Source: a bacterium
GTDB lineage: Bacteria; RBG-13-61-14; DATKZS01
Direction: 5' to 3'
DNA: 64,000 nucleotides
Assembly: GCA_963674965.2 (NCBI GenBank)
Contig: CAXXFL010000005.1
Coordinates: forward strand, 765,150 to 829,149
Position numbers and translations under genes: made by a program. Of the stretch, positions 1-64,000 are shown piece after piece (position 1 is the first letter of the stretch; each line of letters opens with the position of its first letter). The notes below the pieces were generated by a model. The model saw nothing but the letters and a program-made list of their open reading frames with translations, was not told where the DNA came from and made no database searches.

Positions 1-493
1 AGCCGCGTCAGTGATCGACGTGGGCGGCCAGAGTATAACCTCGATCGCCCTGGACGAGGACGGTGAGGTGGTGAATTTCATGCGCAACGACAAATGCGCC
101 TCCGGCTCGGGCCGGTTCCTCGAGATGATGGCGGCCAAGCTGGGCGTCGGCATCGGGGAAATCGACGCCGCCGTCCGCCGGTCCTCCCGGGTGGTCGGGA
201 TCAGCAGCCAGTGCGGGGTCTTCGCCGAGAGCGAGGTCATAACCCACGTGAACAACGGCGAGGACAAAAACGACGTCATGGCCGGCGTCTGCGCGTCGGT
301 GGCCAAGATGGTGAGCGCCCAGGGAAGGCGGTTCGGCTCGTCCGGCGTCTATACCGTCACCGGCGGCGTGGCCAACCTGGACGCCGTGACCCGGATCGTG
401 CATGAAAAGCTGGGCGGCGAGTTCCAGCGCTTCCCCTTTAATCCCCAGTTCGCCGCGGCCATCGGTGCGGCCCTGTTGGGCGACGCGGACTGA
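1..493 (+). CDS. BcrA/BadF/HgdC-type ASKHA ATPase (activase of 2-hydroxyacyl-CoA dehydratase / benzoyl-CoA reductase type), C-terminal part; the 5' end lies left of the window
   Basis: Frame of ORF 11..493 is open to the window edge. Motifs IDVGGQS, NDKCASGSGRFLEMMA, SSQCGVFAESEV, TGGVA. Clear paralogue of the gene at 3165..4028. Confidence 0.8.
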   Translation, partial: AASVIDVGGQSITSIALDEDGEVVNFMRNDKCASGSGRFLEMMAAKLGVGIGEIDAAVRRSSRVVGISSQCGVFAESEVITHVNNGEDKNDVMAGVCASVAKMVSAQGRRFGSSGVYTVTGGVANLDAVTRIVHEKLGGEFQRFPFNPQFAAAIGAALLGDAD

Positions 494-494
494 G

Positions 495-1208
495 ATGGGT
501 CTTTTCGACTCTCCCTTTTCACGGGTCCGGGACTTCATCCGGGAAAAAGAGGGGTCCGGCGAGCTAGTCCGACTTGAAATGGACGGCCGTCGCTCATGGC
601 CCCGCGGCCAGGAACTGATCCTCGAGGACGAGACCGCCCTCGAATTGGGCCATCCCGAAAAAGGGTCACTTTTTTTCCTCGCCTGGACGGAGAACGCCTC
701 GGGTGAGGATGAAGTCATGCTGGTGGGACCGGACCTGCAAAAGATACCGGACCGAAGCGCTCCCTTTGCCCTGGCCGTCCTCGTGAGCGGGCAATTCGAG
801 GACGAGTACGACTGCTTCCGCGACCTGCGGGACGAGGTCTTCGATACCAGGCTGAGGGGCATGGCCTCGCGGGTCATGCCCAGCAGGCAAACCATATGGA
901 CGAGGGTCAAGCGGGACGCCCTGGAAAATGGAATGTCCCTTGCCCACCTTGGCGCGGCCATCATTGACAATCTCAGGGATTTCGAGTTCGTAAGCCGCGT
1001 CCAAACGCTGTTCGTTACCTCGGCCAAGGAGGACGTGGAGAAACTGGCGCCGGCGGCCCTCGAGTCGGACCGCATAGCCCGGGCCATGATCAAGATGACC
1101 GAGGAAATGAGCTACGACTGCGAGTCCTGCGAGTTTAGCGACGTATGTGAAGACGTGGCCGAACTGAAGCGCATACGCGCCAGGCTTGGAAAAGAGGGGC
1201 CGGCGTGA
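495..1208 (+). CDS. Stand-alone protein resembling the N-terminal domain of acetyl-CoA synthase beta subunit (CdhC/AcsB), ending in a CxxCx5C motif
   Basis: ATG at 495, one base after the upstream TGA (491-493). By-eye match to my recollection of the CdhC N-terminus: LELGHPEKGS, VMLVGPDL, PFALAVLVSG, TIWTRVKRD, VQTLFVTSAKEDVEKL, YDCESCEFSDVC. It stops where the A-cluster domains would begin. Confidence 0.5.
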   Translation: MGLFDSPFSRVRDFIREKEGSGELVRLEMDGRRSWPRGQELILEDETALELGHPEKGSLFFLAWTENASGEDEVMLVGPDLQKIPDRSAPFALAVLVSGQFEDEYDCFRDLRDEVFDTRLRGMASRVMPSRQTIWTRVKRDALENGMSLAHLGAAIIDNLRDFEFVSRVQTLFVTSAKEDVEKLAPAALESDRIARAMIKMTEEMSYDCESCEFSDVCEDVAELKRIRARLGKEGPA

Positions 1209-1960
1209 GGCGGACGGTGGTGGGCGTCTGCGGCAAGGGCGGCGTGGGCAAGACCACGGTCTCGGCCATTCTTGCCGCCGAGCTGGGACGGCGAAAGGAA
1301 TACAAGTCGCTCGTGATCGACGCGGACCACGCGGCGGGACTTACCATGGCCCTGGCTTTAAATCCGGAGAGCACCATCAACCGGGCGCGCTCCGAGACCA
1401 TCGCCGAGATCAAAGAGAAGCGGATGGACAAGAGCGAGTTGGCCATGGGTCTTGATTATCTTCTTTCCCGGGCCTTGGCCGAGCGGGACAACCTGGCGTT
1501 CCTTTCTCTGGGCCGCCCGGAGGAGGTGGGGTGTTATTGCTCGGTCAACTCACTATTGCGGGAGGCCATCGAGGTCCTGGCCGGGGGTTTCGACTACGTG
1601 CTCATTGACGCCGAGGCCGGCATCGAGCAGGTCAACAGGAAGGTCATGAAGTCGGTAGATTACCTCCTTCTGGTTTCCGATTCCTCGGCCAAGGCGGTGC
1701 GGGTGGCCGAGACCATCCGGGAGGTGGCCGCCGGGACCGCGGGCCAGGGGAGGGCCGGGCTCCTGATCAACCGGATTAAGGACGAAAGCGAAGTCGCGGA
1801 GATTGCCGGGACCACTCGCCTCGAGGTGATCGGGTGGGTCCCCGAGGACGAGACGGTCAGGCGCCACGATTTCAAAAACCTTTCCTTTTTCGACCTGCCT
1901 TCCTGTCCGGCCTCCGAGGCGGTCATAGGCGCTCTAACCGGGGCGGGAGTACTGGACTGA
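1205..1960 (+). CDS. CooC-family P-loop NTPase (MinD/ParA-like nickel/metallocentre maturation ATPase)
   Basis: GTG start overlaps the upstream stop (GTGA at 1205-1208). Deviant Walker A 'GKGGVGKTT' and a C-x-C motif 'GCYCSVN' typical of CooC. Confidence 0.8.
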   Translation: MRRTVVGVCGKGGVGKTTVSAILAAELGRRKEYKSLVIDADHAAGLTMALALNPESTINRARSETIAEIKEKRMDKSELAMGLDYLLSRALAERDNLAFLSLGRPEEVGCYCSVNSLLREAIEVLAGGFDYVLIDAEAGIEQVNRKVMKSVDYLLLVSDSSAKAVRVAETIREVAAGTAGQGRAGLLINRIKDESEVAEIAGTTRLEVIGWVPEDETVRRHDFKNLSFFDLPSCPASEAVIGALTGAGVLD

Positions 1961-1976
1961 AGCGGACACGACTTTA

Positions 1977-3161
1977 TTATCCGATCCTGCCGTTTTCCGC
2001 CGGGCCGTAGAGGTTTTCGAACTCGCGTCGGCGCCCGTCTTCATCGACGGCGAAGCCCTCCAGCCGTCCGCATTTCTGGTAATACTTGAAAGGAAGGGGA
2101 GCCAGGTTCACCATCTTGCCGCCCTCGGGCGTGAAGCGCGCCTCGAGGCGTCCCGAGTTTTCGCGAAGCGTCCATGGCTTGTCCGGCGACCTCGGATCGT
2201 GGTCCCATTTGACCGCGTCCAGGAAGGAAATCTTTCCGTCTATCCAGAGGCAGTTCTCGTTCCAATACTCCTGGTCCCGAGCGTAATAGTCCACGGCGTT
2301 AAAGGCGATGGACCTTCCCTCGAGGGTCTTGCCCTCGCCCGTTCCCCAGGTCCACCTTCTCGGAATGGGCCAGAAGGCCCTGAACTCATCGAGGATCGCG
2401 AAGCGCTCATCGGCCGAGTACTCGACCTCCTCGCCTCCCACCCGGACGCGGCCATCAATGCCCATGACCGTTTTATGCGTGTAGATGTAATGGCGCGGAT
2501 ACAAGGGCATGCTGACCACCAGGGGCTGGAAGCTCTTCAGGTCCTGTTTGAGCTCGAGATCCATCTGCAGGGAGGGTTTGTTTTTCCCCGCGGGCATTTC
2601 GATATTTATCCGGTGGAGTCCATGGTCCAGGTCGTGAATGAACTCCAGGTGGAAGTTCTTTTGGGAGGAGTAGGTGCGGCCGTTCCACAGGGTCTCGGGA
2701 ACGCCCGAGTTGCTCGAGTTTCCAACCGCGTCGTACGAGAAGTTATCGCCCGAGTCCATATCCAGGGCGTAGACGCTCGAGACGGACGCGGCCTTCAGGT
2801 CCATCATAATCATACCGAAGTACCATCTGGGGTGGGCAAAGCCGAAGCCGACCCACTCCTGGAGACGGGGCCCTCCCCACCAGCGGCGCGGACCGCCCTT
2901 GAAGAGGTTAGCCTCAAGCAGGTTCACCTTCCGGCAGGGCTCGCGGAAGAGCCCGAGCCTGAGACGTCCGCCGGTCGATATCTCGGAGGGGGCGTCCTCG
3001 AGGGCGCGGGGGCCGTCCGGGTACCAGGGCGGCTTAACGTACAGGTCGTCAAAGCCCTCCCACTCGTTCGCGCCAAGGGACCGGGAAGGCGGGCAAAGGG
3101 TTGCCGCCGACAATGCTCCCCCCTCGATGACCGCCCTTCTTCTATCTATTTGCCTGGTCAA
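1977..3161 (-). CDS. Hypothetical protein, possibly DUF2804-like; Arg-rich N-terminus
   Basis: 394-aa ORF with coherent, non-repetitive composition, 4 bp downstream of the activase gene on the same strand. The family call is from memory only. Confidence 0.45.
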   Translation of the reverse strand: MTRQIDRRRAVIEGGALSAATLCPPSRSLGANEWEGFDDLYVKPPWYPDGPRALEDAPSEISTGGRLRLGLFREPCRKVNLLEANLFKGGPRRWWGGPRLQEWVGFGFAHPRWYFGMIMMDLKAASVSSVYALDMDSGDNFSYDAVGNSSNSGVPETLWNGRTYSSQKNFHLEFIHDLDHGLHRINIEMPAGKNKPSLQMDLELKQDLKSFQPLVVSMPLYPRHYIYTHKTVMGIDGRVRVGGEEVEYSADERFAILDEFRAFWPIPRRWTWGTGEGKTLEGRSIAFNAVDYYARDQEYWNENCLWIDGKISFLDAVKWDHDPRSPDKPWTLRENSGRLEARFTPEGGKMVNLAPLPFKYYQKCGRLEGFAVDEDGRRREFENLYGPAENGRIG

Positions 3162-3164
3162 TTT

Positions 3165-4028
3165 TCATTCCTCTCTTCCATCCTCGTTATGACCGGTATT
3201 TTTATGGTTCGAGCGTCCAATCCACCGTCCGGGCGCTCGGTAGGCGTCCCTGGCGAAGAGGGCCGCTCCCAGGGCGCCGATGAGCTGGGGGTCCATGGGT
3301 AGGGGCTTGAACCTCGTTTCCAACTCCTTCTCCAGAAGCTCGACCATGGCCCGGTTCTTACTCACGCCGCCCGTCATGCAGACTTTTTCCCTTACCCCCA
3401 CCCTGCCGGTAAGGGCCTTGATCCTTTTGACCAGCGATTGATGCACTCCGGCGGCCACGTGCTTTTTCTTCTTGCCCGAGTAGATAAGCTGAGTCACCTC
3501 GACCTCGGCGAAAATGGTGCATTGCGAGCTGAGGACAAGGGGCCGTCGCGACTTCCGGGCCAGGTCGCCGAGCTCCGATACCTCGATGCCCAGGGTGCGG
3601 GCCATCATCTCGAGGAACCTGCCCGTGCCGGCGGCGCACTTGTCGTTCATGGCGAAGTCCTCGAGGGAGCCGTCGCTATCCACCCGGATGACCTTGCAGT
3701 CCTGTCCTCCCACGTCGATGATGGTGCGGACGTCAGGCGCCAGGCTATGGGCGCCTCTCCCGTGACATGATATCTCCGAGACGTTGCGGCGGGAAAAGGG
3801 AATCGAGTCCCTGCCGTAGCCCGTGGAGAAGCAAAGAGTGACGGCGTCCTCCATAAGGTTGGCCCGGGCCAGGGCCTTGTGGAAGACCTCGCGGGCCGAC
3901 TGCTCGGCCCGGGGACGGACCCGGATGATCTCTCCCGCCAGCGAGGCTCCGCTCTCGTCGATAAGCGCGCACTCGGCGGTAAGGGACCCCACGTCGATCC
4001 CGGCGAATATGGGCGATGACTGGCTCAA
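3165..4028 (-). CDS. BcrA/BadF/HgdC-type ASKHA ATPase (activase)
   Basis: Full-length 287 aa. Motifs GIDVGSLT, IIDVGGQDCKVI, NDKCAAGTGRFLEMMA, SSQCTIFAEVEV, MTGGVSKN. Confidence 0.85.
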   Translation of the reverse strand: MSQSSPIFAGIDVGSLTAECALIDESGASLAGEIIRVRPRAEQSAREVFHKALARANLMEDAVTLCFSTGYGRDSIPFSRRNVSEISCHGRGAHSLAPDVRTIIDVGGQDCKVIRVDSDGSLEDFAMNDKCAAGTGRFLEMMARTLGIEVSELGDLARKSRRPLVLSSQCTIFAEVEVTQLIYSGKKKKHVAAGVHQSLVKRIKALTGRVGVREKVCMTGGVSKNRAMVELLEKELETRFKPLPMDPQLIGALGAALFARDAYRAPGRWIGRSNHKNTGHNEDGREE

Positions 4029-4128
4029 GCGAGTACCCGCGCCGCGACATATTATCGCGAGCTATTGTAAAGTATAATCCGGGGGCCGGTGGAGCGGCAA
4101 ATTAGGAGGGAGTCGGTGGAGGTCCGGC

Positions 4129-4614
4129 TCAGTCGTCGCCTCTCGATATCGAGACGTCAAGCCCTCTTTTTTCGGCGAAGCTCACGAGCGCGTCGTGATG
4201 GGCGTGGTCGAATTTCTGCAGGTTCTTTACCAGGACGGAAAGCTCCGGGTTGGACTTTTCGAGGACGGTGCGGTAAAGGGACTCGGCGGCGCTGATCTCG
4301 AAAAACACCGCCGCCTGCAGTGCCCCTTCCAGACCATAACAGTCGCTCTCGATGAGGATTTTATCGCCGTGAACCAGGAGTTGTATGATCTCGTTCAGGT
4401 CGGCTTCCACGTCCTTGTATTGTTTTCTGTCCTTGACGATCACGCGGAGCTGGAACTGGACCATCTCGAGATGGGCCGCCTCTTCGCGGGCCATGCCCCG
4501 GAAAAAAGCGGCCGCTTCCCGGTCGTCCCCGGCGCACCCGGCGAAGGCCTCGTATATCTTCATCATTTTCATCTCGATTTGTTCGAGATAGTTTAAAATC
4601 GTAAGCACGTTCAA
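4129..4614 (-). CDS. Ferritin-like / rubrerythrin-like four-helix-bundle protein
   Basis: 161 aa, all-helical composition, E-x-x-H type motif 'REEAAHLE' and a His-rich 'FDHAHHDAL'. Confidence 0.5.
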   Translation of the reverse strand: MNVLTILNYLEQIEMKMMKIYEAFAGCAGDDREAAAFFRGMAREEAAHLEMVQFQLRVIVKDRKQYKDVEADLNEIIQLLVHGDKILIESDCYGLEGALQAAVFFEISAAESLYRTVLEKSNPELSVLVKNLQKFDHAHHDALVSFAEKRGLDVSISRGDD

Positions 4615-4881
4615 TATGGTATCTCCTCGCGAACAAGGATGAGGATAGAATGTATGGGCCGTCTTTACAATGGCGGGGCCTGATTTTCCAATCTCAAGGT
4701 ATCGCGTCGGGCATGTTTTTTTCGAAAATTCTTCTCGCCCGATTGGCCGCGAGAAACGATTTGGGCTAAAATAGCATCTAACTATCCGCTATGGTTTCAA
4801 ATTCCATGGCGTTAAATCCGGGACCTTCCGGCGCGTTCGTTATTATTCTGCATCGGTTCCGGTTTTAAACTGGGGGAGGTA

Positions 4882-6381
4882 ATGGACGGCGAAGACACGG
4901 CCGCCCGGGCCGAGGAGATATCCGCCGAGGAAGCGCGCCGACTGGCGAGCCTGAAAAAGGACTGGCTCGCCGGGCTGGAGATGCGGGAAAAAAACCGCGT
5001 TCTTTTCGAGTTGGAGATACTTCTCAAGGGCATGGATCGCTTTTTCAACGTTTCCAATTTGCCCCTTACCAACATGGAGAAGGTAATCACCTTCAATTTC
5101 GTGGACGAGCTCGAGATAGTCCTTAAATTCGTGGACCGGGTGGTCGAGCTGTCCGGGCTTTTACTCGAGGCCAGCCGGCGCGAGGACTACCAGTTCCGGC
5201 AATACGTCGAGACCAGGCTTCTTCGGGATTACGAGCGCTCGCGCTGGCTGCAGACGGCCCTTTCCCAGCGGAGCCCCGAGGACAGCCTGTTCGTCCTTTA
5301 CTCGACCTTTTTGAACCTTCGGGAGATCGTCCGGGGAATGATCGGCCTCAAGTCCGTCTCTTACACCCTTTTCTTTAACGTGGGCAACCTCATCACCAGG
5401 GAGATGATATCCAACAGGTTCTTCAGTCCCTCCCGCATGATCGAGTTCAAGCCCGAGTACGACAAGATGGCCAACCGCCGGATAGGCCACGTCATCCGCT
5501 CGATAGGAGACCCGGACCTGACCCGGCTGGCGTCGATCGTGGTGCTGGCCTTCAACCGGCTTCTTCAGTATCTCGAGTTCATTGACCCCCGCGCCGAGAC
5601 GGTCGAGACCCTTAAAAGCTCGCTGCTTTTTTTCGCCCTTATCCATTCGGAGAGCAAGTATCTTATCGAGTACCTTGACAACTCCCTTCCCTTGGAGATC
5701 AAATCTTCATCCCACCGGCTGGCCGGCAAGTTCGCCGAGACCTGCGACTCCCTCAGCTTCCAGCTTCAAATGGAACTGAGGAAAATCCACTCGGGCGAGC
5801 TTATGAACCTCAGCAAGGACAGGAAGTTTTCCTCGGTCAAGACGGCGGTCGAGAACAGCCACGGTATCCTTAAAAACTTTTTGCAGCAAAGCATCATCCA
5901 TCTTCTCAAGACTTTCGACGAGGCCCTCGAGGGGGAGTCCATATATCCGGAGTTCGTCTCGCGCAAGAAGCAGAGTTTAAAGCTTCGCGAGGACCTGGCC
6001 GTGTTATGCTCGCTTATGGAAAAGTACGAGGAAATAATCGAGACCACCGAGGCGGGCATGAACCTGGAAACTTACCAGCAATACCTGGAGTTGCAAAAGG
6101 GATGGATCGGACGCATGCGAGGCAAATCCATACCCCTTATGCGCCACCAGGACCTGGTCGAGTACGAGAAATATTTCCGCTACGTGGAGGACCTGAAACT
6201 GGACGACCTTCACCTGATGGACAAGCTGGACGGCTTCAAGATGGAGTCGAAGTTTTTCAAGATACTGGTCGAGACCACCCTGGGCCAGATCAACAACCGG
6301 ACCGACCTGCGCGAGGACCCTCTCGACGAGGACCGGGTCGAGGCGGTCCTGAAAAAATTCATCGGCGAGCGGACAACATAG
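4882..6381 (+). CDS. Hypothetical protein, 499 aa, helical, no recognisable domain
   Basis: Long ORF with RBS 'GGGGGAGG' just upstream of the ATG. No TM segments or motifs recognised. Confidence 0.6.
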   Translation: MDGEDTAARAEEISAEEARRLASLKKDWLAGLEMREKNRVLFELEILLKGMDRFFNVSNLPLTNMEKVITFNFVDELEIVLKFVDRVVELSGLLLEASRREDYQFRQYVETRLLRDYERSRWLQTALSQRSPEDSLFVLYSTFLNLREIVRGMIGLKSVSYTLFFNVGNLITREMISNRFFSPSRMIEFKPEYDKMANRRIGHVIRSIGDPDLTRLASIVVLAFNRLLQYLEFIDPRAETVETLKSSLLFFALIHSESKYLIEYLDNSLPLEIKSSSHRLAGKFAETCDSLSFQLQMELRKIHSGELMNLSKDRKFSSVKTAVENSHGILKNFLQQSIIHLLKTFDEALEGESIYPEFVSRKKQSLKLREDLAVLCSLMEKYEEIIETTEAGMNLETYQQYLELQKGWIGRMRGKSIPLMRHQDLVEYEKYFRYVEDLKLDDLHLMDKLDGFKMESKFFKILVETTLGQINNRTDLREDPLDEDRVEAVLKKFIGERTT

Positions 6382-6451
6382 CGTTGTAATCACCTGCCGG
6401 TCCTAGCCGGGCCGGCGGCGGGGGATCGTTCGACTTTTGATGGGAGGAGTA

Positions 6452-7741
6452 ATGCATAAACGTTCGGAGGAGCTTTTCGAGCGGGCGAGTTCGATATTGG
6501 TTGGAGGGGTCAACAGTCCCGTGCGCGCTTTCCGGGGGGTGGGCGGCTCCCCCGTGTTCATGTCCAGGGGAGGAGGCAGCCACGTCGAGGACGAGGACGG
6601 CAACTCCTACGTGGATTACGTTTTATCTTGGGGCCCGCTGATTCTCGGCCACGCCCATCCGGCGGTGGTCGACGCGGTTATCGGGGCCGTTCGGGCGGGC
6701 TCGAGCTTCGGGGCTCCCACCCTGCGCGAGATAGAGCTGGCGGAGATGGTAAGGAGCTATTACCCCTCCCTGGAAAAGCTTCGTTTCGTCAGTTCGGGCA
6801 CGGAGGCCTGCATGGGGGCGGTCCGGGCGGCGAGGGGCTTCACGGGTCGGGATAAGATCATCAAGTTCGAGGGATGTTATCACGGCCACGCCGATTACCT
6901 TCTGGCCAAGGCCGGTTCGGGGGCCACGACGCTTGGCCGGCCCGACTCGAGGGGAGTGCCCGCCTCCTTTACCGAGCACACGATTATCGTTCCCTATAAC
7001 GACGTCAAGGCGGTCGAGCGCGCCTTTGCCGAGCACGGGCCGGACCTGGCCGCGGTCATCGTCGAGCCGGTGGCGGGAAACATGGGGCTTATACTTCCCG
7101 AGCCGGGGTTTTTGGACTCACTGCGCAACCTTTGCACGCATTTCGACTCGGTGCTTATTTTCGACGAGGTATTAGTGGGTTTCAGGATAAAGGACGGGGC
7201 GCAAGGTCACTATAAAGTGAGGCCCGACCTTACCTGCCTGGGCAAGGTCATCGGTGGAGGTTTTCCCGTCGGCTGTTATGGGGGTAAAAAGGAAATCATG
7301 AGCCGCGTGGCGCCCGAGGGTCCGGTGTACCAGGCGGGAACTCTTTCCGGCAATCCCGTCGCCATGGCCGCCGGATTGGCCACCCTCGAGGAACTTGGCA
7401 AAGAAGGCGTATTTGGAGACCTCGAGAACCGCACTCGGTCACTGGTGGCGGCCCTGCGAAAAGAAGCGGAGAGTCTCGGGGAGTCGGTCTCGATAGTAAG
7501 CGTTGGGAGCCTCTTTTGCGTATTCTTCGCGGACAAGGCCCCGATAAATTACGGCGAGGCCACGGGAACGGACTCCCAGCGCTACGGGCGCTTTTTCCAC
7601 TCCATGCTGAAAAGGGGCATATACCTGGCCCCGTCGGCATTCGAGTCCGCCTTTATGAGCACGGCCCATTCATACAAGGACATAGATAAAACGGCGCGGG
7701 CCTTCAGGGAGTCCCTGCAAGAAAGCGCCGGCGGGAAATGA
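6452..7741 (+). CDS. hemL: Glutamate-1-semialdehyde 2,1-aminomutase
   Basis: SILVGGVNSPVRAF..., YVDYVLSWGPLILGHAHP, class-III aminotransferase layout. Start moved to the ATG at 6452, preceded by GGGAGGAG. Confidence 0.95.
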   Translation: MHKRSEELFERASSILVGGVNSPVRAFRGVGGSPVFMSRGGGSHVEDEDGNSYVDYVLSWGPLILGHAHPAVVDAVIGAVRAGSSFGAPTLREIELAEMVRSYYPSLEKLRFVSSGTEACMGAVRAARGFTGRDKIIKFEGCYHGHADYLLAKAGSGATTLGRPDSRGVPASFTEHTIIVPYNDVKAVERAFAEHGPDLAAVIVEPVAGNMGLILPEPGFLDSLRNLCTHFDSVLIFDEVLVGFRIKDGAQGHYKVRPDLTCLGKVIGGGFPVGCYGGKKEIMSRVAPEGPVYQAGTLSGNPVAMAAGLATLEELGKEGVFGDLENRTRSLVAALRKEAESLGESVSIVSVGSLFCVFFADKAPINYGEATGTDSQRYGRFFHSMLKRGIYLAPSAFESAFMSTAHSYKDIDKTARAFRESLQESAGGK

Positions 7742-7745
7742 AAAA

Positions 7746-7770
7746 GCCCGGCGATGAGGTCGCGCCGGGC
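7746..7770 (-). terminator. Intrinsic terminator between convergent hemL and the lipoprotein gene
   Basis: GCCCGGCG / CGCCGGGC 8-bp GC stem with a 9-nt loop. On the minus strand it is followed by TTTTT (complement of 7741-7745), 21 nt after the minus-strand stop. Confidence 0.55.
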
Positions 7771-7791
7771 TTGAGCAACGCAAGGTAGAGT

Positions 7792-8325
7792 CTATTTTCG
7801 ATATTCCTTGACCCATTCGGGCCATTCGCTTTTGGGTATCCCGATCGACCAGGCGGCGTCCTGCAGGGCATAAGCCGTTTCCTTGATTGTCCTGCCCGCC
7901 CCCATTATCGCGCTGGGTTTGTTCTCTCCTCTTTCCGCGTATAATTCCTCCGCGAATACGGCCTCCTTGGCCTCGATAACCTTTTTGAAAACCTTTTCCA
8001 TGTCCTTTACCGCGGTTTTGTAGGGGTCTTTTTCAGCGTAATCCAACCCGTTTAGTTCATCAATATAATTTTGCCACTTCTCCGTTAGTTCCAGACGCTG
8101 CAACCATTCGTAATCCGCCGGTAAATTGCTGAATTTTGAAAGTTTTTCATGCCGATCCTTCATTTCGATTCCCACGTCCTCGGCGATGGCGAACCAGGCC
8201 TCCTCGAAAGGCGCCATATTGGCCAGTATTTCCGGGTCCGAGGACCGTTGGGGACTTTTGTCGCAGCCAAGAGTTAAGCTCAAGGAGACGAGCAAAAATA
8301 CGGATAAAACGACGCTTTTCTTCAT
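7792..8325 (-). CDS. Lipoprotein of unknown function
   Basis: Signal peptide plus lipobox 'MKKSVVLSVFLLVSLSLTLGC'. Start moved to the internal ATG at 8325. Confidence 0.7.
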   Translation of the reverse strand: MKKSVVLSVFLLVSLSLTLGCDKSPQRSSDPEILANMAPFEEAWFAIAEDVGIEMKDRHEKLSKFSNLPADYEWLQRLELTEKWQNYIDELNGLDYAEKDPYKTAVKDMEKVFKKVIEAKEAVFAEELYAERGENKPSAIMGAGRTIKETAYALQDAAWSIGIPKSEWPEWVKEYRK

Positions 8326-8468
8326 GGTCTTTCTCCTCCAATCGTGCAGGGGTTTGCAAAAGGCCTTATTGGCTCTCATTGAGAGCACAACATACTAAAT
8401 GACGCAAGATAAATCAACGCCTTTTTGCGGATTTTCTTGTAAGGTCATTGCCCGGGGAACAAAACGCT

Positions 8469-9899
8469 CTATTCGTCGCCGTCCGTTTTCGCCCGTTGTT
8501 TCCCCGCTTTGACATGATCCGCCCTTTCCCTGTAGGTTTCGGCCATGGTCTTGGGAGGGGAGGACATGAACTCCTCGGACCGCGCCCGCCAGGCGGCGAG
8601 CCTTGACTTGATTTTTTTTTCCTCGCCAATATCGGTGGGACTATAAAGGACCTCGTTTTTTATCTCGTCGGGCAGATATTGTTCTTTTACGTAATGCCCG
8701 GAAAAATCGTGGGGGTATTTATATTCCTTGCCGTAGTCGAGGTTTTTCATGAGTGAAGTGGGCGCGTTGCGAAGGTGAAGGGGAACGGCCAGGGCCCCCG
8801 TTTTTTTCACCAGCTCCGTCGCTTTGCCAAGGGCCAGATAGGACGCGTTGGACTTGGGCGCTCCGGCGAGATAGGTGACGGCCTGGGCCATGGGAATTTT
8901 TCCCTCTGGCAGGCCCACGAAGGAAAAGGCGTTAAAGGCCGAGGTGGCCACGGTCAAGGCGTTGGGATCGGCGTTTCCCACGTCCTCCGCCGCGAACACG
9001 ATCATCCGGCGGAGGATGAAAAGCGGGTCCTCCCCTCCCTCGAGCATCCTTACCATCCAATAGACGGCCGCGTCAGGGTCGGAACCACGCATGCTTTTAA
9101 TGAAGGCGGATACCTGGTTGTAGTGTTCCTCGCCGCTCCGGTCGTAGCTGAGGCCGGCGCCGGTCACGGCCTCGCGGGCCAGATCGAGGGTAATGTCCCC
9201 GGCGTCCTTGGACAGGGCCACCGCAAGGCTCAATTCAAGTCCGTTAAGAGCTCGCCGGGCGTCCCCGTCGGCCACCCGAGCGATATACTGAACGGCCTCC
9301 TCCGAGATTTCAAGTTCCTTGCCCTTGGAGAACAGGCCGCGCTCGCGGTCGTCGATCGCTTTTTTTAATATGGTCTCGATATCCTTTTCCGAAAGAGAGT
9401 TAAGCACGACTACCCGGCAACGGGAAAGAAGAGGACTTATGACCTCGAAGCTGGGGTTCTGGGTGGTCGCGCCGATCAGGATGATCCGGCCCGACTCGAC
9501 GTGGGGAAGGAAAGCGTCCTGCTGGGCCTTGTTCCAGCGATGAATCTCATCCACGAAGAGGACCGTTCTGTGTCCCTCGTATTTAAGGCGCTCGTCCGCT
9601 CGGGCGATGGCTTCTCTTAAATCCTTGACGCCCGAGAGCACGGCCGAGAAGGACTCGAGGACATGGTCCGCGTTTTGAGCGGCCATTCTTGCCAGAGTGG
9701 TCTTGCCCGATCCCGGAGGTCCCCACAATATGAAGCTCATTATCCGGCCGCTCTCGAACAGCCGGCGAAGGAAACCGTCCTTACCTATGACGTGGTCCTG
9801 CCCCACGTACTCGTCGAGACCGCGAGGTCTCACGCGCTCGGCCAGGGGGGCCTCCGAGCGCGAAAGCCGTTGGGCGGCGTGATCGAAAAGGTCGGGCAT
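8469..9899 (-). CDS. rarA: Replication-associated recombination protein A (AAA+ ATPase, MgsA/RarA)
   Basis: [18 protein letters not shown], Walker A 'GPPGSGKTT', '[15 protein letters not shown]', '[10 protein letters not shown]', MgsA C-terminal region. Confidence 0.9.
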
Positions 9900-9991
9900 A
9901 GTAAAAAGGTATCATGGCGGCGGAGGCCTTTCAATCGAGCCCCGGCTTATAAAAAGGATGGATATTATCGATCGGATCAAATAATCCAATG

Positions 9992-11599
9992 CTATTTTTC
10001 TCCGCCATGGTCCTCGATCAGCTTTGCGGCCCGCTCATGTCCTTTTTTCTCGGCCAGCTTGAGAGGGGTTTTCCTGTCGCTGTTACGGATGTTTACTTCG
10101 CAGCCTCGGTCGAGCAGAAGCGCGACGATTTCCGTATGGCCCATATTTGCCGCCCAGTGCAAGGGGGTATTGTCGTGAGCCGTGCGGGCGTTAATGTCCG
10201 CTCCATTGTCCAGAAGCAGGGCCGCAATGTCTTTATACCCTCTGCGCGCCGCCCAGTGAAGAGGCGTGTATTTGCCGTCGTTCGAGGCGTTTACGTCGGC
10301 GCCCTTTTCGATCAGCATCTTTGCGATCCGGTAGCTTCCGCCTATGGCGGCCATGTGAAGGGGAGTGGTCCCCGTGTCGTTTTTAGACTCGATATCGGCT
10401 CCCTGCCCTATAAGGAATTGGGCGACTTCAACCTTGTCATGAATGGCGGCCAGGTGAAGGGGCGTATAGTTCGGCGCCACCACGATCTTGCTGTCCTCGT
10501 TGGGGAGGTCGGGAATGTGTTCCAGCTTGAATTTAACGTTGGTCAACCCCACGTAGCCGGACGTCAATTCCTTTACGGCCCGGATGTTTCCAGCCAGGAC
10601 CTCATTATAGAAAAGCTCGATTTCCCTTTCGCCGGCGGGCGAGCGTCCCATGCCCGCTGGAGGAAGTCCGGAATTGGCCGCCGAAGCCAAGGGAATTTCC
10701 GCGGGCTTCCCGGTCGGCTCGGTAAAAAAGACAAACTCTCCGTCGCCGGCGATATTGAACAGCTTGGGGGTCTGCCGGCCTCCCGAGTCGCGAGTGATCC
10801 TGGGCGCCATGTAAGAGTAAAGCTCGGAAGCGGGTATAATGCCGTCTCCATTCAGGTCGGCGTTTCCTCTTTTAAGTCCACTTAAAAGGGTATAGGTAAA
10901 CATGGAATGGCCGCCTCCAAACTGGGGTCCCTCGATGACCGTTTCATTGGCCTGGCCGGCGGTTATTATCTGCACGGCGCGCTGAGTTGTCAGCTTGGTA
11001 AGGTACAAAGTGGGGTCGGCGTAAGGGACCGCTCTTGTTTCCACCCCCGCGATCCCCGAGTAACAGGCGTCGACTATATAAAAGATGTGCTTCGATTTCA
11101 TCATCTTAGCCGTCTCCTGAATGGTGGACATGGAAAGACAGGTGCCGTAAAGATTGTCCGCCTTTCCTTCCACTGGTATGAGATAGCCCATTTTTTCTCC
11201 GCTGGGAAGAGGCATATCCTGACCATGTCCGGCAAAGAAAATAAGCACCCTGTCGTTGGGACCTACCTTTTGAGGCAAAGTATTTCCCAAAGCCGTCTTG
11301 ATATTAGCCATAGTCGCCTTCTCGTCGTATAGAGTCTCGATGTTTTCAGCGGGAAATCCGCCATCGGCCGCAAGGTACTGCTTCATGGCCTTGGCGTCGG
11401 CCACGGCGTATTTTAACTCGGGAACGTTTTCATACTTGTCGATCGCGATCAGCAGGGCCCATGACTGGGCATAGACGGACTTGGGCGGCGCGCCCGGCCC
11501 ATCTTTGGGGCCATCTAATATATCGCGTTCCTTTGATACCGAGATCGCGGCAAGGAAAGATAATAATAATATCGCCGGGACTATTCTTTTCATGATCAT
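9992..11599 (-). CDS. Exported caspase-family (peptidase C14) protein fused to about 5 C-terminal ankyrin repeats
   Basis: Signal peptide MIMKRIVPAILLLSFLAAISV. Caspase His/Cys dyad contexts 'IFFAGHGQD' and 'YIVDACYSG'. Repeated 'TPLH.AA..G....LL..GADxN' units. Confidence 0.85.
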   Translation of the reverse strand: MIMKRIVPAILLLSFLAAISVSKERDILDGPKDGPGAPPKSVYAQSWALLIAIDKYENVPELKYAVADAKAMKQYLAADGGFPAENIETLYDEKATMANIKTALGNTLPQKVGPNDRVLIFFAGHGQDMPLPSGEKMGYLIPVEGKADNLYGTCLSMSTIQETAKMMKSKHIFYIVDACYSGIAGVETRAVPYADPTLYLTKLTTQRAVQIITAGQANETVIEGPQFGGGHSMFTYTLLSGLKRGNADLNGDGIIPASELYSYMAPRITRDSGGRQTPKLFNIAGDGEFVFFTEPTGKPAEIPLASAANSGLPPAGMGRSPAGEREIELFYNEVLAGNIRAVKELTSGYVGLTNVKFKLEHIPDLPNEDSKIVVAPNYTPLHLAAIHDKVEVAQFLIGQGADIESKNDTGTTPLHMAAIGGSYRIAKMLIEKGADVNASNDGKYTPLHWAARRGYKDIAALLLDNGADINARTAHDNTPLHWAANMGHTEIVALLLDRGCEVNIRNSDRKTPLKLAEKKGHERAAKLIEDHGGEK

Positions 11600-11642
11600 A
11601 CCCCCGTTTGCGTTCGCCAGAAAAAAGTTATCATAAAAACCA

Positions 11643-13616
11643 TTAATCGCATTTAATTTCGAAAACCTCGACTGGGTCCTGAAATCCTTTCAACTCCTTA
11701 AAACCCGCGGCCTCGCACTCGATTAAGTCCCTGATCATGGCCCAGGTCCGCTTGGAGATCATCACGTTGCCGGGCGTACAATTGGACTCCAGGCGCTGGG
11801 CCATGTTGACGCTCGAGCCCAGGGCCGTGTACTCGCGGTGTAAATTGGACCCGAAAAAGCCCACCCCGGCAAAGCCGGTTTTGATTCCTATGCGGATGAC
11901 TATTTCCGGCCATCCCGACTCTATCCATTTCCTCGAGAGTTCCTTGGTCACCCGCTGCATCTCGATAGCGGCTTTTGCCGCCTCAAGGGCATGGTCGTCA
12001 GATGGGACGGGCGCTCCCCAAAAGGCCATGATGCCGTCGCCGATAAACTTGTCTAAAGTACCGCTATATTTAAATATTATTTCAGTCATGGCCTCGAAAT
12101 ACTCGGATAATAGCGCGTTGATTACCTCCGGGTCCTCCCGGTCCGAGATGGCAGTAAAGCCCCGGATGTCGGAAAATAATACGGATATCTCGCGCCTTTC
12201 GCCTTTAACCTGGAGGCTTTTCGGATCAGCAAGAAGCCGCTCGAGCACGGAAGGCGATATAACGTTTCTAAAATGCTCCTTTAAAAATTTCGCCTCCCTG
12301 TCAATCCTGGATGAATTGTAAGTAATCATCGCCCCAAGACCGATAATGAAAGATACCAGGGGAAGAGTGACGGGGATGAAAGAACCGATCCAAGCTGGAG
12401 CCGCTATTGAAAAGCCAAGATACAAAGCAACCACGAACGCGCCCGCCGGCGCGGAGAGCCAAGGGCTTTTACCAAGTCCGATAACGATGGATAAAGCGGT
12501 CAAGCCTGCCAGGCAGAAAATGAATCCCATCACCCCGGCGTCGGATTTCATTTTCCGTCCCATGATCGTATTAGCCAAATTGGCGTGTATCCCGACGCCG
12601 GGAAAAGCCGCCTGGAATGGCTGGCTCCTCATGTCGGTTCCGCCCGTATAGGCCGCCCCCACAAAGCACAGGGAGCCTTTTATACGCCGGGCCAACTCGG
12701 CGGCCACGTCATCCGGCGGGTCGGGATCGATCAGCCATTGGGCGGAGAAGAGCCCCGTGCGCTCCTCAGTATTCCAGGCGTCCCAAGGTCCGGTCCAGTT
12801 TATTATCGACCGCCCTTGCCCGTCCACGGGTATTATCAGATCATCGGCCGGGCCATTCTTTTTGGCTGGAATAATCAGGTCTGATCCCCGCATCACCATC
12901 CCGTCAAAGTCCCACTCGCCCAGTCGCTCGACGGCGGCAAGCCCTAATACTGGAAGCAGCCCGTCCCGCGTCGAAACAAAAAGAGGAACGCGGCGCAGTA
13001 CTCCGTCCGAGTCGGGCGACGCGGGGTTCGTGGCCATGGCCGCGGCGGACTTTAAGTACCACTCAGGCGGGAAAAGCGCTCTGGAAAAGTCTGGAAAATC
13101 GGGCGTTTCCTTGTCGTGACCGACCCGATAGAGGGAAGGCATTAGCAGTTCCCGCTCCTCAGGAGAAATTTCCGGCTCGGCTCCGGCCCCTGAATAAGAA
13201 AGCTCGAGGGGGATAGTCCCGATCACCTTGTCGGCGGCCAACATGGCGGACGCGAGGTTCTCGTCGTTCACCGGGTCTTTACTGGGCGAAGCGATGATAA
13301 AGTCGTAGATTATTGCTTTAGCGCCGTAAGCGTCAATGCGCTCGATTATGGCGGCCTGCCTGGACCGGGACCAGGGCCACGGGCCAAAGCGCTCGAGGCT
13401 GGGGTCGTCAACCGCGACGATGACTATCCTCGGGTCGGTTTTGACCGGTCCAAGCAACCTCGTTCGGAGGTCGGCGGTTTTGAGTTCGATCTCGCCGATG
13501 GTCCTTCCCAAAACCAGGTATAAGGCGAGCATGATAACCGGACCGGCCAACCCCCAGAGGGCGGTCCGGATATTCCGGGCGCTCGAGGATGAAAATCTCT
13601 TTTTACCTGTGCTCAA
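11643..13616 (-). CDS. CHASE2 sensor-domain adenylate/guanylate cyclase (class III)
   Basis: N-terminal TM, then 'IVIVAVDDPSLERFGPWPWSRS' (CHASE2), a cluster of TM helices, and a cyclase core 'ISVLFSDIRGFTAIS ... KFIGDGIMAFWGAP'. Confidence 0.9.
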   Translation of the reverse strand: MSTGKKRFSSSSARNIRTALWGLAGPVIMLALYLVLGRTIGEIELKTADLRTRLLGPVKTDPRIVIVAVDDPSLERFGPWPWSRSRQAAIIERIDAYGAKAIIYDFIIASPSKDPVNDENLASAMLAADKVIGTIPLELSYSGAGAEPEISPEERELLMPSLYRVGHDKETPDFPDFSRALFPPEWYLKSAAAMATNPASPDSDGVLRRVPLFVSTRDGLLPVLGLAAVERLGEWDFDGMVMRGSDLIIPAKKNGPADDLIIPVDGQGRSIINWTGPWDAWNTEERTGLFSAQWLIDPDPPDDVAAELARRIKGSLCFVGAAYTGGTDMRSQPFQAAFPGVGIHANLANTIMGRKMKSDAGVMGFIFCLAGLTALSIVIGLGKSPWLSAPAGAFVVALYLGFSIAAPAWIGSFIPVTLPLVSFIIGLGAMITYNSSRIDREAKFLKEHFRNVISPSVLERLLADPKSLQVKGERREISVLFSDIRGFTAISDREDPEVINALLSEYFEAMTEIIFKYSGTLDKFIGDGIMAFWGAPVPSDDHALEAAKAAIEMQRVTKELSRKWIESGWPEIVIRIGIKTGFAGVGFFGSNLHREYTALGSSVNMAQRLESNCTPGNVMISKRTWAMIRDLIECEAAGFKELKGFQDPVEVFEIKCD

Positions 13617-14805
13617 ACTCGACGTGCCTCGCGACGATGTTGTCCCCTTTGATGATAGTCGGATTGATCCGCCCCTTTCCAGATGAACCGGAGAGGGAAA
13701 GGGGCGGTCCCTGGCTTATCCCCCCAATGCTCCTTTCCGTGTAGCCCGCCGTGCCCGTGACGTCAATAGGAGGCTTGGCCCGGCCGGGAGCGCGGGTATC
13801 GAATATCTTGTTCAGTTCGGTCGAAATGGAATTCGACAGCGCGGATTTGTCGGCGTCCTCTTTGGCCAGGCCGCCGATCAAGCGGGAAAGGTCTTTGATC
13901 GGCTCCTTTGCGGCCAGGAAATAAAGGGATTCCCTGCCAAGGTGGTCGTCGAGAGTATACCATCCCGTTCCGGGCGGTAAGGCGTATTCCATGCCCGCCT
14001 GGATATAGTTGGAAGCCGCCTCTCCCTGGCCGGGGAAAAGGACCCCGGCCGAACCGGTCGAGCCGATCTGGATGACGTAGACGTAGCAGGGGCGGTTGGC
14101 TGAGAACCGGATTTTCATGCGGTCGCCCGAGTGGAGGACCGCCCCCGGCGTGAGCTCGATTATGCGGGAGATATTTCCATCGGCGGCGTCGGTTACTTCC
14201 GCGGCGAAGCTGACTCTTATGACGAGCTCGCCGCCGCCCGGGATTGGCAAGGACGCCTCGTTAACCGGCTCGGGCCGGGGAGAAGAGACCATCAGGCTCT
14301 GCACTTCGGATTTGTACACGAGCGCCGAGGATTGTCCGGCTTTTTGGCCGCTTGATACGTCCATGATCGACGCCTCGATCCTTACCGACTCGCCCGCCTC
14401 GCGGATCGTTCCCGTTACGATCCAGTCGGCGCCCAGGGCTTGCCCGATCTTTTCTATCGCGTCCGGTTCCGATATCTCGCCGGAAATAAGATTTTTTTCG
14501 ATGATGACTTGGTTGATCTTCCGCCTCTCGATCATGCGCCGTCCGCCTTCTCGAGTAAGCCCGACTGACAGTGACTCGGCCAGATAATAGCAAAGAGGCA
14601 TGGTCCGGCCATCAGGACCGATAAAGTCCAGCACCGCCACCAGGTCGCCTTTCTTTATCGCTTTGCCAAGGTCCCTCTCCAATACGGATAGCGCCGGACT
14701 AAGCCCCATGGCCGCCTCTCGCCCATTCTTTTCAGAGCGCGCCGAAAGGCAAATCATGCCGATAAAGACGGCCGCTAAAAGAGCTATGTTAATGGAATGC
14801 TTCAT
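13603..14805 (-). CDS. Exported protein with an N-terminal FlgO/CsgG-like domain and a DUF4384-like domain
   Basis: Signal peptide. 'VAVLDFIG...ADWIVTGTI' N-domain. Central 'GDRMKIRFSANRPCYVYVIQIGSTGSAGVLFP' resembles DUF4384. Its stop overlaps the cyclase start by 14 bp. Confidence 0.65.
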   Translation of the reverse strand: MKHSINIALLAAVFIGMICLSARSEKNGREAAMGLSPALSVLERDLGKAIKKGDLVAVLDFIGPDGRTMPLCYYLAESLSVGLTREGGRRMIERRKINQVIIEKNLISGEISEPDAIEKIGQALGADWIVTGTIREAGESVRIEASIMDVSSGQKAGQSSALVYKSEVQSLMVSSPRPEPVNEASLPIPGGGELVIRVSFAAEVTDAADGNISRIIELTPGAVLHSGDRMKIRFSANRPCYVYVIQIGSTGSAGVLFPGQGEAASNYIQAGMEYALPPGTGWYTLDDHLGRESLYFLAAKEPIKDLSRLIGGLAKEDADKSALSNSISTELNKIFDTRAPGRAKPPIDVTGTAGYTERSIGGISQGPPLSLSGSSGKGRINPTIIKGDNIVARHVEFEHR

Positions 14806-15088
14806 TATTTATATATAAATAGCTCCTTGTCCTTCGCGGGACAATTATGTCCCTGCAAAAGTAAACCGTTAAGGCTGGACGCCTTCAAGACAAGTCAATG
14901 TGCCTTCCCGAACCTGGAGAAAAATTACAACATATTGAATGATAAATCAATGGAATGGAAAAGAGATGAATAAAGTCATGAAATAGAAGGGTGGAATCTT
15001 CAGCGGATTTTTTTTTAATCTTAATCCGGCAAAGTTATCGTGATTTCCCCATGGAAAACCGGGCCCATTAGTACATTTCCCTGGCAGG

Positions 15089-16411
15089 TCACTCCATGTC
15101 CGGCTTATTATCGAGAAGATCGAAGAAATTATATTGGTGGTACTCCTGGTTAAAAGCGCCGGCCTTTGGCCTTCCAAGCTTCATGGGATTGCCCTTTGAA
15201 AAGGACACCAGGAAATCTCCCGACTTGGGCGCCATGCAGAACTGGTGGGACGTCACGCCCAGGGTCGGCCCTTTTTCCCAATTGATGGAGTTGTAATGCT
15301 CGCGAAGGATATCCAGCATCGAGACCATGTTCAGGTCGCCCAACTCTCCGACCAGCCTGGCGCGAAGGTCCATGTAGCGCTGGGCTGTCCTTTTACTATG
15401 GGGCTTGCCGTCGTCGATTTTCATTTTCCGATGGGCTATAAGCTCCGAGCTGAGCGGGTGGTTGGTCCTGGTGATAAGGTCTTCCGCGGGAGTATACTCG
15501 TAATGACGTCCCTTGAAATCGTAAGAGTTGGACTCGGCGGGTCCGTCCCATCCGCCCACGTAGAAGGTCCGGGCGTCCATCTCGATGGCCACCGCGTCGG
15601 GAATCCCGGCGTCGGCCACCAGGAAGTTATAGCCGCCGGCCAGCGGCTTTCTCGTCATCCAGTCGATGGCCTCCTCGAGGGTCCGGGCCTTGGCCAGGGT
15701 CTGCTTCATGCGGAAGGGCATGGGAAGGCCCGAGGGCGTCTCGTATTTCGAGGGAAGCGACATGTTGCCCACCGCGACGCCCTCGGCGTTCATGCCGTCC
15801 GACGCCCCGATGTAGCCGGGCCATGAGATCATCATATAGGGGATTTCACCCTTCGGCTTATATATGACGATCATGCCCTTGTCCTGGATGGCGGTCTTCG
15901 TCTTCGGGTCAATGGTGGCCGCCACGTCATTGCTTCGCATGAAGTAAAGCTCGCCGTCTTTCGTGGCCGTCCCCCAGGCGGCGGAGCCCGAGCAGCTTGT
16001 AAGGAAAGTGGCCGAGTGCAGGGCCTCGACGTACTTGAGAGATATGCCGCTCTCGTCGGCAAGGCCTCTCATCTCGTCCTTGAAGCCCGCGGGAATGTAG
16101 GGGTCCTGCTTTTGGGAGACGTACCTGTGGATGGCCGAAATGGCCAGCTTGGGTGGAATAAGCGGGTATTGAATCCGGATCGAGTGGATCGCGGCGCGAA
16201 CGGTTATTGCCGCGTCGTCCTTCAGCAGGGCCGCGTGCTGCCGGCCCATGTCGTAGTAGGACCCCTCGAGATGGAGGATAATATCGCCTTGCTCGGTCTT
16301 CTCCACCCACCCCACGCCGGTCTCGGTTTTATAAACCCCAAGCGTCTTAGCGTGGGAGGTCAAAGAGGCAAAGAAGTAAAGAAACAGGACAATGACAATT
16401 GATTTCTTCAT
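15089..16411 (-). CDS. Exported peptidase C45 / acyl-CoA:6-APA acyltransferase-like Ntn hydrolase
   Basis: Signal peptide MKKSIVIVLFLYFFASLTSHA. 'GSYYDMGRQHAALL' and a putative nucleophile context 'FLTSCSGSAAWG'. Confidence 0.65.
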   Translation of the reverse strand: MKKSIVIVLFLYFFASLTSHAKTLGVYKTETGVGWVEKTEQGDIILHLEGSYYDMGRQHAALLKDDAAITVRAAIHSIRIQYPLIPPKLAISAIHRYVSQKQDPYIPAGFKDEMRGLADESGISLKYVEALHSATFLTSCSGSAAWGTATKDGELYFMRSNDVAATIDPKTKTAIQDKGMIVIYKPKGEIPYMMISWPGYIGASDGMNAEGVAVGNMSLPSKYETPSGLPMPFRMKQTLAKARTLEEAIDWMTRKPLAGGYNFLVADAGIPDAVAIEMDARTFYVGGWDGPAESNSYDFKGRHYEYTPAEDLITRTNHPLSSELIAHRKMKIDDGKPHSKRTAQRYMDLRARLVGELGDLNMVSMLDILREHYNSINWEKGPTLGVTSHQFCMAPKSGDFLVSFSKGNPMKLGRPKAGAFNQEYHQYNFFDLLDNKPDME

Positions 16412-16664
16412 AATATGGCCTTTCAAGGTTCAGCCCGGTTCGGCATCCACGTTTTTCGTGCCCATACGAGCGTGTAAAAAATATTCCCAGCACAATATTA
16501 GCCCTAAAAATCACGGATAGCCAGAAGGAAATCCGCGTGATCAATCAAATTATTTATTTACGACTCATAAAAGAAATTGTAACGACATGCTCCCAAACTC
16601 ATCTTTAAGTGAGATGAGTTTATCAGTTTATTGGTTCGCCTCGAGATCGAAAAGGAGCATTCCC

Positions 16665-16886
16665 ATGAAATGTCCCCGTTGCGGGTGCGAGAGATTCTAT
16701 ATCAAGGACCCATATGACGAGTACGAGATTTTCGAGTTCGACGCGGGGGAAGACAAGGTCGTATTTGACCGGGATTATAACGAGTCCGACCCTCCCGAGT
16801 TGGAGGCGGGCACCCAGACCTTCTGCGCCATGTGCTCATGGCATGATAAGTTCGGCGTACTTTTAAAAACGGCATGTAATAATTGA
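16665..16886 (+). CDS. Small zinc-ribbon protein (73 aa)
   Basis: AAGGAG RBS before the ATG at 16665. 'CPRCGC' ... 'CAMCSW' paired CxxC motifs. Confidence 0.45.
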   Translation: MKCPRCGCERFYIKDPYDEYEIFEFDAGEDKVVFDRDYNESDPPELEAGTQTFCAMCSWHDKFGVLLKTACNN

Positions 16887-16912
16887 AGAGGGCGCCGCTC
16901 GCGAATCTCCGG

Positions 16913-18376
16913 CTATTCCTTCCAGAACGACGGTACAAAGAGGACGAGGACGGTAAAAAGCTCGAGTCGTCCCATTACCATGCAAAAGGAAAGAAAAATC
17001 TTGCCGGGGGCCGATATCCAGCCGAAGTTCTCGACCGCCCCCACTTTGGCCAGTCCCGGGCCGATGTTTCCCAGGCAGGCGATGACCGAGGAAGCGGCCG
17101 TCTCCAGGTCCATGCCCAGGACCGCCATAAAGAGGGAGCCGAACGCCCAGACCCCGATGAACAGCGCGGAGAAACCGAGCACGGCTCGCATGGTCGCGTC
17201 GGGCAGGGTCGTTCCTCCGACCTTTACCTGCTTGACCATTTTGGGAAAGAAGAACTTTTCTATCTCGAGGGCCCCCGCCTTGGCGACCACCAGCACGCGG
17301 ATGACCTTCATGGACCCGCCCGTGCTTCCGGCGCATCCTCCCACGAACATGAGGGCCACCAGGGTCATGCGAGCGAAGGGGGTCCACTCATCGAAGTCGG
17401 CCGTGCAGTATCCTGTGGTGGTAACGATGGACACGGCTTGGAAGAGCGAATCTCGAAATGACCTTCCATAGGAGTCGTAAATCCCCCCCACCATCAGGGA
17501 GGCGGTCAAAGCGAGGGTCACGGCGGCGATGATAATCAGGTAGGTCCGAAGTTCCACGTCGCGCAGCATGTCCCTGGCCCTGCCCCTTAAGGCGCCCACA
17601 AAAAGGGAGAAATTCACTCCCACCAGAAGCATGAAGATTATTATAATGATCTCGATGGCCAGGCTGTCGAAGCCGGCGACGGAGGCGTTCCGGGTCGAAA
17701 ACCCGCCAGTAGCCATGGTGGTAAAGGTATGGTTCAGTGCCTCGTACCAGGTCATGCCCGCCAGTTTCAAAAGGACCGCCTCGGCGACGGACAATCCCAG
17801 GTATACCTTCCACAACAGGCCGGCCGCGTCCTTGATGCGGGGCGCGCCGCCTTCCTTCTTGATCCCGGGCACCTCCACCTTATATAGATGCTTGGCCTCG
17901 ATGCCCATGGCCGGAAGCACGGCCACGAAAAGCACCACTATTCCCATGCCCCCCAGCCACTGGGTAAAAGACCGCCAGAAAAGAAGACCTTGGGGCATGC
18001 CCTCGATGTTGGTGATGACCGTCGAGCCCGTGGTGGTGAAGCCGCTCATGGACTCGAAGTAGGCGTCCACGAACCCGCCCGCGTCGGCGGCGAAGGCGGG
18101 GCAGAACCAAAAAGGAAGGGCGCCCACGGCCGCCACCAGTATCCAGCCCAGGCTGACCACGGCCAGTCCCTCGCGCCGGAAGAACTCGTCCGTGATTTTT
18201 CGGCCCCAGGCGAAAAGAGCGCCGCCAACGGCCACGCCGATGACCATGGATTTAACGAAGGCCAGGACCATGCCCGTCTCCCCCGCCAGAAGACTCCAGG
18301 GTATGGAGAATATCATGGTGGCCGACGCGAAGGCGATCAGCATTCCCAGCAGCTTGGAAACGTATCTGAAGTTCAC
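16913..18376 (-). CDS. trkH: TrkH/KtrB-family potassium transporter membrane subunit
   Basis: 487 aa polytopic protein with repeated pore-loop signatures (SGFTTTG, TMATGGFS, IVTTTGY, CAGSTGG). The start overlaps the trkA stop. Confidence 0.9.
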   Translation of the reverse strand: MNFRYVSKLLGMLIAFASATMIFSIPWSLLAGETGMVLAFVKSMVIGVAVGGALFAWGRKITDEFFRREGLAVVSLGWILVAAVGALPFWFCPAFAADAGGFVDAYFESMSGFTTTGSTVITNIEGMPQGLLFWRSFTQWLGGMGIVVLFVAVLPAMGIEAKHLYKVEVPGIKKEGGAPRIKDAAGLLWKVYLGLSVAEAVLLKLAGMTWYEALNHTFTTMATGGFSTRNASVAGFDSLAIEIIIIIFMLLVGVNFSLFVGALRGRARDMLRDVELRTYLIIIAAVTLALTASLMVGGIYDSYGRSFRDSLFQAVSIVTTTGYCTADFDEWTPFARMTLVALMFVGGCAGSTGGSMKVIRVLVVAKAGALEIEKFFFPKMVKQVKVGGTTLPDATMRAVLGFSALFIGVWAFGSLFMAVLGMDLETAASSVIACLGNIGPGLAKVGAVENFGWISAPGKIFLSFCMVMGRLELFTVLVLFVPSFWKE

Positions 18377-19752
18377 TTGGACCCGCCGGTAAGATTGGCG
18401 ATGAACGACCTCTTTTTCCCCAGGAAGAACCTTTCCACCTGGGGCAGGGTCTCGAGGAAGGTGAACACTATGCAGGAATCGTCCGGCTTAAGCTGGAAGT
18501 TGCCGTCGGGGATGATGACCTCGCCCTTCCTGACCACGCTGCCGATGATGGCGCCTTTGGGAAAGCCTATCTTCATGAGGGGAGCGCGGACTATTTTCGA
18601 CTCGGGCTGGGCTATCATCTCGATGACCTCGGCCTTGCCCTCGGCGATGACGGCGATGGTGGCCACGGCCCCGCTCCGGATATAAGTAAGGATTTTCTGG
18701 GCCACGAGCAGGCGGGGACTGATGGCCGCGTCGACCCCCAGCCGCTGGTAAATGGACACGTAGTCCGACTTCTTGACCAGGGCGATGGTCTTCTTGGCCC
18801 CCAACGACTTGGCTAGCTGGCAGCTTATAAGGTTTTTCTCGTCCTCGCCCGAGGCCGCTATGAAAACGTCGGCGTGGTCGGCCCCCACCTCCTTGAGCAG
18901 GTTGACGTCGGTGCCGTCCCCGTGGAACACGACCACCTCGTCGAGTTCCTCGGAGAGGTACTCCGCCCTCTCCCTGTCCTCCTCGATGAGCTTGGTCCGA
19001 ATCTCGGAGTACTCGATCGAGCGGGCCACGGAAAGCCCCAGGTCGCCGCCGCCCACGATCACCACCAGCCGGGGCCCTTCCTTTTTGCGGCCGCCGAACT
19101 TGTCCAGGCTGTCCATGGCGTCGGCGTGGCCGATGATGAGAAGCTCGTCGTCCTTTTGTATCTCCGTCTCGCCGTTGGGGATCATGATCTCGTTGGACCT
19201 GATCACGGCCGCCACCAGGGTCTGGCGGGGCATCCTGACCTTGGCCAGCTTGTTGCCCGCCCAGGGCGACTTCTCCGTGACCTGGACCTGCCTCATCTGT
19301 ATCTGGCCGCCGGCGAAGTTCTCGACCGCCACCGCCTGCCTGGCCCGGACCAACTCGGCTATTTCCTGGGAGCAAAGCTCGATGGGCACGAGGATGGTGT
19401 CGATCCCGAGGGAGGTGGTGTAGAAATGGCGGTGGAAGCGAAGGTGCTCGGCCCTTTTGAACCTGACGATGGTCCGCTTGGCGCCCTGGACCTTGGCGAA
19501 GAAGGCCGCCAGCATGTTGACCTCGTCGCTGTTGGTCACGGCCAGCACGATGTCGGCGCCCCAGGCCCCGGCTCGCTCGAGCACCCCGGCCGAGGCCCCG
19601 TGGCCGTAAACCACCTGCACGTCAAAGGCGTCCTCGATATAGTCCAGGCGAGGACGGTTGTCGTCCACCATGACGATCTGGTGGTTCTCCTGGCTGAACA
19701 CGCGGGCAAGATGCAGCCCGACCTCGCCCGCCCCGATGATCAATATCTTCAT
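18373..19752 (-). CDS. trkA: Trk system potassium uptake protein TrkA (two RCK/NAD-binding repeats)
   Basis: 'MKILIIGAGEVG' and a second 'VVIVGGGDLG' Rossmann motif, each followed by a TrkA_C-like region. Confidence 0.92.
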   Translation of the reverse strand: MKILIIGAGEVGLHLARVFSQENHQIVMVDDNRPRLDYIEDAFDVQVVYGHGASAGVLERAGAWGADIVLAVTNSDEVNMLAAFFAKVQGAKRTIVRFKRAEHLRFHRHFYTTSLGIDTILVPIELCSQEIAELVRARQAVAVENFAGGQIQMRQVQVTEKSPWAGNKLAKVRMPRQTLVAAVIRSNEIMIPNGETEIQKDDELLIIGHADAMDSLDKFGGRKKEGPRLVVIVGGGDLGLSVARSIEYSEIRTKLIEEDRERAEYLSEELDEVVVFHGDGTDVNLLKEVGADHADVFIAASGEDEKNLISCQLAKSLGAKKTIALVKKSDYVSIYQRLGVDAAISPRLLVAQKILTYIRSGAVATIAVIAEGKAEVIEMIAQPESKIVRAPLMKIGFPKGAIIGSVVRKGEVIIPDGNFQLKPDDSCIVFTFLETLPQVERFFLGKKRSFIANLTGGSK

Positions 19753-19980
19753 GCTTCCTTCCGTATGGGTTATTATAATAGCCTTTGGCCCGGTCGCAAA
19801 AGAAAAATATGACTCGGCGCGAGCGGGCGGGACGGGCCGGAAACTCAGGTCCTCCGCTTGAAGGTATTTGGCGCCTTCCCGCTTCTTTTTTATCGATTCC
19901 GCGAGCGGCTATATCATTGATACGCGACAAGTGATATTTTATAAAGGCGCAAACGCGCGATTTTTTGCCGGTACCGGAAG

Positions 19981-21516
19981 TTGAATTTTAACAGGCTATT
20001 CAAGAACTCATTTTTCAATATTCTCGCCTTTATGGTGGGGATGGCCGCCAGCTTTCTCTTGTATCCTTTTTTGGTGGAGCGTCTTGGAGAATCCCGTTAC
20101 GGGGTCTGGGCGCTTTTAAGTTCGGCCACCGGCTACCTGGGAGTTTTCGACGCCGGTTTCGCCGCTTCCATCACCAAGTACGTGGCCCAGTACAAGGGAC
20201 AGGACGACGTCCCGAGACTTCGCTCCGTTATCTGGGCCGGGACCAGGCTTTATTTCCTCATTTCAATTCCGGCTGCCCTGGCGGCGGCGGTTTTTTATTT
20301 TATTTTTCCCATGATCTTTTCATTCGAGCCGGAACTCATGGAAGAGGCCCTTCCCGTTTTAGCCGTGGTCAGCGTTGACGTAGTCCTGTCCTTATGGTTC
20401 ACCTCGGCCAAGGCGGCGCTAAACGGGCTGCAGAGATTCGACGTCACCTCGGGCCTGCATCCGCTCGCCACCCTGGCGCGCGCGGGAATCGTGGTGCTCC
20501 TGGTCCTTAACGGCCACGGGTTGTTGGGCCTGGGCGTAACCCTGCTGGCCGTAAACAGATGTTACGACCTTTTAATGCTGTATTTTCTGCGCCGCGAATT
20601 GAAAATTCTTACCCCCGGCGCCTCATCCGGAAAAATCGACAAAGTCGGCTTCGGGCTAATCGTGTCCTACAGCGCCTACGCCATCGTCTCCAATATCGCC
20701 AGCCGCCTCTTTTATTACACCGACAACTTTGTAATCGGCCTTATGCTGACTTCCGCTCATATTACGCATTTCGTGTTGGCCTTCACCCTGATCAATATTA
20801 TAAGGAACCTTACCGACCAGTTGATGCGCGTCATGATGCCCGCGGTCAGCGAGATATCCACTCTTGGCGAGGAAGAAGCCGGCGAAAAGCTCCGGAAGAT
20901 GTTCACCTCCGGCTCGAGGTTCGCGGGCGCCTTTTCCCTGCCTCTTCTCATGATTCTTCTAGTGACGGGAAACTCCTTTATCCGGGCCTGGATGGGACCG
21001 GGGTTTGAGGACTCATACTGGTGCCTGGTGGTCATGGCCGTTCCCCAAATTTGGATACTTAGCCAAAACGTGGGCATCAAGATAATTTTCGGCCTGGGCG
21101 AGCATAAAAATTACAGTCTTTATTCTTTAGCCGTCGCCATTTTAAATCTGGCGATTTCCCTGGCACTTGCTCCATACCTGGGCATCTTAGGGGTCGCCTT
21201 CGGCACCGCGGCCCCCATTTTTATTGGAAGGCTTTACATGGACGCCTATTTCGAGCGAATATTGAAAATCCATATGCCCTCTTATTATTGGCAAACGTGG
21301 CGCCGGCTCGGTCCGTTGGGTATAATATTCGGGTGCCTGCTTTACGTCCAGTTTATTTACCTCGATCCGAGGGGCCTTATCTGGCATCTGGCCATCTATG
21401 GCGTCAACTTTGCCGCTTTCGAGGCGGCGGCCTTTTTCCTCGTCCTCGAGCCGGGCGAAAAGAGGCTGTTTATCGGAGTATACCGCGCTTTGGAAAAGAG
21501 GATTAAAAATGCATGA
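19981..21516 (+). CDS. Oligosaccharide/polysaccharide flippase (MOP/Wzx family)
   Basis: 511 aa with about 12-14 TM segments. N-terminus 'LYPFLVERLGESRYGVWALL' is typical of Wzx-like proteins. Apparent TTG start. Confidence 0.75.
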   Translation: MNFNRLFKNSFFNILAFMVGMAASFLLYPFLVERLGESRYGVWALLSSATGYLGVFDAGFAASITKYVAQYKGQDDVPRLRSVIWAGTRLYFLISIPAALAAAVFYFIFPMIFSFEPELMEEALPVLAVVSVDVVLSLWFTSAKAALNGLQRFDVTSGLHPLATLARAGIVVLLVLNGHGLLGLGVTLLAVNRCYDLLMLYFLRRELKILTPGASSGKIDKVGFGLIVSYSAYAIVSNIASRLFYYTDNFVIGLMLTSAHITHFVLAFTLINIIRNLTDQLMRVMMPAVSEISTLGEEEAGEKLRKMFTSGSRFAGAFSLPLLMILLVTGNSFIRAWMGPGFEDSYWCLVVMAVPQIWILSQNVGIKIIFGLGEHKNYSLYSLAVAILNLAISLALAPYLGILGVAFGTAAPIFIGRLYMDAYFERILKIHMPSYYWQTWRRLGPLGIIFGCLLYVQFIYLDPRGLIWHLAIYGVNFAAFEAAAFFLVLEPGEKRLFIGVYRALEKRIKNA

Positions 21517-22183
21517 CTCGGCAAACGCCGGCTTCACGCCTTCCACGGACACGGCCATAATCGCCTGCGCCGGCCGGGGCTCGCGTCTAGGGCACAGCAT
21601 TCCCAAGTCGTGCGTCGAAGTCGGCGGCAAGACCCTTATTCAATGGCAGCTCGAGGCCCTCTCGAGCATGAGGCAGGTCGTGGCCGTGGTGGGTTACAGG
21701 CACAACTTCGTAATCGATGAAATACTGACGCATACGCGCAGAATAACCCTGGTGGTCAACAAGGAATGGGCCGACACCAACACCGCTTACTCTCTTTCGC
21801 TCGCTTGCGATCTTTTCGAGCCGGAAAAGCGCGTGCTGACCATCGATGGGGACACGCTTTTCAGCGCCCGGGCCGTTGAAAGCATGCTCCGTTACGACAA
21901 GGCCGCGGGTTGGACCGCTCCCATGAGCGACGAGGGAGTGTTTATCGAGACGGATAAAAACGATCGGGTCACTGGATTTACGAGGGAGAAAAACACGGGC
22001 ATGGAATGGACCGGCATGGCCATCATGCCCGCGGGCGCGTATCGGGACAGGCCCAACTGCTTCGTGTATCAGGTGATCGAGAAGCGTCTTCCCGTCCAGG
22101 CCGTTTCCATTGACCTGGTCGAGATTGACACGCCCGACGATCTCGATCGGGCAAGGCAATGGATCAAAGGGGCCATGGAATAA
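21509..22183 (+). CDS. Sugar/alcohol-phosphate nucleotidyltransferase (NTP_transferase/MobA-like fold)
   Basis: 'AIIACAGRGSRLG...PKSCVEVGGKTLI' signature. ATG at 21509 overlaps the flippase stop. Confidence 0.7.
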   Translation: MHDSANAGFTPSTDTAIIACAGRGSRLGHSIPKSCVEVGGKTLIQWQLEALSSMRQVVAVVGYRHNFVIDEILTHTRRITLVVNKEWADTNTAYSLSLACDLFEPEKRVLTIDGDTLFSARAVESMLRYDKAAGWTAPMSDEGVFIETDKNDRVTGFTREKNTGMEWTGMAIMPAGAYRDRPNCFVYQVIEKRLPVQAVSIDLVEIDTPDDLDRARQWIKGAME

Positions 22184-22219
22184 CCGCTTAAACGTCCCTG
22201 ACGTACAACCCCGGCGCTT

Positions 22220-23023
22220 ATGGACACGGCAATGCTGGAATATAATAAAATAGAGGAATATTGGGATAAAAACGCCGCCAATTTCGCGGAAAAAGCGGGC
22301 ATGCCCGACAACTTCAGCGGCCCAATGGGGGCCCTTTACAGAACAAGGCGGGAATGGAGGCATTTCCTGAAAATCGTAAGCCCGCGTCCCGACTGGGTCG
22401 TGCTCGACATGGGCTGCGGCGCGGGCCGCTGGGATTTCCCTCTCGCGTCCATGGTCAAGTTCATACGCGCCGTCGACCTCAGCGCCAACATGATCGGCCT
22501 GGCGGAAAAAGAAAAAGAAAAGAGGGGAATTTCCAATATCGAGTTCGTCAAGTCCTCGATCATGGATTTCGACCCGCCTGAAAAATACGACTTGATTTAT
22601 TTGAGCGGCATGCTTAATTTCCTCGAGGATGAGGACGTGGAAAAAGCCTTTGCCAGGATTATACCGGCCTTGAAAACAGGCGGCCAGTTACTCAGCCGCG
22701 ATGGGATCAGACCGGCCGGCCGGAAAGTCAGGGGGGGCGATTATCCCGTTATTCACCGCCCGCTTGAGGAATATACCGCCTTCTTTGAAAAAGAAGGTTT
22801 TTGCCTTAAATACGACGCGGACAGCTATGTCCGGCCGCGAGCCGACGAGCGCTTTAACAAAACTTTTTCCCGAGAGTGGCAGCTTGCCCATCCCCGGATC
22901 GGGTCCGCCGTCTTCGAGGCCCTCGAGTATCTAGCCCAAGCGCTGGTTAAAACCGGTTTTCTTGCCCCTTTGCCTCCAAGCGAATACAGGCACATGTTCC
23001 TGCTTTTCGAAAGAGTTGAATGA
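22220..23023 (+). CDS. Class I SAM-dependent methyltransferase
   Basis: Motif I 'VLDMGCGAGRW' and a post-I acidic residue 'AVDLS'. Confidence 0.8.
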   Translation: MDTAMLEYNKIEEYWDKNAANFAEKAGMPDNFSGPMGALYRTRREWRHFLKIVSPRPDWVVLDMGCGAGRWDFPLASMVKFIRAVDLSANMIGLAEKEKEKRGISNIEFVKSSIMDFDPPEKYDLIYLSGMLNFLEDEDVEKAFARIIPALKTGGQLLSRDGIRPAGRKVRGGDYPVIHRPLEEYTAFFEKEGFCLKYDADSYVRPRADERFNKTFSREWQLAHPRIGSAVFEALEYLAQALVKTGFLAPLPPSEYRHMFLLFERVE

Positions 23024-24235
23024 ATGACGCGCGGGTTCGTCAACTTAGCCCTTCACTACTCCAGGCTGGCTCCCTATTATCCCCGTTTCTTCGCCTCCTT
23101 TCTACTTTATCTTTCGGCTTTAATTAACAAGCGTCCCGTCATGATCGTATACGTCCCCTACGCCGGGCACTATACCTACGTCGGACCAATATTGGATGAA
23201 GCCGCCAAAGGTCCTCGACCTCTCGTGCTATTCGCCGCGAGATTCAACGATCCCACAAGACCCCAGGAGGCCATAGCAAAAAAAGGATTCTCTTCCCTGA
23301 CGATATTCCATTATCCTCTTGTAAGACTGATACCCAGATGCGACGTATTTATAACTCCCACGCAATTCATTCATTATTGGCCACGTAAGACCCGGCATAT
23401 TGTTTGTATCTTTCATGGACTTCCCAGCAAGGGCAACACTTTCAAGGCCGACTCGATGAAGCTTTTCACCGACCTTTTTTTCGTCGGGCCCAGTCATCGG
23501 AAGATGTATGAGGAAAAATACCTAAGCCAAAATCCCAACTCCCGAATCAATACCCACGACGTTGGATATCCCAGGCTGGACGCTTTGCTTTCCGGGAGGT
23601 TAGACCCTTCGGACTTCCGAATAAAATATAACGTTCCCGACGACAAGCCGGTGGTGGTGTACGCTCCATCCTTCGAGGAAGGGACCTCACTAAGAGAAAA
23701 CGGCGTGGCCATCATAGAAAAGCTACTCGAACTGCCGGCCACGATTTTGGTCAAGCCCCACCCCATGTTGTATGGAGAACTGGCCAGCATGCAATTTACG
23801 GGGGGTATAGACTGGTTCAAGGAAATAGAATCCATCGGCAAGACGGAAAACTTCCGCCACGTGACCGATCTGGATTTAACCCCTTGCCTGGCGGTGGCCG
23901 ACGTAATGGTAACCGACGTGAGCGGAGCCGCCCTGGAGTTCATGATGGCGACCAAGCCGGTCGTCTTTTTCGATTGCCCGCGGTTTTATTTCGAGTATCT
24001 GCCCAGGTTCTGGGGTATAGATGGAAATGAGGCATTGAAAGATATAACCACCAACGCGGGGAGGGACTACGGGGTCGTCGTAAAGAATTTCGAGGAAATG
24101 AACGAGGCGGTTCTAATGGCCATAAAAGGACGGTCAACCTCCGTTTTGCCCCGTCCGGAGGAATTGGTTTACAACCCCGGCCGCGGCGGCCAACGGGCCT
24201 GGCGCATCCTGGCGGATTTTATGGGTCTTACATGA
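23024..24235 (+). CDS. CDP-glycerol glycerophosphotransferase-like (TagB/TagF family) enzyme
   Basis: 'VVVYAPSFEEG', 'LVKPHPM', 'VMVTDVSGAALEFMMATKPVVFFD' resemble the TagF C-terminal catalytic region. Confidence 0.6.
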   Translation: MTRGFVNLALHYSRLAPYYPRFFASFLLYLSALINKRPVMIVYVPYAGHYTYVGPILDEAAKGPRPLVLFAARFNDPTRPQEAIAKKGFSSLTIFHYPLVRLIPRCDVFITPTQFIHYWPRKTRHIVCIFHGLPSKGNTFKADSMKLFTDLFFVGPSHRKMYEEKYLSQNPNSRINTHDVGYPRLDALLSGRLDPSDFRIKYNVPDDKPVVVYAPSFEEGTSLRENGVAIIEKLLELPATILVKPHPMLYGELASMQFTGGIDWFKEIESIGKTENFRHVTDLDLTPCLAVADVMVTDVSGAALEFMMATKPVVFFDCPRFYFEYLPRFWGIDGNEALKDITTNAGRDYGVVVKNFEEMNEAVLMAIKGRSTSVLPRPEELVYNPGRGGQRAWRILADFMGLT

Positions 24236-24293
24236 AAAAGGTTATTAACCTCGGCGAGCCGGCGCTCCGCCATCCGAAGGAAAAGGACGTCCG

Positions 24294-25556
24294 ATGAGAG
24301 TGGCGGTAATTGTAAACTCTTTTCCCTCCATTTCCGAGACATTCATATTCTATCAGGTAATCGGAGCGGTGGCGGCCGGAAACGAAATCGATATTTTTGC
24401 CAGATCGCCCGTAAAAGTCTCCCTCGAGCACCCTTTAGTCGAGAAGTGCGGACTATTGGATAAAATTGAGTACTTCGACTTAAGGCCAAGGAATAAAATA
24501 GCGCGAGCGGTCAAAGCGGTCCCCCTTGTCCTGCAAACGGCCCGGAGGTCGCCTGGACCGGCGCTGCGTTCTCTGAACCCCATCGCTTTCGGTATTTCCT
24601 CCGTCAACCTCGAACTTCCCTACGCGGCGGCGGCCTTTTGCGGCAAGGGAAGCTATGACGTCATTCACGCGCATTACGGTCATAATGGATTGCTCGCCGT
24701 TATGCTAAACCGCGCCAAAGCCGTATCGGCGCCCGTAATCACGGAGTTTTTAGGATACGACCTCAGCAGGGAGCTCATCGAGAAGGGAGACGACGTTTAT
24801 AAAGCCCTGTTTCAGGATGGGGCCCTTTTCATGACCGTGTGTCAATATTTCGCCGACCGCCTTAAAAGGATTGGGTGCCCACCGCAAAAGATCGTCGTCC
24901 ACCGAAGCGGTATCGACTTATCAAGGTTCGAGTTTCGTCCGAGAAAGCCCAAAGAAGGCCGATCTGTAAAATTCTTCAGCGTATGCCGGCTGGTGGAAAA
25001 AAAGGGAGTCGAGTTCATGATCAGGGCGGTGGCCGCGGCCGCCGCCAAGCGTCCCGACCTCGAGATATCTTACGACGTCGTGGGCCACGGGGAGCTTCAT
25101 CGGCAACTTGACGATTTGATTGGAGGACTGGGAGCGCGCCGCCAGGTCCGCCTCCTGGGACCAAAGCCCCTCGACGAGGTGGCCCGACTCGAGGCCGACT
25201 CTCACGTTTTCATGCAGGCCAGCGTCCGGGCGTCCTCCGGGGACGAGGAGGGCATTCCCAACTCGATCATGGAGGCCATGGCCTCGGGCATGCCCGTGAT
25301 CGCCACCAGACATTCGGGCATACCCGAGCTGGTCGAGGACGGAGTTACAGGGATACTGGTCCCCGAGAGGGACGTGGACGCCCTGGAAAGAGCGATCCTG
25401 GAAATAGTCGACAATCCCCAAAGATGGCCGCAAATGGGAAAAAAAGGAAGAGAAAAAGTCATGGCCGAACACGACTCGGCAAAACTAAATGAACGACTTC
25501 TTGAAATATACAAATCAACGGCCGAAAACTATAAAGCCGCCCAAAAACCGAGATAG
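24294..25556 (+). CDS. Glycosyltransferase family 4 (GT-B)
   Basis: 'EGIPNSIMEAMASGMPVIATRHSGIPELVEDGVTGILV' E-x7-E region. Confidence 0.85.
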   Translation: MRVAVIVNSFPSISETFIFYQVIGAVAAGNEIDIFARSPVKVSLEHPLVEKCGLLDKIEYFDLRPRNKIARAVKAVPLVLQTARRSPGPALRSLNPIAFGISSVNLELPYAAAAFCGKGSYDVIHAHYGHNGLLAVMLNRAKAVSAPVITEFLGYDLSRELIEKGDDVYKALFQDGALFMTVCQYFADRLKRIGCPPQKIVVHRSGIDLSRFEFRPRKPKEGRSVKFFSVCRLVEKKGVEFMIRAVAAAAAKRPDLEISYDVVGHGELHRQLDDLIGGLGARRQVRLLGPKPLDEVARLEADSHVFMQASVRASSGDEEGIPNSIMEAMASGMPVIATRHSGIPELVEDGVTGILVPERDVDALERAILEIVDNPQRWPQMGKKGREKVMAEHDSAKLNERLLEIYKSTAENYKAAQKPR

Positions 25557-25775
25557 ATGGACTTTTCCCGCTTGCATCCTTTTTTGGTTGCCCGGCATCA
25601 TAAAGGGGTAAGCTCGAATAAAAACCCGGCCACGCCCGACTTTGAAGGCGCGATGAGGGTGTGCTAATTTAATTGTGAGAGGAGCGCGGCCAGAATCCGA
25701 CCTCGAAGCTCGCCGGCGGAGGCCGGAGGGAAGATTTCGAGGCGGACTTGTGAGCGCGCTTTAACCGGACGAGAG

Positions 25776-27365
25776 ATGTCGGAACAAACCTATAATTCCA
25801 TGGGGGGCTCGGGCTCGGGCAAGAGCATAGACTTACGTCACCGTGAGGCTTCCCTTTTGGAGTTGGCCAAGGCTTTGCGCGCCATTTCGATATATCCGCC
25901 ACGTCATCCTCAGCGGGCGAATATAGTGGGCCAGGCCTACGGCAACGTCCAGGTCGCGCTCCAGATGCTCGGCGACATGGCCTTTGGCGTGACTCGGGGG
26001 TACTTTACCCACGGCGAGCACAAGCTGGGAGAATCCCAGCAGATGATCCGGGAGCTGGCCCACGAGATACACCTTCGCCAGATACGGAGCTTCTCTTTGC
26101 GCGCCGACCTTTCGCTCGACGACTTTACCGTCTTTCTCGAGCTGCTTCTCCAGGACCCGGAGGAGTTCAGAAAGGGAAAATATATCGAGAGATGGCTCGG
26201 GGCCAGGGGGGTCAGGACCCTTTGGGTCAACGAGATCGACTTCTCCAAGATGGTAACCGCGGCCGGCGAGGCCGAGGACGGCGAGGAGGAAATGGACGAC
26301 TCTTGCGCCCCCGCCGACTCTCACGCCCTCGAGGCCCTCGAGCTTCTCGACGCGGAGAACGACCCGGAAAAGGTGGGCCAGCTTCTGCGCGAGATCGAGG
26401 TCCTGGCGCGGCCGCTGATCGACGCGGGCGAGTACCAGCCGGCCTGGTATATTACGGCCCACGTCTCCTTCCACGCCACCGAGGAAAGAAGGCCGGGGGA
26501 AAAGGGCGAACAGATAAGGGCAATGGCCCTCCGGACCGTCAAGGCCCTGGCGCGGGAAAAATTTCTCACCGATCTTCTGAGAAGATACGCCGACCCGGGC
26601 GAGCAGCAAAAGCCCCCCCTCCGCCGGGCTCTCAGGCAGGTGGAGAGGCCGGCCCTCGAGGCGGCGGCCGACCTTTTAGCGGATCGGGAGGCCATGACGG
26701 CCTACAAGCCCCTCATGGACTTCATGATCGAGCTGGGCCCGGCCGCGAGACCCGTGATCGAGAGCCAGCTTAAGGAGGACGACCCGGTACGACTGCGCAA
26801 GATGCTTTTCATTTTGGGCGAGATCAAGGACAGGAAGTCGGTCGAGGCCATCAAGCCCTGTCTTTACTCGGAGGATAAAAAGGCCCGGCGCGAGGCCATT
26901 CGGGCCTTGTCGAAAATACGGGGCATGGAGGCCAGCCGGGCCCTGGTGGGAGCCCTGCAAAAGGAAAAAGAGATCGACTCCAGGACCTTTATCGTGCAGT
27001 CCCTTGGCGAGAGCAAGGACCTGGCCGCCGTGCCGGTACTTATCAACTCCCTGCGCAAGACCCCCCTCAGGGAAGACACCCTTCCCTTGATGGAGGAGGT
27101 CATCAAGGCCCTGGGCGCCATCGGCTCGAGGGAGGCGGTCCCTCATTTGATCAAGGTCCTTAACCGGTGGACCCTTTTCGGCAAGGAACTCAACCAGGCG
27201 CTTCGAATCAGGGCGGCCGAGGCCCTGGGGGCCCTGGGCGGCGAGTCGGCCATGCAGGCGCTGGCCCGCTACGCTGGAAAGGACGACGACCCCTTCAGGA
27301 AAAAATGCACCGAGGTCCTGGAAACCCTTCTTCAAGTCGACGGAAATCCGACGGGCGGTTTTTAG
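25776..27365 (+). CDS. HEAT-repeat protein whose N-terminal module is shared with the downstream HD-GYP protein
   Basis: C-terminal half has repeated 'R..A..ALG.I....A...L...L' HEAT/PBS-lyase-type units. The N-terminal ~140 aa aligns with the 27377 gene. Confidence 0.7.
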   Translation: MSEQTYNSMGGSGSGKSIDLRHREASLLELAKALRAISIYPPRHPQRANIVGQAYGNVQVALQMLGDMAFGVTRGYFTHGEHKLGESQQMIRELAHEIHLRQIRSFSLRADLSLDDFTVFLELLLQDPEEFRKGKYIERWLGARGVRTLWVNEIDFSKMVTAAGEAEDGEEEMDDSCAPADSHALEALELLDAENDPEKVGQLLREIEVLARPLIDAGEYQPAWYITAHVSFHATEERRPGEKGEQIRAMALRTVKALAREKFLTDLLRRYADPGEQQKPPLRRALRQVERPALEAAADLLADREAMTAYKPLMDFMIELGPAARPVIESQLKEDDPVRLRKMLFILGEIKDRKSVEAIKPCLYSEDKKARREAIRALSKIRGMEASRALVGALQKEKEIDSRTFIVQSLGESKDLAAVPVLINSLRKTPLREDTLPLMEEVIKALGAIGSREAVPHLIKVLNRWTLFGKELNQALRIRAAEALGALGGESAMQALARYAGKDDDPFRKKCTEVLETLLQVDGNPTGGF

Positions 27366-27376
27366 GAGACAAGGGC

Positions 27377-28708
27377 ATGAACGAAATCCCCAAGGAATCA
27401 CTCGAGGCCGTCCTGATATCGCTCTTGTCGGCGGTCAAGAGCATGCAGTTCTACCCCCGGGAACATCCCTCCGTGCAAAAGCCGCTGCGCAAAAGCTACG
27501 ACCTTTTGGCCGAGCTTTTGCGCCTCAATCCCATGATGACCCTGGGAATAGTCGACGAGGTGCTAGTGTTCGAGGGCGTGCCCTTTTACGACAAGGGGCA
27601 GTCCATACAGGAAATCCAGCGGCGCTTCGAGGAAAGGCAGATAAACGCCCTCGAGCTTCACGACGGTCTTTCCCTCGAGGAGTTCACCGCCTTTATTGGG
27701 CTTCTCAACGACGACCCGGAGGAAGTGAAAACGCTTGGCGGCCTGAGCAAGGGCCTTAACGAGAGGGGCATCGAGCACATCAAGGCCAAGGACGCCGTCG
27801 AGGTGTATCATAACGCCATCGACGCGGTGGGCGAGGTGCTTCAGGAGGCCAGGATGGGCCGCATTCCCAAGGCGGGAAGAGCGAGGAACGCGGTGGCCGA
27901 CCTTAAAAGACTGGTGCTCTCGGACAACCCGACCCTCCTGGCCCTGACCCTTATCAAAAGCTACGACAACTATCTGTTCAATCACTCGGTCAACGTCAGC
28001 GTGCTGGCCCTGTCCCTCGCCCACGGCATGGGCGTGCCCGACCTGGACGTGAGCGACGTCGGCCTGGCCGGGCTTTTGCACGACATAGGGAAAACCCTTA
28101 CCCCCAAGTCCATCATCCTCAAGCCCGGCAAACTCAACGACGACGAATGGCGGGTCATGCGCATGCACCCGGTCAAGAGCGCCGAGATAGTCGAGCAGAT
28201 GGAGGGCATAAGCCCGCTCGTGGCCCGCATGGTCAGGGAGCACCACGTGTCCTTCGACCGGCGCGGGTATCCCCAGCTCGAGCCCGGCGAGAACCCCCAT
28301 CATTACTCGAAGATCATCACCGTGGCCGACTGCTACGACGCCATCACCACCCTCAGACCCTACCAGAAGCCTTTCCACCCCCGGGAGGCCATGAAAATAA
28401 TGGAAAGGCTCTCGGGCACAGTCATCGATCCCAAGTACTATGAGGAGTTCGTCAAGATACTGGGCATCTTTCCCATCGGCTCACTCGTCAGGCTCGATAC
28501 CAACGAGATCGCCGTGGTGCTCGAGACCTTCGCCGAGGCCCCCCTCGCCCCCAAGATCAGGATCATGTTCGATCCCGACGGCAGGCCGCTGCCCACCAAG
28601 ATCGACGTGGACCTGTCATGCCCCGAGTCCTATCCGGGAGACCCCAAGTTCATCGTCAGCACCGTGGACCCGCTCCTTTACAACGTGGACACGGAAAGCA
28701 TCGCCTAA
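27377..28708 (+). CDS. HD-GYP domain protein (probable c-di-GMP phosphodiesterase)
   Basis: AGGAGA RBS before the ATG at 27377. 'HSVNVSVLAL', 'LLHDIGK', 'HHVSFDRRGYPQ' (HD...GYP). Confidence 0.85.
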   Translation: MNEIPKESLEAVLISLLSAVKSMQFYPREHPSVQKPLRKSYDLLAELLRLNPMMTLGIVDEVLVFEGVPFYDKGQSIQEIQRRFEERQINALELHDGLSLEEFTAFIGLLNDDPEEVKTLGGLSKGLNERGIEHIKAKDAVEVYHNAIDAVGEVLQEARMGRIPKAGRARNAVADLKRLVLSDNPTLLALTLIKSYDNYLFNHSVNVSVLALSLAHGMGVPDLDVSDVGLAGLLHDIGKTLTPKSIILKPGKLNDDEWRVMRMHPVKSAEIVEQMEGISPLVARMVREHHVSFDRRGYPQLEPGENPHHYSKIITVADCYDAITTLRPYQKPFHPREAMKIMERLSGTVIDPKYYEEFVKILGIFPIGSLVRLDTNEIAVVLETFAEAPLAPKIRIMFDPDGRPLPTKIDVDLSCPESYPGDPKFIVSTVDPLLYNVDTESIA

Positions 28709-28844
28709 CCCTCGCCCTTTCCAACCTGGACCGGACCATCCACGCGGGCGCGGCGGACATGAAGGAGAAACGCGAGTATTGGGACAGACAGGGCCTGACC
28801 TATCACTAAGAGAAACCCATCGCGGCGGAGCCAAAGGGCCGGGT

Positions 28845-29516
28845 TCAGCTTATCTCGAGCCTTCCCTTTTCCATGCCTATCAGCCTGGTCCCGTACTCCT
28901 TGAGCGCCGGGTTGTGGGTGGTTAACAGGACGGTGGCGCCCTCCTCGTTGGCCCGCTTAATCATGGCCATGATTACGGACTCGGTCGCTTTATCCAGGTC
29001 TCCCGTCGGCTCGTCGCAAAGCAGGAGCCTGGGTCCGGTGACAAGCGCCCGGGCGATGCACACGCGACGCTTTTGTCCCTCCGACAGCTCGCTCGAGAAG
29101 GCCTTTTCCCGGCCTTTAAGTCCGACCTCGACGAGAAGGGCCATGGCGTCGGCCAGGGCCTTTTCCGACGTCCTGTCGTCTCGGCTGAAGCGGAGGGGAA
29201 GGAGCACGTTCTCGAGGGCGTTTAAAGTCGGAAGCATGCTCTGGAACTGGAAGGCGAAGCCGATGGTCCTCGCCCGAAAGCGGGAGAGGGCCGAGTCGGG
29301 CATGGCAAGAAGGTCCTTTCCGGCGACCGTGATGGAACCTTTATCGGGCCGGGTCATGCCCCCGATCAGGTTCAGAAGCGTGGTCTTGCCGCTGCCGGAA
29401 GGTCCGGTTATGACGGCGAACGCGCCGGGCTCGATCCGCAGATCGGCGTTCTCCACCGCGGGTATCGATCCCTCGCCCGCGCCGTAAACCTTGGATACTC
29501 CATCAAGGAGGATCAT
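28845..29516 (-). CDS. ABC transporter ATP-binding protein (MacB/LolD/FtsE-like)
   Basis: Walker A 'GPSGSGKTT', signature 'LSEGQKRR', Walker B 'LLLCDEPTGDLD'. Confidence 0.9.
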   Translation of the reverse strand: MILLDGVSKVYGAGEGSIPAVENADLRIEPGAFAVITGPSGSGKTTLLNLIGGMTRPDKGSITVAGKDLLAMPDSALSRFRARTIGFAFQFQSMLPTLNALENVLLPLRFSRDDRTSEKALADAMALLVEVGLKGREKAFSSELSEGQKRRVCIARALVTGPRLLLCDEPTGDLDKATESVIMAMIKRANEEGATVLLTTHNPALKEYGTRLIGMEKGRLEIS

Positions 29517-30730
29517 TCTCCCCTCCTTATCGCCTCGTAAGGCTCCATGTTCGCCGCCGACGCCGCCGGGTGAAGCGCGGCGAGAGCGCCGGTCAAAAGA
29601 GAAAGGAAAAAGGCGACCGCCGCCGCCGAGGCGAGGGCCGAATTCTCAGGCCAGTAAAAGGGGACCTCGAGCGAGAGCGAGATGGCGCGGGAGAAGGCCG
29701 CCACCAGGCCGATCGAGACAAGGCACCCCAGCGCCGCTCCCGCCGCCGCGATTATCGATGCCTCGGCCAATATGGACCGGAACACGAACCACCTGGTGGC
29801 CCCCAGCGCCCGGAGGAGTCCTATCTCCCGCCTTTTCTCCGACGCGCTCATGGCGAAGACCAGGCCGATGAATATGGCCGTAATGGGCCAGATGGCGTAG
29901 CCGGCGGACCGAAGGCTCTTCAGTGTCCCCGACATGTTGGCGCTCAGCTTCTTGGAAACGTCCAGCGGCTGGATCACGCTGATTTCCTTGATGGCCATCT
30001 CCAACTCGTAGGCGGCTTTCCAGTCGGGCAGGCCTCCTTCCTCCTCGGGCTTTAGCTTGATGGTGATGGCCGATACGCGGTCGGGAGGAAGATCGAGTTT
30101 CTTCTCCGCCTTGACTCCCGACTCGGCCGCCATGAGGTATGCCGATCGGTTGGGAATAAAGACGGCGGAATCCAGGCCCATGCCGGAGGGCGCCAGGACT
30201 CCCGCCACGGTAAAGGGCCGGCCGTAGAACCTGACCGTCTGTCCTTCCTCGAAGCCGAGGGCGGGGCCCACCAGTATCTGGTCAGGTCCAATCCGGCGGG
30301 AGGGGTCGGCGCTGAGCCAGGGACGGATGGTGAAGTCGGTCTCGGGATCGAAACCGATGAGGAAGACGCTCCAGGCCGAGCAGCACGACGCCCCGGAAAG
30401 GCTCTTGATGAAGACCTGGCTCGAGACCTTTTCCACGAAGTCCATTGCCGCCACGCGGCCGAGAAGGGCGCGGTCCATGTAAAAAAGCGAGGCCTCGCCG
30501 GTCATGTATGTGTCGGTAAGGGCCCCGTCCTCTCCCCGGGGCACGGCGACCAGGTCGGCGCCCAGGCGCTCGAGGCCTATCTCGAGGCCCCGCCTTCCCG
30601 CGGCGTCGATTAAAAAGGCCGCCAATTGAAGGCCCGTCACGGCGGCGACGCATAACACAAGCAGGCCGTGCCGGACGGGACGTCGGGCCAAGTCCCGGAG
30701 CGCCAGGGACGGCGCGGCTTTTATGGTCAT
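29513..30730 (-). CDS. ABC transporter permease, FtsX/MacB-type
   Basis: Start set at 'MTIKAAPSLALRDLARRP...', typical of FtsX-like permeases. Large periplasmic loop plus a C-terminal FtsX 3-TM bundle. The longer track ORF (to 31063) overlaps the upstream gene. Confidence 0.8.
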   Translation of the reverse strand: MTIKAAPSLALRDLARRPVRHGLLVLCVAAVTGLQLAAFLIDAAGRRGLEIGLERLGADLVAVPRGEDGALTDTYMTGEASLFYMDRALLGRVAAMDFVEKVSSQVFIKSLSGASCCSAWSVFLIGFDPETDFTIRPWLSADPSRRIGPDQILVGPALGFEEGQTVRFYGRPFTVAGVLAPSGMGLDSAVFIPNRSAYLMAAESGVKAEKKLDLPPDRVSAITIKLKPEEEGGLPDWKAAYELEMAIKEISVIQPLDVSKKLSANMSGTLKSLRSAGYAIWPITAIFIGLVFAMSASEKRREIGLLRALGATRWFVFRSILAEASIIAAAGAALGCLVSIGLVAAFSRAISLSLEVPFYWPENSALASAAAVAFFLSLLTGALAALHPAASAANMEPYEAIRRGE

Positions 30731-31143
30731 GGAAGCTTTCGCGCGACCAGCAGGCCGCCCGCTCCCGCCACCGCCATGATGAAAGTCAGAATCCACAGCG
30801 CGGGCAGGGTACCCGTGAGGCAGGGCATGGTCTTGACCTTGCACATTCCGGTGATGGCCGTGGGAAAGAGTATGACCAGGACGGCCAGGACCATGGTGGC
30901 CGCGGCCGCGCCAAGGGCGGCCTTCTTGCGCGGCCAGACGATGGGCACGAAGCCGACCCCGATGGTCACGAGGCCAAGGACAGTCTCGGCTTTCAAGGTC
31001 TTGTGGCATCCATGTACGCCGATGGGCGTACCGGGGGGAGGAGCGTGGCGGCCCTTGCCGCAAACGGGAAAGATATACCAGGGCGTCAGAATAATCAGAA
31101 GACCAAGAACGACGATCACCGCGCCAAAAGCCTTTCCTTGCAT
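30727..31143 (-). CDS. Small Cys-containing membrane protein (DUF4418-like)
   Basis: 4 TM segments with 'HGCHKT' and 'GMCKVKTMPC'. GGGGGAG RBS before the ATG at 31143. The stop overlaps the permease start. Confidence 0.55.
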   Translation of the reverse strand: MQGKAFGAVIVVLGLLIILTPWYIFPVCGKGRHAPPPGTPIGVHGCHKTLKAETVLGLVTIGVGFVPIVWPRKKAALGAAAATMVLAVLVILFPTAITGMCKVKTMPCLTGTLPALWILTFIMAVAGAGGLLVARKLP

Positions 31144-31207
31144 CGGATACTCCCCCTTCAAACAGGCCGCGTCTGACGGCGCCTTTTCGGCTCGAGGAAG
31201 GCGGGAC

Positions 31208-32344
31208 TTATTTCCCCCGCCTCTCCTTCAGCCAGTCCCTGGCGTACTCCTCGGCGTCCACTCCCTCTATCTCTTGCACGTCCTTGAAGAAATCCACCAG
31301 GGCCTTAAGGTCCTCGCCCATTTCCTCGTAAAGATCGCGGTACAAACCGAGATCGTGAAAATATACCGCCCGCGAGATAACGGTGGCGTTGTTAATCTCC
31401 TTGTCCGGCCAGCCCTTGTACTGGTCGGTTTCCATGGCGGGAAGGACCTCCTCCCTGAAATGACGCTTATGCTCTCCGATCATCTCCTCTTTCAAGCGCC
31501 GCTTCTCCGGGTCGGACGCGTCGCTTTTATACATGGCGTCAAGCTCGTCGTAAAAGGACATGATCTCGCGGGAAAAGGTCTCGTCGTCCACCTTGCTTCC
31601 CTTGGCGTAGGCCGCCTCCTCCGAGTCCTCGCCCCGGCGATCGGCCAAGTAATTGTACGAGCCCTGGTTGCCCACGAAGAGGGCCAGGTTCTCGTTGAAG
31701 TCCATCTGTCCCTTGATGAACACGGTGGCGTGGGTCATCTCGTGAATGACCAGGTTGGCGAGCTGATCGTCGCGGTAGCGCAAAAGCGGCGAGTAAAGCG
31801 GGTCGGCCACGATGCCGAGCATCGAGTATGCGCCCGCGGTCCTGACGTACACGTCGTATCCCTGTTCCTCGAGGGCCTTCTCCTTGGCGTCGGCCTGGGC
31901 CTTTTTGAAGAACCCCAGGTAGGGCACGTTTCCCACCACCGGAAAATCCCAGGTAAGAGGGGTGAGGCTGAGCGGCTCCGAGGCCGTAAGGTTGTAGACC
32001 ACGGCGTCGCGGTCCAGCTCGACGTAGATTTCGTAGTTCTTGTTCCGGAAAAGTCCCAGTTCCTCGACGCCGTACTTTTTGACGTCGAGCACCAGCTCGA
32101 GTTTCCTTCTGACCTCGGGGTCGAGGTCGGGGTCGGCCAGGACCTTTTCAAAGGGGACGCGGTCCATCAGGAGCGCCAGCTGGCCGGGCGCCACCTTCAT
32201 GAGGTATCTTAGTTCCTCGTCTTTGCACCCTGAAAAGCAAAAACAGATAAGTACGAAAAACGTGACTATCGGCTTATAAAAAATCTTCCTGGCCAAGTTC
32301 TGGCGTCCGAGCATAAATGACCTCCAATCGCGCCGTTTGGTCAA
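31208..32344 (-). CDS. Putative zinc aminopeptidase (Aminopep/PF10023-like), probably a lipoprotein
   Basis: 'VIHEMTHATVF' HExxH motif. N-terminal 'FFVLICFCFSGC' lipobox-like. An alternative start at 32314 is possible. Confidence 0.55.
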   Translation of the reverse strand: MTKRRDWRSFMLGRQNLARKIFYKPIVTFFVLICFCFSGCKDEELRYLMKVAPGQLALLMDRVPFEKVLADPDLDPEVRRKLELVLDVKKYGVEELGLFRNKNYEIYVELDRDAVVYNLTASEPLSLTPLTWDFPVVGNVPYLGFFKKAQADAKEKALEEQGYDVYVRTAGAYSMLGIVADPLYSPLLRYRDDQLANLVIHEMTHATVFIKGQMDFNENLALFVGNQGSYNYLADRRGEDSEEAAYAKGSKVDDETFSREIMSFYDELDAMYKSDASDPEKRRLKEEMIGEHKRHFREEVLPAMETDQYKGWPDKEINNATVISRAVYFHDLGLYRDLYEEMGEDLKALVDFFKDVQEIEGVDAEEYARDWLKERRGK

Positions 32345-32384
32345 TTCTATTACTTGTGGATGGGCAGGGCAAGAAGGTCGGGTA

Positions 32385-33257
32385 TTATTTTTTCAGGTCG
32401 TCTTTTTTCCTGAGGACGACCTTTCTCGAGGGAGGGGCCTCGGTCTTTTTAGCGGACGTCTTCTTTTTCGACGCTTTGGCCTTGGCGGCCTTCTTGGGTT
32501 TGGCGGCTTTTTTCCTTTCCTTCTTGGCGTCACCGACGATTTTTTTAAGGACCTTTATTTCCTTTTCGTCCAGGTAGCGGAACTCTCCCGGCGCCAGTTC
32601 TCCAAGCTTGAGGGGACCCAGGCCCACGCGCTTGAGCTTGAGCACGGGGTTGCCCACCGCCTCGCACATCCTTCTTATCTGCCGGGTCCGGCCCTCGCTG
32701 ATGGTCATCTCGATCCAGGAATGGTAGCCGCCTCCCTTGCTCCTCCTTACGAACTTGGCCCGCGACGGCTTGAGGGGAGGCCCGCCGACGTCGGGTCCGG
32801 CTTTGAGCTTGTTCAGCGCGACCTGGGGGATTTTTCCCTGCACCTTGACCATGTAGGTCTTGGCCACCTTGGAAGAAGGATGGGTCAGGAACCTGGCCAG
32901 CTCTCCGTCGCTGGTCATGACCAAAAGGCCGGAGGTCGCGTAATCGAGCCGTCCGACCGGAAACACCCTGGCCTTGACCTTTTTCATGAGGTCCATGACC
33001 GTCGGCCGGCCCTCCGGGTCGCTGGTGGTGGTCACGTAACCCTCGGGCTTGTGGAGCATGAAATACAGGAGCTCGCCCTGGCCGATGATGGCCTTCCCGT
33101 CCACCAGTATCTCGTCACGGGCCGGGTCGGCCTTGGCGCCCAGCTCGGTCACGGCCAGGCCGTTCACGCTTACCCGGCCCTCGAGTATCCATTTCTCGGC
33201 CTGTCGGCGGGAGGCGAGTCCGGCCGAGGCGATTATCTTTTGCAGTCTCTCTTCCAT
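32385..33257 (-). CDS. rluB: Pseudouridine synthase, RsuA/RluB family, with a Lys-rich C-terminal tail
   Basis: S4 domain 'RLQKIIASAGLASRRQAEKWILEGRVSVNG'. Catalytic 'GRLDYATSGLLVMTSDG'. Confidence 0.85.
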   Translation of the reverse strand: MEERLQKIIASAGLASRRQAEKWILEGRVSVNGLAVTELGAKADPARDEILVDGKAIIGQGELLYFMLHKPEGYVTTTSDPEGRPTVMDLMKKVKARVFPVGRLDYATSGLLVMTSDGELARFLTHPSSKVAKTYMVKVQGKIPQVALNKLKAGPDVGGPPLKPSRAKFVRRSKGGGYHSWIEMTISEGRTRQIRRMCEAVGNPVLKLKRVGLGPLKLGELAPGEFRYLDEKEIKVLKKIVGDAKKERKKAAKPKKAAKAKASKKKTSAKKTEAPPSRKVVLRKKDDLKK

Positions 33258-33268
33258 GTTTTTCCTGG

Positions 33269-34771
33269 TTACGCGCGTCCGGGCCCGGCGTTTTTTCTCG
33301 CTTTGTCTTTTTCACCGCGGAGCAGGCGCTTCTTCAGCTCGGCCAGGCCCGGACTCAGGGCGACGGCGTATCTTTCCGGGTTGCGAAGCCGCTTCATCTC
33401 CACGATGAGAGATGATATAGACGCCTGGGCCTTGTCCCTTATCTCCTCTACCGACGGCATGGGCGCCGTGATCTTTCCGCCTTCCATTACCTTATTTAGA
33501 AGTGGCCTTACCCTGGCGGCCTCGAACTCGTATTCATGGAGCGGGTTCATCCTGTCGAGGGCGTGGATGGTTCCCCCCGCGGGTATGTCCTCATCGAGAG
33601 CGTAGAGCACGTCCGCCAGGGGATGGCCCGAGGAATCGAGCAGCCGAGCAACCCGCTTGCGGTCGGGGTCGGTGGTCTTTTCCGGGGTCGAGGCGATCTT
33701 CAGACGCGGAGACCACTCGCCTTTTTCCATTACCGCCACTATCTTATACACGCCGCCCAGGGCCGGATAATCATAAGAGGTGATAAGATGGGTGCCCACC
33801 CCCCAGGCGTTGATCCTGGCCCCCTGCCGCTTTAGGTCCGCGATAAGGTCGGCGTCCAGGTCGTTGGACGCCACGATCATGGGGTCCTTGAAGCCGGCCT
33901 CCGACATCATGCGGTGGGCCTCCTTCGAGAGACGGGCCAGGTCGCCCGAGTCCAGACGGATGGCCGCGCGCACGGAGGGATTGTTTTTCCTCAGCTCCTT
34001 GAAGGCGGCGATGGCGTTGGGCACGCCGCTTTTCAGGGTGTCGTAGGTATCGACCAGCATGATGGACGAGTTGGGGAAGACCCTGGCGTAGGCGCGGAAG
34101 GCCTCGAGCTCCGAGCCGTGACTCATGACCCAGGAATGGGCGTGCGTGCCCCGGACGGGAATGCCGTAGGCCTTGCCCGCCAGGACGTTCGAGGTCCCCG
34201 AGCAGCCGCCTATGTAGGCCGCCCGCGAGCCTGACAAGCCGCCGTCGGGCCCTTGCGCACGCCTCAGGCCGAACTCGAGGACCGGGTCGCCCTCCGCCGC
34301 CAGGCAAATCCTGGCCGCCTGGGTGGCGATGAGGGTCGGGTAGTTGAGCGCGTTTAAAAGGTAGGTCTCGACCAACTGGGCCGACGCCAGCGGGCCCTCG
34401 ACCCGGAGAAGAGGCTCGCCGGGGAAAACGACCTCCCCCTCCTCCATGGCCCACACGTCCACCTCGGGCTTGAAGCGGGACAAGAACTCGATAACCTCGC
34501 CGTCAAAGCCGGCCGACTCGCGAAGATACTCGAGGTCGGACTCGCTGAACCTTAGCTTCTCGAGGCCGGAAAGGGCCTGCTCGAGACCGGCGAAAACGCC
34601 GAAGCCCGCGTGGGAGGGAAGCTCGCGGAAAAAGTACTCGAAGGCCGAGCGCTTCTCGTGGACCCCCGTTTTAAGGTAGCCCGCGATCATGGTGAGCTGG
34701 TAAAGGTCGGTACAAAGCGCCATGCCCTCGCGCCCGACCCACGGTAAAAGCGGCTCTTTGATCTTCTTCAT
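33269..34771 (-). CDS. pncB: Nicotinate phosphoribosyltransferase
   Basis: 'LCTDLYQLTMIAGY', 'FGLRRAQG', 'GTSNVLAG', 'VRLDSGDL'-type motifs. Start set at MKKIKEP (34771), because the upstream extension is Arg-rich junk. Confidence 0.85.
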   Translation of the reverse strand: MKKIKEPLLPWVGREGMALCTDLYQLTMIAGYLKTGVHEKRSAFEYFFRELPSHAGFGVFAGLEQALSGLEKLRFSESDLEYLRESAGFDGEVIEFLSRFKPEVDVWAMEEGEVVFPGEPLLRVEGPLASAQLVETYLLNALNYPTLIATQAARICLAAEGDPVLEFGLRRAQGPDGGLSGSRAAYIGGCSGTSNVLAGKAYGIPVRGTHAHSWVMSHGSELEAFRAYARVFPNSSIMLVDTYDTLKSGVPNAIAAFKELRKNNPSVRAAIRLDSGDLARLSKEAHRMMSEAGFKDPMIVASNDLDADLIADLKRQGARINAWGVGTHLITSYDYPALGGVYKIVAVMEKGEWSPRLKIASTPEKTTDPDRKRVARLLDSSGHPLADVLYALDEDIPAGGTIHALDRMNPLHEYEFEAARVRPLLNKVMEGGKITAPMPSVEEIRDKAQASISSLIVEMKRLRNPERYAVALSPGLAELKKRLLRGEKDKARKNAGPGRA

Positions 34772-34823
34772 CGCCTCGGCAAGAAGCCGTCCTCCATTCA
34801 CGCGCCCGGAAAAAACCCGGTCG

Positions 34824-35411
34824 TCAGGCCAGGTCCGTTGACTGGACCATGGCCGCGCCCGACCTGGCCATGACCTTGATCGCCGCTCTGGCCGTTCCCT
34901 CGGGAACGTCAACGCCTCGGCAGGCGTCCTCGATGACCATGGCCTCGAAGCCGCTGGACATGGCGTCGAGGGCCGTGGCCTTGACGCAGTAGTCGGTGGC
35001 CAGGCCTCCCACGAACACCCTCTTTATTCCCCTTCCCTTAAGTCGTTTCGCCAGGTCCGTTCCCTGGAAGCCGCTGTAGGCCTCGAGTTCCTTGTCGTCT
35101 CCCTTGCTTATGATGATGGCGTCATCGGGCACGTTTAAGTCCTTATGAAACTTCGCGCCCTCCGTGTCCTGGACGCAGTGGGAGGGCCAGCTCTTGTCCA
35201 CGAACTCGGGAGGGTCCGAGAAGGACACGTGGCCGGCCGGGTGCCAGTCCCGAGTAAAGACTCGAGTCGAAAAAAGGCCCATCACCTTGTTAAGCGGCGC
35301 CACGACCTCGTCTCCTCCGGCGACGGCCAGGGAACCCCCGGGAAGAAAGTCGTTTTGCACGTCCACCACGATAAGGGCGTCCTCCGGACCGATCTTGATT
35401 TTGCTGGACAT
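34824..35411 (-). CDS. pncA: Nicotinamidase/pyrazinamidase (isochorismatase family)
   Basis: 'ALIVVDVQNDFLPGGSLAV', 'TRDWHP', 'VFVGGLATDYCV' (catalytic Cys). Confidence 0.85.
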   Translation of the reverse strand: MSSKIKIGPEDALIVVDVQNDFLPGGSLAVAGGDEVVAPLNKVMGLFSTRVFTRDWHPAGHVSFSDPPEFVDKSWPSHCVQDTEGAKFHKDLNVPDDAIIISKGDDKELEAYSGFQGTDLAKRLKGRGIKRVFVGGLATDYCVKATALDAMSSGFEAMVIEDACRGVDVPEGTARAAIKVMARSGAAMVQSTDLA

Positions 35412-35437
35412 GTGAGTCTCCTTGTGGGATGGGGCCG

Positions 35438-35923
35438 TCAGGCGTAGAGGCTTCTCTCGCCTTCCTCGACCACGGAGATGAAACCCTCCCGCGTCTTCTG
35501 CGCCCTTAGCCTGGCCAGGAACTCGGGCTGGCGCGCCAGCCTGGCTATGCGGGCCAGGAGCTGGAGGTGGAGGCCCACCTCGCCGGGTTTTCCTCCAATG
35601 AGGAAGACCACGTCCACGGGCACGTCGTCCAGGGCCTTGTAGTCAACGGGTTTCTTGAGTATGGCGCCGACCAGGAAGGTTTCCCTGGCCCCGGGCACCT
35701 CGGCGTGAGGAACGGCGAGGCCCCGGCCCACGCCCGTGCTCATCTCGGCCTCCCGGTCCCGCAGGCGGCCCAAAAAGGAACGGCCGTCCGTGACCAGGCC
35801 GCCCTCGGCCGCCGCGTCCGCCAGCTTGGCCAAGAGCTCCGACCGGTCGCCGGCCTCGAGACCGATCTGGACACAGTCCTTGCTGATGTGTCTTAACAGT
35901 TTGAGTTCCACGTCTTCGCTCAT
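35438..35923 (-). CDS. PTS EIIA (fructose/nitrogen type, PtsN-like) regulatory protein
   Basis: 'GVGRGLAVPHAEV' phospho-His context and 'VDVVFLIGG'. Confidence 0.8.
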   Translation of the reverse strand: MSEDVELKLLRHISKDCVQIGLEAGDRSELLAKLADAAAEGGLVTDGRSFLGRLRDREAEMSTGVGRGLAVPHAEVPGARETFLVGAILKKPVDYKALDDVPVDVVFLIGGKPGEVGLHLQLLARIARLARQPEFLARLRAQKTREGFISVVEEGERSLYA

Positions 35924-36112
35924 GCCGCCCCTCCTCCGAAAAGCCGGATTTTCCCTCTTTCCCGGCGACTCGGAGTAATACCGATTGAAACACCGCCTCC
36001 CTCACTTGTCAAGGCTAAGCAGGCCACGTTTAACCTCCGCGTGGACTCTTCTTTCTTCTGGAAAAGACTTTGCCGTTGTTATCGCGACCATCCTGTTTTA
36101 TCTTTACCTCTT

Positions 36113-37534
36113 ATGACGGACAAGCAGGCCAACGACATGACGGCGGTAAGGCGCTCGGCCCTCATCGTGGCGAGCATAAGCGCTTTTATCACTCCCTTTA
36201 TGGGATCGGCCACCAACGTGGCCCTGCCCGAGCTGCAAAAAACATTCGAGATGGACGCCGTGGCCCTTAGCTGGGTCGTGACCTCGTACCTTCTGGTAAC
36301 GGCGGTGTTCCTCGTTCCCTTCGGCCGGCTGGCTGATATTATCGGCCGGAAAAAGGTCTTCACCATGGGGATGATCGTATTCACGGCGTCCTCGATATGG
36401 TGCGGGCTGGCGGGTTCCACCCCCGTTATCTTCGCGGCCCGCGGCCTGCAAGGGATGGGCAGCGCCATGATCTTCGCCAACGGCATCGCCATCCTGACCT
36501 CGGTTTACCCGCCCCGCGAAAGGGGCCGGGTCCTGGGCATCAACGTGGCCTCCGTTTACATCGGGCTGTCGGCAGGTCCTTTTTTGGGCGGCATGATGAC
36601 GCAGTACCTTACGTGGCGGAGCATCTTTCTTGCCGCCGGTCCGCTGGGAGCGGCGGTGATCGCCCTCATCATGTGGAAGCTGAAGGGAGAATGGGCCGGC
36701 TCGGAGGGTGAGAAGTTCGACCTCAAAGGCTCGGTCCTTTTGGGCGTATCTCTCGTCTTCACCATGTACGGTTTGACGCGCCTTCCCCGTCCCGAGAGCG
36801 TGATTATGATCGCGGCCGGGACGCTTTGTCTTATCGAGTTCTTCATCTTGGAGAGCAAGATCGAGTTCCCCGTTTTTCCCGTTTCCCTGTTCAGGACCAA
36901 CCGTGGATTTACCTTCTCGAGCCTGGCGGCGCTTATAAATTACAGCGCCACCACGGCGGTGGCCTTTCTGGTCAGCCTTTACCTTCAGTACCTCAAGGGC
37001 ATGGAGCCGAGGGACGCCGGCATGGTCCTGGTGAGCCAGCCCATCCTGATGGCGCTCCTCTCCCCGCTGGCGGGAAAGCTCTCGGACCGCGTCGAGCCCC
37101 GCTACCTGGCTTCCATCGGCATGTCCCTGACCGCCGCCGGCCTCTTCATGCTGGCACGGGCCCGGGCGGACTCGAACGTCCTTTATATCGTCGCCTGCCT
37201 GGCCGTGCTGGGCGTGGGGTTCGCGCTTTTCAGTTCGCCCAACATGAACGCCATCATGGGATCGGTCGAGAAGCGCCTTTACGGCATCGCCTCGGGCGCG
37301 GTGGCGACCATGCGTCTGGTGGGCCAGATGCTGAGCATGGCCATGGCCACCACCGCGCTCGCCATATTGGTGGGACGGGTCGAGATCACGCCCGAGCGGT
37401 ATCCCGACTTTATGAAGAGCATGACGGTTTCATTTTCGATATTCGCGGGGCTTTGCGCGCTCGGCGTGTTGGCCTCCCTGGCGAGGGGAGACATTATGAA
37501 CAACGGCCGGGAAGGCCCGGCAAGGGAGGACTGA
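36113..37534 (+). CDS. MFS transporter, 14-TM DHA2 (EmrB/QacA-like) type
   Basis: 'NVALPELQKTFEMDAVALSWVVTSYLL', 'GRLADIIGRKK'. The start is ambiguous (36041 GTG, 36113 ATG or 36137 ATG). Confidence 0.85.
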   Translation: MTDKQANDMTAVRRSALIVASISAFITPFMGSATNVALPELQKTFEMDAVALSWVVTSYLLVTAVFLVPFGRLADIIGRKKVFTMGMIVFTASSIWCGLAGSTPVIFAARGLQGMGSAMIFANGIAILTSVYPPRERGRVLGINVASVYIGLSAGPFLGGMMTQYLTWRSIFLAAGPLGAAVIALIMWKLKGEWAGSEGEKFDLKGSVLLGVSLVFTMYGLTRLPRPESVIMIAAGTLCLIEFFILESKIEFPVFPVSLFRTNRGFTFSSLAALINYSATTAVAFLVSLYLQYLKGMEPRDAGMVLVSQPILMALLSPLAGKLSDRVEPRYLASIGMSLTAAGLFMLARARADSNVLYIVACLAVLGVGFALFSSPNMNAIMGSVEKRLYGIASGAVATMRLVGQMLSMAMATTALAILVGRVEITPERYPDFMKSMTVSFSIFAGLCALGVLASLARGDIMNNGREGPARED

Positions 37535-37535
37535 A

Positions 37536-38360
37536 ATGGAAAGCCTTATCGTCAAGACCATGGGGCTTAAATATCAACCCGTCGCGGTCATCCTGACCAA
37601 CGACCTTCCCGAGGAGGCCAAGCGCTTCAAGGAGGGCAAGTGGGGCTGCGTCATGTTCCTTTTAGCCTCGGCCATGAAGGGCAAGACGGCCGCCTTCGAC
37701 CGCAAGACCTTCGGCTGTCCCGGCGGGGGCGTGGGCCTTGGCTTTGGCAACCAGTACGTGAACTTCGCGGGGGGTATGGACGGCTTTTGCTATTTCCTTT
37801 CCATCGGCAACGACCAGTGGGAACAAGGAAAGCAGATCGCGGAAAAGGTGAAGCCCTACCTGCGCGACCACGCCTATGACGACTTCTTGCACGGAGAGCG
37901 TTATCTCAAGGACCCGGACCGGGTGCGCAAGTTCGTTGACCTTCTTCCCATCACCGACGTTCCCTTCGAGTACGTTGTATTCAAGCCCCTCTCGGAGGTC
38001 GATCCCGCGGCGGACAAGCCGGAGGTGGTTATCTTCGTGACCGACGTGGACCGGTTCGCGGCCCTTTCCATTTTGGCCAACTTCGAGGGCCCGGACAACG
38101 AGCGGGTCATCATGCCCTTCGCCGCCGGCTGCCAGACGGCGGTGCTCTATCCGCTGCGGGAGGCCGGGTCCGACTCCCCCCGCGCCGTGGCCGGCCTCAT
38201 GGACATATCCGCCCGCGTGGCCCTCAAAAGGCAGACGGGCGACGACCTCCTCTCCCTCGCGGTCCCCTTCCCCATGTTCCAGCGCATGGAGTCCAACGTC
38301 CCCGAAAGCTTCCTCCTCCGCAACACCTGGAAGGAGTTGATGGAACTGAAGGAGAAGTAG
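37536..38360 (+). CDS. DUF169-like protein
   Basis: Tightly follows the MFS gene (1-bp gap). 'WGCVMFLL...FGCPGGGVGLGFG' resembles DUF169/COG2043. Confidence 0.6.
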   Translation: MESLIVKTMGLKYQPVAVILTNDLPEEAKRFKEGKWGCVMFLLASAMKGKTAAFDRKTFGCPGGGVGLGFGNQYVNFAGGMDGFCYFLSIGNDQWEQGKQIAEKVKPYLRDHAYDDFLHGERYLKDPDRVRKFVDLLPITDVPFEYVVFKPLSEVDPAADKPEVVIFVTDVDRFAALSILANFEGPDNERVIMPFAAGCQTAVLYPLREAGSDSPRAVAGLMDISARVALKRQTGDDLLSLAVPFPMFQRMESNVPESFLLRNTWKELMELKEK

Positions 38361-38399
38361 TGGGAGGTAAGAGATAAATTGTTGCTCTGCTTATTTATT

Positions 38400-38867
38400 T
38401 TAGGACACTTCACGTTTTTGATGGCGTATAATTGCGCGAAAAAAATAGCCCTTAGCATCGCTGGCCGTAATGGAAGATAATGCCTCGCTAATTGCCACGA
38501 TTAATCGAGGATGCTTTCGAGCCTTGGCGGAACGTAAATGATTCTTCACGCTGCTCCACGTCTTTTCGATCGGATTGAAATCGGGACTGTACGGAGGCAG
38601 GAACACCAAGCGGGCGCCGAGGGCTTCGATAATCTCCCGACTTTGGGCGTCCAATGCACCGAGAGATTATCGGCGACCAACCACGTCGCCCGGTCGCAAA
38701 GTCGGGCCATGTTCCTGGTACTGCTTGAGCCAGCGTTGAAAGGCGCGCGTACTGACCCGAAAGATGGCGGCGACCTCCAATTGGGTGTAATCGCCGGTCT
38801 GATAGGCGGCAAGCGCCCGCTCGCGAATCTCTGAAGATGATATTCCCATGACGAATACCATAATCAA
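38400..38867 (-). pseudogene. IS630/Tc1-mariner-family transposase remnant, internally deleted and frameshifted
   Basis: The N-terminal HTH piece 'SSEIRERALAAYQTGDYTQLEVAAIFRVSTRAFQRWLKQYQEHG' is followed within ~60 bp by C-terminal DDE pieces in two other frames ('LVADNLSVH', 'LVFLPPYSPDFNPIEKTWSSVK'). Confidence 0.75.
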
Positions 38868-38932
38868 TACGACATGTCAATCGTTAAGTGCTCTAAAGCC
38901 TTCAACCATGGATGGGTCGGTCTCAGGGCAAG

Positions 38933-39039
38933 ACGGGTATGGCTTACTTCCAGGAATATGATAATATTGATTATCATAATATCCTACGGGTATGGCTTAC
39001 TTCCAGGAATATGATAATATTGATTATCATAATATCCTA
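38933..39039. repeat. Perfect tandem duplication, 2 x 53 bp (+1)
   Basis: The unit 'acgggtatggcttacttccaggaatatgataatattgattatcataatatcct' occurs at 38933-38985 and again at 38986-39038 with no mismatch. Confidence 0.95.
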
Positions 39040-39396
39040 TTGTATAATAAAAATAATAATAATCGAGCTTATACCAACCATATGTCATTTCGAACTTGAT
39101 ATCATCATAAGATGCCGCGAATAAAAGCGTATCGCCAGGAGGATAGTTATATGATATTTTGCCGTCAGGTCCACCGGAGATTATGTAAGTTGTTTTATTT
39201 CCTTCAAACTTAATCCCATCAATTTCAAATGATACTTCCTTCCCTACAAGAACAAGATGCTTGTGGCCCCAAACGTCTTTTCCGATAATGTCATGTATTT
39301 CTTCCTCCGTCATATCAAAATCAATGACAGAAGATGCTTCAATTAAATTGTCAACCTCCTTTTTAAGTTTCTCGCTACCCTCTGTGCCAACGTAGA
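38984..39396 (-). pseudogene. 3' part of a small AT-rich gene interrupted by the IS3 element and truncated by the 53-bp duplication
   Basis: The frame of track ORF 38984..39313 stays open upstream to the IS boundary (YVGTEGSEKLKKEVDNLIEASSVIDFDMTEEE...). The stop TAG is formed exactly at the duplication junction. Confidence 0.5.
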
Positions 39397-39446
39397 TGAG
39401 ACACTTCCCCTATGTTAAATTACTGTAGGGCGGGGGAGGTATTAGG

Positions 39447-39986
39447 ATGTATAGAGAGATGGATGAAGACAGGAAGAAGGCAGGGATTGTTGGGGAGACG
39501 GAGGGAGCCCGTAGGGCGACCGGAGTCTCCCCAACCGGGACGGCCGAGCCGGAGGACACTCCGGCCAAGCGGCCCGAGCGGGGAGGGGCGCCGATCATTC
39601 TTCCCGACCCGGAGGTCCCGGAAAAGCCCGCCCGGCGGCGCTTCACCGCGGCTTACAAGCTCGCAATCCTCGGGAAGGCCGACGCCTGCTCGGGGCATGG
39701 CGAGGTCGGCGCCCTGCTGCGCCGGGAGGGCCTTTATTCGTCGCACCTGACGGCCTGGCGCAAGCAGCGGGACGAGGGGGCCTTGAAAGCGCTTTCGCCC
39801 GTAAAGCGGGGCCGCAAGCCCAAGGCCAAAAACCCGCTGGCCGATGAAGTGGCCCGCCTCGAGCGCGAGAACCGGAAGCTCCAAAAGCGGCTCGAACAGG
39901 CCGAGATGATAATCGACTTCCAAAAAAAAGTTGCCGATCTGCTGGGGATACCCCTGGCCAAGCCGCCCGGCGAAGAGAGCGAATGA
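39447..39986 (+). CDS. IS3-family transposase OrfA (HTH + leucine zipper)
   Basis: 'RRRFTAAYKLAILGKADAC...GALLRREGLYSSHLTAWRKQ' and the coiled 'LARLERENRKLQKRLEQAEMIIDFQKK'. Confidence 0.85.
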   Translation: MYREMDEDRKKAGIVGETEGARRATGVSPTGTAEPEDTPAKRPERGGAPIILPDPEVPEKPARRRFTAAYKLAILGKADACSGHGEVGALLRREGLYSSHLTAWRKQRDEGALKALSPVKRGRKPKAKNPLADEVARLERENRKLQKRLEQAEMIIDFQKKVADLLGIPLAKPPGEESE

Positions 39987-40999
39987 TGGAATCGGCAAGC
40001 ACGGCCGCTCCCCGGGTCGGCGTCAAGGCCGCCTGCGAGGCCCTGGGCCTGTCGCGGGCAACGTTTGACCGCCGCGCTAAAATTCCCTTCGGGCCTCCGC
40101 CGCCGAGGCGCGCGGCCAAGCCGGCAAGGTCGTTGAGCGAGGACGAGCGGCGCCGGGTGCTGGACGGACTCCACTCCGAGCGCTTTGCCGACAAGGCCCC
40201 CCGCGAGGTCTGGGCAACGCTCCTGGACGAGGGGACATGGCTGTGCTCGGTCCGCACCATGTACCGCGTCCTCGACTCGGAAAAGGAAGTCAGGGAGCGG
40301 CGCAACCAGCTTCGGCATCCCCGATACAAAAAACCCGAGTTGCTGGCCGAGGCCCCCAACCAGGTCTGGTCCTGGGACGTCACCAAGCTCAAGGGACCGG
40401 CCAAATGGACCTGCTACCAGCTCTACGTGATCATGGATATCTTCAGCCGCTGCGTGGTGGGCTGGATGATCGCCCGCCGCGAGAGCGCCGAGCTGGCCCG
40501 CCGCCTGATCGGGGACAGCATCCGAAAACAGGAGATCGAGCCGGGACAACTCACAATCCACGCCGACCGGGGGAGTTCGATGAAATCAAAGCCGGTGGCC
40601 TTCTTGATGGCCGACCTGGGCGTGACCAAGAGCCACTCGCGGCCCCACGTGTCCGACGACAACCCCTACTCGGAAAGCCAGTTCAAGACCATGAAGTACC
40701 GGCCCGAGTTCCCGAGCCGGTTCGGCTCCATCGAGGACGCCAGGGCCTTTTGCGTGAAGTTTTTCGATTGGTACAACCGCGAGCATCGGCACACCGGGAT
40801 CGGCCTGATGACGCCCGAGATGGTCCATTACGGAATGGCGAGCGAGATCGTGGCCGCCCGGCAAAAAACGCTCGACCACGCCTATGAAAAAAACCCGGAG
40901 CGCTTCGTGAAAAGACCGCCGACGGCGCCGGAGTTGCCCGGCAAAGCGTGGATCAACCCACCGGAGAAACCGGAGGAAACAAACAGTTTGCCACACTAA
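39983..40999 (+). CDS. IS3-family transposase OrfB (rve/DDE integrase core)
   Basis: 'WSWDVTKL', 'IHADRGSSMKS', 'SRPHVSDDNPYSESQFKTMKY', 'YNREHRHTGIG'. ATGA overlap with orfA. Confidence 0.9.
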   Translation: MMESASTAAPRVGVKAACEALGLSRATFDRRAKIPFGPPPPRRAAKPARSLSEDERRRVLDGLHSERFADKAPREVWATLLDEGTWLCSVRTMYRVLDSEKEVRERRNQLRHPRYKKPELLAEAPNQVWSWDVTKLKGPAKWTCYQLYVIMDIFSRCVVGWMIARRESAELARRLIGDSIRKQEIEPGQLTIHADRGSSMKSKPVAFLMADLGVTKSHSRPHVSDDNPYSESQFKTMKYRPEFPSRFGSIEDARAFCVKFFDWYNREHRHTGIGLMTPEMVHYGMASEIVAARQKTLDHAYEKNPERFVKRPPTAPELPGKAWINPPEKPEETNSLPH

Positions 41000-41020
41000 A
41001 TTCAGGAAAGGCGTGTCTCA

Positions 41021-41143
41021 TTTTGCTTGACACATTCCGCTATTTGAAAATAAGGTATCAGAGTTTTTCGTCTTATATGGATGAAATGAAATAACGAGAA
41101 ACGGCAATAATATAAATGTAACTGTAAACATTTTTCGAGACAT
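41021..41143 (-). pseudogene. 5' fragment (41 codons, signal-peptide-like) of the gene interrupted by the IS3 element
   Basis: GAAGGAG RBS 7 nt before the ATG at 41143. It encodes MSRKMFTVTFILLPFLVISFHPYKT...MCQAK and then runs into the TGA supplied by the IS end. Confidence 0.4.
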
Positions 41144-41175
41144 CTCATTACTCCTTCTCGAGGTATGGCAAATTT

Positions 41176-41330
41176 GGGGACGGCATCAATATCTCGCCTC
41201 TTTTCCTTTATCTGGGGGCAGTGTACTTAATTGCTGAAAATCATCTGGGTTCTCTGATAGTGAATATTGATGAAATATTCATAAACACTTGTCCGCCCTG
41301 CAATAAAGGCGAGATATGGATGCTGTCGCC
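41176..41330. repeat. Pair of ~23-bp inverted repeats about 110 bp apart (MITE-like or regulatory)
   Basis: 'ggggacggcatcaatatctcgcc' (41176-41198) against the reverse complement of 'ggcgagatatggatgctgtcgcc' (41308-41330): about 20/23 matches by eye. A local hairpin gagatatgg/ccatatctc lies at 41311-41337. Confidence 0.5.
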
Positions 41331-41418
41331 ATATCTCATAAGATTTCTTTATCTTTTCATCGGATTATTCCTGGCCTCCTTTTAAAATCAGAAACTCTAA
41401 GATTTTATCATGCAACTA

Positions 41419-42627
41419 TTACTCGGTCCCACCATGATTTTTGATGATTTGCGCAATTTCTTTATGGCCTTTTTCAAGCGCGGCCATATAAGGGGTTTTC
41501 CCATTACTGCACTTTGCATTTACGTCAGCCCCATTTTCGATTAGTAGTTCGACCATGCCTCTTTTGCCTTCCAAGGCCGCAATGTACAAAGGAGTCTCGC
41601 CTGATATAGTCCCCTTCGCATTGATTGTCGCGCCGTTTTGGATCAGGACCTTGGCGACTCTGACGTGATCAAATGCGCTGGCTATATGGAGAGGCGTCCA
41701 ATTATTTTCCTCCACAATGTCAACATTTACTCTTTTGGACAATAATAGCTCAGCTACTTCCACCGCATCCTTTCTTGCGGCCAAGTGTAAGGGACTTAAG
41801 TTTGCATTTTCTTCTGCGAGGTTAGGGTCCGCGCCCTTGGCAATCAGGTCCAAGGCCAAATCTGTCTGTCCCATTATAATTGACTTGTGCAGGGCCGTTT
41901 GTCCATCATTCGATTTGGCATCCAGGTCTATGCCTTTAGAGATAAGGATACGCGCAACATCCACTTTCTCCTGGGCGACCGCGAGTAATAGGGGAGTATA
42001 TCCGGCGTCGGTTCGAGCCCCCAAGTTTGCGCCTTTTTCGACCAGCAATTCTACGATCTTTTTTCGTCCCTGGAAGCTTGCTATGTGAAGGGCGGTCATG
42101 TCGTGTTCGGATTTAACATCAAGCTTGGCTCCTCTTTCCACTAGCAATCTCGCAACATCGTAATTGCCCATATTGGCGGCATGGTGCAGAGCCGTCATGC
42201 TTTGATTGTCCTGTACGTCGATCTCAGCTCCAGCGTTAAGTAACTGTTCGCAAGCCTCTCTCTGTCCTTTGTGTGCCGCCATCAACAGAGGCGTAAATCC
42301 AACCTTATCCGTGGCTTCAATATCCGCTCCATTAGCCAAGAGCAAGGTTATCATCTCATTATTTCCCAAGTGAGCGGCAAAGTGAAGAGGCGTATGATTT
42401 TTATATCTCTCTCTGGAGTTGACCTTTTTAGGCTTCTTTTCGAGTGTCTTCCTGACCTCGGATATATCACCATTTGCCACTGCCTGATGAATCTTTCCGC
42501 CCCATACAGTCTCAGGACATAAAAGAAAGAAAACCACCATAACTAGAAGTGGTTTTATAACCCCTTTTTGGCAACCGGAATTATGCGGCATCCCGCCTTC
42601 AATATAATTTTTACCTGATCGATCCAT
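41419..42627 (-). CDS. Exported ankyrin-repeat protein (about 10-11 repeats), AT-rich gene
   Basis: Hydrophobic N-terminus 'IKPLLVMVVFFLLCPETVWG', then tandem 'TPLH.AA..G....LL..GA' units. An alternative start at 42591 is possible. Confidence 0.85.
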   Translation of the reverse strand: MDRSGKNYIEGGMPHNSGCQKGVIKPLLVMVVFFLLCPETVWGGKIHQAVANGDISEVRKTLEKKPKKVNSRERYKNHTPLHFAAHLGNNEMITLLLANGADIEATDKVGFTPLLMAAHKGQREACEQLLNAGAEIDVQDNQSMTALHHAANMGNYDVARLLVERGAKLDVKSEHDMTALHIASFQGRKKIVELLVEKGANLGARTDAGYTPLLLAVAQEKVDVARILISKGIDLDAKSNDGQTALHKSIIMGQTDLALDLIAKGADPNLAEENANLSPLHLAARKDAVEVAELLLSKRVNVDIVEENNWTPLHIASAFDHVRVAKVLIQNGATINAKGTISGETPLYIAALEGKRGMVELLIENGADVNAKCSNGKTPYMAALEKGHKEIAQIIKNHGGTE

Positions 42628-42727
42628 TTTTCACCAGCCCTCACTAGAGTTTTATTGTCCATGATCTCATTTCTGTTTCTACTTTTGAGAGAAATCTTTG
42701 GCCTTGATGCCCATGAAACACTCTTTG

Positions 42728-42756
42728 AACATACCAATCCGTAAGCCCCAGGTCAA
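42728..42756 (-). promoter_or_regulatory. Putative sigma70-type promoter for the ankyrin gene
   Basis: On the minus strand: TTGACC, 17 nt, TATGTT, roughly 100 nt upstream of the ATG at 42627. Confidence 0.3.
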
Positions 42757-42972
42757 ACTTAATATTTGTCCTCGAAAAACGCCGCGCAGCTAACCATGAC
42801 CAAGCGCCGTCCGGTAGTGATGGGACAGCGGAAAGGCGGTTGCAGTTCCAGGGGCTGGGTGGCGCATCTGTGAGCAATCCGAAGGATTTTTTGCATGTCT
42901 GGAGAACCGTCCGGCCTATCCTTCCCGCGCCTTCGGCGCCCTAATAGGCAAGCTATCAGGGCCACCCGCGAT

Positions 42973-43001
42973 AAAAAAGGGGGCGTCGAGTGGACGTCCC
43001 C
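42973..43001 (-). terminator. Intrinsic terminator after the cytochrome/FeS/NrfD operon
   Basis: On the minus strand: GGGGACGTC cactc GACGCCCCC followed by TTTTTT, about 25 nt after the stop at 43026. Confidence 0.5.
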
Positions 43002-43025
43002 TTGGCGTTGCGTGCAACGGATAGA

Positions 43026-44885
43026 TTATTTCATGGCTGTGGTATTGGTTACCTTCGGCTCGTGGCAGAAGGCGCAGTTGCCGATGCAGTCGGCCTCGGC
43101 GTTGCATCCCATGGCGTCTCCGTTCATGCGGTGACAGGTCAGGCACAGGCCGTGCATGGCGTGCTTGTAACCGGGCGCCCACCTGGTGACGCCCTTGCCA
43201 TAGAGCTTCTCGGCCGTCATGGGATACTGGCCGTCCTTGTCGTGGCACTCTACGCATCCCTTGGCCGTTGCCTCGGACTTTTCCTTGTACGACTCGTGGC
43301 ACTTGTCGCAGGAGTCGTTATTTCCCATCCGCTCCTTGTGTTTGTCGTGGTCGAAGATATCCGTGTCTACCGCCATGTCGGCGTGGCAGAGGTGGCAGGA
43401 GGTCGCATGGTCGTCGGGTCTTTCGAGGTGATGGCATTTCACGCAGGAGTCCTCGCCGCCCATCAGCTCCTGGTGGACGTCGTGGGGAAAGTTCACGTAC
43501 TCCGCGGAAAGGTTGCCGTCGATCTTCAGCACGGCCCTGGTCTCGTCTACTCCCTTCGCCTTCTCGACCGGCTGGGGAGTGGGCTCGAACTTGCTCGTGC
43601 CCTTGCCCAGGAAGGCCAGATAGGCCAAGGGTATGGTGATGACCACGATGAGCGACACCTTGAGGCCGTCCTTGAACTTGATCATGGAGAAGGCTTCCCG
43701 CAGCGTGAACTGGGGGGCCATGTCGTGATGGACTCCCTCGGCCTCGGGCACGTGGCAGGCCTCGGGGGCCTCGAGGATATAGAACCTCTCGAGGAGGAAA
43801 AAGAACAACAGGGCCGCCGCCGCGGGAACGCCAAGACAAACGACCATCTCGGCCAGGGAGGGAACGTAAACCCTCTCGGCGAAGCGGAAGTATCCCACGA
43901 AGCCCACGTCGAGACGGTGCATGACCAGCCCGATAAAGGCGGGCACGCTGAAGGCGTACAGGCCGGGCACGGTCTTTCTCCATTTGCCGCTTAGTCCGAT
44001 GATGACCGGTATTATGGCCTGGAGTGTAATTTCGATGAGGAATAGTTTTCCTTCCCAGCCGGCGTCCGAGCCGAACACCCAGTTCCACTTGCCCTCGGCC
44101 GTAAGCACGATGAGGCGGATGGCCAGGAAGATGGCCAGCAGGACCGCGGAAATCCTCGCCACGCCGGAGAGGACCTCGAGGTCGGGCTTTCTTCTATACA
44201 GCCACGAGACTATGAGCATGATGAGCACGATGGTGGCCATGCCCGCTCCCATGGCGGAGATGAAGAACTCGATCGGTATCCAGAAGGTGTGCCACAGGGG
44301 GTGGAGCCTGGTATAGGACAGCATGAAAAGGGAGCCCAGCGAGCTGTGGTGCATGGTCGAGAGGGTCACGCCCAGGGCGATGATGGGCAGGGCCATCTCG
44401 TGCAGGAAGTGGGTCAGCCGGGGAAAGGGAAAGCGCTCGAGGATAACGGGCACCATCTCGTAGGCGGTGATCATCCAGTAAACGGACACGCACCAGAAGA
44501 CCTCGAAGAGGAAGGAGTGTGGGTTCCAGATGAGGAACGGGTGCCATCCGCGCCATGGGAGACCGATGTCGAAAACGAGAGCCGTAAGTGACGCCCCGTA
44601 TCCGAGGAAGCCGATGAGCACGGCTATTCTTCCGATGGACCTGTATTTATCGGCGTACCAGATGTTAATGATAAAAGCTACCACGAATCCGGAGGTGGCG
44701 AGAGCGGCGCCGGCGACCATGTTGAAAATCTTCCACATGCCCCATGGCAGTCCGTCGGACATGTAGGACGCGGCGCCGAGTCCGAAGGCGAACCTTCCGA
44801 CCACGGCCACCAGGGCGGCGAAGGACATGACCCAGAGTATTTCTTTTATCCGCTTGAGGGCGGTGGAGTCGGACTTAATCATCAC
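43026..44885 (-). CDS. NrfD/PsrC/HmcC-type quinone-interacting membrane subunit fused to a C-terminal hexahaem cytochrome c domain
   Basis: About 10 TM segments with NrfD-like composition, one further TM, then six CxxCH motifs (CVKCH, CHLCH, CDKCH, CVECH, CLTCH, CAFCH). Confidence 0.85.
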   Translation of the reverse strand: MMIKSDSTALKRIKEILWVMSFAALVAVVGRFAFGLGAASYMSDGLPWGMWKIFNMVAGAALATSGFVVAFIINIWYADKYRSIGRIAVLIGFLGYGASLTALVFDIGLPWRGWHPFLIWNPHSFLFEVFWCVSVYWMITAYEMVPVILERFPFPRLTHFLHEMALPIIALGVTLSTMHHSSLGSLFMLSYTRLHPLWHTFWIPIEFFISAMGAGMATIVLIMLIVSWLYRRKPDLEVLSGVARISAVLLAIFLAIRLIVLTAEGKWNWVFGSDAGWEGKLFLIEITLQAIIPVIIGLSGKWRKTVPGLYAFSVPAFIGLVMHRLDVGFVGYFRFAERVYVPSLAEMVVCLGVPAAAALLFFFLLERFYILEAPEACHVPEAEGVHHDMAPQFTLREAFSMIKFKDGLKVSLIVVITIPLAYLAFLGKGTSKFEPTPQPVEKAKGVDETRAVLKIDGNLSAEYVNFPHDVHQELMGGEDSCVKCHHLERPDDHATSCHLCHADMAVDTDIFDHDKHKERMGNNDSCDKCHESYKEKSEATAKGCVECHDKDGQYPMTAEKLYGKGVTRWAPGYKHAMHGLCLTCHRMNGDAMGCNAEADCIGNCAFCHEPKVTNTTAMK

Positions 44886-45808
44886 TCGCCCTCCTTCCCC
44901 GAGTCCGGGCCCGGCCCGTCGTCATGGCATACCTCGTCGATAAATGCGGTCTGGGCGCCCTCGGGTCCGGCGGCCCCATGTTCTCCGTCGCCTCCGCTCA
45001 TAAGGTGGGAGCGTCTTTTTAAAAACCACATGCTCATGATGCCGCTAAAGAAGATAATAAACTGGAAAGGCGTCCACCAAACCCACGGCTCCACCTGGTG
45101 CGGTATGGACTGGGTGGACAGTTTCCCGGCGGCCATTTTTTTAAGCTTGGCCGGATCGGGTATTTTAAGGGCGTCGCCGAGGGGCACGTCCGAGATGTAC
45201 ATTACGGATGTCCCGCCGAACTCGCTCTCTCCCCAGATATGGTCGATGTACTTGCCGGGGTCCTTCTTGATCCTGTCCCTGGCCTCCTTGATGAGGTCGT
45301 CGCGGTCTCCGAAGATGGTGGCGCCCGTCGGGCAGGCCGCCACGCAGGAGGGGCGGTTGTCCCGCTCGCTGGCCCGGCACTCCTCGTTCATCTTGCACTT
45401 GACCACGTAGGGCACGGGCTTGTCCCACTCGTAGCGGGGGACCATGAAGGGACACGCCAGCATGCAGTAGCGGCACCCGATGCACTTGTCGGCGTCGTAA
45501 ACGACCGGCCCGTCCTCGCGCTTGTCGAACGCTCCGACCAGGCAGGCGGCCTTGCAGGCGGGATCGATGCAATGCATGCACTGCCGGCGCACGTTCCTTA
45601 TTTCCCCGGCGCTTTTGCCGGCTATCTTGACGATCGAGGTGAGCCTCCTGCCGCTCAGTCCGTCCTTCGCCTTGTAATGGGCGGGGACGTCCCTGGGCAG
45701 CTTGTTAGCCTGAACGCACGCCTCGACGCATCTCTCACATCCAATGCACTTGGTCACGTCGGTGAGGATGCCCTTCATTTTTCCGTTGCCGGAATGGCCC
45801 GAGCTCAT
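44882..45808 (-). CDS. 4x[4Fe-4S] ferredoxin-type subunit (HmcB/NrfC/HybA-like) with a C-terminal TM anchor
   Basis: 'CIGCERCVEAC', 'CMHCIDPACKAAC', 'CIGCRYCMLACP', 'CVAACPTGA' cluster motifs. TM 'WWTPFQFIIFFSGIMSMWFL'. Confidence 0.85.
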   Translation of the reverse strand: MSSGHSGNGKMKGILTDVTKCIGCERCVEACVQANKLPRDVPAHYKAKDGLSGRRLTSIVKIAGKSAGEIRNVRRQCMHCIDPACKAACLVGAFDKREDGPVVYDADKCIGCRYCMLACPFMVPRYEWDKPVPYVVKCKMNEECRASERDNRPSCVAACPTGATIFGDRDDLIKEARDRIKKDPGKYIDHIWGESEFGGTSVMYISDVPLGDALKIPDPAKLKKMAAGKLSTQSIPHQVEPWVWWTPFQFIIFFSGIMSMWFLKRRSHLMSGGDGEHGAAGPEGAQTAFIDEVCHDDGPGPDSGKEGE

Positions 45809-45855
45809 TAAAAGCCCTCCTTATATCCACCGCTGAGGATCGTCTCGGCGGCCTT

Positions 45856-47373
45856 TTATCGTTTGACGTGGCAATCGTCGCAATCGGTCGGACCGGCCAG
45901 CCTCTCGTGACAGACGATGCACGAGTCGTGCACCACGTCGCCCAGGCTGGGTATGCCCGTCCTCCATTCCTCGACCGGGTTCGTTTCCTTTTCCGATACG
46001 TGGCACTCGCCGCACTTGAGGGGAACGTCGGTCCCCTCGGGGCAGTCGAGGCCGCCGCATTTAAGGACCCGTTTGCCGTCCTTTTTCCAGGTATTGTGAT
46101 GGCACTCCCGGCAGGAGAAGGCCATGTCCTGGGCGTGGAACCGGTGCGACCAGTTGGCCTCGCCCTTGGAGGTCTGGTGCATGAACTGGCCAAAGCTCCT
46201 GTCCGGGGCGTGACACCCCTCGCACTCGGTGGGACCGTCTTTTTCCTTCTCGTGGCAGCCGATGCATCCGGTGGCCTCTCCGCCCTGGTTCCAGTGCATG
46301 GCGTCGGCCAGGGACGGCACGTCCTCGAACTGAAGATCGTCCCGCCCGTGACAGGCGCGGCAGGCCAGGTAAGGCTCGTTCTCCACGCCGCCGTGCTTGT
46401 GGTGGCAGACATTGCAGTCGCGCTCGGAGGGCGCGGCGTGACGCTCGTGGCTCCAGACCACGGTCCCGGCCGTTCCGCCGGGGAGCATGGACGGGTTCGA
46501 GCGGTGGCACTCTCCGCAGGTTATGGGCATGCCCTTGCCCGCGTCGGGATGATCGGCGTGGTGGCAATCGAGGCAACGCTCGTGCAGGGCCTCCTCGACG
46601 CTGGGCGCGCCCTCCTTGACGGCCATGCCGGTATGGCAGTCCACGCACCTTTCGGCGCCCAGCTCGGGGTTGTACTCGGTATGACAGGTGAAGCAACGCT
46701 TGTGCGCCAGTTCCTCGTGGTCCTCGATGCCCGTGCGCATGGAAAGGGACATTACCTCGGCCGGCTGGTGGCAGGAGTCGCAGGCCCGGTACTCGCTCTC
46801 GAGCACGGGCTTTTCCTCGGTCCCCTTGTCCTTGTGGTGGCAGTACTCGCAGTCCAGCTCCATGTAGCGGGAGTGCTCGCGGTGGTCCCACTCGACCTTG
46901 CCCATACGGCCGGTGAAGCGCTGCATATGGCAGTCGCGGCAACCCACGGGTCCCTGGTTCTTGACCACGTGGCAGCCCATGCACTTCGAGTGATAGGCGG
47001 TCATCGAGTCGCTCGCCGCGGGTCCCACGCCCTCCTCTTTTTTCATCATTTCCTTGAGGCGGACGTCGGCCAGCACCACGGAGTCGGCGCTGCTTTTCAG
47101 ATGGTGACAGTCCTTGCACGGCTTGGGCGTGGTGGCCCCGGCTTTTTCCGCCGCGTCCATGGCGGACTTGTGGTGGCAGTCGGTGCACTTGACGTCCTTC
47201 ATCCGGGCGTGAAGCTCATGATTCCAGATCACGTCGCCGATCCTGGCCGGCAGGGTATGGTCCGGCTCGCCGCTGGGGCGAAGGAGCATGCCTCCCGCGC
47301 CGGTCCCGATGAGCACCAATATGGCGGCCAACAGATACTCGACTTTGATTTGTTTACCTTTCACTGCTATCAT
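45856..47373 (-). CDS. High-molecular-weight multihaem cytochrome c (HmcA-like), 18 CxxCH motifs
   Basis: N-terminal signal/anchor, then 18 CxxCH motifs counted by eye, arranged in c3-like spacing with many extra His residues. Confidence 0.9.
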   Translation of the reverse strand: MIAVKGKQIKVEYLLAAILVLIGTGAGGMLLRPSGEPDHTLPARIGDVIWNHELHARMKDVKCTDCHHKSAMDAAEKAGATTPKPCKDCHHLKSSADSVVLADVRLKEMMKKEEGVGPAASDSMTAYHSKCMGCHVVKNQGPVGCRDCHMQRFTGRMGKVEWDHREHSRYMELDCEYCHHKDKGTEEKPVLESEYRACDSCHQPAEVMSLSMRTGIEDHEELAHKRCFTCHTEYNPELGAERCVDCHTGMAVKEGAPSVEEALHERCLDCHHADHPDAGKGMPITCGECHRSNPSMLPGGTAGTVVWSHERHAAPSERDCNVCHHKHGGVENEPYLACRACHGRDDLQFEDVPSLADAMHWNQGGEATGCIGCHEKEKDGPTECEGCHAPDRSFGQFMHQTSKGEANWSHRFHAQDMAFSCRECHHNTWKKDGKRVLKCGGLDCPEGTDVPLKCGECHVSEKETNPVEEWRTGIPSLGDVVHDSCIVCHERLAGPTDCDDCHVKR

Positions 47374-47475
47374 CCCTTTTCACGCGGGACGCCATATCCC
47401 GCGTCCGATTTGCGCCGGCGGCCTTTGCCGCTATCTTATTTTTTACGGCGGTCTTTTCCGCCCTGGTGTTTCAAA

Positions 47476-47952
47476 ATGTCCCGTTTCGGCATAATCATAA
47501 AAACTTCCGACGGCCGCGCCGTCGTCCGGACCTCGCGCCGGGGCGTTTGCGAGTCCTGTTCCGAGCGCGAGACCTGCACCTTCGAGACGGCGCTCGGTAA
47601 GGACGTCCCCGAGGAGGTCGAGGTTTTAAACCCGATCAACGCCTCGACCGGAGACGCGGTCGAGTTCGACCTGCCCGGCCATTCCGAGCTTAAGGTCTCC
47701 CTCCTCATCTGGGCCGTGCCCCTCGCCGGGCTTATTCTCGGCGGAGCGGCCGGCGCGCTGGCGGGCGACGCGCTGGGCGTCGACCCCAACCTGACCACCC
47801 TGGCCGGAGTGGCCGTCGGCCTCGCCGCCGGAATGCTTCCGGTCATCCTCATGGACCGCGCGGCCGCGAGCGACCCCAAATATACTCCCCGCGTAATCCG
47901 GGTCGTGCCCGTCTCCACCTGCCCGACCTCGGTCAGGGAAGACGCCCCCTGA
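47476..47952 (+). CDS. RseC/MucC-family (SoxR-reducing-system-type) membrane protein
   Basis: Only the last 158 codons of track ORF 45868..47952 are plausible: 'GIIIKTSDGRAVVRTSRRGVCESCSERETC' N-domain, then two Gly/Ala-rich TM helices. Confidence 0.7.
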   Translation: MSRFGIIIKTSDGRAVVRTSRRGVCESCSERETCTFETALGKDVPEEVEVLNPINASTGDAVEFDLPGHSELKVSLLIWAVPLAGLILGGAAGALAGDALGVDPNLTTLAGVAVGLAAGMLPVILMDRAAASDPKYTPRVIRVVPVSTCPTSVREDAP

Positions 47953-50172
47953 TCAGGGCGAGTTACGCAAAAGTTCCTCCAGCTTCTCGAGGCCCGACTT
48001 GTCGGTACCCTCGAGTATCTTTTTATGCTTGTCCTTCTCGGCGTCCGAGTAAAAACAGATCGTGCCGCAGCGCATGCACCGGTTGGCCTCCGCCTCGATA
48101 AGGTCCTGGGTAAGGTTCAGGTCGACCTCGTCGAAGCTCTTGATCCTCTCCTTGGCCGGAAGCTCGGGCTGAGGCTGCTTCGGGAGCTTGGCCACGCCGA
48201 ACACCGGCTCCTCGCCCGAGTCGGGGTTTCGCGTGGGCTTGTAGGACACGCCCTTGGGAAAGCGCATGTCCTTGCCCTCGAGATAAAGATGGATGCTCCG
48301 CGCCGCCTGCCTGCCCGTGCCGATGGCCTCGACCACCAGGCCCGGACCGGTCCAGATGTCGCCCGCCGTAAAGATGTGGGGCACGGTCGATTGAAGCGTT
48401 TCCTCGTCGGCCACGATGGTGGCCCACCTGGTCAGTTCGAGGCCCCGCTCCTTCATGTCATCGCTCAGCCAGTCGGTGCGGGGCCGCTGGCCGATGGCGG
48501 CGATGACCACGTCCACGTCCATCAGGGTCTCGGACCCCTCCTTGGGAACGGGCCGGCGACGTCCCGAGGCGTCGGGCTCTCCCAGTTCCATCTGGATGTA
48601 CTCGATCTGTTTTAACTTGCCGTCCTCGCCGGCGATCAGCCTGGTGGGGGCCGCCAGGAAGTGGTACTGCACTCCCTCGTGCTCGGCCGCCACTATCTCG
48701 ACGTCGTTGGCGGGCATTTCCTTCCTGGTGCGGCGGTAAAGGAGGATGACCTCGGCCGCGTTCATGCGCAGGGAGCTGCGGCAGGCGTCCATGGCGGTGT
48801 TGCCGCCGCCCACCACCACCACGCGCTTGCCCGCCAGGTCCACCTTGATCCCCAGCTCTCTTTTCTGGAGGAACTCGGTGCCCTTCCAGACGCCCTCCAT
48901 GTCCTCGCCCTCGACGCGGAGGGACGAGTTGTCCCACGCTCCCATGGCCAGGAGGATGGCGTCGAACTCCTTCTCGAGCTCGGCTATCTTGATGTCCGTT
49001 CCCAGGTTGACGTTGTATTTCGCCTCGACGCCCAGGTCGAGAATCTCCTGGATTTCCCAGTCGAGTATCTTCTTGGGCAGCCGGTACTCGGGGATGCCGT
49101 AGCGGAGCATGCCGCCGTAGGCCGGCTTGTTGTCGAAGATGGTGACGGCGTGACCCATCCTGCGCAGGAAGTAAGCCGCCGTCAGGCCGCAGGGACCGCC
49201 GCCGATGACGGCCACCTTCTTGCCCGTGTCGGGCAGGCACGAGGGCTTCTTGCGCTCGGGCAGGGCCCTTTCCCAGTCGGCCACGAAACGCTTGATATAG
49301 TTATGATGGACCGGCTCGTCCTCGATGGCGACCCTCCTGCATCCGGCCTCGCAGGGGGCCGGGCACACGCGGCCGCACACCAGGGGCAGGGGGTTCCTTT
49401 CCTTGATGATATTAACCGCCTCCTCGTATTTGCCCTCGGCCGCGAACTCGACGTAGGCCGGGATGTCGATCTGGGCCGGGCAGAGCTGCTTGCAGGGGGC
49501 CAGGCACTCGTCGCTCGTATTGAAATGGAGGAGTCTCTGTGAGGTCGAGTACAGATGGATGACGTCCATGGGACAAATCTTTTCGCAGGTCCCGCAGCCC
49601 ACGCACTTGGAGGCGTCCACCTCGGGCGTTCCCTCGGGCCCCATCTTCAGGGCGCCGAAGGGGCAGGCCTCGACGCAGGAGCCAAGGCCCAGGCAGCCGT
49701 GCTTGCACCAGATGTCCCCGCCCCATACCTCGGCCATGGCCCGGCAGTCCATTACGCCGTCGTAGTAATATTTCTTGACCGCCCGATAGCCGCCGTTGCA
49801 GTAGTGGTCGGCGATTTTAGGCTCGACGAACCCGACCTCGCCGCCCATGACCTTTGCCACCTTGGCCGCCACGTCGGGGCCGCCGGCAATGCAGGCGTTC
49901 ACGGGCGCGTCACCGGCCACGATGGCCTCGGCGCAGGCCGAGCACCCGGTGAAGCCGCAGCCGCCGCAGTTGGCGCCCGGCAGGGAGTCCTCGACCTGGA
50001 CCACGCGGGGGTCGACCTCGACGTGGAATATTCGGGAGGCCGCCGCCAGGACTATGGCCGCCACGCCGCCCACCGCCAGCATCAGCAGCATGGGCAAAAG
50101 GGTCAGCATGGTCGGGTTGCCAGAATAACTCGCGTAAATGTCCTGCATTATTTTCGCGATAGAGTCCATCAC
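47953..50172 (-). CDS. rnfB: RnfB fused to a GltD/NfnB-like NAD(P)H-dependent FAD/FeS oxidoreductase module
   Basis: N-terminal TM plus 'NCGGCGFTGCSACAEAI' and two ferredoxin CxxCxxCxxxCP motifs. Then 'CGRVCPAPCEAGC', 'VAVIGGGPCGLTAAYFL', 'VVVVGGGNTAMD', 'IFTAGD'. Confidence 0.85.
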   Translation of the reverse strand: MMDSIAKIMQDIYASYSGNPTMLTLLPMLLMLAVGGVAAIVLAAASRIFHVEVDPRVVQVEDSLPGANCGGCGFTGCSACAEAIVAGDAPVNACIAGGPDVAAKVAKVMGGEVGFVEPKIADHYCNGGYRAVKKYYYDGVMDCRAMAEVWGGDIWCKHGCLGLGSCVEACPFGALKMGPEGTPEVDASKCVGCGTCEKICPMDVIHLYSTSQRLLHFNTSDECLAPCKQLCPAQIDIPAYVEFAAEGKYEEAVNIIKERNPLPLVCGRVCPAPCEAGCRRVAIEDEPVHHNYIKRFVADWERALPERKKPSCLPDTGKKVAVIGGGPCGLTAAYFLRRMGHAVTIFDNKPAYGGMLRYGIPEYRLPKKILDWEIQEILDLGVEAKYNVNLGTDIKIAELEKEFDAILLAMGAWDNSSLRVEGEDMEGVWKGTEFLQKRELGIKVDLAGKRVVVVGGGNTAMDACRSSLRMNAAEVILLYRRTRKEMPANDVEIVAAEHEGVQYHFLAAPTRLIAGEDGKLKQIEYIQMELGEPDASGRRRPVPKEGSETLMDVDVVIAAIGQRPRTDWLSDDMKERGLELTRWATIVADEETLQSTVPHIFTAGDIWTGPGLVVEAIGTGRQAARSIHLYLEGKDMRFPKGVSYKPTRNPDSGEEPVFGVAKLPKQPQPELPAKERIKSFDEVDLNLTQDLIEAEANRCMRCGTICFYSDAEKDKHKKILEGTDKSGLEKLEELLRNSP

Positions 50173-50223
50173 CCACCTCTTTTAATGACAAGTAAAACCA
50201 TTTAGTACGGCCTCATCCAAAAA

Positions 50224-50835
50224 TCAGATCATGCCCTTGAAGGCGAAAAAGCTAAGGGCCAGAAGGCCGGCCGTGACAAGGCCGATCCCCGTTCCATCCA
50301 ACACCTTGGGTATCCGGGATATCTCGAACTTCTCCCGGATGCCGGCGAAAAGAATCAGCGCCAGCCCGAAGCCGCAGGCCGCGGCGGCGGAGTAAACCAG
50401 GGCCACGATCAGCTCGTGGCCGGCCCAGACCTTGGTGTACTCCTTGAAATTTTTTATGTTCAGGAGCGTGACGCCCATGACGGCGCAGTTGGTCGTTATC
50501 AGGGGCAGGAAGATACCGAGCGACTTGTAAAGGGCCGGTATGGATTTTCTCAGGAACATCTCGACGAACTGGACCAGGGTGGCTATAACCAGGATGAAGG
50601 CCAGTGTCTGAATATACTCGAGCTTAAGGGGCTTAAGGAACATGAAGTAGGCCAGCCAGGTGAAAAGGGCGGCCAGGGTCAGGACGAAGACGACGGCCCC
50701 CGCCATTCCCACGGCCGTGTCCATTTTCTTGGACACGCCCAAAAAGGGGCAGTTGCCGAGGAACTGGGCCAGCAGTATGTTGTTGATAAAGATGGCCGCC
50801 ACAACCAGGGCGATCATATCCGTGAAGACTTCCAT
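50224..50835 (-). CDS. rnfA: Rnf complex subunit A
   Basis: 'NNILLAQFLGNCPFLGVS' and a 6-TM layout. Confidence 0.9.
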   Translation of the reverse strand: MEVFTDMIALVVAAIFINNILLAQFLGNCPFLGVSKKMDTAVGMAGAVVFVLTLAALFTWLAYFMFLKPLKLEYIQTLAFILVIATLVQFVEMFLRKSIPALYKSLGIFLPLITTNCAVMGVTLLNIKNFKEYTKVWAGHELIVALVYSAAAACGFGLALILFAGIREKFEISRIPKVLDGTGIGLVTAGLLALSFFAFKGMI

Positions 50836-50847
50836 GTTCTTTTCCCC

Positions 50848-51456
50848 TTACTTGTTGCCCAGCTTGCCGAGCACGTTCATCACGCCGAGCATAAGGCCAA
50901 GGGCCATGAAGGCGCCGGGGGCCTGCTGGAGGATGGCGAAGGGCTCGAAATTAAGGCCCATGGCCTCGAAAAGCTTCCACCCGAAAATCTCGCCGGCGCC
51001 GAAAATTTCCCTGAGTCCGCCCAGCACGGTAAGGGACATGGTAAAGCCGAGTCCCATTCCCAGCCCGTCGGCCATGGAGGCGATGACTCCGTTCTTTTTG
51101 GCGAAGGCCTCTGCCCTTCCCAGTATGATGCAGTTGACCACGATCAGGGGAATGAATATTCCCAGGCTCTCGTAAAGAGGATACACGAAGGCCTTGGTGA
51201 ACATCTCGACGCAGACCACGAATGTGGCCACGATCACGATGTAACACGCGACCCTGACCTCGTCGGGTATGACCTTTCTGAGGGCGGAGATGAAGACGTT
51301 GGAGCAGACCAGGACGAAGGTCGCGGCCAGCCCCATGCCTATTCCGTTTTCCATGGACGTGGTTACGGCCAGGGTCGGGCATAGTCCCAGCACGAACCGG
51401 AAAGGAGGAATCTCCTTCCATAGTCCCTTGGTAAATTCCTGAGTGATGGTACTCAT
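50848..51456 (-). CDS. rnfE: Rnf complex subunit E
   Basis: 'FRFVLGLCPTLAVTTS' and 'IIVNCIILGRAEAFA'. Confidence 0.9.
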   Translation of the reverse strand: MSTITQEFTKGLWKEIPPFRFVLGLCPTLAVTTSMENGIGMGLAATFVLVCSNVFISALRKVIPDEVRVACYIVIVATFVVCVEMFTKAFVYPLYESLGIFIPLIVVNCIILGRAEAFAKKNGVIASMADGLGMGLGFTMSLTVLGGLREIFGAGEIFGWKLFEAMGLNFEPFAILQQAPGAFMALGLMLGVMNVLGKLGNK

Positions 51457-51474
51457 ATTCCCAATCTCCCGCTC

Positions 51475-52095
51475 TTATTTAACGGCCTCTTCAAGCTCGT
51501 CCTTGTGTTGGTCATAGGTTGCCTTGGCTTTTCTGATGGCGTCGGCCACGGCCCCGCTGGACTTGGTAGCCCCGCTCACCTGGTCGATGATCCCGCCGTT
51601 TTTCTTGATCTTGAAGACGGAGTCCTTGCTCATGCCGATGAACTGATGCTGGAAGGCGGGCTCAGTAACCCTGGCGCCCAGGCCCGGGGTCTCAGAGTGA
51701 GTGGTGATACCGATGCCGTCCAGGTTTCCCGACTGGATATTGAAGCCGACCATGACGCCGATGTTGCCGCCGTAGCCGCCCTCCCCCTCGCGCTCGATCA
51801 CGATGGTGTTTGGCTTGCCGTCTTTTTTCGTCACGAACATAAGAAGTTCCTGTTCCTCTCCGACGTCAATCATTTTATAGCTGGAGAGAAGCTCTTGCGT
51901 GACCTTTTCCTCGTCCGCCTCGCTCATCTTGCCGGAAACTCCCTCGATGATGCTTATCACGGCCGGGACCTTTTTAAACTTGAGCACGTTCTGCTCGCCC
52001 TTTTCCTTGGTGAGCCTGTTAAGTCCGCCGAGGGCGATTCCGCTGATGAGGCTTATTCCCACCAGGACGACGATCATTTTGATCATGTTACCCAT
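51475..52095 (-). CDS. rnfG: Rnf complex subunit G (FMN_bind domain)
   Basis: N-terminal TM anchor. 'HSETPGLG' and the covalent-FMN site context 'DQVSGATKSS'. Confidence 0.85.
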   Translation of the reverse strand: MGNMIKMIVVLVGISLISGIALGGLNRLTKEKGEQNVLKFKKVPAVISIIEGVSGKMSEADEEKVTQELLSSYKMIDVGEEQELLMFVTKKDGKPNTIVIEREGEGGYGGNIGVMVGFNIQSGNLDGIGITTHSETPGLGARVTEPAFQHQFIGMSKDSVFKIKKNGGIIDQVSGATKSSGAVADAIRKAKATYDQHKDELEEAVK

Positions 52096-53074
52096 TTTGG
52101 ATCACCACCTCCGTAACCTTGGGCCTGATCCTGTCAAGCAAGGGGTTAAGGACGTTGGACAAAAGCACGGCGAAGGGTATGGCGTCGGGCCATTGTCCAT
52201 AGGTCCGAATCAGCATTATAAGGAGTCCCATGCATATCCCGAAGAGCCAGGCGGGCAGATTGTTGGTGGGGGAGCTGGTCGAGTCCGTTGCCAGGAAGAA
52301 GGCCGCAATAATGACGTGTCCGGAAATAAATTGAGCGGCCATGATCTCGGCCAGAGACCCGCCGCCCAGTTTTTCCGGCGCCACCGACCCGAAGATCAGC
52401 GAGCCCAGGATTACGCCGCCGATCACGGCCGCTGGTATCTGCCACCTAATATGGCCGAGGGCGCAAAGTGCGATCCCGCCGGCGGCGGTGGTAAGGATCA
52501 CGGCGAAGTGGGCCGAGGCGATGCTTTTCATTCCCACCGGATAGATATGGTGGGGCCATGAAAGAAGGAGTATAAGCCATCCCACCATGGCCGGATGGAA
52601 CGGATAACTTCCGATGCCGCCGTAAAGCTGCTTGCCGATGAGTATGGCCAGGAACACGCCGATGACCAGGGTCCACCAGGGCACCGAGACGGGCATGAAC
52701 ATGGCCACTAAAAGTCCCATCAGTGCCCCGTGTCCGTTCATGGCGTGATAGGGCTGGCGGAAGAGCACCTGGATCAGGTACTCGGCCGCGACCCCGACGC
52801 CCATGCCCATGGCCAGGACCCCGCCGGCCCCGATCGAGGCGAGGAGGCCGGGACTGATCCCGAACTCCCGAACGATGGACCCGAGAAGCCACTCGAGCCC
52901 CGTGGCCCGGCCGAGGACGTGCATTTCATCGGTCATGAACCCGTGGGCTATGACCCCGATGGCGGCCGCCGGAAGAAGCGCCAGAATGAAGGCGTAGTTC
53001 ATCTGGGTGACGCTCGTCTTCGAGCGCCAGTGCGGCCCGGGACCCACGGTGAACAAAGTCTCTCTAGACTCCAT
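52088..53074 (-). CDS. rnfD: Rnf complex subunit D
   Basis: Polytopic NqrB/RnfD-like protein. 'AAFFLATDSTSSPT' matches the flavinylation-site region. Confidence 0.9.
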   Translation of the reverse strand: MESRETLFTVGPGPHWRSKTSVTQMNYAFILALLPAAAIGVIAHGFMTDEMHVLGRATGLEWLLGSIVREFGISPGLLASIGAGGVLAMGMGVGVAAEYLIQVLFRQPYHAMNGHGALMGLLVAMFMPVSVPWWTLVIGVFLAILIGKQLYGGIGSYPFHPAMVGWLILLLSWPHHIYPVGMKSIASAHFAVILTTAAGGIALCALGHIRWQIPAAVIGGVILGSLIFGSVAPEKLGGGSLAEIMAAQFISGHVIIAAFFLATDSTSSPTNNLPAWLFGICMGLLIMLIRTYGQWPDAIPFAVLLSNVLNPLLDRIRPKVTEVVIQNG

Positions 53075-53104
53075 TATCTACCCCCGCAAATTTATACCAA
53101 GCGC

Positions 53105-54475
53105 TCATCCGGCCGAGGCCTCGGAGACGGCCGGCTCGTTTTGTTCCTTGCAAGCCTCTTCCGCCTCTTCCCGCGCTTTCTTATCCTTGGCCTTTTGTTC
53201 GGCCTCGTTTCTAATCCTTGTTACTTCCCGCTTGGCGAGCCGGATCATCTGCACCAGCGGCCTCCTGGCCGTGCAGACCATGGCGCAAAGACCGCATTCG
53301 ACGCAGTTCATGACTCCCAGGTCGTCGGCGGGCTCGAAGATCGAGAACTCCGAGTATCTTCCCAACAGGCTGGGCTGGAGGTTGACCGGGCACACCGACA
53401 CGCAGGCGCCGCAGCTTACGCAGGGCTCGTCGCTCCAGGGTAATATGTTTTCCCGGGGAATGAGCATGACCGCGTCCAGCCCGGCGTCCACCGGGGCCTC
53501 GAGCGAGTACTGGGCGATGCCCCGGAGGGGGCCGCCGGCCAATACCTTGTCGCCGTCCCTGGGCTTGAGTCCCATGAAGGCGAACAGGTCCTTTAGCTTG
53601 GCGCCGATGGGAGCGCGAAGGTTGGCCTTGGCCTCCCCTTTTGGCCCGATAAAGGTGACGACCTTTTTATCCTGGACCTTGCCGTCCCGGATGGCGTCCA
53701 GGGCCGCCAGGGCCGTTCCCGCCGTGATAACGCGGACGCCCTTGCCGCCGCCGGCCCTAAGGGCCACCATGGGCTTCAAGGTCATGGGGTACTCGGGGGG
53801 CACGGAAAGGACCTTGACGCCCGTGCCGCCGGCCGACTTGCCCGTCTGGCCCGCGCTTTTGTCATGGGCCGCCACGTAAACGTCCTTGGCCCCGGCCATC
53901 TTGCCCAGGACCTTGGCCGCGATGAAAACGTCCTCGGACCTCCAGCGGAAAACCTCGGAGGTCGAGAAGACCTCGGGCTCGCGGTCAGAGGCAAGCACCA
54001 CCAGGGTCTCGACCTCGACGTCCGCCTCGGGACCAATGATCTCGCCCAGGGGCCTGGGCGTATAGGACTCGGTCAGTATGCCGGCCTCGGCCACCCTGGC
54101 CCAAAGTTCCCGGGCCGAGGCGGTTTCCGGGTCCATGGGCTTCCAGGCGACGGGTGAAGAATCGGGATCGGGATCGACGGCCACCGAGTGGCCCACGTAA
54201 TGGTTCCTGGCGTCGGGACCGGATATCACGCCCACTACCTTGCCCTTTACCGGGCAGACCACGGCCTTTTTAACGCCGTCGCTTCCCAGGAACTGGCCGG
54301 GCTTGACCTGGTCCCCCTCCTTGACCAGGGCCTCGTAGGGGACCCCGGTCCCGCTGAAAAGCGGGAAGACGAGGCTCGAGGACGCGGCCGCGTCCTTGAT
54401 GGCCAAGTGCTGGGATTTAAGTGGGAACTTCGGCCGCCTAAACCCGAAGAGCCTATCCGTAATTTCGTCAAACAT
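53105..54475 (-). CDS. rnfC: Rnf complex subunit C, atypical (flavin/NADH glycine motif not found)
   Basis: RnfC N-terminal barrel ('VKEGDQVKPGQFLG'), 'LAGGPLRG', and two 4Fe-4S motifs 'CVSCGACVSVCP' and 'CVECGLCAMVCT'. It sits first in the rnfCDGEAB order. Confidence 0.8.
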   Translation of the reverse strand: MFDEITDRLFGFRRPKFPLKSQHLAIKDAAASSSLVFPLFSGTGVPYEALVKEGDQVKPGQFLGSDGVKKAVVCPVKGKVVGVISGPDARNHYVGHSVAVDPDPDSSPVAWKPMDPETASARELWARVAEAGILTESYTPRPLGEIIGPEADVEVETLVVLASDREPEVFSTSEVFRWRSEDVFIAAKVLGKMAGAKDVYVAAHDKSAGQTGKSAGGTGVKVLSVPPEYPMTLKPMVALRAGGGKGVRVITAGTALAALDAIRDGKVQDKKVVTFIGPKGEAKANLRAPIGAKLKDLFAFMGLKPRDGDKVLAGGPLRGIAQYSLEAPVDAGLDAVMLIPRENILPWSDEPCVSCGACVSVCPVNLQPSLLGRYSEFSIFEPADDLGVMNCVECGLCAMVCTARRPLVQMIRLAKREVTRIRNEAEQKAKDKKAREEAEEACKEQNEPAVSEASAG

Positions 54476-54842
54476 GGACTTGCTCCGCTTTTAAGATAAG
54501 GGTCGCCTGATGAAAGTGGTCTCGAAATGTACCTGGATAAAAATTCCCGGCGCCCCTTAGTTACCGCCAGGGGATGCGCGCTAGGTTACTGCAAATGTTT
54601 CCCCTCGTTACGTTGCGTTAATTTTGGAAGAATTTATATGAACACCTAAAAGTCTGGTATATTTTACGCCTCTTTGCGGCTTTGTCAAGCAAATCGGGAA
54701 CAAAATGGAACAAAATATCCAAGCTTTCCCAATAAATAAGGATAGCTTCATTTTCCGGGGAACCAAGCGCCAGTTAAGTTTGACAAAAATAGAGTATGAA
54801 CGTAGCATGGAACCGAACGCGAAAAGAGGATAACCCCTTTAT

Positions 54843-56372
54843 ATGGCGAGAGTGGTAATAGGTCTGGACGTTTCCGGCGCGGGCTGGAAGTACGCAGTGG
54901 CGGCGGGACCGTCAAAAGACAGGATCAGGGTCATCGAGTATGGCCGTTTCGATCCTCCACCCGTGGACTTCGACTACCTTTTCTCCGACGAGATGGACGA
55001 GATCGATCTCGAGGAAAAGGTCTCCGAGTGGGCCGAGGCCTTTTACGCCAAACTCGAGCCCTATCTTGGCTCGGACCCGGACGTGGTGGTGGGCATTCCC
55101 CGCGAGTTGGTGACCATCCGCTCTCTTGACGTTCCCTTTACCAAGGACTCCCGCATCGCCCAGGTCCTGCCTTACGAGGCCGAGGCCAGCCTGGCCTTGG
55201 ACGCGGACGAGTTGGTCTTCGATTTCTACGCCCTCGGGTCCCGCGAGGAGGAAACCAGGGTGCTGGCCGCGGCGGTCGAGCGCGAGAAGATACACTCCCT
55301 GCTGACCCTTTTCAAGCTGGTGGGAATCGACCCCATGGTCGTGGCGCCCACTCCCCTTTCCCTCCATCACCTGGGTCGCGTGACCGGACCGGCCGCTAAC
55401 GGGGTCCCCTCTCGGACCGGCTACCTTCAAATCGAGAACGGCGGCGTCTTCTTAACGGTAACCGAGCAAGATAAAAGCGTTTTCACCGCCTCGTTCCACG
55501 CGAGCGAAGACGAGGGACCTTCAACCGGCGCCGGGACAAGCCTTCTCCAGAACATTGGACGGGCCATTCATTATCTCGAGGGTTTCAAAACGGTCGGCGC
55601 CGGATGCCCTCCTCCCTTGAAGAAACTTTTCGTGACCGGAGACCCCGCCAAGGTGGGGCCAACCGTTTCCGAGTTGGAACAACGGCTGGGCCTCGAGGTC
55701 ATGCCCTTTAAAATTGCGCCCGCCGCCGTGACGGAGGACACCCAGCTCAATCCGGATCGGGACCTGGCCATGGCCACGTCACTGGCCCTTGCTCTCCAGG
55801 GGATGTCCACCGGCAAAAAGGCGGGGCTTAATTTCAGAAAGGGAGAGTTCTCCTTCCGCCACGAGCGCAAGGCATTGATAAAAAAGGCTATATTCCCAGC
55901 CACCTTGCTGGTGACCCTTGTTTTATCCATTGTCTTCAGCGCCTCGGTTACGGGTTCGTCCTCAGACGAGAACTCGGCCGCTATCGTGGACCTTATGAAA
56001 AAGGAGTTCGCCGCCTATTTTCCCGGCGAGCCCATTGTCGATCCCACCGTCCAGATCAAAAACAAGCTGGACGAGACCAAGGCCAAGAAAATCAAGTACG
56101 AGGACCTTTCCAACCCCTCGGCTCTTACCGTCATGGCCGCCTTGTCCAGCGCCGTTCCCGACGACCTGGTTGTAACCATAACCAGTTTCGATTTCAAGGG
56201 CGACAAGCTGGTCCTGAAAGGAGAATGCGAGGAACTGGACATACCCAACAAGGTGGCCAAGGAACTCGAGAAGGTACCCATATTTAAAAAGGTGGACCTT
56301 GGCAATGTAACTTCCGGTAAAGAAAAGAAATTCACCATAGATATCGACCTGAGGGAGAAGGGACGGCCATGA
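54843..56372 (+). CDS. GspL-like type II secretion / PilM-PilN-like assembly protein
   Basis: Actin-like N-domain 'VVIGLDVSG...VVVGIPRELVTIRSLDVPF...VLPYEAEASLALDADELVFDF', a single TM (~aa 345-365), and a periplasmic ferredoxin-like C-domain. Confidence 0.55.
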   Translation: MARVVIGLDVSGAGWKYAVAAGPSKDRIRVIEYGRFDPPPVDFDYLFSDEMDEIDLEEKVSEWAEAFYAKLEPYLGSDPDVVVGIPRELVTIRSLDVPFTKDSRIAQVLPYEAEASLALDADELVFDFYALGSREEETRVLAAAVEREKIHSLLTLFKLVGIDPMVVAPTPLSLHHLGRVTGPAANGVPSRTGYLQIENGGVFLTVTEQDKSVFTASFHASEDEGPSTGAGTSLLQNIGRAIHYLEGFKTVGAGCPPPLKKLFVTGDPAKVGPTVSELEQRLGLEVMPFKIAPAAVTEDTQLNPDRDLAMATSLALALQGMSTGKKAGLNFRKGEFSFRHERKALIKKAIFPATLLVTLVLSIVFSASVTGSSSDENSAAIVDLMKKEFAAYFPGEPIVDPTVQIKNKLDETKAKKIKYEDLSNPSALTVMAALSSAVPDDLVVTITSFDFKGDKLVLKGECEELDIPNKVAKELEKVPIFKKVDLGNVTSGKEKKFTIDIDLREKGRP

Positions 56373-56899
56373 GCCTGGAAGCACGGGAAAAGAAATTCCT
56401 CGGCATCGGGGCTATCGCTTTTGTCTTGATAGTTGCCATCTGGCTTGTCACGGGCGGTGATTCCGGGACCAGGGGCGGAGATTCGAAAAGGGTCGCTCAA
56501 AAACAGGAGACCTTTCATAAGGACCTGAAGGATTACCTCGAGATCAAGGACTCGGTCGAAAAGATCGATCAGAGGCTGTCCAAAACTCCGGAGAATTTCG
56601 ATCTGGCAGGAGAGCTCAACGAGATATTCGACTCCCTGGGAATCAAAAACGCCATCAGGAGCCTCAACCCCACGGACGCCGGCGCCAACGACTTTTACTC
56701 GGCCTCCTACGTGGACATTAAAATAGACGAGATATCCCTTGACGACCTGGTCAGCCTGCTGGTTAAGATCGAGTCGTCCGACGCCTTTATCAAGGTGGAC
56801 AAACTCACGGTCAGAAGAAGGTTCAAGGACAACGCCCTGGATATAAATATCAGGGTCGCCGCCTACTCGGCCAAGCTCGAAGAGGCCCCTCCCAAATGA
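56369..56899 (+). CDS. GspM/PilO-like bitopic protein
   Basis: 4-bp overlap with the upstream gene. N-terminal TM 'FLGIGAIAFVLIVAIWLV'. The C-domain resembles GspM. Confidence 0.45.
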   Translation: MSLEAREKKFLGIGAIAFVLIVAIWLVTGGDSGTRGGDSKRVAQKQETFHKDLKDYLEIKDSVEKIDQRLSKTPENFDLAGELNEIFDSLGIKNAIRSLNPTDAGANDFYSASYVDIKIDEISLDDLVSLLVKIESSDAFIKVDKLTVRRRFKDNALDINIRVAAYSAKLEEAPPK

Positions 56900-57828
56900 A
56901 CGGCTGGAAAAGGATAGTGCTTGGCGGCCTCGGATACCTCCTCTTCTTCGTCGTCTCCCTGGTACTCTTCACCTTCTTAACCTTCGACCCCACCATGTTC
57001 GCGCCCCGCATCGAGCGGGCGGCCAAGGACGGCGGGATAACCCTTCAGATTCAAAAGATTTCCCTCAAGGGCCTCGGGGGCCTCGAGATGCGGGGAGTTA
57101 AAGTCTCCCCCGCGGCCAAGCCTCAGGAAGGCGAAGGGGAGGCGGCCGATCCACCGACTCCCATGGTCATCGACCGGCTCATTGTAAAGCCCAAGCTCAC
57201 TACCCTGCCGGGCCTTTTAACGGCGGCCAGGGACAACAAGCCGCCCCGTATCGAGGCCGCCTTTTCCGCCCGGGTCGGGGAGGGCGAGATCGAATCGGGC
57301 TTTCTCTCCTTTTACGGGGAATCCCTTTCCGCGGAGGCCGAGGCCAAGTCTTTTCCCCTGGCTCGGGTCCCGCTCTCCGGGTTTGAAATCAAGGGCCTCA
57401 AGTTCTACGCCCCCACCTTGTCCGGCTCCATGGACGCCAAGGTGAAGCTGGAAATGGGAAACCGGAAAAACCCCGACACCTGGAACGGGGACGTCCAGCT
57501 GGACCTGAAAAATCCGGGCATAAGCGAACTGAAAAACGCGATTATCGCTTTTCCCGGACCGAAAATGCAAAGCGGAAACCTCAAGGCGAAAATCGACAGG
57601 GGGTTGGTAACGGTCAGTTCCCTTAAACTGGTGGGCGACGACATGCCCATGAACTTTACCGGGACCATCAAGTTAAACCCCAATTTCGCCGCGTCCATGT
57701 CTGAAATTAACGGGACCATCGAGTTCAGCGAGTCCTTCAAATCCAGGCTGGACCCCACCTTCGCCCAAATGCTTCCGCCCAAGAAAATCGAGTATAAAGG
57801 ACCCATCGGAAAACTGGCCGCCTGGTAA
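56896..57828 (+). CDS. GspN-like type II secretion protein
   Basis: 4-bp overlap with the upstream gene. N-terminal TM 'IVLGGLGYLLFFVVSLVLFTFL'. The beta-rich periplasmic domain is typical of GspN in deltaproteobacteria-like T2SS loci. Confidence 0.45.
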   Translation: MNGWKRIVLGGLGYLLFFVVSLVLFTFLTFDPTMFAPRIERAAKDGGITLQIQKISLKGLGGLEMRGVKVSPAAKPQEGEGEAADPPTPMVIDRLIVKPKLTTLPGLLTAARDNKPPRIEAAFSARVGEGEIESGFLSFYGESLSAEAEAKSFPLARVPLSGFEIKGLKFYAPTLSGSMDAKVKLEMGNRKNPDTWNGDVQLDLKNPGISELKNAIIAFPGPKMQSGNLKAKIDRGLVTVSSLKLVGDDMPMNFTGTIKLNPNFAASMSEINGTIEFSESFKSRLDPTFAQMLPPKKIEYKGPIGKLAAW

Positions 57829-57929
57829 CGCCCGCTCGGATTCCATTAATTTTCGGCTATAAGAAACCGCCATACATTCCGGCATTTTAAAAAGGAACAA
57901 TCGCGGACCATCGATTCAAAGAGCTTTCC

Positions 57930-57958
57930 TTGACATAAGGGGAGGCTTTAGTTACACT
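57930..57958 (+). promoter_or_regulatory. Putative sigma70 promoter of tRNA-Arg
   Basis: TTGACA (57930-57935), 17 nt, TACACT (57953-57958). The tRNA 5' end lies 12 nt downstream. Confidence 0.45.
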
Positions 57959-57969
57959 CGAATCATTCA

Positions 57970-58042
57970 GGGCGATTAGCTCAGTGGATAGAGCACTTGC
58001 CTCCGGAGCAAGGGGTCGCGGGTTCGACTCCCGCATCGCCCT
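57970..58042 (+). tRNA. tRNA-Arg (anticodon CCG)
   Basis: Hand-folded cloverleaf: acceptor GGGCGAT/ATCGCCC, D arm GCTC-AGTGGATA-GAGC, anticodon arm CTTGC-CTCCGGA-GCAAG, variable loop GGGTC, T arm GCGGG-TTCGACT-CCCGC. CCA is not encoded. Confidence 0.9.
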
Positions 58043-58170
58043 TATATATCAATGACTTACAAGCATCCCTTAAAGTTGACTATCAAGGACTGAATGGGGA
58101 CAAAAAGGGGAACAACCCCCCGGAAACCATAAACTTGTCAAGCGGTGCCTAGTGGGCTGCCCCGGCGACG

Positions 58171-58971
58171 CTACTGAAACGCTTTTCCAAATTCATCTTG
58201 ATCAAGAAAGTACCTCAGTTGAGCGCCTTGCATATTCCGAGCTCGATGAATATCAAACCTATTCTCGTCGAACTCCGGCAGGTTCACGTCATTTTCGTCG
58301 AAAAACAAGCAATGGCTATACAACGTTCTAAGTTCAGCGTACCGTCTCGGCTCCCATCCCTTTTTATAGCCATACCAGTCGTCTATCAGCGCGCATTTCG
58401 TTCCACATGAATTGTCTCTCTCCAGTGTCACTTTCATTTCAAAATCAAAACAGAGATCGAACATCGTAACCCTGCATCTTCCGCCACGTTCTCTCATGCA
58501 TGGCATTTGGACAGCTACAATGTCTTCGCCACTGTCAAAATAAAGCTCAGAAAAACGATGGTTTGTAATAACATCAATAACATTATAATTGGGCGCCTCA
58601 TTTTCGATTTTTTCTCGTATTTGCCGTTCGGCTTCGTCTATCATGGCCGCCATCATCGGATCCTGGGAGGATATTTCCCTATTTATTATCCTGGATATGT
58701 TTTCATGCCTCAGGTGTTTGAAGATGATCCTCTTAAAAGGTTTCTCCTCCTCGGGACCCGCATTTATCAAGCTTTCATGGGAGTAAAATATATCTATTAC
58801 CCCATTATAATTTTCACCATTAATATCCAGATTCCATTCACTCGGATGGTAGATCTCCAATGAGCCGGGTATAAGGCTTTTGTTTTCAATATATCCTATT
58901 AGAATGCGTATTGACGCGGCCACGATAACAGACAATACTAAAAAGATTGCGGCTATCGCCTTTTTCTTCAT
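58171..58971 (-). CDS. Hypothetical membrane-anchored protein (AT-rich orphan gene)
   Basis: Start taken at MKKKAIAAIFLVLSVIVAASI (TM anchor). No family recognised. Composition is visibly AT-richer than the flanks. Confidence 0.55.
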   Translation of the reverse strand: MKKKAIAAIFLVLSVIVAASIRILIGYIENKSLIPGSLEIYHPSEWNLDINGENYNGVIDIFYSHESLINAGPEEEKPFKRIIFKHLRHENISRIINREISSQDPMMAAMIDEAERQIREKIENEAPNYNVIDVITNHRFSELYFDSGEDIVAVQMPCMRERGGRCRVTMFDLCFDFEMKVTLERDNSCGTKCALIDDWYGYKKGWEPRRYAELRTLYSHCLFFDENDVNLPEFDENRFDIHRARNMQGAQLRYFLDQDEFGKAFQ

Positions 58972-59263
58972 GACAACGGGCCTTTTCGCCGGCTTTCCGG
59001 CAATGCATTTAATTTTCCTCAGGGCGCATAATCCTAAAAACGGCAGTTGGTAATTCCGCCAGGGCTTCAAAGATTATATAATATCAGTTGTGTAGGTCAA
59101 ATTCTGCAATTTCAGGTTGGTATCTCCATGAATTCTGGGGGAATTGTGGGGACAGAATTGTGGGGACAGCATCCTTATCTCGTTTGAACTGTGGACAATC
59201 GTATATGAGAACGACGGCGTAAAGCATGTCAGCTTGGAAGGCATTAATACGCGACCCTAAACC

Positions 59264-60194
59264 TTACTGAACTTTAAAACTTTTTAGTCTGGTTTGCACG
59301 TATCGACATTAAGCAGCCTCCTTGAGGGGCGTAATTTCCTCTGGTTTGGGGTCGGAATGGAAAGCGGGAGAAATTCGCAAAGCCTTGTAGAAAGCGCGTC
59401 GGAGCCGACCGACGCTTGGGGGGCCGCTCGGGTCCCACCACGGTTCGGCCTCGATCTTTTCCGCCTCCGGGACGCAAAGGGCAAGCAGGCCCAAAAGGCC
59501 GTAGGCGACCAGGCAGAGGTTGGCGTGGCGCTTGATGGCCGTGAACGACCTCTGGCGATAGTCGCCGAAACCGCCCGCCGTCTTCACCTCCCGGAACAAC
59601 TCCTCGATCTTCCAGCGGCCCGAATACGTTTCCAGCGCCCGCTCCGGCTTCATCTCGACGTCGGTGGTGAAAAACACGTTCATTTTTTTGCCGGAGCGCC
59701 GGGGGAAAATGATGACGAGTATCGGCTTGTCGCCGAGGGTGGCGCTGGGGACCATCACCCCGACGAAGGCCTCGATGGTAACGGTCTTGCCGTAAATCCT
59801 GGCCTTGATTTTTTCGCGCTTCGATCTTTTCAACCACAGTTGTTGGGGGCCGTACTTTTTGCCGCGCTTGGGAGGACGGCCCGGCCCCTCTTCCTTTTGG
59901 GGAGTTCGTAGAGCGCCGCGTTCGAGCGGAGGCGGCTGATCAGGACCACCTCCCTGTCCCCGACCTCGACGCTCGCCAACTTGGCCTTGGCGTAGAGGTT
60001 GTCCACTACCAGGACCAGTCTCCGAGCGGGCCAGGAGAACCTTTTTATCATCATGGCGGCCAATTCGATCTTGGTTTTGAACTCCCATCCCTTGGGGCAA
60101 AACTTTTCCTGGACGAAGAGCAGCGCCGAGAGGAGGACTGGTGAACGCTATTTTTACATGGTGGAACATGGCTAAAAAGTTCAAAGTTCAGTAA
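59264..60194 (-). mobile_element. Degraded IS4/IS701-like element: terminal inverted repeats intact, transposase 5'-deleted and frameshifted
   Basis: TIRs 'ttactgaactttaaaactttttag' (59264-59287) and the reverse complement of 'ctaaaaagttcaaagttcagtaa' (60172-60194). Inside, 'VLVVDNLYAK' is in one frame and 'YSGRWKIEELFREVKT' (YREK-type signature) in another. Confidence 0.65.
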
Positions 60195-60409
60195 CATAGT
60201 CTCCAGTATTATAAATCAAACTGGCTCAACTTTTCCAGAACCGACTGTAATTCCAACGAAAACTCACCAAACTTTGGCCTTTTGCTAATACGATCGAAAA
60301 ATAAGCCGCCTAGAATTTAACATAAAGTAGGCCCTCGCCTTATTTCTCGGGCCGATAAGGGGGGAAACTAAACTGAAAAAAAAAGGACCGGAAAAGCCAA
60401 GGATAAATT

Positions 60410-61744
60410 ATGAAAAATAAAAGGATAATACAAGGATTGAGAACTATCTCGTCCATCGCCTCGGGAAGGCCGCCGGGCCAGGTCGTAATCCAATATTCCG
60501 ACGCATGCAACGCCTCGTGCCCCCAATGCGAGCTTCGCGCCTCCAACCTTTTTCCCCGCTCCCGCGTGCCTCTTGACGATATTAAACGAGCCATCGACCG
60601 AGCGGCAAAAACGGGAGTCCGGGCCCTCAGCGTCACGGGCGGCGAGCCATTTCTTTTCCGGCGCGAACTGATCGAGATATTGACCTACGCCCGCGAGGCC
60701 GGCATACCTTACACCCGCACCGGAACCAACGGCTTCCCGTTCAGGAACTCGGACGGCCCGGGCTGGGAGAAAAGGATCAGAAACCTGGCCCGGGAATTGG
60801 CCGAATCGGGTGTCTATACTTTATGGATCAGCGTGGACTCGGCCGACGCCGGGACGCACGAAAAGATGAGGGGACTGCCCGGCGTGATCCGGGGCATCGA
60901 GAAGGCCCTGCCGATTTTTCACGAGCACGGCGTATATCCCGCCGCCAACCTGGGAGTCAACCGCAACGTGGGAGGCGAATGGAAGTCACTCGCGGATGGA
61001 CGCCGGTGGCTCGGCGAGCGGGAAACCTACCTCATCTTCCGGAGGTCGTTTGCCGACTTTTACAATTTCGTCATCGGCCTGGGCTTTACCATGGCCAACG
61101 CCTGTTATCCCATGAGCTCGGGAGGTTTTGCCGACGGCCTCGATTCCGTTTACGGGGCCTCGAGCGCCGACGAGGTGGTGAACTTCTCGGACAAGGAAAA
61201 GGCCTCGGTCTTCGCCGCCCTGTTCGACGTCATTCCCGCCTTCCGGGACAAGATCAGGATATTCACTCCGCGCTGCTCGCTTTACTCCCTGATAAGGCGC
61301 CACTCGGGAAAGGAAGAGCCGGGCTACGCCTGCCGGGGAGGGATCGACTATTTCTTTATCAGCGCCGCGAGCGGCAACGTCTATCCCTGCGGTTTCCGAG
61401 GGACCGAGGACCTGGGAAAATTCTGGGAGATGAAACTGGATAAAAACGAAAAGCCCTCCTGCCGGCTCTGCGACTGGGAGTGCTTTCGGGACCCGTCCGA
61501 GCTATTAGGACCCATATTCGAGGCCAGGAACGACCCGGCCGTGCTTTTCCGGCGAGTGAAAAACGAGCCCGGCTTCATGAGGCTCTGGCTTTTGGACCTC
61601 GAGTATTACCGGGCCTGCTCGTTCTTCTCCGGAAGGGTAGCGCCCGATTATAAAAGGATGACGAGGGTCGCGAAAAGACAAGTCCGATCGGTCCGCGACC
61701 CAGGCCGGCCCCGGGCGCTTGGCGCCGCCGAGGCCCCGGCTTAA
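60410..61744 (+). CDS. Radical SAM protein with a Cys-rich C-terminal extension
   Basis: 'SDACNASCPQCELR' CxxxCxxC motif, 'SVTGGEPFL', and later 'CRGG...YPCGF' and 'CRLCDWECF'. Confidence 0.85.
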   Translation: MKNKRIIQGLRTISSIASGRPPGQVVIQYSDACNASCPQCELRASNLFPRSRVPLDDIKRAIDRAAKTGVRALSVTGGEPFLFRRELIEILTYAREAGIPYTRTGTNGFPFRNSDGPGWEKRIRNLARELAESGVYTLWISVDSADAGTHEKMRGLPGVIRGIEKALPIFHEHGVYPAANLGVNRNVGGEWKSLADGRRWLGERETYLIFRRSFADFYNFVIGLGFTMANACYPMSSGGFADGLDSVYGASSADEVVNFSDKEKASVFAALFDVIPAFRDKIRIFTPRCSLYSLIRRHSGKEEPGYACRGGIDYFFISAASGNVYPCGFRGTEDLGKFWEMKLDKNEKPSCRLCDWECFRDPSELLGPIFEARNDPAVLFRRVKNEPGFMRLWLLDLEYYRACSFFSGRVAPDYKRMTRVAKRQVRSVRDPGRPRALGAAEAPA

Positions 61745-61808
61745 GGTCCGCGTAATATTGGCGGAGGCTCGCGCTCGAAGTTGGACAAGCCGCAAAGGAG
61801 ATGAAATT

Positions 61809-64000
61809 ATGAAAATCGATCTTCATTTATACTCGAAACTTTCCAAAAGGCCCTCGATCTGGCTGCTAAAAAAAATAGGCTGCGCCGAAAGTTACGCCGA
61901 GCCGGCCGAGCTTTACCGGATAGCCAGGTCCCGGGGCATGGACGGCGTGACCATTACCGACCATAACGCCATCGAGGGGGCCCTCGAGATAGCCCATCTT
62001 CCAGGCGCCTTCGTGAGCTGCGAGGTGACCACTTATTTTCCCGACGACAACTGCAAGCTCCACGTCCTTGTTTACGGGATTTCGGAGGAGCAGTTCCGGG
62101 AGATCGACAAGCTTCGCGCCAACGTGTTCGAGTTGGTATCTTATCTAAGAGAAGAGGGAATATTTCACGCCCTGGCCCATCCCTTTTACGCGGTCAACGA
62201 CCGCTTGACCGTCGAAAGGGTCGAGCAGTGCGTCCTGCTTTTTAAGTACTTCGAGCTGAACGGGGACCAGGCCGCCGAGGTCAACGAGGCCATCAGGCGG
62301 CTTTTCTCGAGGATACCTATTTCCGAGATCGAGCGCATGAGTAACGTCCACGGCCTCGAGCCCGGTTTTGACGAGCCCTGGCGCAAGGTCTTCATCGGTG
62401 GTTCCGACGATCACAGCTCCCTTAACGTGGCCAACACCTTCAGCCAAGTGGAGAATGCCTCGTCGGTAAGCGAGTTTTTCCGCGGAATCGAGCGTGGAGA
62501 GGTATCGGTAGAATACTACAAACCGCCCGACCCGCTTTTGATGGCCCACAATATTTACGGCGTGGCTTACCAGTTTTACGGCCGGAAGTTCTCGCCCGGA
62601 CGGATGAGGGAATACAGCCTGATACTGCGGTTCCTGGACGGGATGCTCCGGGCCGAGCCCCTCAAGGAGACGTCTTTTTTGAAGCGGGTTTACTTTAAGT
62701 TCAAGCGGCAGGTCAATCCTCCACCCGAGCCCCCGGGCAAGGCGACCCTTTCAGAGCTCATCCAATACGAGGCCCAGAAGAAAATTTCCTCCGACCCCGA
62801 ATTGTCCCGTCTCCTCGACGAGGGGGAATCCTCATCGAGCGAGACCCACAAGGAATGGTTCGGCTTCGTCAGCCAGGTCAGCGACCGGATTTCGGGAAGA
62901 CTCGCCCGCGACTTCAGGGACAGGCTGTCGGGGGCCAATCCCCTCGAGATGTTCGGCGCCCTCGGGGGGGCCGGGGCCCTCTACGCCACCCTGGCGCCTT
63001 ATTTCATTTCCTACTCCCTGTACAGCCGGGGAATACGGTTCGCCGAGACGGTGGAAAAAAGGTTTCACGGAGACGCCACCAAACGCGTCGAGCCCAAGGT
63101 GGTGGTCTTTACCGATACCTTCGACGAGATAAACGGAGTGGCCCGCACCTGGAACAAGAACGTTCGTCTCGCCGCTCGCTCGGGCAAGAAGCTGACCGTG
63201 GTTACCTGCTCTTCAGCGGGAGGCCGGGAGGAGGCCGGACCGGGCGTTAAGTATTTCAAGCCCGTCGAGGTCTTCGAGACGCCCGAGTACCCCGAGCAAA
63301 AGCTTTTCATCCCTCCCTTCCTGGAGATGCTGAGGTATTGCTACGAAAACAACTTCACTCACGTTCACGGGGCCACGCCCGGCCCGCTTGGACTGGCGGC
63401 CCTGGCGGCGGCCAGGCTTTTAAAGCTTCCCTTTTACACCACTTATCACACCTCCGTGCCCGAGTACGCGCTATATCTTACGGGCGACCGCTCGGTCGAG
63501 GACCTTTTGTGGAGGTTCATCGTATGGTTTTACGATCAGTCGGACCTTATATTCTCTCCTTCCCTGGCGACCTCGAGGGGGCTCGTCAGCCACGGCGTTC
63601 CCGAGTACAAGCTCCGACTCATGCCAAGAGGAGTGGACGCCGAGGCCTTCACCCCCGCGAGGCGCCGCGAGTACCCGGGCCTTCCAGCGGGCAAAAGACT
63701 CCTTTACGTGGGCAGGGTCTCGAGGGAGAAAAACCTCGAGCTTCTGGGCAAGGCCTTTAAGATGCTCTCGGCCGCGGAAAAGGAAGCGCGCCTGGTGGTG
63801 GTGGGAGACGGACCTTACCTCAAGGAGATGAAGCGGGAAATGGAGGGATACCCCTGCTTCTTCACGGGCTATAAGGAGGGCGAGGAGTTGGCCTCGATCT
63901 ACGCCTCATGCGACCTGTTCGTCTTTCCCAGCGCCACCGACACCTTCGGGAACGTGGTGCTCGAGGCCCAGGCCAGCGGCCTTCCCGTCATCGTCACGGA
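61809..64000 (+). CDS. PHP-domain / glycosyltransferase family 4 fusion protein; the 3' end lies right of the window
   Basis: Not in the ORF track because no stop occurs before the window end. AAGGAG RBS before the ATG at 61809. Hand translation gives 'MKIDLHLYS...GMDGVTITDHNAIEGA...GGSDDHS' (PHP-like), then 'GRVSREKNLELL...FVFPSATDTFGNVVLEAQASGLPVIVT' (GT4). Confidence 0.8.
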   Translation, partial: MKIDLHLYSKLSKRPSIWLLKKIGCAESYAEPAELYRIARSRGMDGVTITDHNAIEGALEIAHLPGAFVSCEVTTYFPDDNCKLHVLVYGISEEQFREIDKLRANVFELVSYLREEGIFHALAHPFYAVNDRLTVERVEQCVLLFKYFELNGDQAAEVNEAIRRLFSRIPISEIERMSNVHGLEPGFDEPWRKVFIGGSDDHSSLNVANTFSQVENASSVSEFFRGIERGEVSVEYYKPPDPLLMAHNIYGVAYQFYGRKFSPGRMREYSLILRFLDGMLRAEPLKETSFLKRVYFKFKRQVNPPPEPPGKATLSELIQYEAQKKISSDPELSRLLDEGESSSSETHKEWFGFVSQVSDRISGRLARDFRDRLSGANPLEMFGALGGAGALYATLAPYFISYSLYSRGIRFAETVEKRFHGDATKRVEPKVVVFTDTFDEINGVARTWNKNVRLAARSGKKLTVVTCSSAGGREEAGPGVKYFKPVEVFETPEYPEQKLFIPPFLEMLRYCYENNFTHVHGATPGPLGLAALAAARLLKLPFYTTYHTSVPEYALYLTGDRSVEDLLWRFIVWFYDQSDLIFSPSLATSRGLVSHGVPEYKLRLMPRGVDAEAFTPARRREYPGLPAGKRLLYVGRVSREKNLELLGKAFKMLSAAEKEARLVVVGDGPYLKEMKREMEGYPCFFTGYKEGEELASIYASCDLFVFPSATDTFGNVVLEAQASGLPVIVT

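Follow-up and report, generated by a model that had tools for sequence, protein, structure and literature searches.

The rnf operon in the 64,000-nucleotide stretch of bacterial DNA that we analysed (the window) encodes an Rnf complex whose RnfC, judged by sequence, has lost its FMN/NADH site and retained its two [4Fe-4S] motifs, and whose RnfB is fused to a GltD/NfnB-type module. The genes lie on the minus strand in the order rnfCDGEAB, and Pfam finds NQR2_RnfD_RnfE, FMN_bind and, twice, Rnf-Nqr among their products. By the domain content of RnfB and RnfC, the operon appears to encode a complex of the published Tol2-type or Rnf2 (large-RnfB) kind. We lean towards the reading that Rnf2-type complexes are rewired in an Nqr-like manner, with NAD(P)H handled at RnfB and electrons passing towards a periplasmic cytochrome and quinone.

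The FMN/NADH domain of RnfC

The rnfC gene (53105..54475, minus strand) encodes a 456-residue protein of the flavin-motif-less type, with an RnfC_N barrel, a degenerate Complex1_51K-like domain, an SLBB-like region and two [4Fe-4S] motifs. The initial annotation had aligned it by eye and proposed that the flavin/NADH glycine motif was gone; the strings it quoted are all present in the open reading frame, and its register for both motifs was right. In a HMMER alignment to the RnfC chains 7zc6_C, 9eri_C and 8ahx_C, TESYTPRPL (residues 135–143; 54047..54073, minus strand; contained in AEAGILTESYTPRPLGEII) faces GMGGATFPT, where canonical RnfC has the FMN-phosphate loop G-x-G-G-A-x-F-P-T. Likewise ASDREPEV, from the stretch VLASDREPEVF, faces AAECEPYL, which puts DREP (residues 164–167; 53975..53986, minus strand) at the position of the canonical ECEP. 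The three Gly and the Phe of the loop are invariant in 19/19 canonical RnfC and are all substituted in the window protein; in the canonical numbering of the RnfC ORF from locus L033, G136, G138, G139, F142, K147, N162 and E165 are all replaced.

Scores against family models point the same way. Complex1_51K reaches 16.5 bits on the window RnfC, against a Pfam cut-off of 31.2, and SLBB gives no match in Pfam at E ≤ 0.01, while the RnfC_N and Fer4 models score above their cut-offs. The NCBIfam model TIGR01945 (rnfC) gives 188.2 bits, below the 245.95 of the canonical family, and the RsxC model NF003454 gives 179 against a cut-off of 345. Compared with the 19 canonical RnfC, the window protein keeps 8 of the 23 invariant positions in the Complex1_51K domain, but 7/9 in RnfC_N, 8/9 in SLBB and 10/10 in the Fe-S region, and the erosion is thus specific to the FMN/NADH domain. 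The N-terminal barrel, LAGGPLRG (residues 312–319) and the cluster motifs are kept, as the initial annotation had said. The first CxxCxxCxxxCP motif, CVSCGACVSVCP, spans residues 352–363 (53387..53422, minus strand) and the second, CxxCxxCxxxC, residues 391–401 (CVECGLCAMVC; 53273..53305, minus strand).

The 53 RnfC proteins of the fused type repeat this pattern. All of them keep the eight cluster cysteines (alignment A2), and in some members of the clade of the window RnfC Ser replaces one cluster cysteine. The FMN-loop stretch is gapped in about 30 of the 53 in the alignment; at the ECEP site Glu has become Asp in 52/53, and Cys has become Arg or another residue. Within the clade of the window protein D164, R165 and P167 are nearly invariant. 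Complex1_51K matches every canonical RnfC (19/19, at ~1e-50), whereas only 23/53 fused-type proteins match it, as weak remnants.

An AlphaFold model of the window RnfC (pLDDT 88) retains the fold, with TM scores of 0.77–0.83 to solved RnfC chains. These observations bear on whether the apparent loss is an artefact or a sign of decay, that is, whether the RnfC is in truth ordinary or non-functional and only a wrong alignment register, pseudogene formation or misassembly makes the motifs seem lost. We consider this explanation refuted. The low family scores are all that speaks for it; against it, three independent alignments give one register, the reading frame is intact, the same domain pattern recurs in 57 protein clusters (P0002–P0058) and the predicted fold is of high confidence. 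Within the clade the substituted motifs are themselves conserved, and the subunits of homologous Rnf2 complexes are abundant, and constitutive, in Desulfobacteraceae proteomes (PMC5109826, PMC11887813), which together argue that rnfC is not decaying.

The nucleotide module on RnfB and its association with motif loss in RnfC

The rnfB gene (47953..50172, minus strand) encodes 739 residues, and Pfam, NCBIfam and PDB chains all support its fusion to a GltD/NfnB-type module. Residues 25–214 comprise the RnfB anchor, the PF04060 cluster and a 2x[4Fe-4S] domain; residues 213–708 comprise Fer4_20, the FAD motif GGGPCG (320–329) and the NAD(P)H motif GGGNTAMD (451–462), both glycine motifs being intact, and the protein also carries YRRTRKEMPA (479–488) and a C-terminal EAxRCxxCG. 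In Pfam, PF04060 and Fer4 cover residues 64–207 and Fer4_20 and Pyr_redox_2 residues 223–620, the NCBIfam RnfB and GltD models match the two halves respectively, and in the PDB, RnfB chains align to residues 25–221 and NfnABC modules to 213–708. The GltD module takes the place of the distal ferredoxin-like domains, which in canonical RnfB are the docking site of ferredoxin.

Among solved structures, this module finds its best homologues in the NADPH modules of NfnABC and StnABC (9bov_A, at 434 bits, 9n5u_A and 8oh5_C), and its closest solved relatives (NfnABC, StnABC, NfnB, GltD and DPD) all bind NADP(H). The module is 60–75% identical over more than 120 protein clusters. We therefore think that the nucleotide at RnfB is most likely NADPH; this preference over NADH is drawn solely from homology, and NAD+/NADH is the pair named in the published descriptions. 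Electron bifurcation at the GltD FAD, in the manner of NfnAB, was considered and rejected: the cluster holds no NfnA-like high-potential partner, and the closest homologues, NfnABC and StnABC, use the module as a plain NADPH site.

We compared 80 related loci, 74 of the large-RnfB type and 6 canonical, retrieved with patterns derived from the window's clade. GltD-fused RnfB of ~700 aa is found at 53/53 loci that have a flavin-motif-less RnfC and a visible rnfB, whereas RnfB is unfused and 277–309 aa long at all six canonical loci, and none of the 80 pairs a flavin-motif-less RnfC with an ordinary short RnfB. Five further loci (L081–L085) agree with this pairing; three of them, L083–L085, were retrieved independently through the RnfB-GltD protein, and their RnfC show Fer4 matches only. 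At L019 and L069 a flavin-less RnfC occurs with no rnfB within 7 kb, and the association in cis is thus possibly not obligatory. The rnfB of L018, one of the 53, has an in-frame TAA. Selenocysteine recoding was rejected for this stop, the codon being TAA at a conserved Tyr position; the stop is due either to a nonsense mutation or to a sequencing error.

In a neighbour-joining tree of the 53 fused-type and 19 canonical RnfC (a distance tree with no support values), the fused-type proteins are monophyletic and stand apart from the canonical ones. Their clade takes in Desulfobacula, Desulfobacter postgatei and other Desulfobacteraceae clusters with large RnfB. Because the flavin-less type has a single origin and the retrieval patterns came from its clade, the 53:0 versus 0:6 distribution is largely one evolutionary event. 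The nearest relatives of the window RnfC, at 36–56% identity, come from Phycisphaerales, Planctomycetaceae, Acidobacteriota, Sandaracinaceae, Myxococcota and SAR324 genome bins, and the window Rnf is, as far as these sequences indicate, a divergent sub-clade of the large-RnfB type that lies mostly outside the Desulfobacterota.

The initial annotation had seen the GltD-type module on RnfB and suggested that the nucleotide entry site had moved there from RnfC. The domain matches confirm the module, and the co-occurrence across loci supports the move, which we infer from sequence. The same inference has already been published for Desulfobacula toluolica Tol2 and for the 'Rnf2' of Desulfobacteraceae (PMC5109826; PMC11887813 and its supplement).

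The membrane core and the neighbouring cytochrome genes

By sequence, a second flavin site is lost in RnfD. The rnfD gene (52088..53074, minus strand; 328 aa) lacks the periplasmic loop that bears the threonine for covalent FMN, and only a short loop remains at residues 175–189 (52508–52552, minus strand). Scored as D-x-x-S/T-x-A-T-P-L, the flavinylation motif D(A/G)x(S/T)xATPL occurs in 6/6 canonical RnfD and in 0/74 of the large-RnfB type. The rest of the membrane core is intact at the sequence level. On the minus strand, rnfG (51475..52095; 206 aa) retains the flavinylation motif D-Q-V-S-G-A-T, with SGAT at 51565–51576, rnfE (50848..51456) keeps the conserved Cys26 (LCP) and Cys109 (NC), and rnfA (50224..50835) keeps Cys29 (NCP) and Cys117 (NC). 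In canonical Rnf and Nqr structures these RnfA/RnfE cysteines hold a shared [2Fe-2S] cluster.

Beyond rnfB lies a convergent gene of the rseC/mucC family (47476..47952, plus strand; PF04246, 79.5 bits), which adjoins rnf in 31/74 large-RnfB-type loci and 0/6 canonical ones. Past it, 580 bp from rnfB and on the same strand as rnfB, is a gene for an HmcA-like multihaem cytochrome c of 505 aa with 18 CxxCH motifs (45856..47373, minus strand). It is followed by a 4Fe-4S protein of the HmcB/NrfC/HybA type with a C-terminal membrane helix (44882..45808, minus strand) and by an NrfD-type, quinone-interacting membrane protein fused to a 6-haem cytochrome c domain (43026..44885, minus strand). A cytochrome gene is near 41/74 large-RnfB-type loci compared with 0/6 canonical loci, and the block of rnfCDGEAB, rseC, multihaem cytochrome, FeS protein and NrfD is present at all 10 sub-clade loci with enough flank, and also at L081 and L082. 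In the window the cytochrome module is a separate transcription unit, with the oppositely oriented rseC between it and rnfB.

In the rewired complex that we favour, pyridine nucleotide, most likely NADPH, would be oxidized or reduced at RnfB and not at RnfC. Electrons from the RnfB clusters would reach the [2Fe-2S] cluster of RnfA/E and then the periplasmic FMN of RnfG. The multihaem cytochrome encoded next to rnf, together with its FeS/NrfD partner, would be their periplasmic exit or entry and connect to the menaquinone pool; their passage through the membrane core would be coupled to translocation of Na+ or H+. The logic would be that of Nqr, with the nucleotide on the 'B/F' side and the flavin lost from the 'C/A' side, through a module unrelated to NqrF. 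For large-RnfB-type complexes we infer substrate, direction and ion coupling alike. Two observations speak against this arrangement: if no electrons arrived at RnfC, it would be difficult to account for the conservation of its cluster cysteines in 53/53 proteins, and the cytochrome module is transcribed apart from rnf, with rseC intervening.

The same cysteines favour an arrangement with swapped sites, which would make the complex a ferredoxin:NAD(P)+ oxidoreductase with the nucleotide at RnfB-GltD and with the RnfC [4Fe-4S] clusters docking ferredoxin, flavodoxin or another cytoplasmic Fe-S protein. The replacement of the distal RnfB domains fits such an exchange, and P140, P142, L143, D164, R165 and P167, which are conserved in the clade at the former FMN site, could form the docking surface. 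We nevertheless regard it as unlikely. If the membrane core keeps the coupling polarity of the canonical mechanism, exergonic transfer of electrons from RnfC-bound ferredoxin to NAD(P)+ on RnfB would consume the ion gradient and conserve no energy. The covalent FMN of RnfD that links RnfG to RnfC is lost, which weakens any electron path through RnfC, and the conserved cytochrome neighbours are left unexplained.

RnfC could also be turning into a cofactor-poor scaffold like NqrA, with electrons from NAD(P)H passing directly to menaquinone from a non-covalent flavin in RnfD, as in Na+-NQR, and with the cytochrome genes as mere neighbours. The RnfC model does resemble NqrA (TM 0.65–0.73), Pfam's second domain of NqrA matches 14/53 fused-type RnfC, and both the Ser in place of a cluster cysteine in some clade members and the reduction of the L083–L085 RnfC to Fer4 matches could be taken as steps in this direction. 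However, the Fe-S motifs, absent from NqrA, are otherwise strictly conserved, the covalent FMN on which NqrB depends ahead of its riboflavin/quinone site is missing from RnfD, and the synteny with the cytochrome genes is kept across phyla; we find this scaffold role quite improbable.

The favoured rewiring can be extended to a more specific proposal, which is possible although we doubt it more than we believe it. The large-RnfB type might be a second, independent Nqr-like reinvention that discarded both cytoplasm-side flavins (the FMN of RnfC and the covalent FMN of RnfD) and acquired on RnfB an NADPH-specific module of the NfnABC type. Its activity would then be that of an ion-translocating NADPH:cytochrome c/menaquinone oxidoreductase; running backwards, it would use the gradient to make NADPH with electrons from the periplasm or from quinol. 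In the sub-clade (Planctomycetota, Acidobacteriota, Myxococcota and SAR324) it would form a fixed ten-gene unit with the Hmc-like module, and the RnfC clusters would serve another cytoplasmic partner.

Comparison with known complexes

PMC5109826, citing Woehlbrand et al. 2013, describes the large-RnfB type as the Desulfobacula toluolica Tol2-type Rnf. Rnf2-type complexes are reported to belong to the core membrane complexes of the Desulfobacteraceae, the dominant sulfate reducers of marine sediments, and to be constitutively abundant there (PMC11887813). The window operon shares with them an RnfB of ~700 aa, made of an RnfB N-terminus and a pyridine-nucleotide-disulfide oxidoreductase (GltD-type) module, an RnfC without Complex1_51K and SLBB signatures, the order rnfCDGEAB and an adjoining cytochrome c gene, and the RnfC proteins fall in one clade. 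The window RnfC is, however, only 26–34% identical to Desulfobacterota Rnf2 RnfC. Its FMN loop is substituted and RnfC_N is kept, whereas the loop is deleted in most Desulfobacterota Rnf2, and its RnfD has the periplasmic loop deleted outright, where Desulfobacterota Rnf2 lose only the acceptor Thr. The partners differ as well: an 18-haem cytochrome with FeS and NrfD proteins in the window, and in Desulfobacteraceae Rnf2 a small cytochrome c3 upstream of rnfC, for which a route from Rnf2 through cytochrome c3 and Qrc to menaquinone has been proposed (PMC11887813 supplement).

In the published passages on Rnf2 we found no mention of the loss of the RnfD covalent-FMN threonine, of the closeness of the module to the NADPH modules of NfnABC and StnABC, or of a sub-clade outside the Desulfobacterota with rseC and an Hmc-like module. 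A 2025 review of RNF/NQR does not mention GltD, the fusion or NADPH, and literature searches for RnfB and RnfC with a glutamate synthase fusion returned nothing. The large-RnfB type appears to extend beyond sulfate reducers, its rewiring goes deeper than published in that the RnfD flavin site is lost too, and its nucleotide module is probably of the NADPH kind. The findings narrow the questions to NADPH or NADH, to cytochrome c or quinone, and to the flavin content of each subunit, and they advise caution with metagenome-based metabolic reconstructions, in which such operons should not be labelled ferredoxin:NAD+ oxidoreductase.

Canonical Rnf (Acetobacterium woodii 9ERI, Clostridium tetanomorphum 7ZC6 and Azotobacter vinelandii 8AHX) has six homologous subunits in the same order, and shares with the window complex the flavinylation site on RnfG, the cysteines of RnfA/E and the pair of [4Fe-4S] motifs in RnfC. 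The window complex differs from it in having neither the RnfC FMN/NADH site nor the RnfD covalent-FMN threonine, and in its FAD/NAD(P)H module in place of the distal ferredoxin domains of RnfB. Na+-NQR resembles the arrangement we favour in that the nucleotide enters by a flavoprotein on the RnfB/NqrF side and the RnfC/NqrA side has lost its FMN. In contrast, the GltD module is unrelated to NqrF, which consists of a 2Fe-2S ferredoxin domain and an FNR-like domain, and the window rnf cluster contains no NqrF-type gene. Furthermore, NqrA has no Fe-S clusters while the window RnfC keeps eight cysteines, NqrB keeps the covalent FMN that the window RnfD does not, and the NCBIfam nqrA models score 23–53 bits on the window RnfC against cut-offs of 321–819.

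The rnf cluster of Methanosarcina acetivorans is similarly associated with a multihaem c-type cytochrome, MmcA, thought to take electrons outside the membrane (bioRxiv 10.1101/2022.07.20.500911; PMC6703419). There RnfB is not fused to GltD, ferredoxin is the donor and methanophenazine the acceptor, and the Methanosarcina-type models score 143 bits against a cut-off of 650 on the window RnfC and 168 against 445 on RnfB. With the NfnABC/StnABC module (chain A of 9BOV/9BP5 and of 9N5U/9N5V, chain C of 8OH5) residues 213–708 of RnfB align end to end at 378–434 bits, over the FAD and NADPH motifs; EAxRCxxCG is included in 9BOV and 8OH5, but aligns to 9N5U only as a weak separate stretch. In those enzymes the module serves a HydABC-type bifurcating core, whereas in the window it is fused to the membrane-anchored RnfB. 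Finally, for two-subunit 'Nqr/Rnf-like' complexes a transfer of NAD(P)H electrons to acceptors outside the cytosol has been proposed (PMC11334425). Like the window complex, they combine an RnfD/NqrB-like subunit without the flavinylation threonine with a flavinylated RnfG/NqrC-like partner; they differ in that an FNR-type NAD-binding domain (PF00175) is fused to the RnfD-like protein, while the window complex has six subunits.

Loss of the RnfC flavin site

Open reading frames and family models place an rnfCDGEAB operon on the minus strand, starting with rnfC (54475..53105, 456 aa) and followed by rnfD (53074..52088), rnfG (52095..51475), rnfE (51456..50848), rnfA (50835..50224) and rnfB (50172..47953). 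The initial annotation had proposed, by eye, that this RnfC lost its flavin/NADH motif but kept its Fe-S motifs. All the RnfC strings it cited were found in the ORF, and HMMER alignment to solved chains (7zc6_C, 9eri_C, 8ahx_C) gave the same register, with GMGGATFPT opposite TESYTPRPL and AAECEPYL opposite ASDREPEV. In Pfam, the protein matched RnfC_N (34.7 bits) and 4Fe-4S families, scored 16.5 bits against Complex1_51K, under the cut-off of 31.2, and had no SLBB match; against the NCBIfam rnfC model TIGR01945 it scored 188 bits and did not reach the cut-off of 246. By these family models the defect is confined to one domain. Positions invariant in canonical RnfC were kept at 8 of 23 sites in Complex1_51K, 7 of 9 in RnfC_N, 8 of 9 in SLBB and 10 of 10 in the Fe-S domain. 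Together, the scores, alignments and counts confirm the proposed motif loss. The RnfC fold is retained in an AlphaFold model based on 23 clade sequences (mean pLDDT 88.3, pTM 0.86), which gave TM scores of 0.77–0.83 to RnfC chains and 0.65–0.73 to NqrA chains.

We then aligned 53 RnfCs of the fused type, encoded with a GltD-fused RnfB, with 19 canonical RnfCs. Every canonical protein has the three Gly, the Phe and the Pro of the FMN loop, the Lys that comes next, and the Asn and Glu residues of N-G-x-E-C-E-P; the fused type has these positions substituted or deleted. The site was lost by two routes, which goes beyond published descriptions of Rnf2: the FMN loop is deleted in most Desulfobacterota RnfCs, and substituted in the sub-clade of the window protein, where the substitutes are themselves conserved (P140, P142, L143, D164, R165 and P167). 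In a Pfam scan all 19 canonical proteins matched SLBB and, at E near 1e-50, Complex1_51K; the fused type gave weak Complex1_51K remnants in 23 of 53 (best E 2.7e-14), SLBB in five and the NqrA second domain in 14. A protein search with RnfC returned 57 clusters at 36–56% identity (P0002–P0058), with precomputed matches to SLBB in none and to Complex1_51K in one (P0003). Canonical RnfCs ranked below these after a score gap, nearly all with Complex1_51K and most with SLBB.

Five clusters (P0002, P0006, P0017, P0021, P0051) carry Ser for the second Cys of the first CxxCxxCxxxCP motif, in the alignment column of window Cys355, which points to Ser ligation of the cluster, a [3Fe-4S] cluster or incipient cluster loss. 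RnfC is fused to RnfD in some relatives, giving proteins of ~770 aa (P0030, P0036, P0043; loci L003 9953-12280, L010 1444-3822 and L013 10001-12286).

Association with a GltD module on RnfB

The GltD module spans RnfB residues 213-708. Its nearest solved counterpart is the NADPH-binding module of Caldicellulosiruptor NfnABC (9bov_A, 434 bits), followed by Thermococcus NfnABC (9n5u_A, 429 bits) and Sporomusa StnABC (8oh5_C, 378 bits), and all the closer solved relatives bind NADP(H). YRRT(R/K)EMPA is common to the module and these proteins; the similarity extends over the trailing EAxRCxxCG in 9bov_A and 8oh5_C, and 9n5u_A matches this segment weakly, in a stretch of its own. Because RnfB residues 25-214 align with residues 5-203 of canonical RnfB, the GltD module stands in place of the distal ferredoxin-like domains. 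RnfB-GltD has more than 120 relatives among the protein clusters (55–75% identity), nearly all with the FeS, Fer4_20 and Pyr_redox_2 architecture, the exceptions being short fragments.

We scanned one genome per species, comparing the ORFs of 80 loci with 10-kb flanks with the window proteins. RnfC lacked GGxxFP or ECEP in 74 loci and was canonical in six. Among the 74, rnfB was found past rnfA in 53, lacking in two and cut off by contig ends in 19. All 53 rnfB genes carry the GltD module, versus none of the six at canonical loci, where RnfB is unfused (277–309 aa). Thus RnfC degeneracy co-occurs with the fusion across genomes. Fused-type RnfC is monophyletic in a neighbour-joining tree, so this association largely reflects one origin rather than many independent events. 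The co-occurrence supports the further proposal that the nucleotide site may have moved from RnfC to RnfB, an interpretation already published.

The two loci where no rnfB, fused or unfused, lies within 7 kb downstream or 10 kb upstream (L019 9857-15384, L069 9785-14453) have rnfCDGEA with flavin-less RnfC, then rseC. At L018, one of the 53, a single in-frame TAA (14839-14841) separates the RnfB N-terminal part from the GltD part and is a sequencing error or nonsense mutation; selenocysteine was ruled out because the codon is TAA and falls on a conserved Tyr. An independent retrieval through RnfB-GltD clusters P0173, P0170 and P0171 added three loci (L083–L085) of a further sub-type: their RnfCs (411–415 aa) gave weak Fer4 matches only and none to RnfC_N, and their RnfD, at 282 aa, is short. 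At two of them a multihaem cytochrome of ~600 aa is encoded upstream in the divergent direction. One Pseudomonadota genome bin carries two complete large-RnfB-type clusters in tandem on one contig (L056 77-6173 and 9878-16399).

RnfD and the neighbouring genes

The covalent-FMN motif D(A/G)x(S/T)xATPL was present in 6/6 canonical RnfDs and 0/74 RnfDs beside a flavin-less RnfC. Desulfobacterota versions have Ala, Tyr or Ser for the acceptor Thr, and the window's sub-clade lacks the whole periplasmic loop of ~45 residues; only a short loop (52508-52552) is left in window RnfD (52088-53074, minus strand), and alignment to solved RnfD chains gave the same gap. These RnfDs have lost their covalent-FMN site. 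The D-x-x-S-G-A-T motif of RnfG is fully intact, as are the paired cysteines of RnfA and RnfE.

An rseC/mucC-family gene (PF04246; 47476-47952, plus strand) converges on the end of rnfB; rseC adjoins rnf in 31 of 74 fused-type clusters versus 0 of 6 canonical ones. E. coli RseC is tied to the Rsx (Rnf) system. Beyond it on the minus strand, family models and motifs identify an 18-haem cytochrome c (47373..45856), an HmcB/NrfC-like FeS protein that ends in a membrane helix (45808..44882) and a membrane protein of the NrfD type that carries a fused 6-haem cytochrome domain (44885..43026), which together resemble an Hmc-like module (43026-47373). This module directly follows rnf in every sub-clade locus extending far enough, and the block of rnfCDGEAB, rseC, multihaem cytochrome, FeS protein and NrfD-cytochrome fusion was complete in 10/10 sub-clade loci with enough flank. 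The block recurs at L081 and L082, the loci of the closest RnfC relative, with gene order as in the window.

A GspL/PilM-PilN-like gene, followed by two small genes (54843-57828, plus strand), diverges from rnfC; such neighbours, plus an AsmA-like gene, recur in the nearest related locus, L081. Between the upstream genes and the Hmc-like module region sits a transposase gene with an integrase core (rve; 39983-40999, plus strand), possibly an insertion sequence. Two minus-strand genes encode ankyrin-repeat proteins (41419-42627 and 9992-11599), one with an N-terminal caspase (Peptidase_C14) domain; a CHASE2-adenylate/guanylate cyclase gene (11643-13616) adjoins the gene at 9992-11599.

Proposed electron route and relation to known complexes

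From the cofactor sites inventoried by sequence, we hypothesize that NAD(P)H, probably NADPH, would react at the RnfB FAD, with electrons passing through the RnfB clusters and the RnfA/E [2Fe-2S] cluster to the periplasmic FMN on RnfG. With the RnfD and RnfC FMNs absent and a conserved cytochrome/quinone module alongside, the simplest way out would be from RnfG through the cytochrome and NrfCD to menaquinone. Along this route, standard potentials drop by roughly 250-300 mV, which would suffice for ion pumping; in reverse, NADPH could be made at the cost of the ion gradient. A simple site swap, with ferredoxin now reacting at RnfC, is disfavoured: if the coupling polarity has not changed, downhill electron transfer would use up the ion gradient. 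Strict conservation of the RnfC clusters is hard to account for if electrons bypass RnfC, and keeps rival readings alive.

The core finding goes back to a 2013 publication. Text on Desulfococcus multivorans from 2016, citing Woehlbrand et al., already reports this type, with an RnfB of ~700 aa and predicted NAD+-binding sites (PMC5109826). The complex was named Rnf2 in 2025, with an associated cytochrome c3 gene and a proposed route from cytochrome c3 through Qrc to menaquinone (PMC11887813); the fused type is absent from an RNF/NQR review of 2025. We found no mention of RnfD flavin-site loss in PMC11887813 or PMC5109826, and the other Rnf2 subunits are termed 'very similar' in published text. 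Complexes of the Rnf2 kind are ecologically important, and the further losses, together with a module of NADPH type, give a sharper hypothesis to test.

The window operon has the published defining features of the Rnf2, or Desulfobacula toluolica Tol2-type, complex, and its sequence places it as a divergent member of that type. Compared with canonical Rnf it fails on three features: the TIGR01945 cut-off, the RnfC FMN site and the RnfD threonine. Nor is it an Nqr, although it is Nqr-like in logic, by way of an unrelated flavoprotein module.
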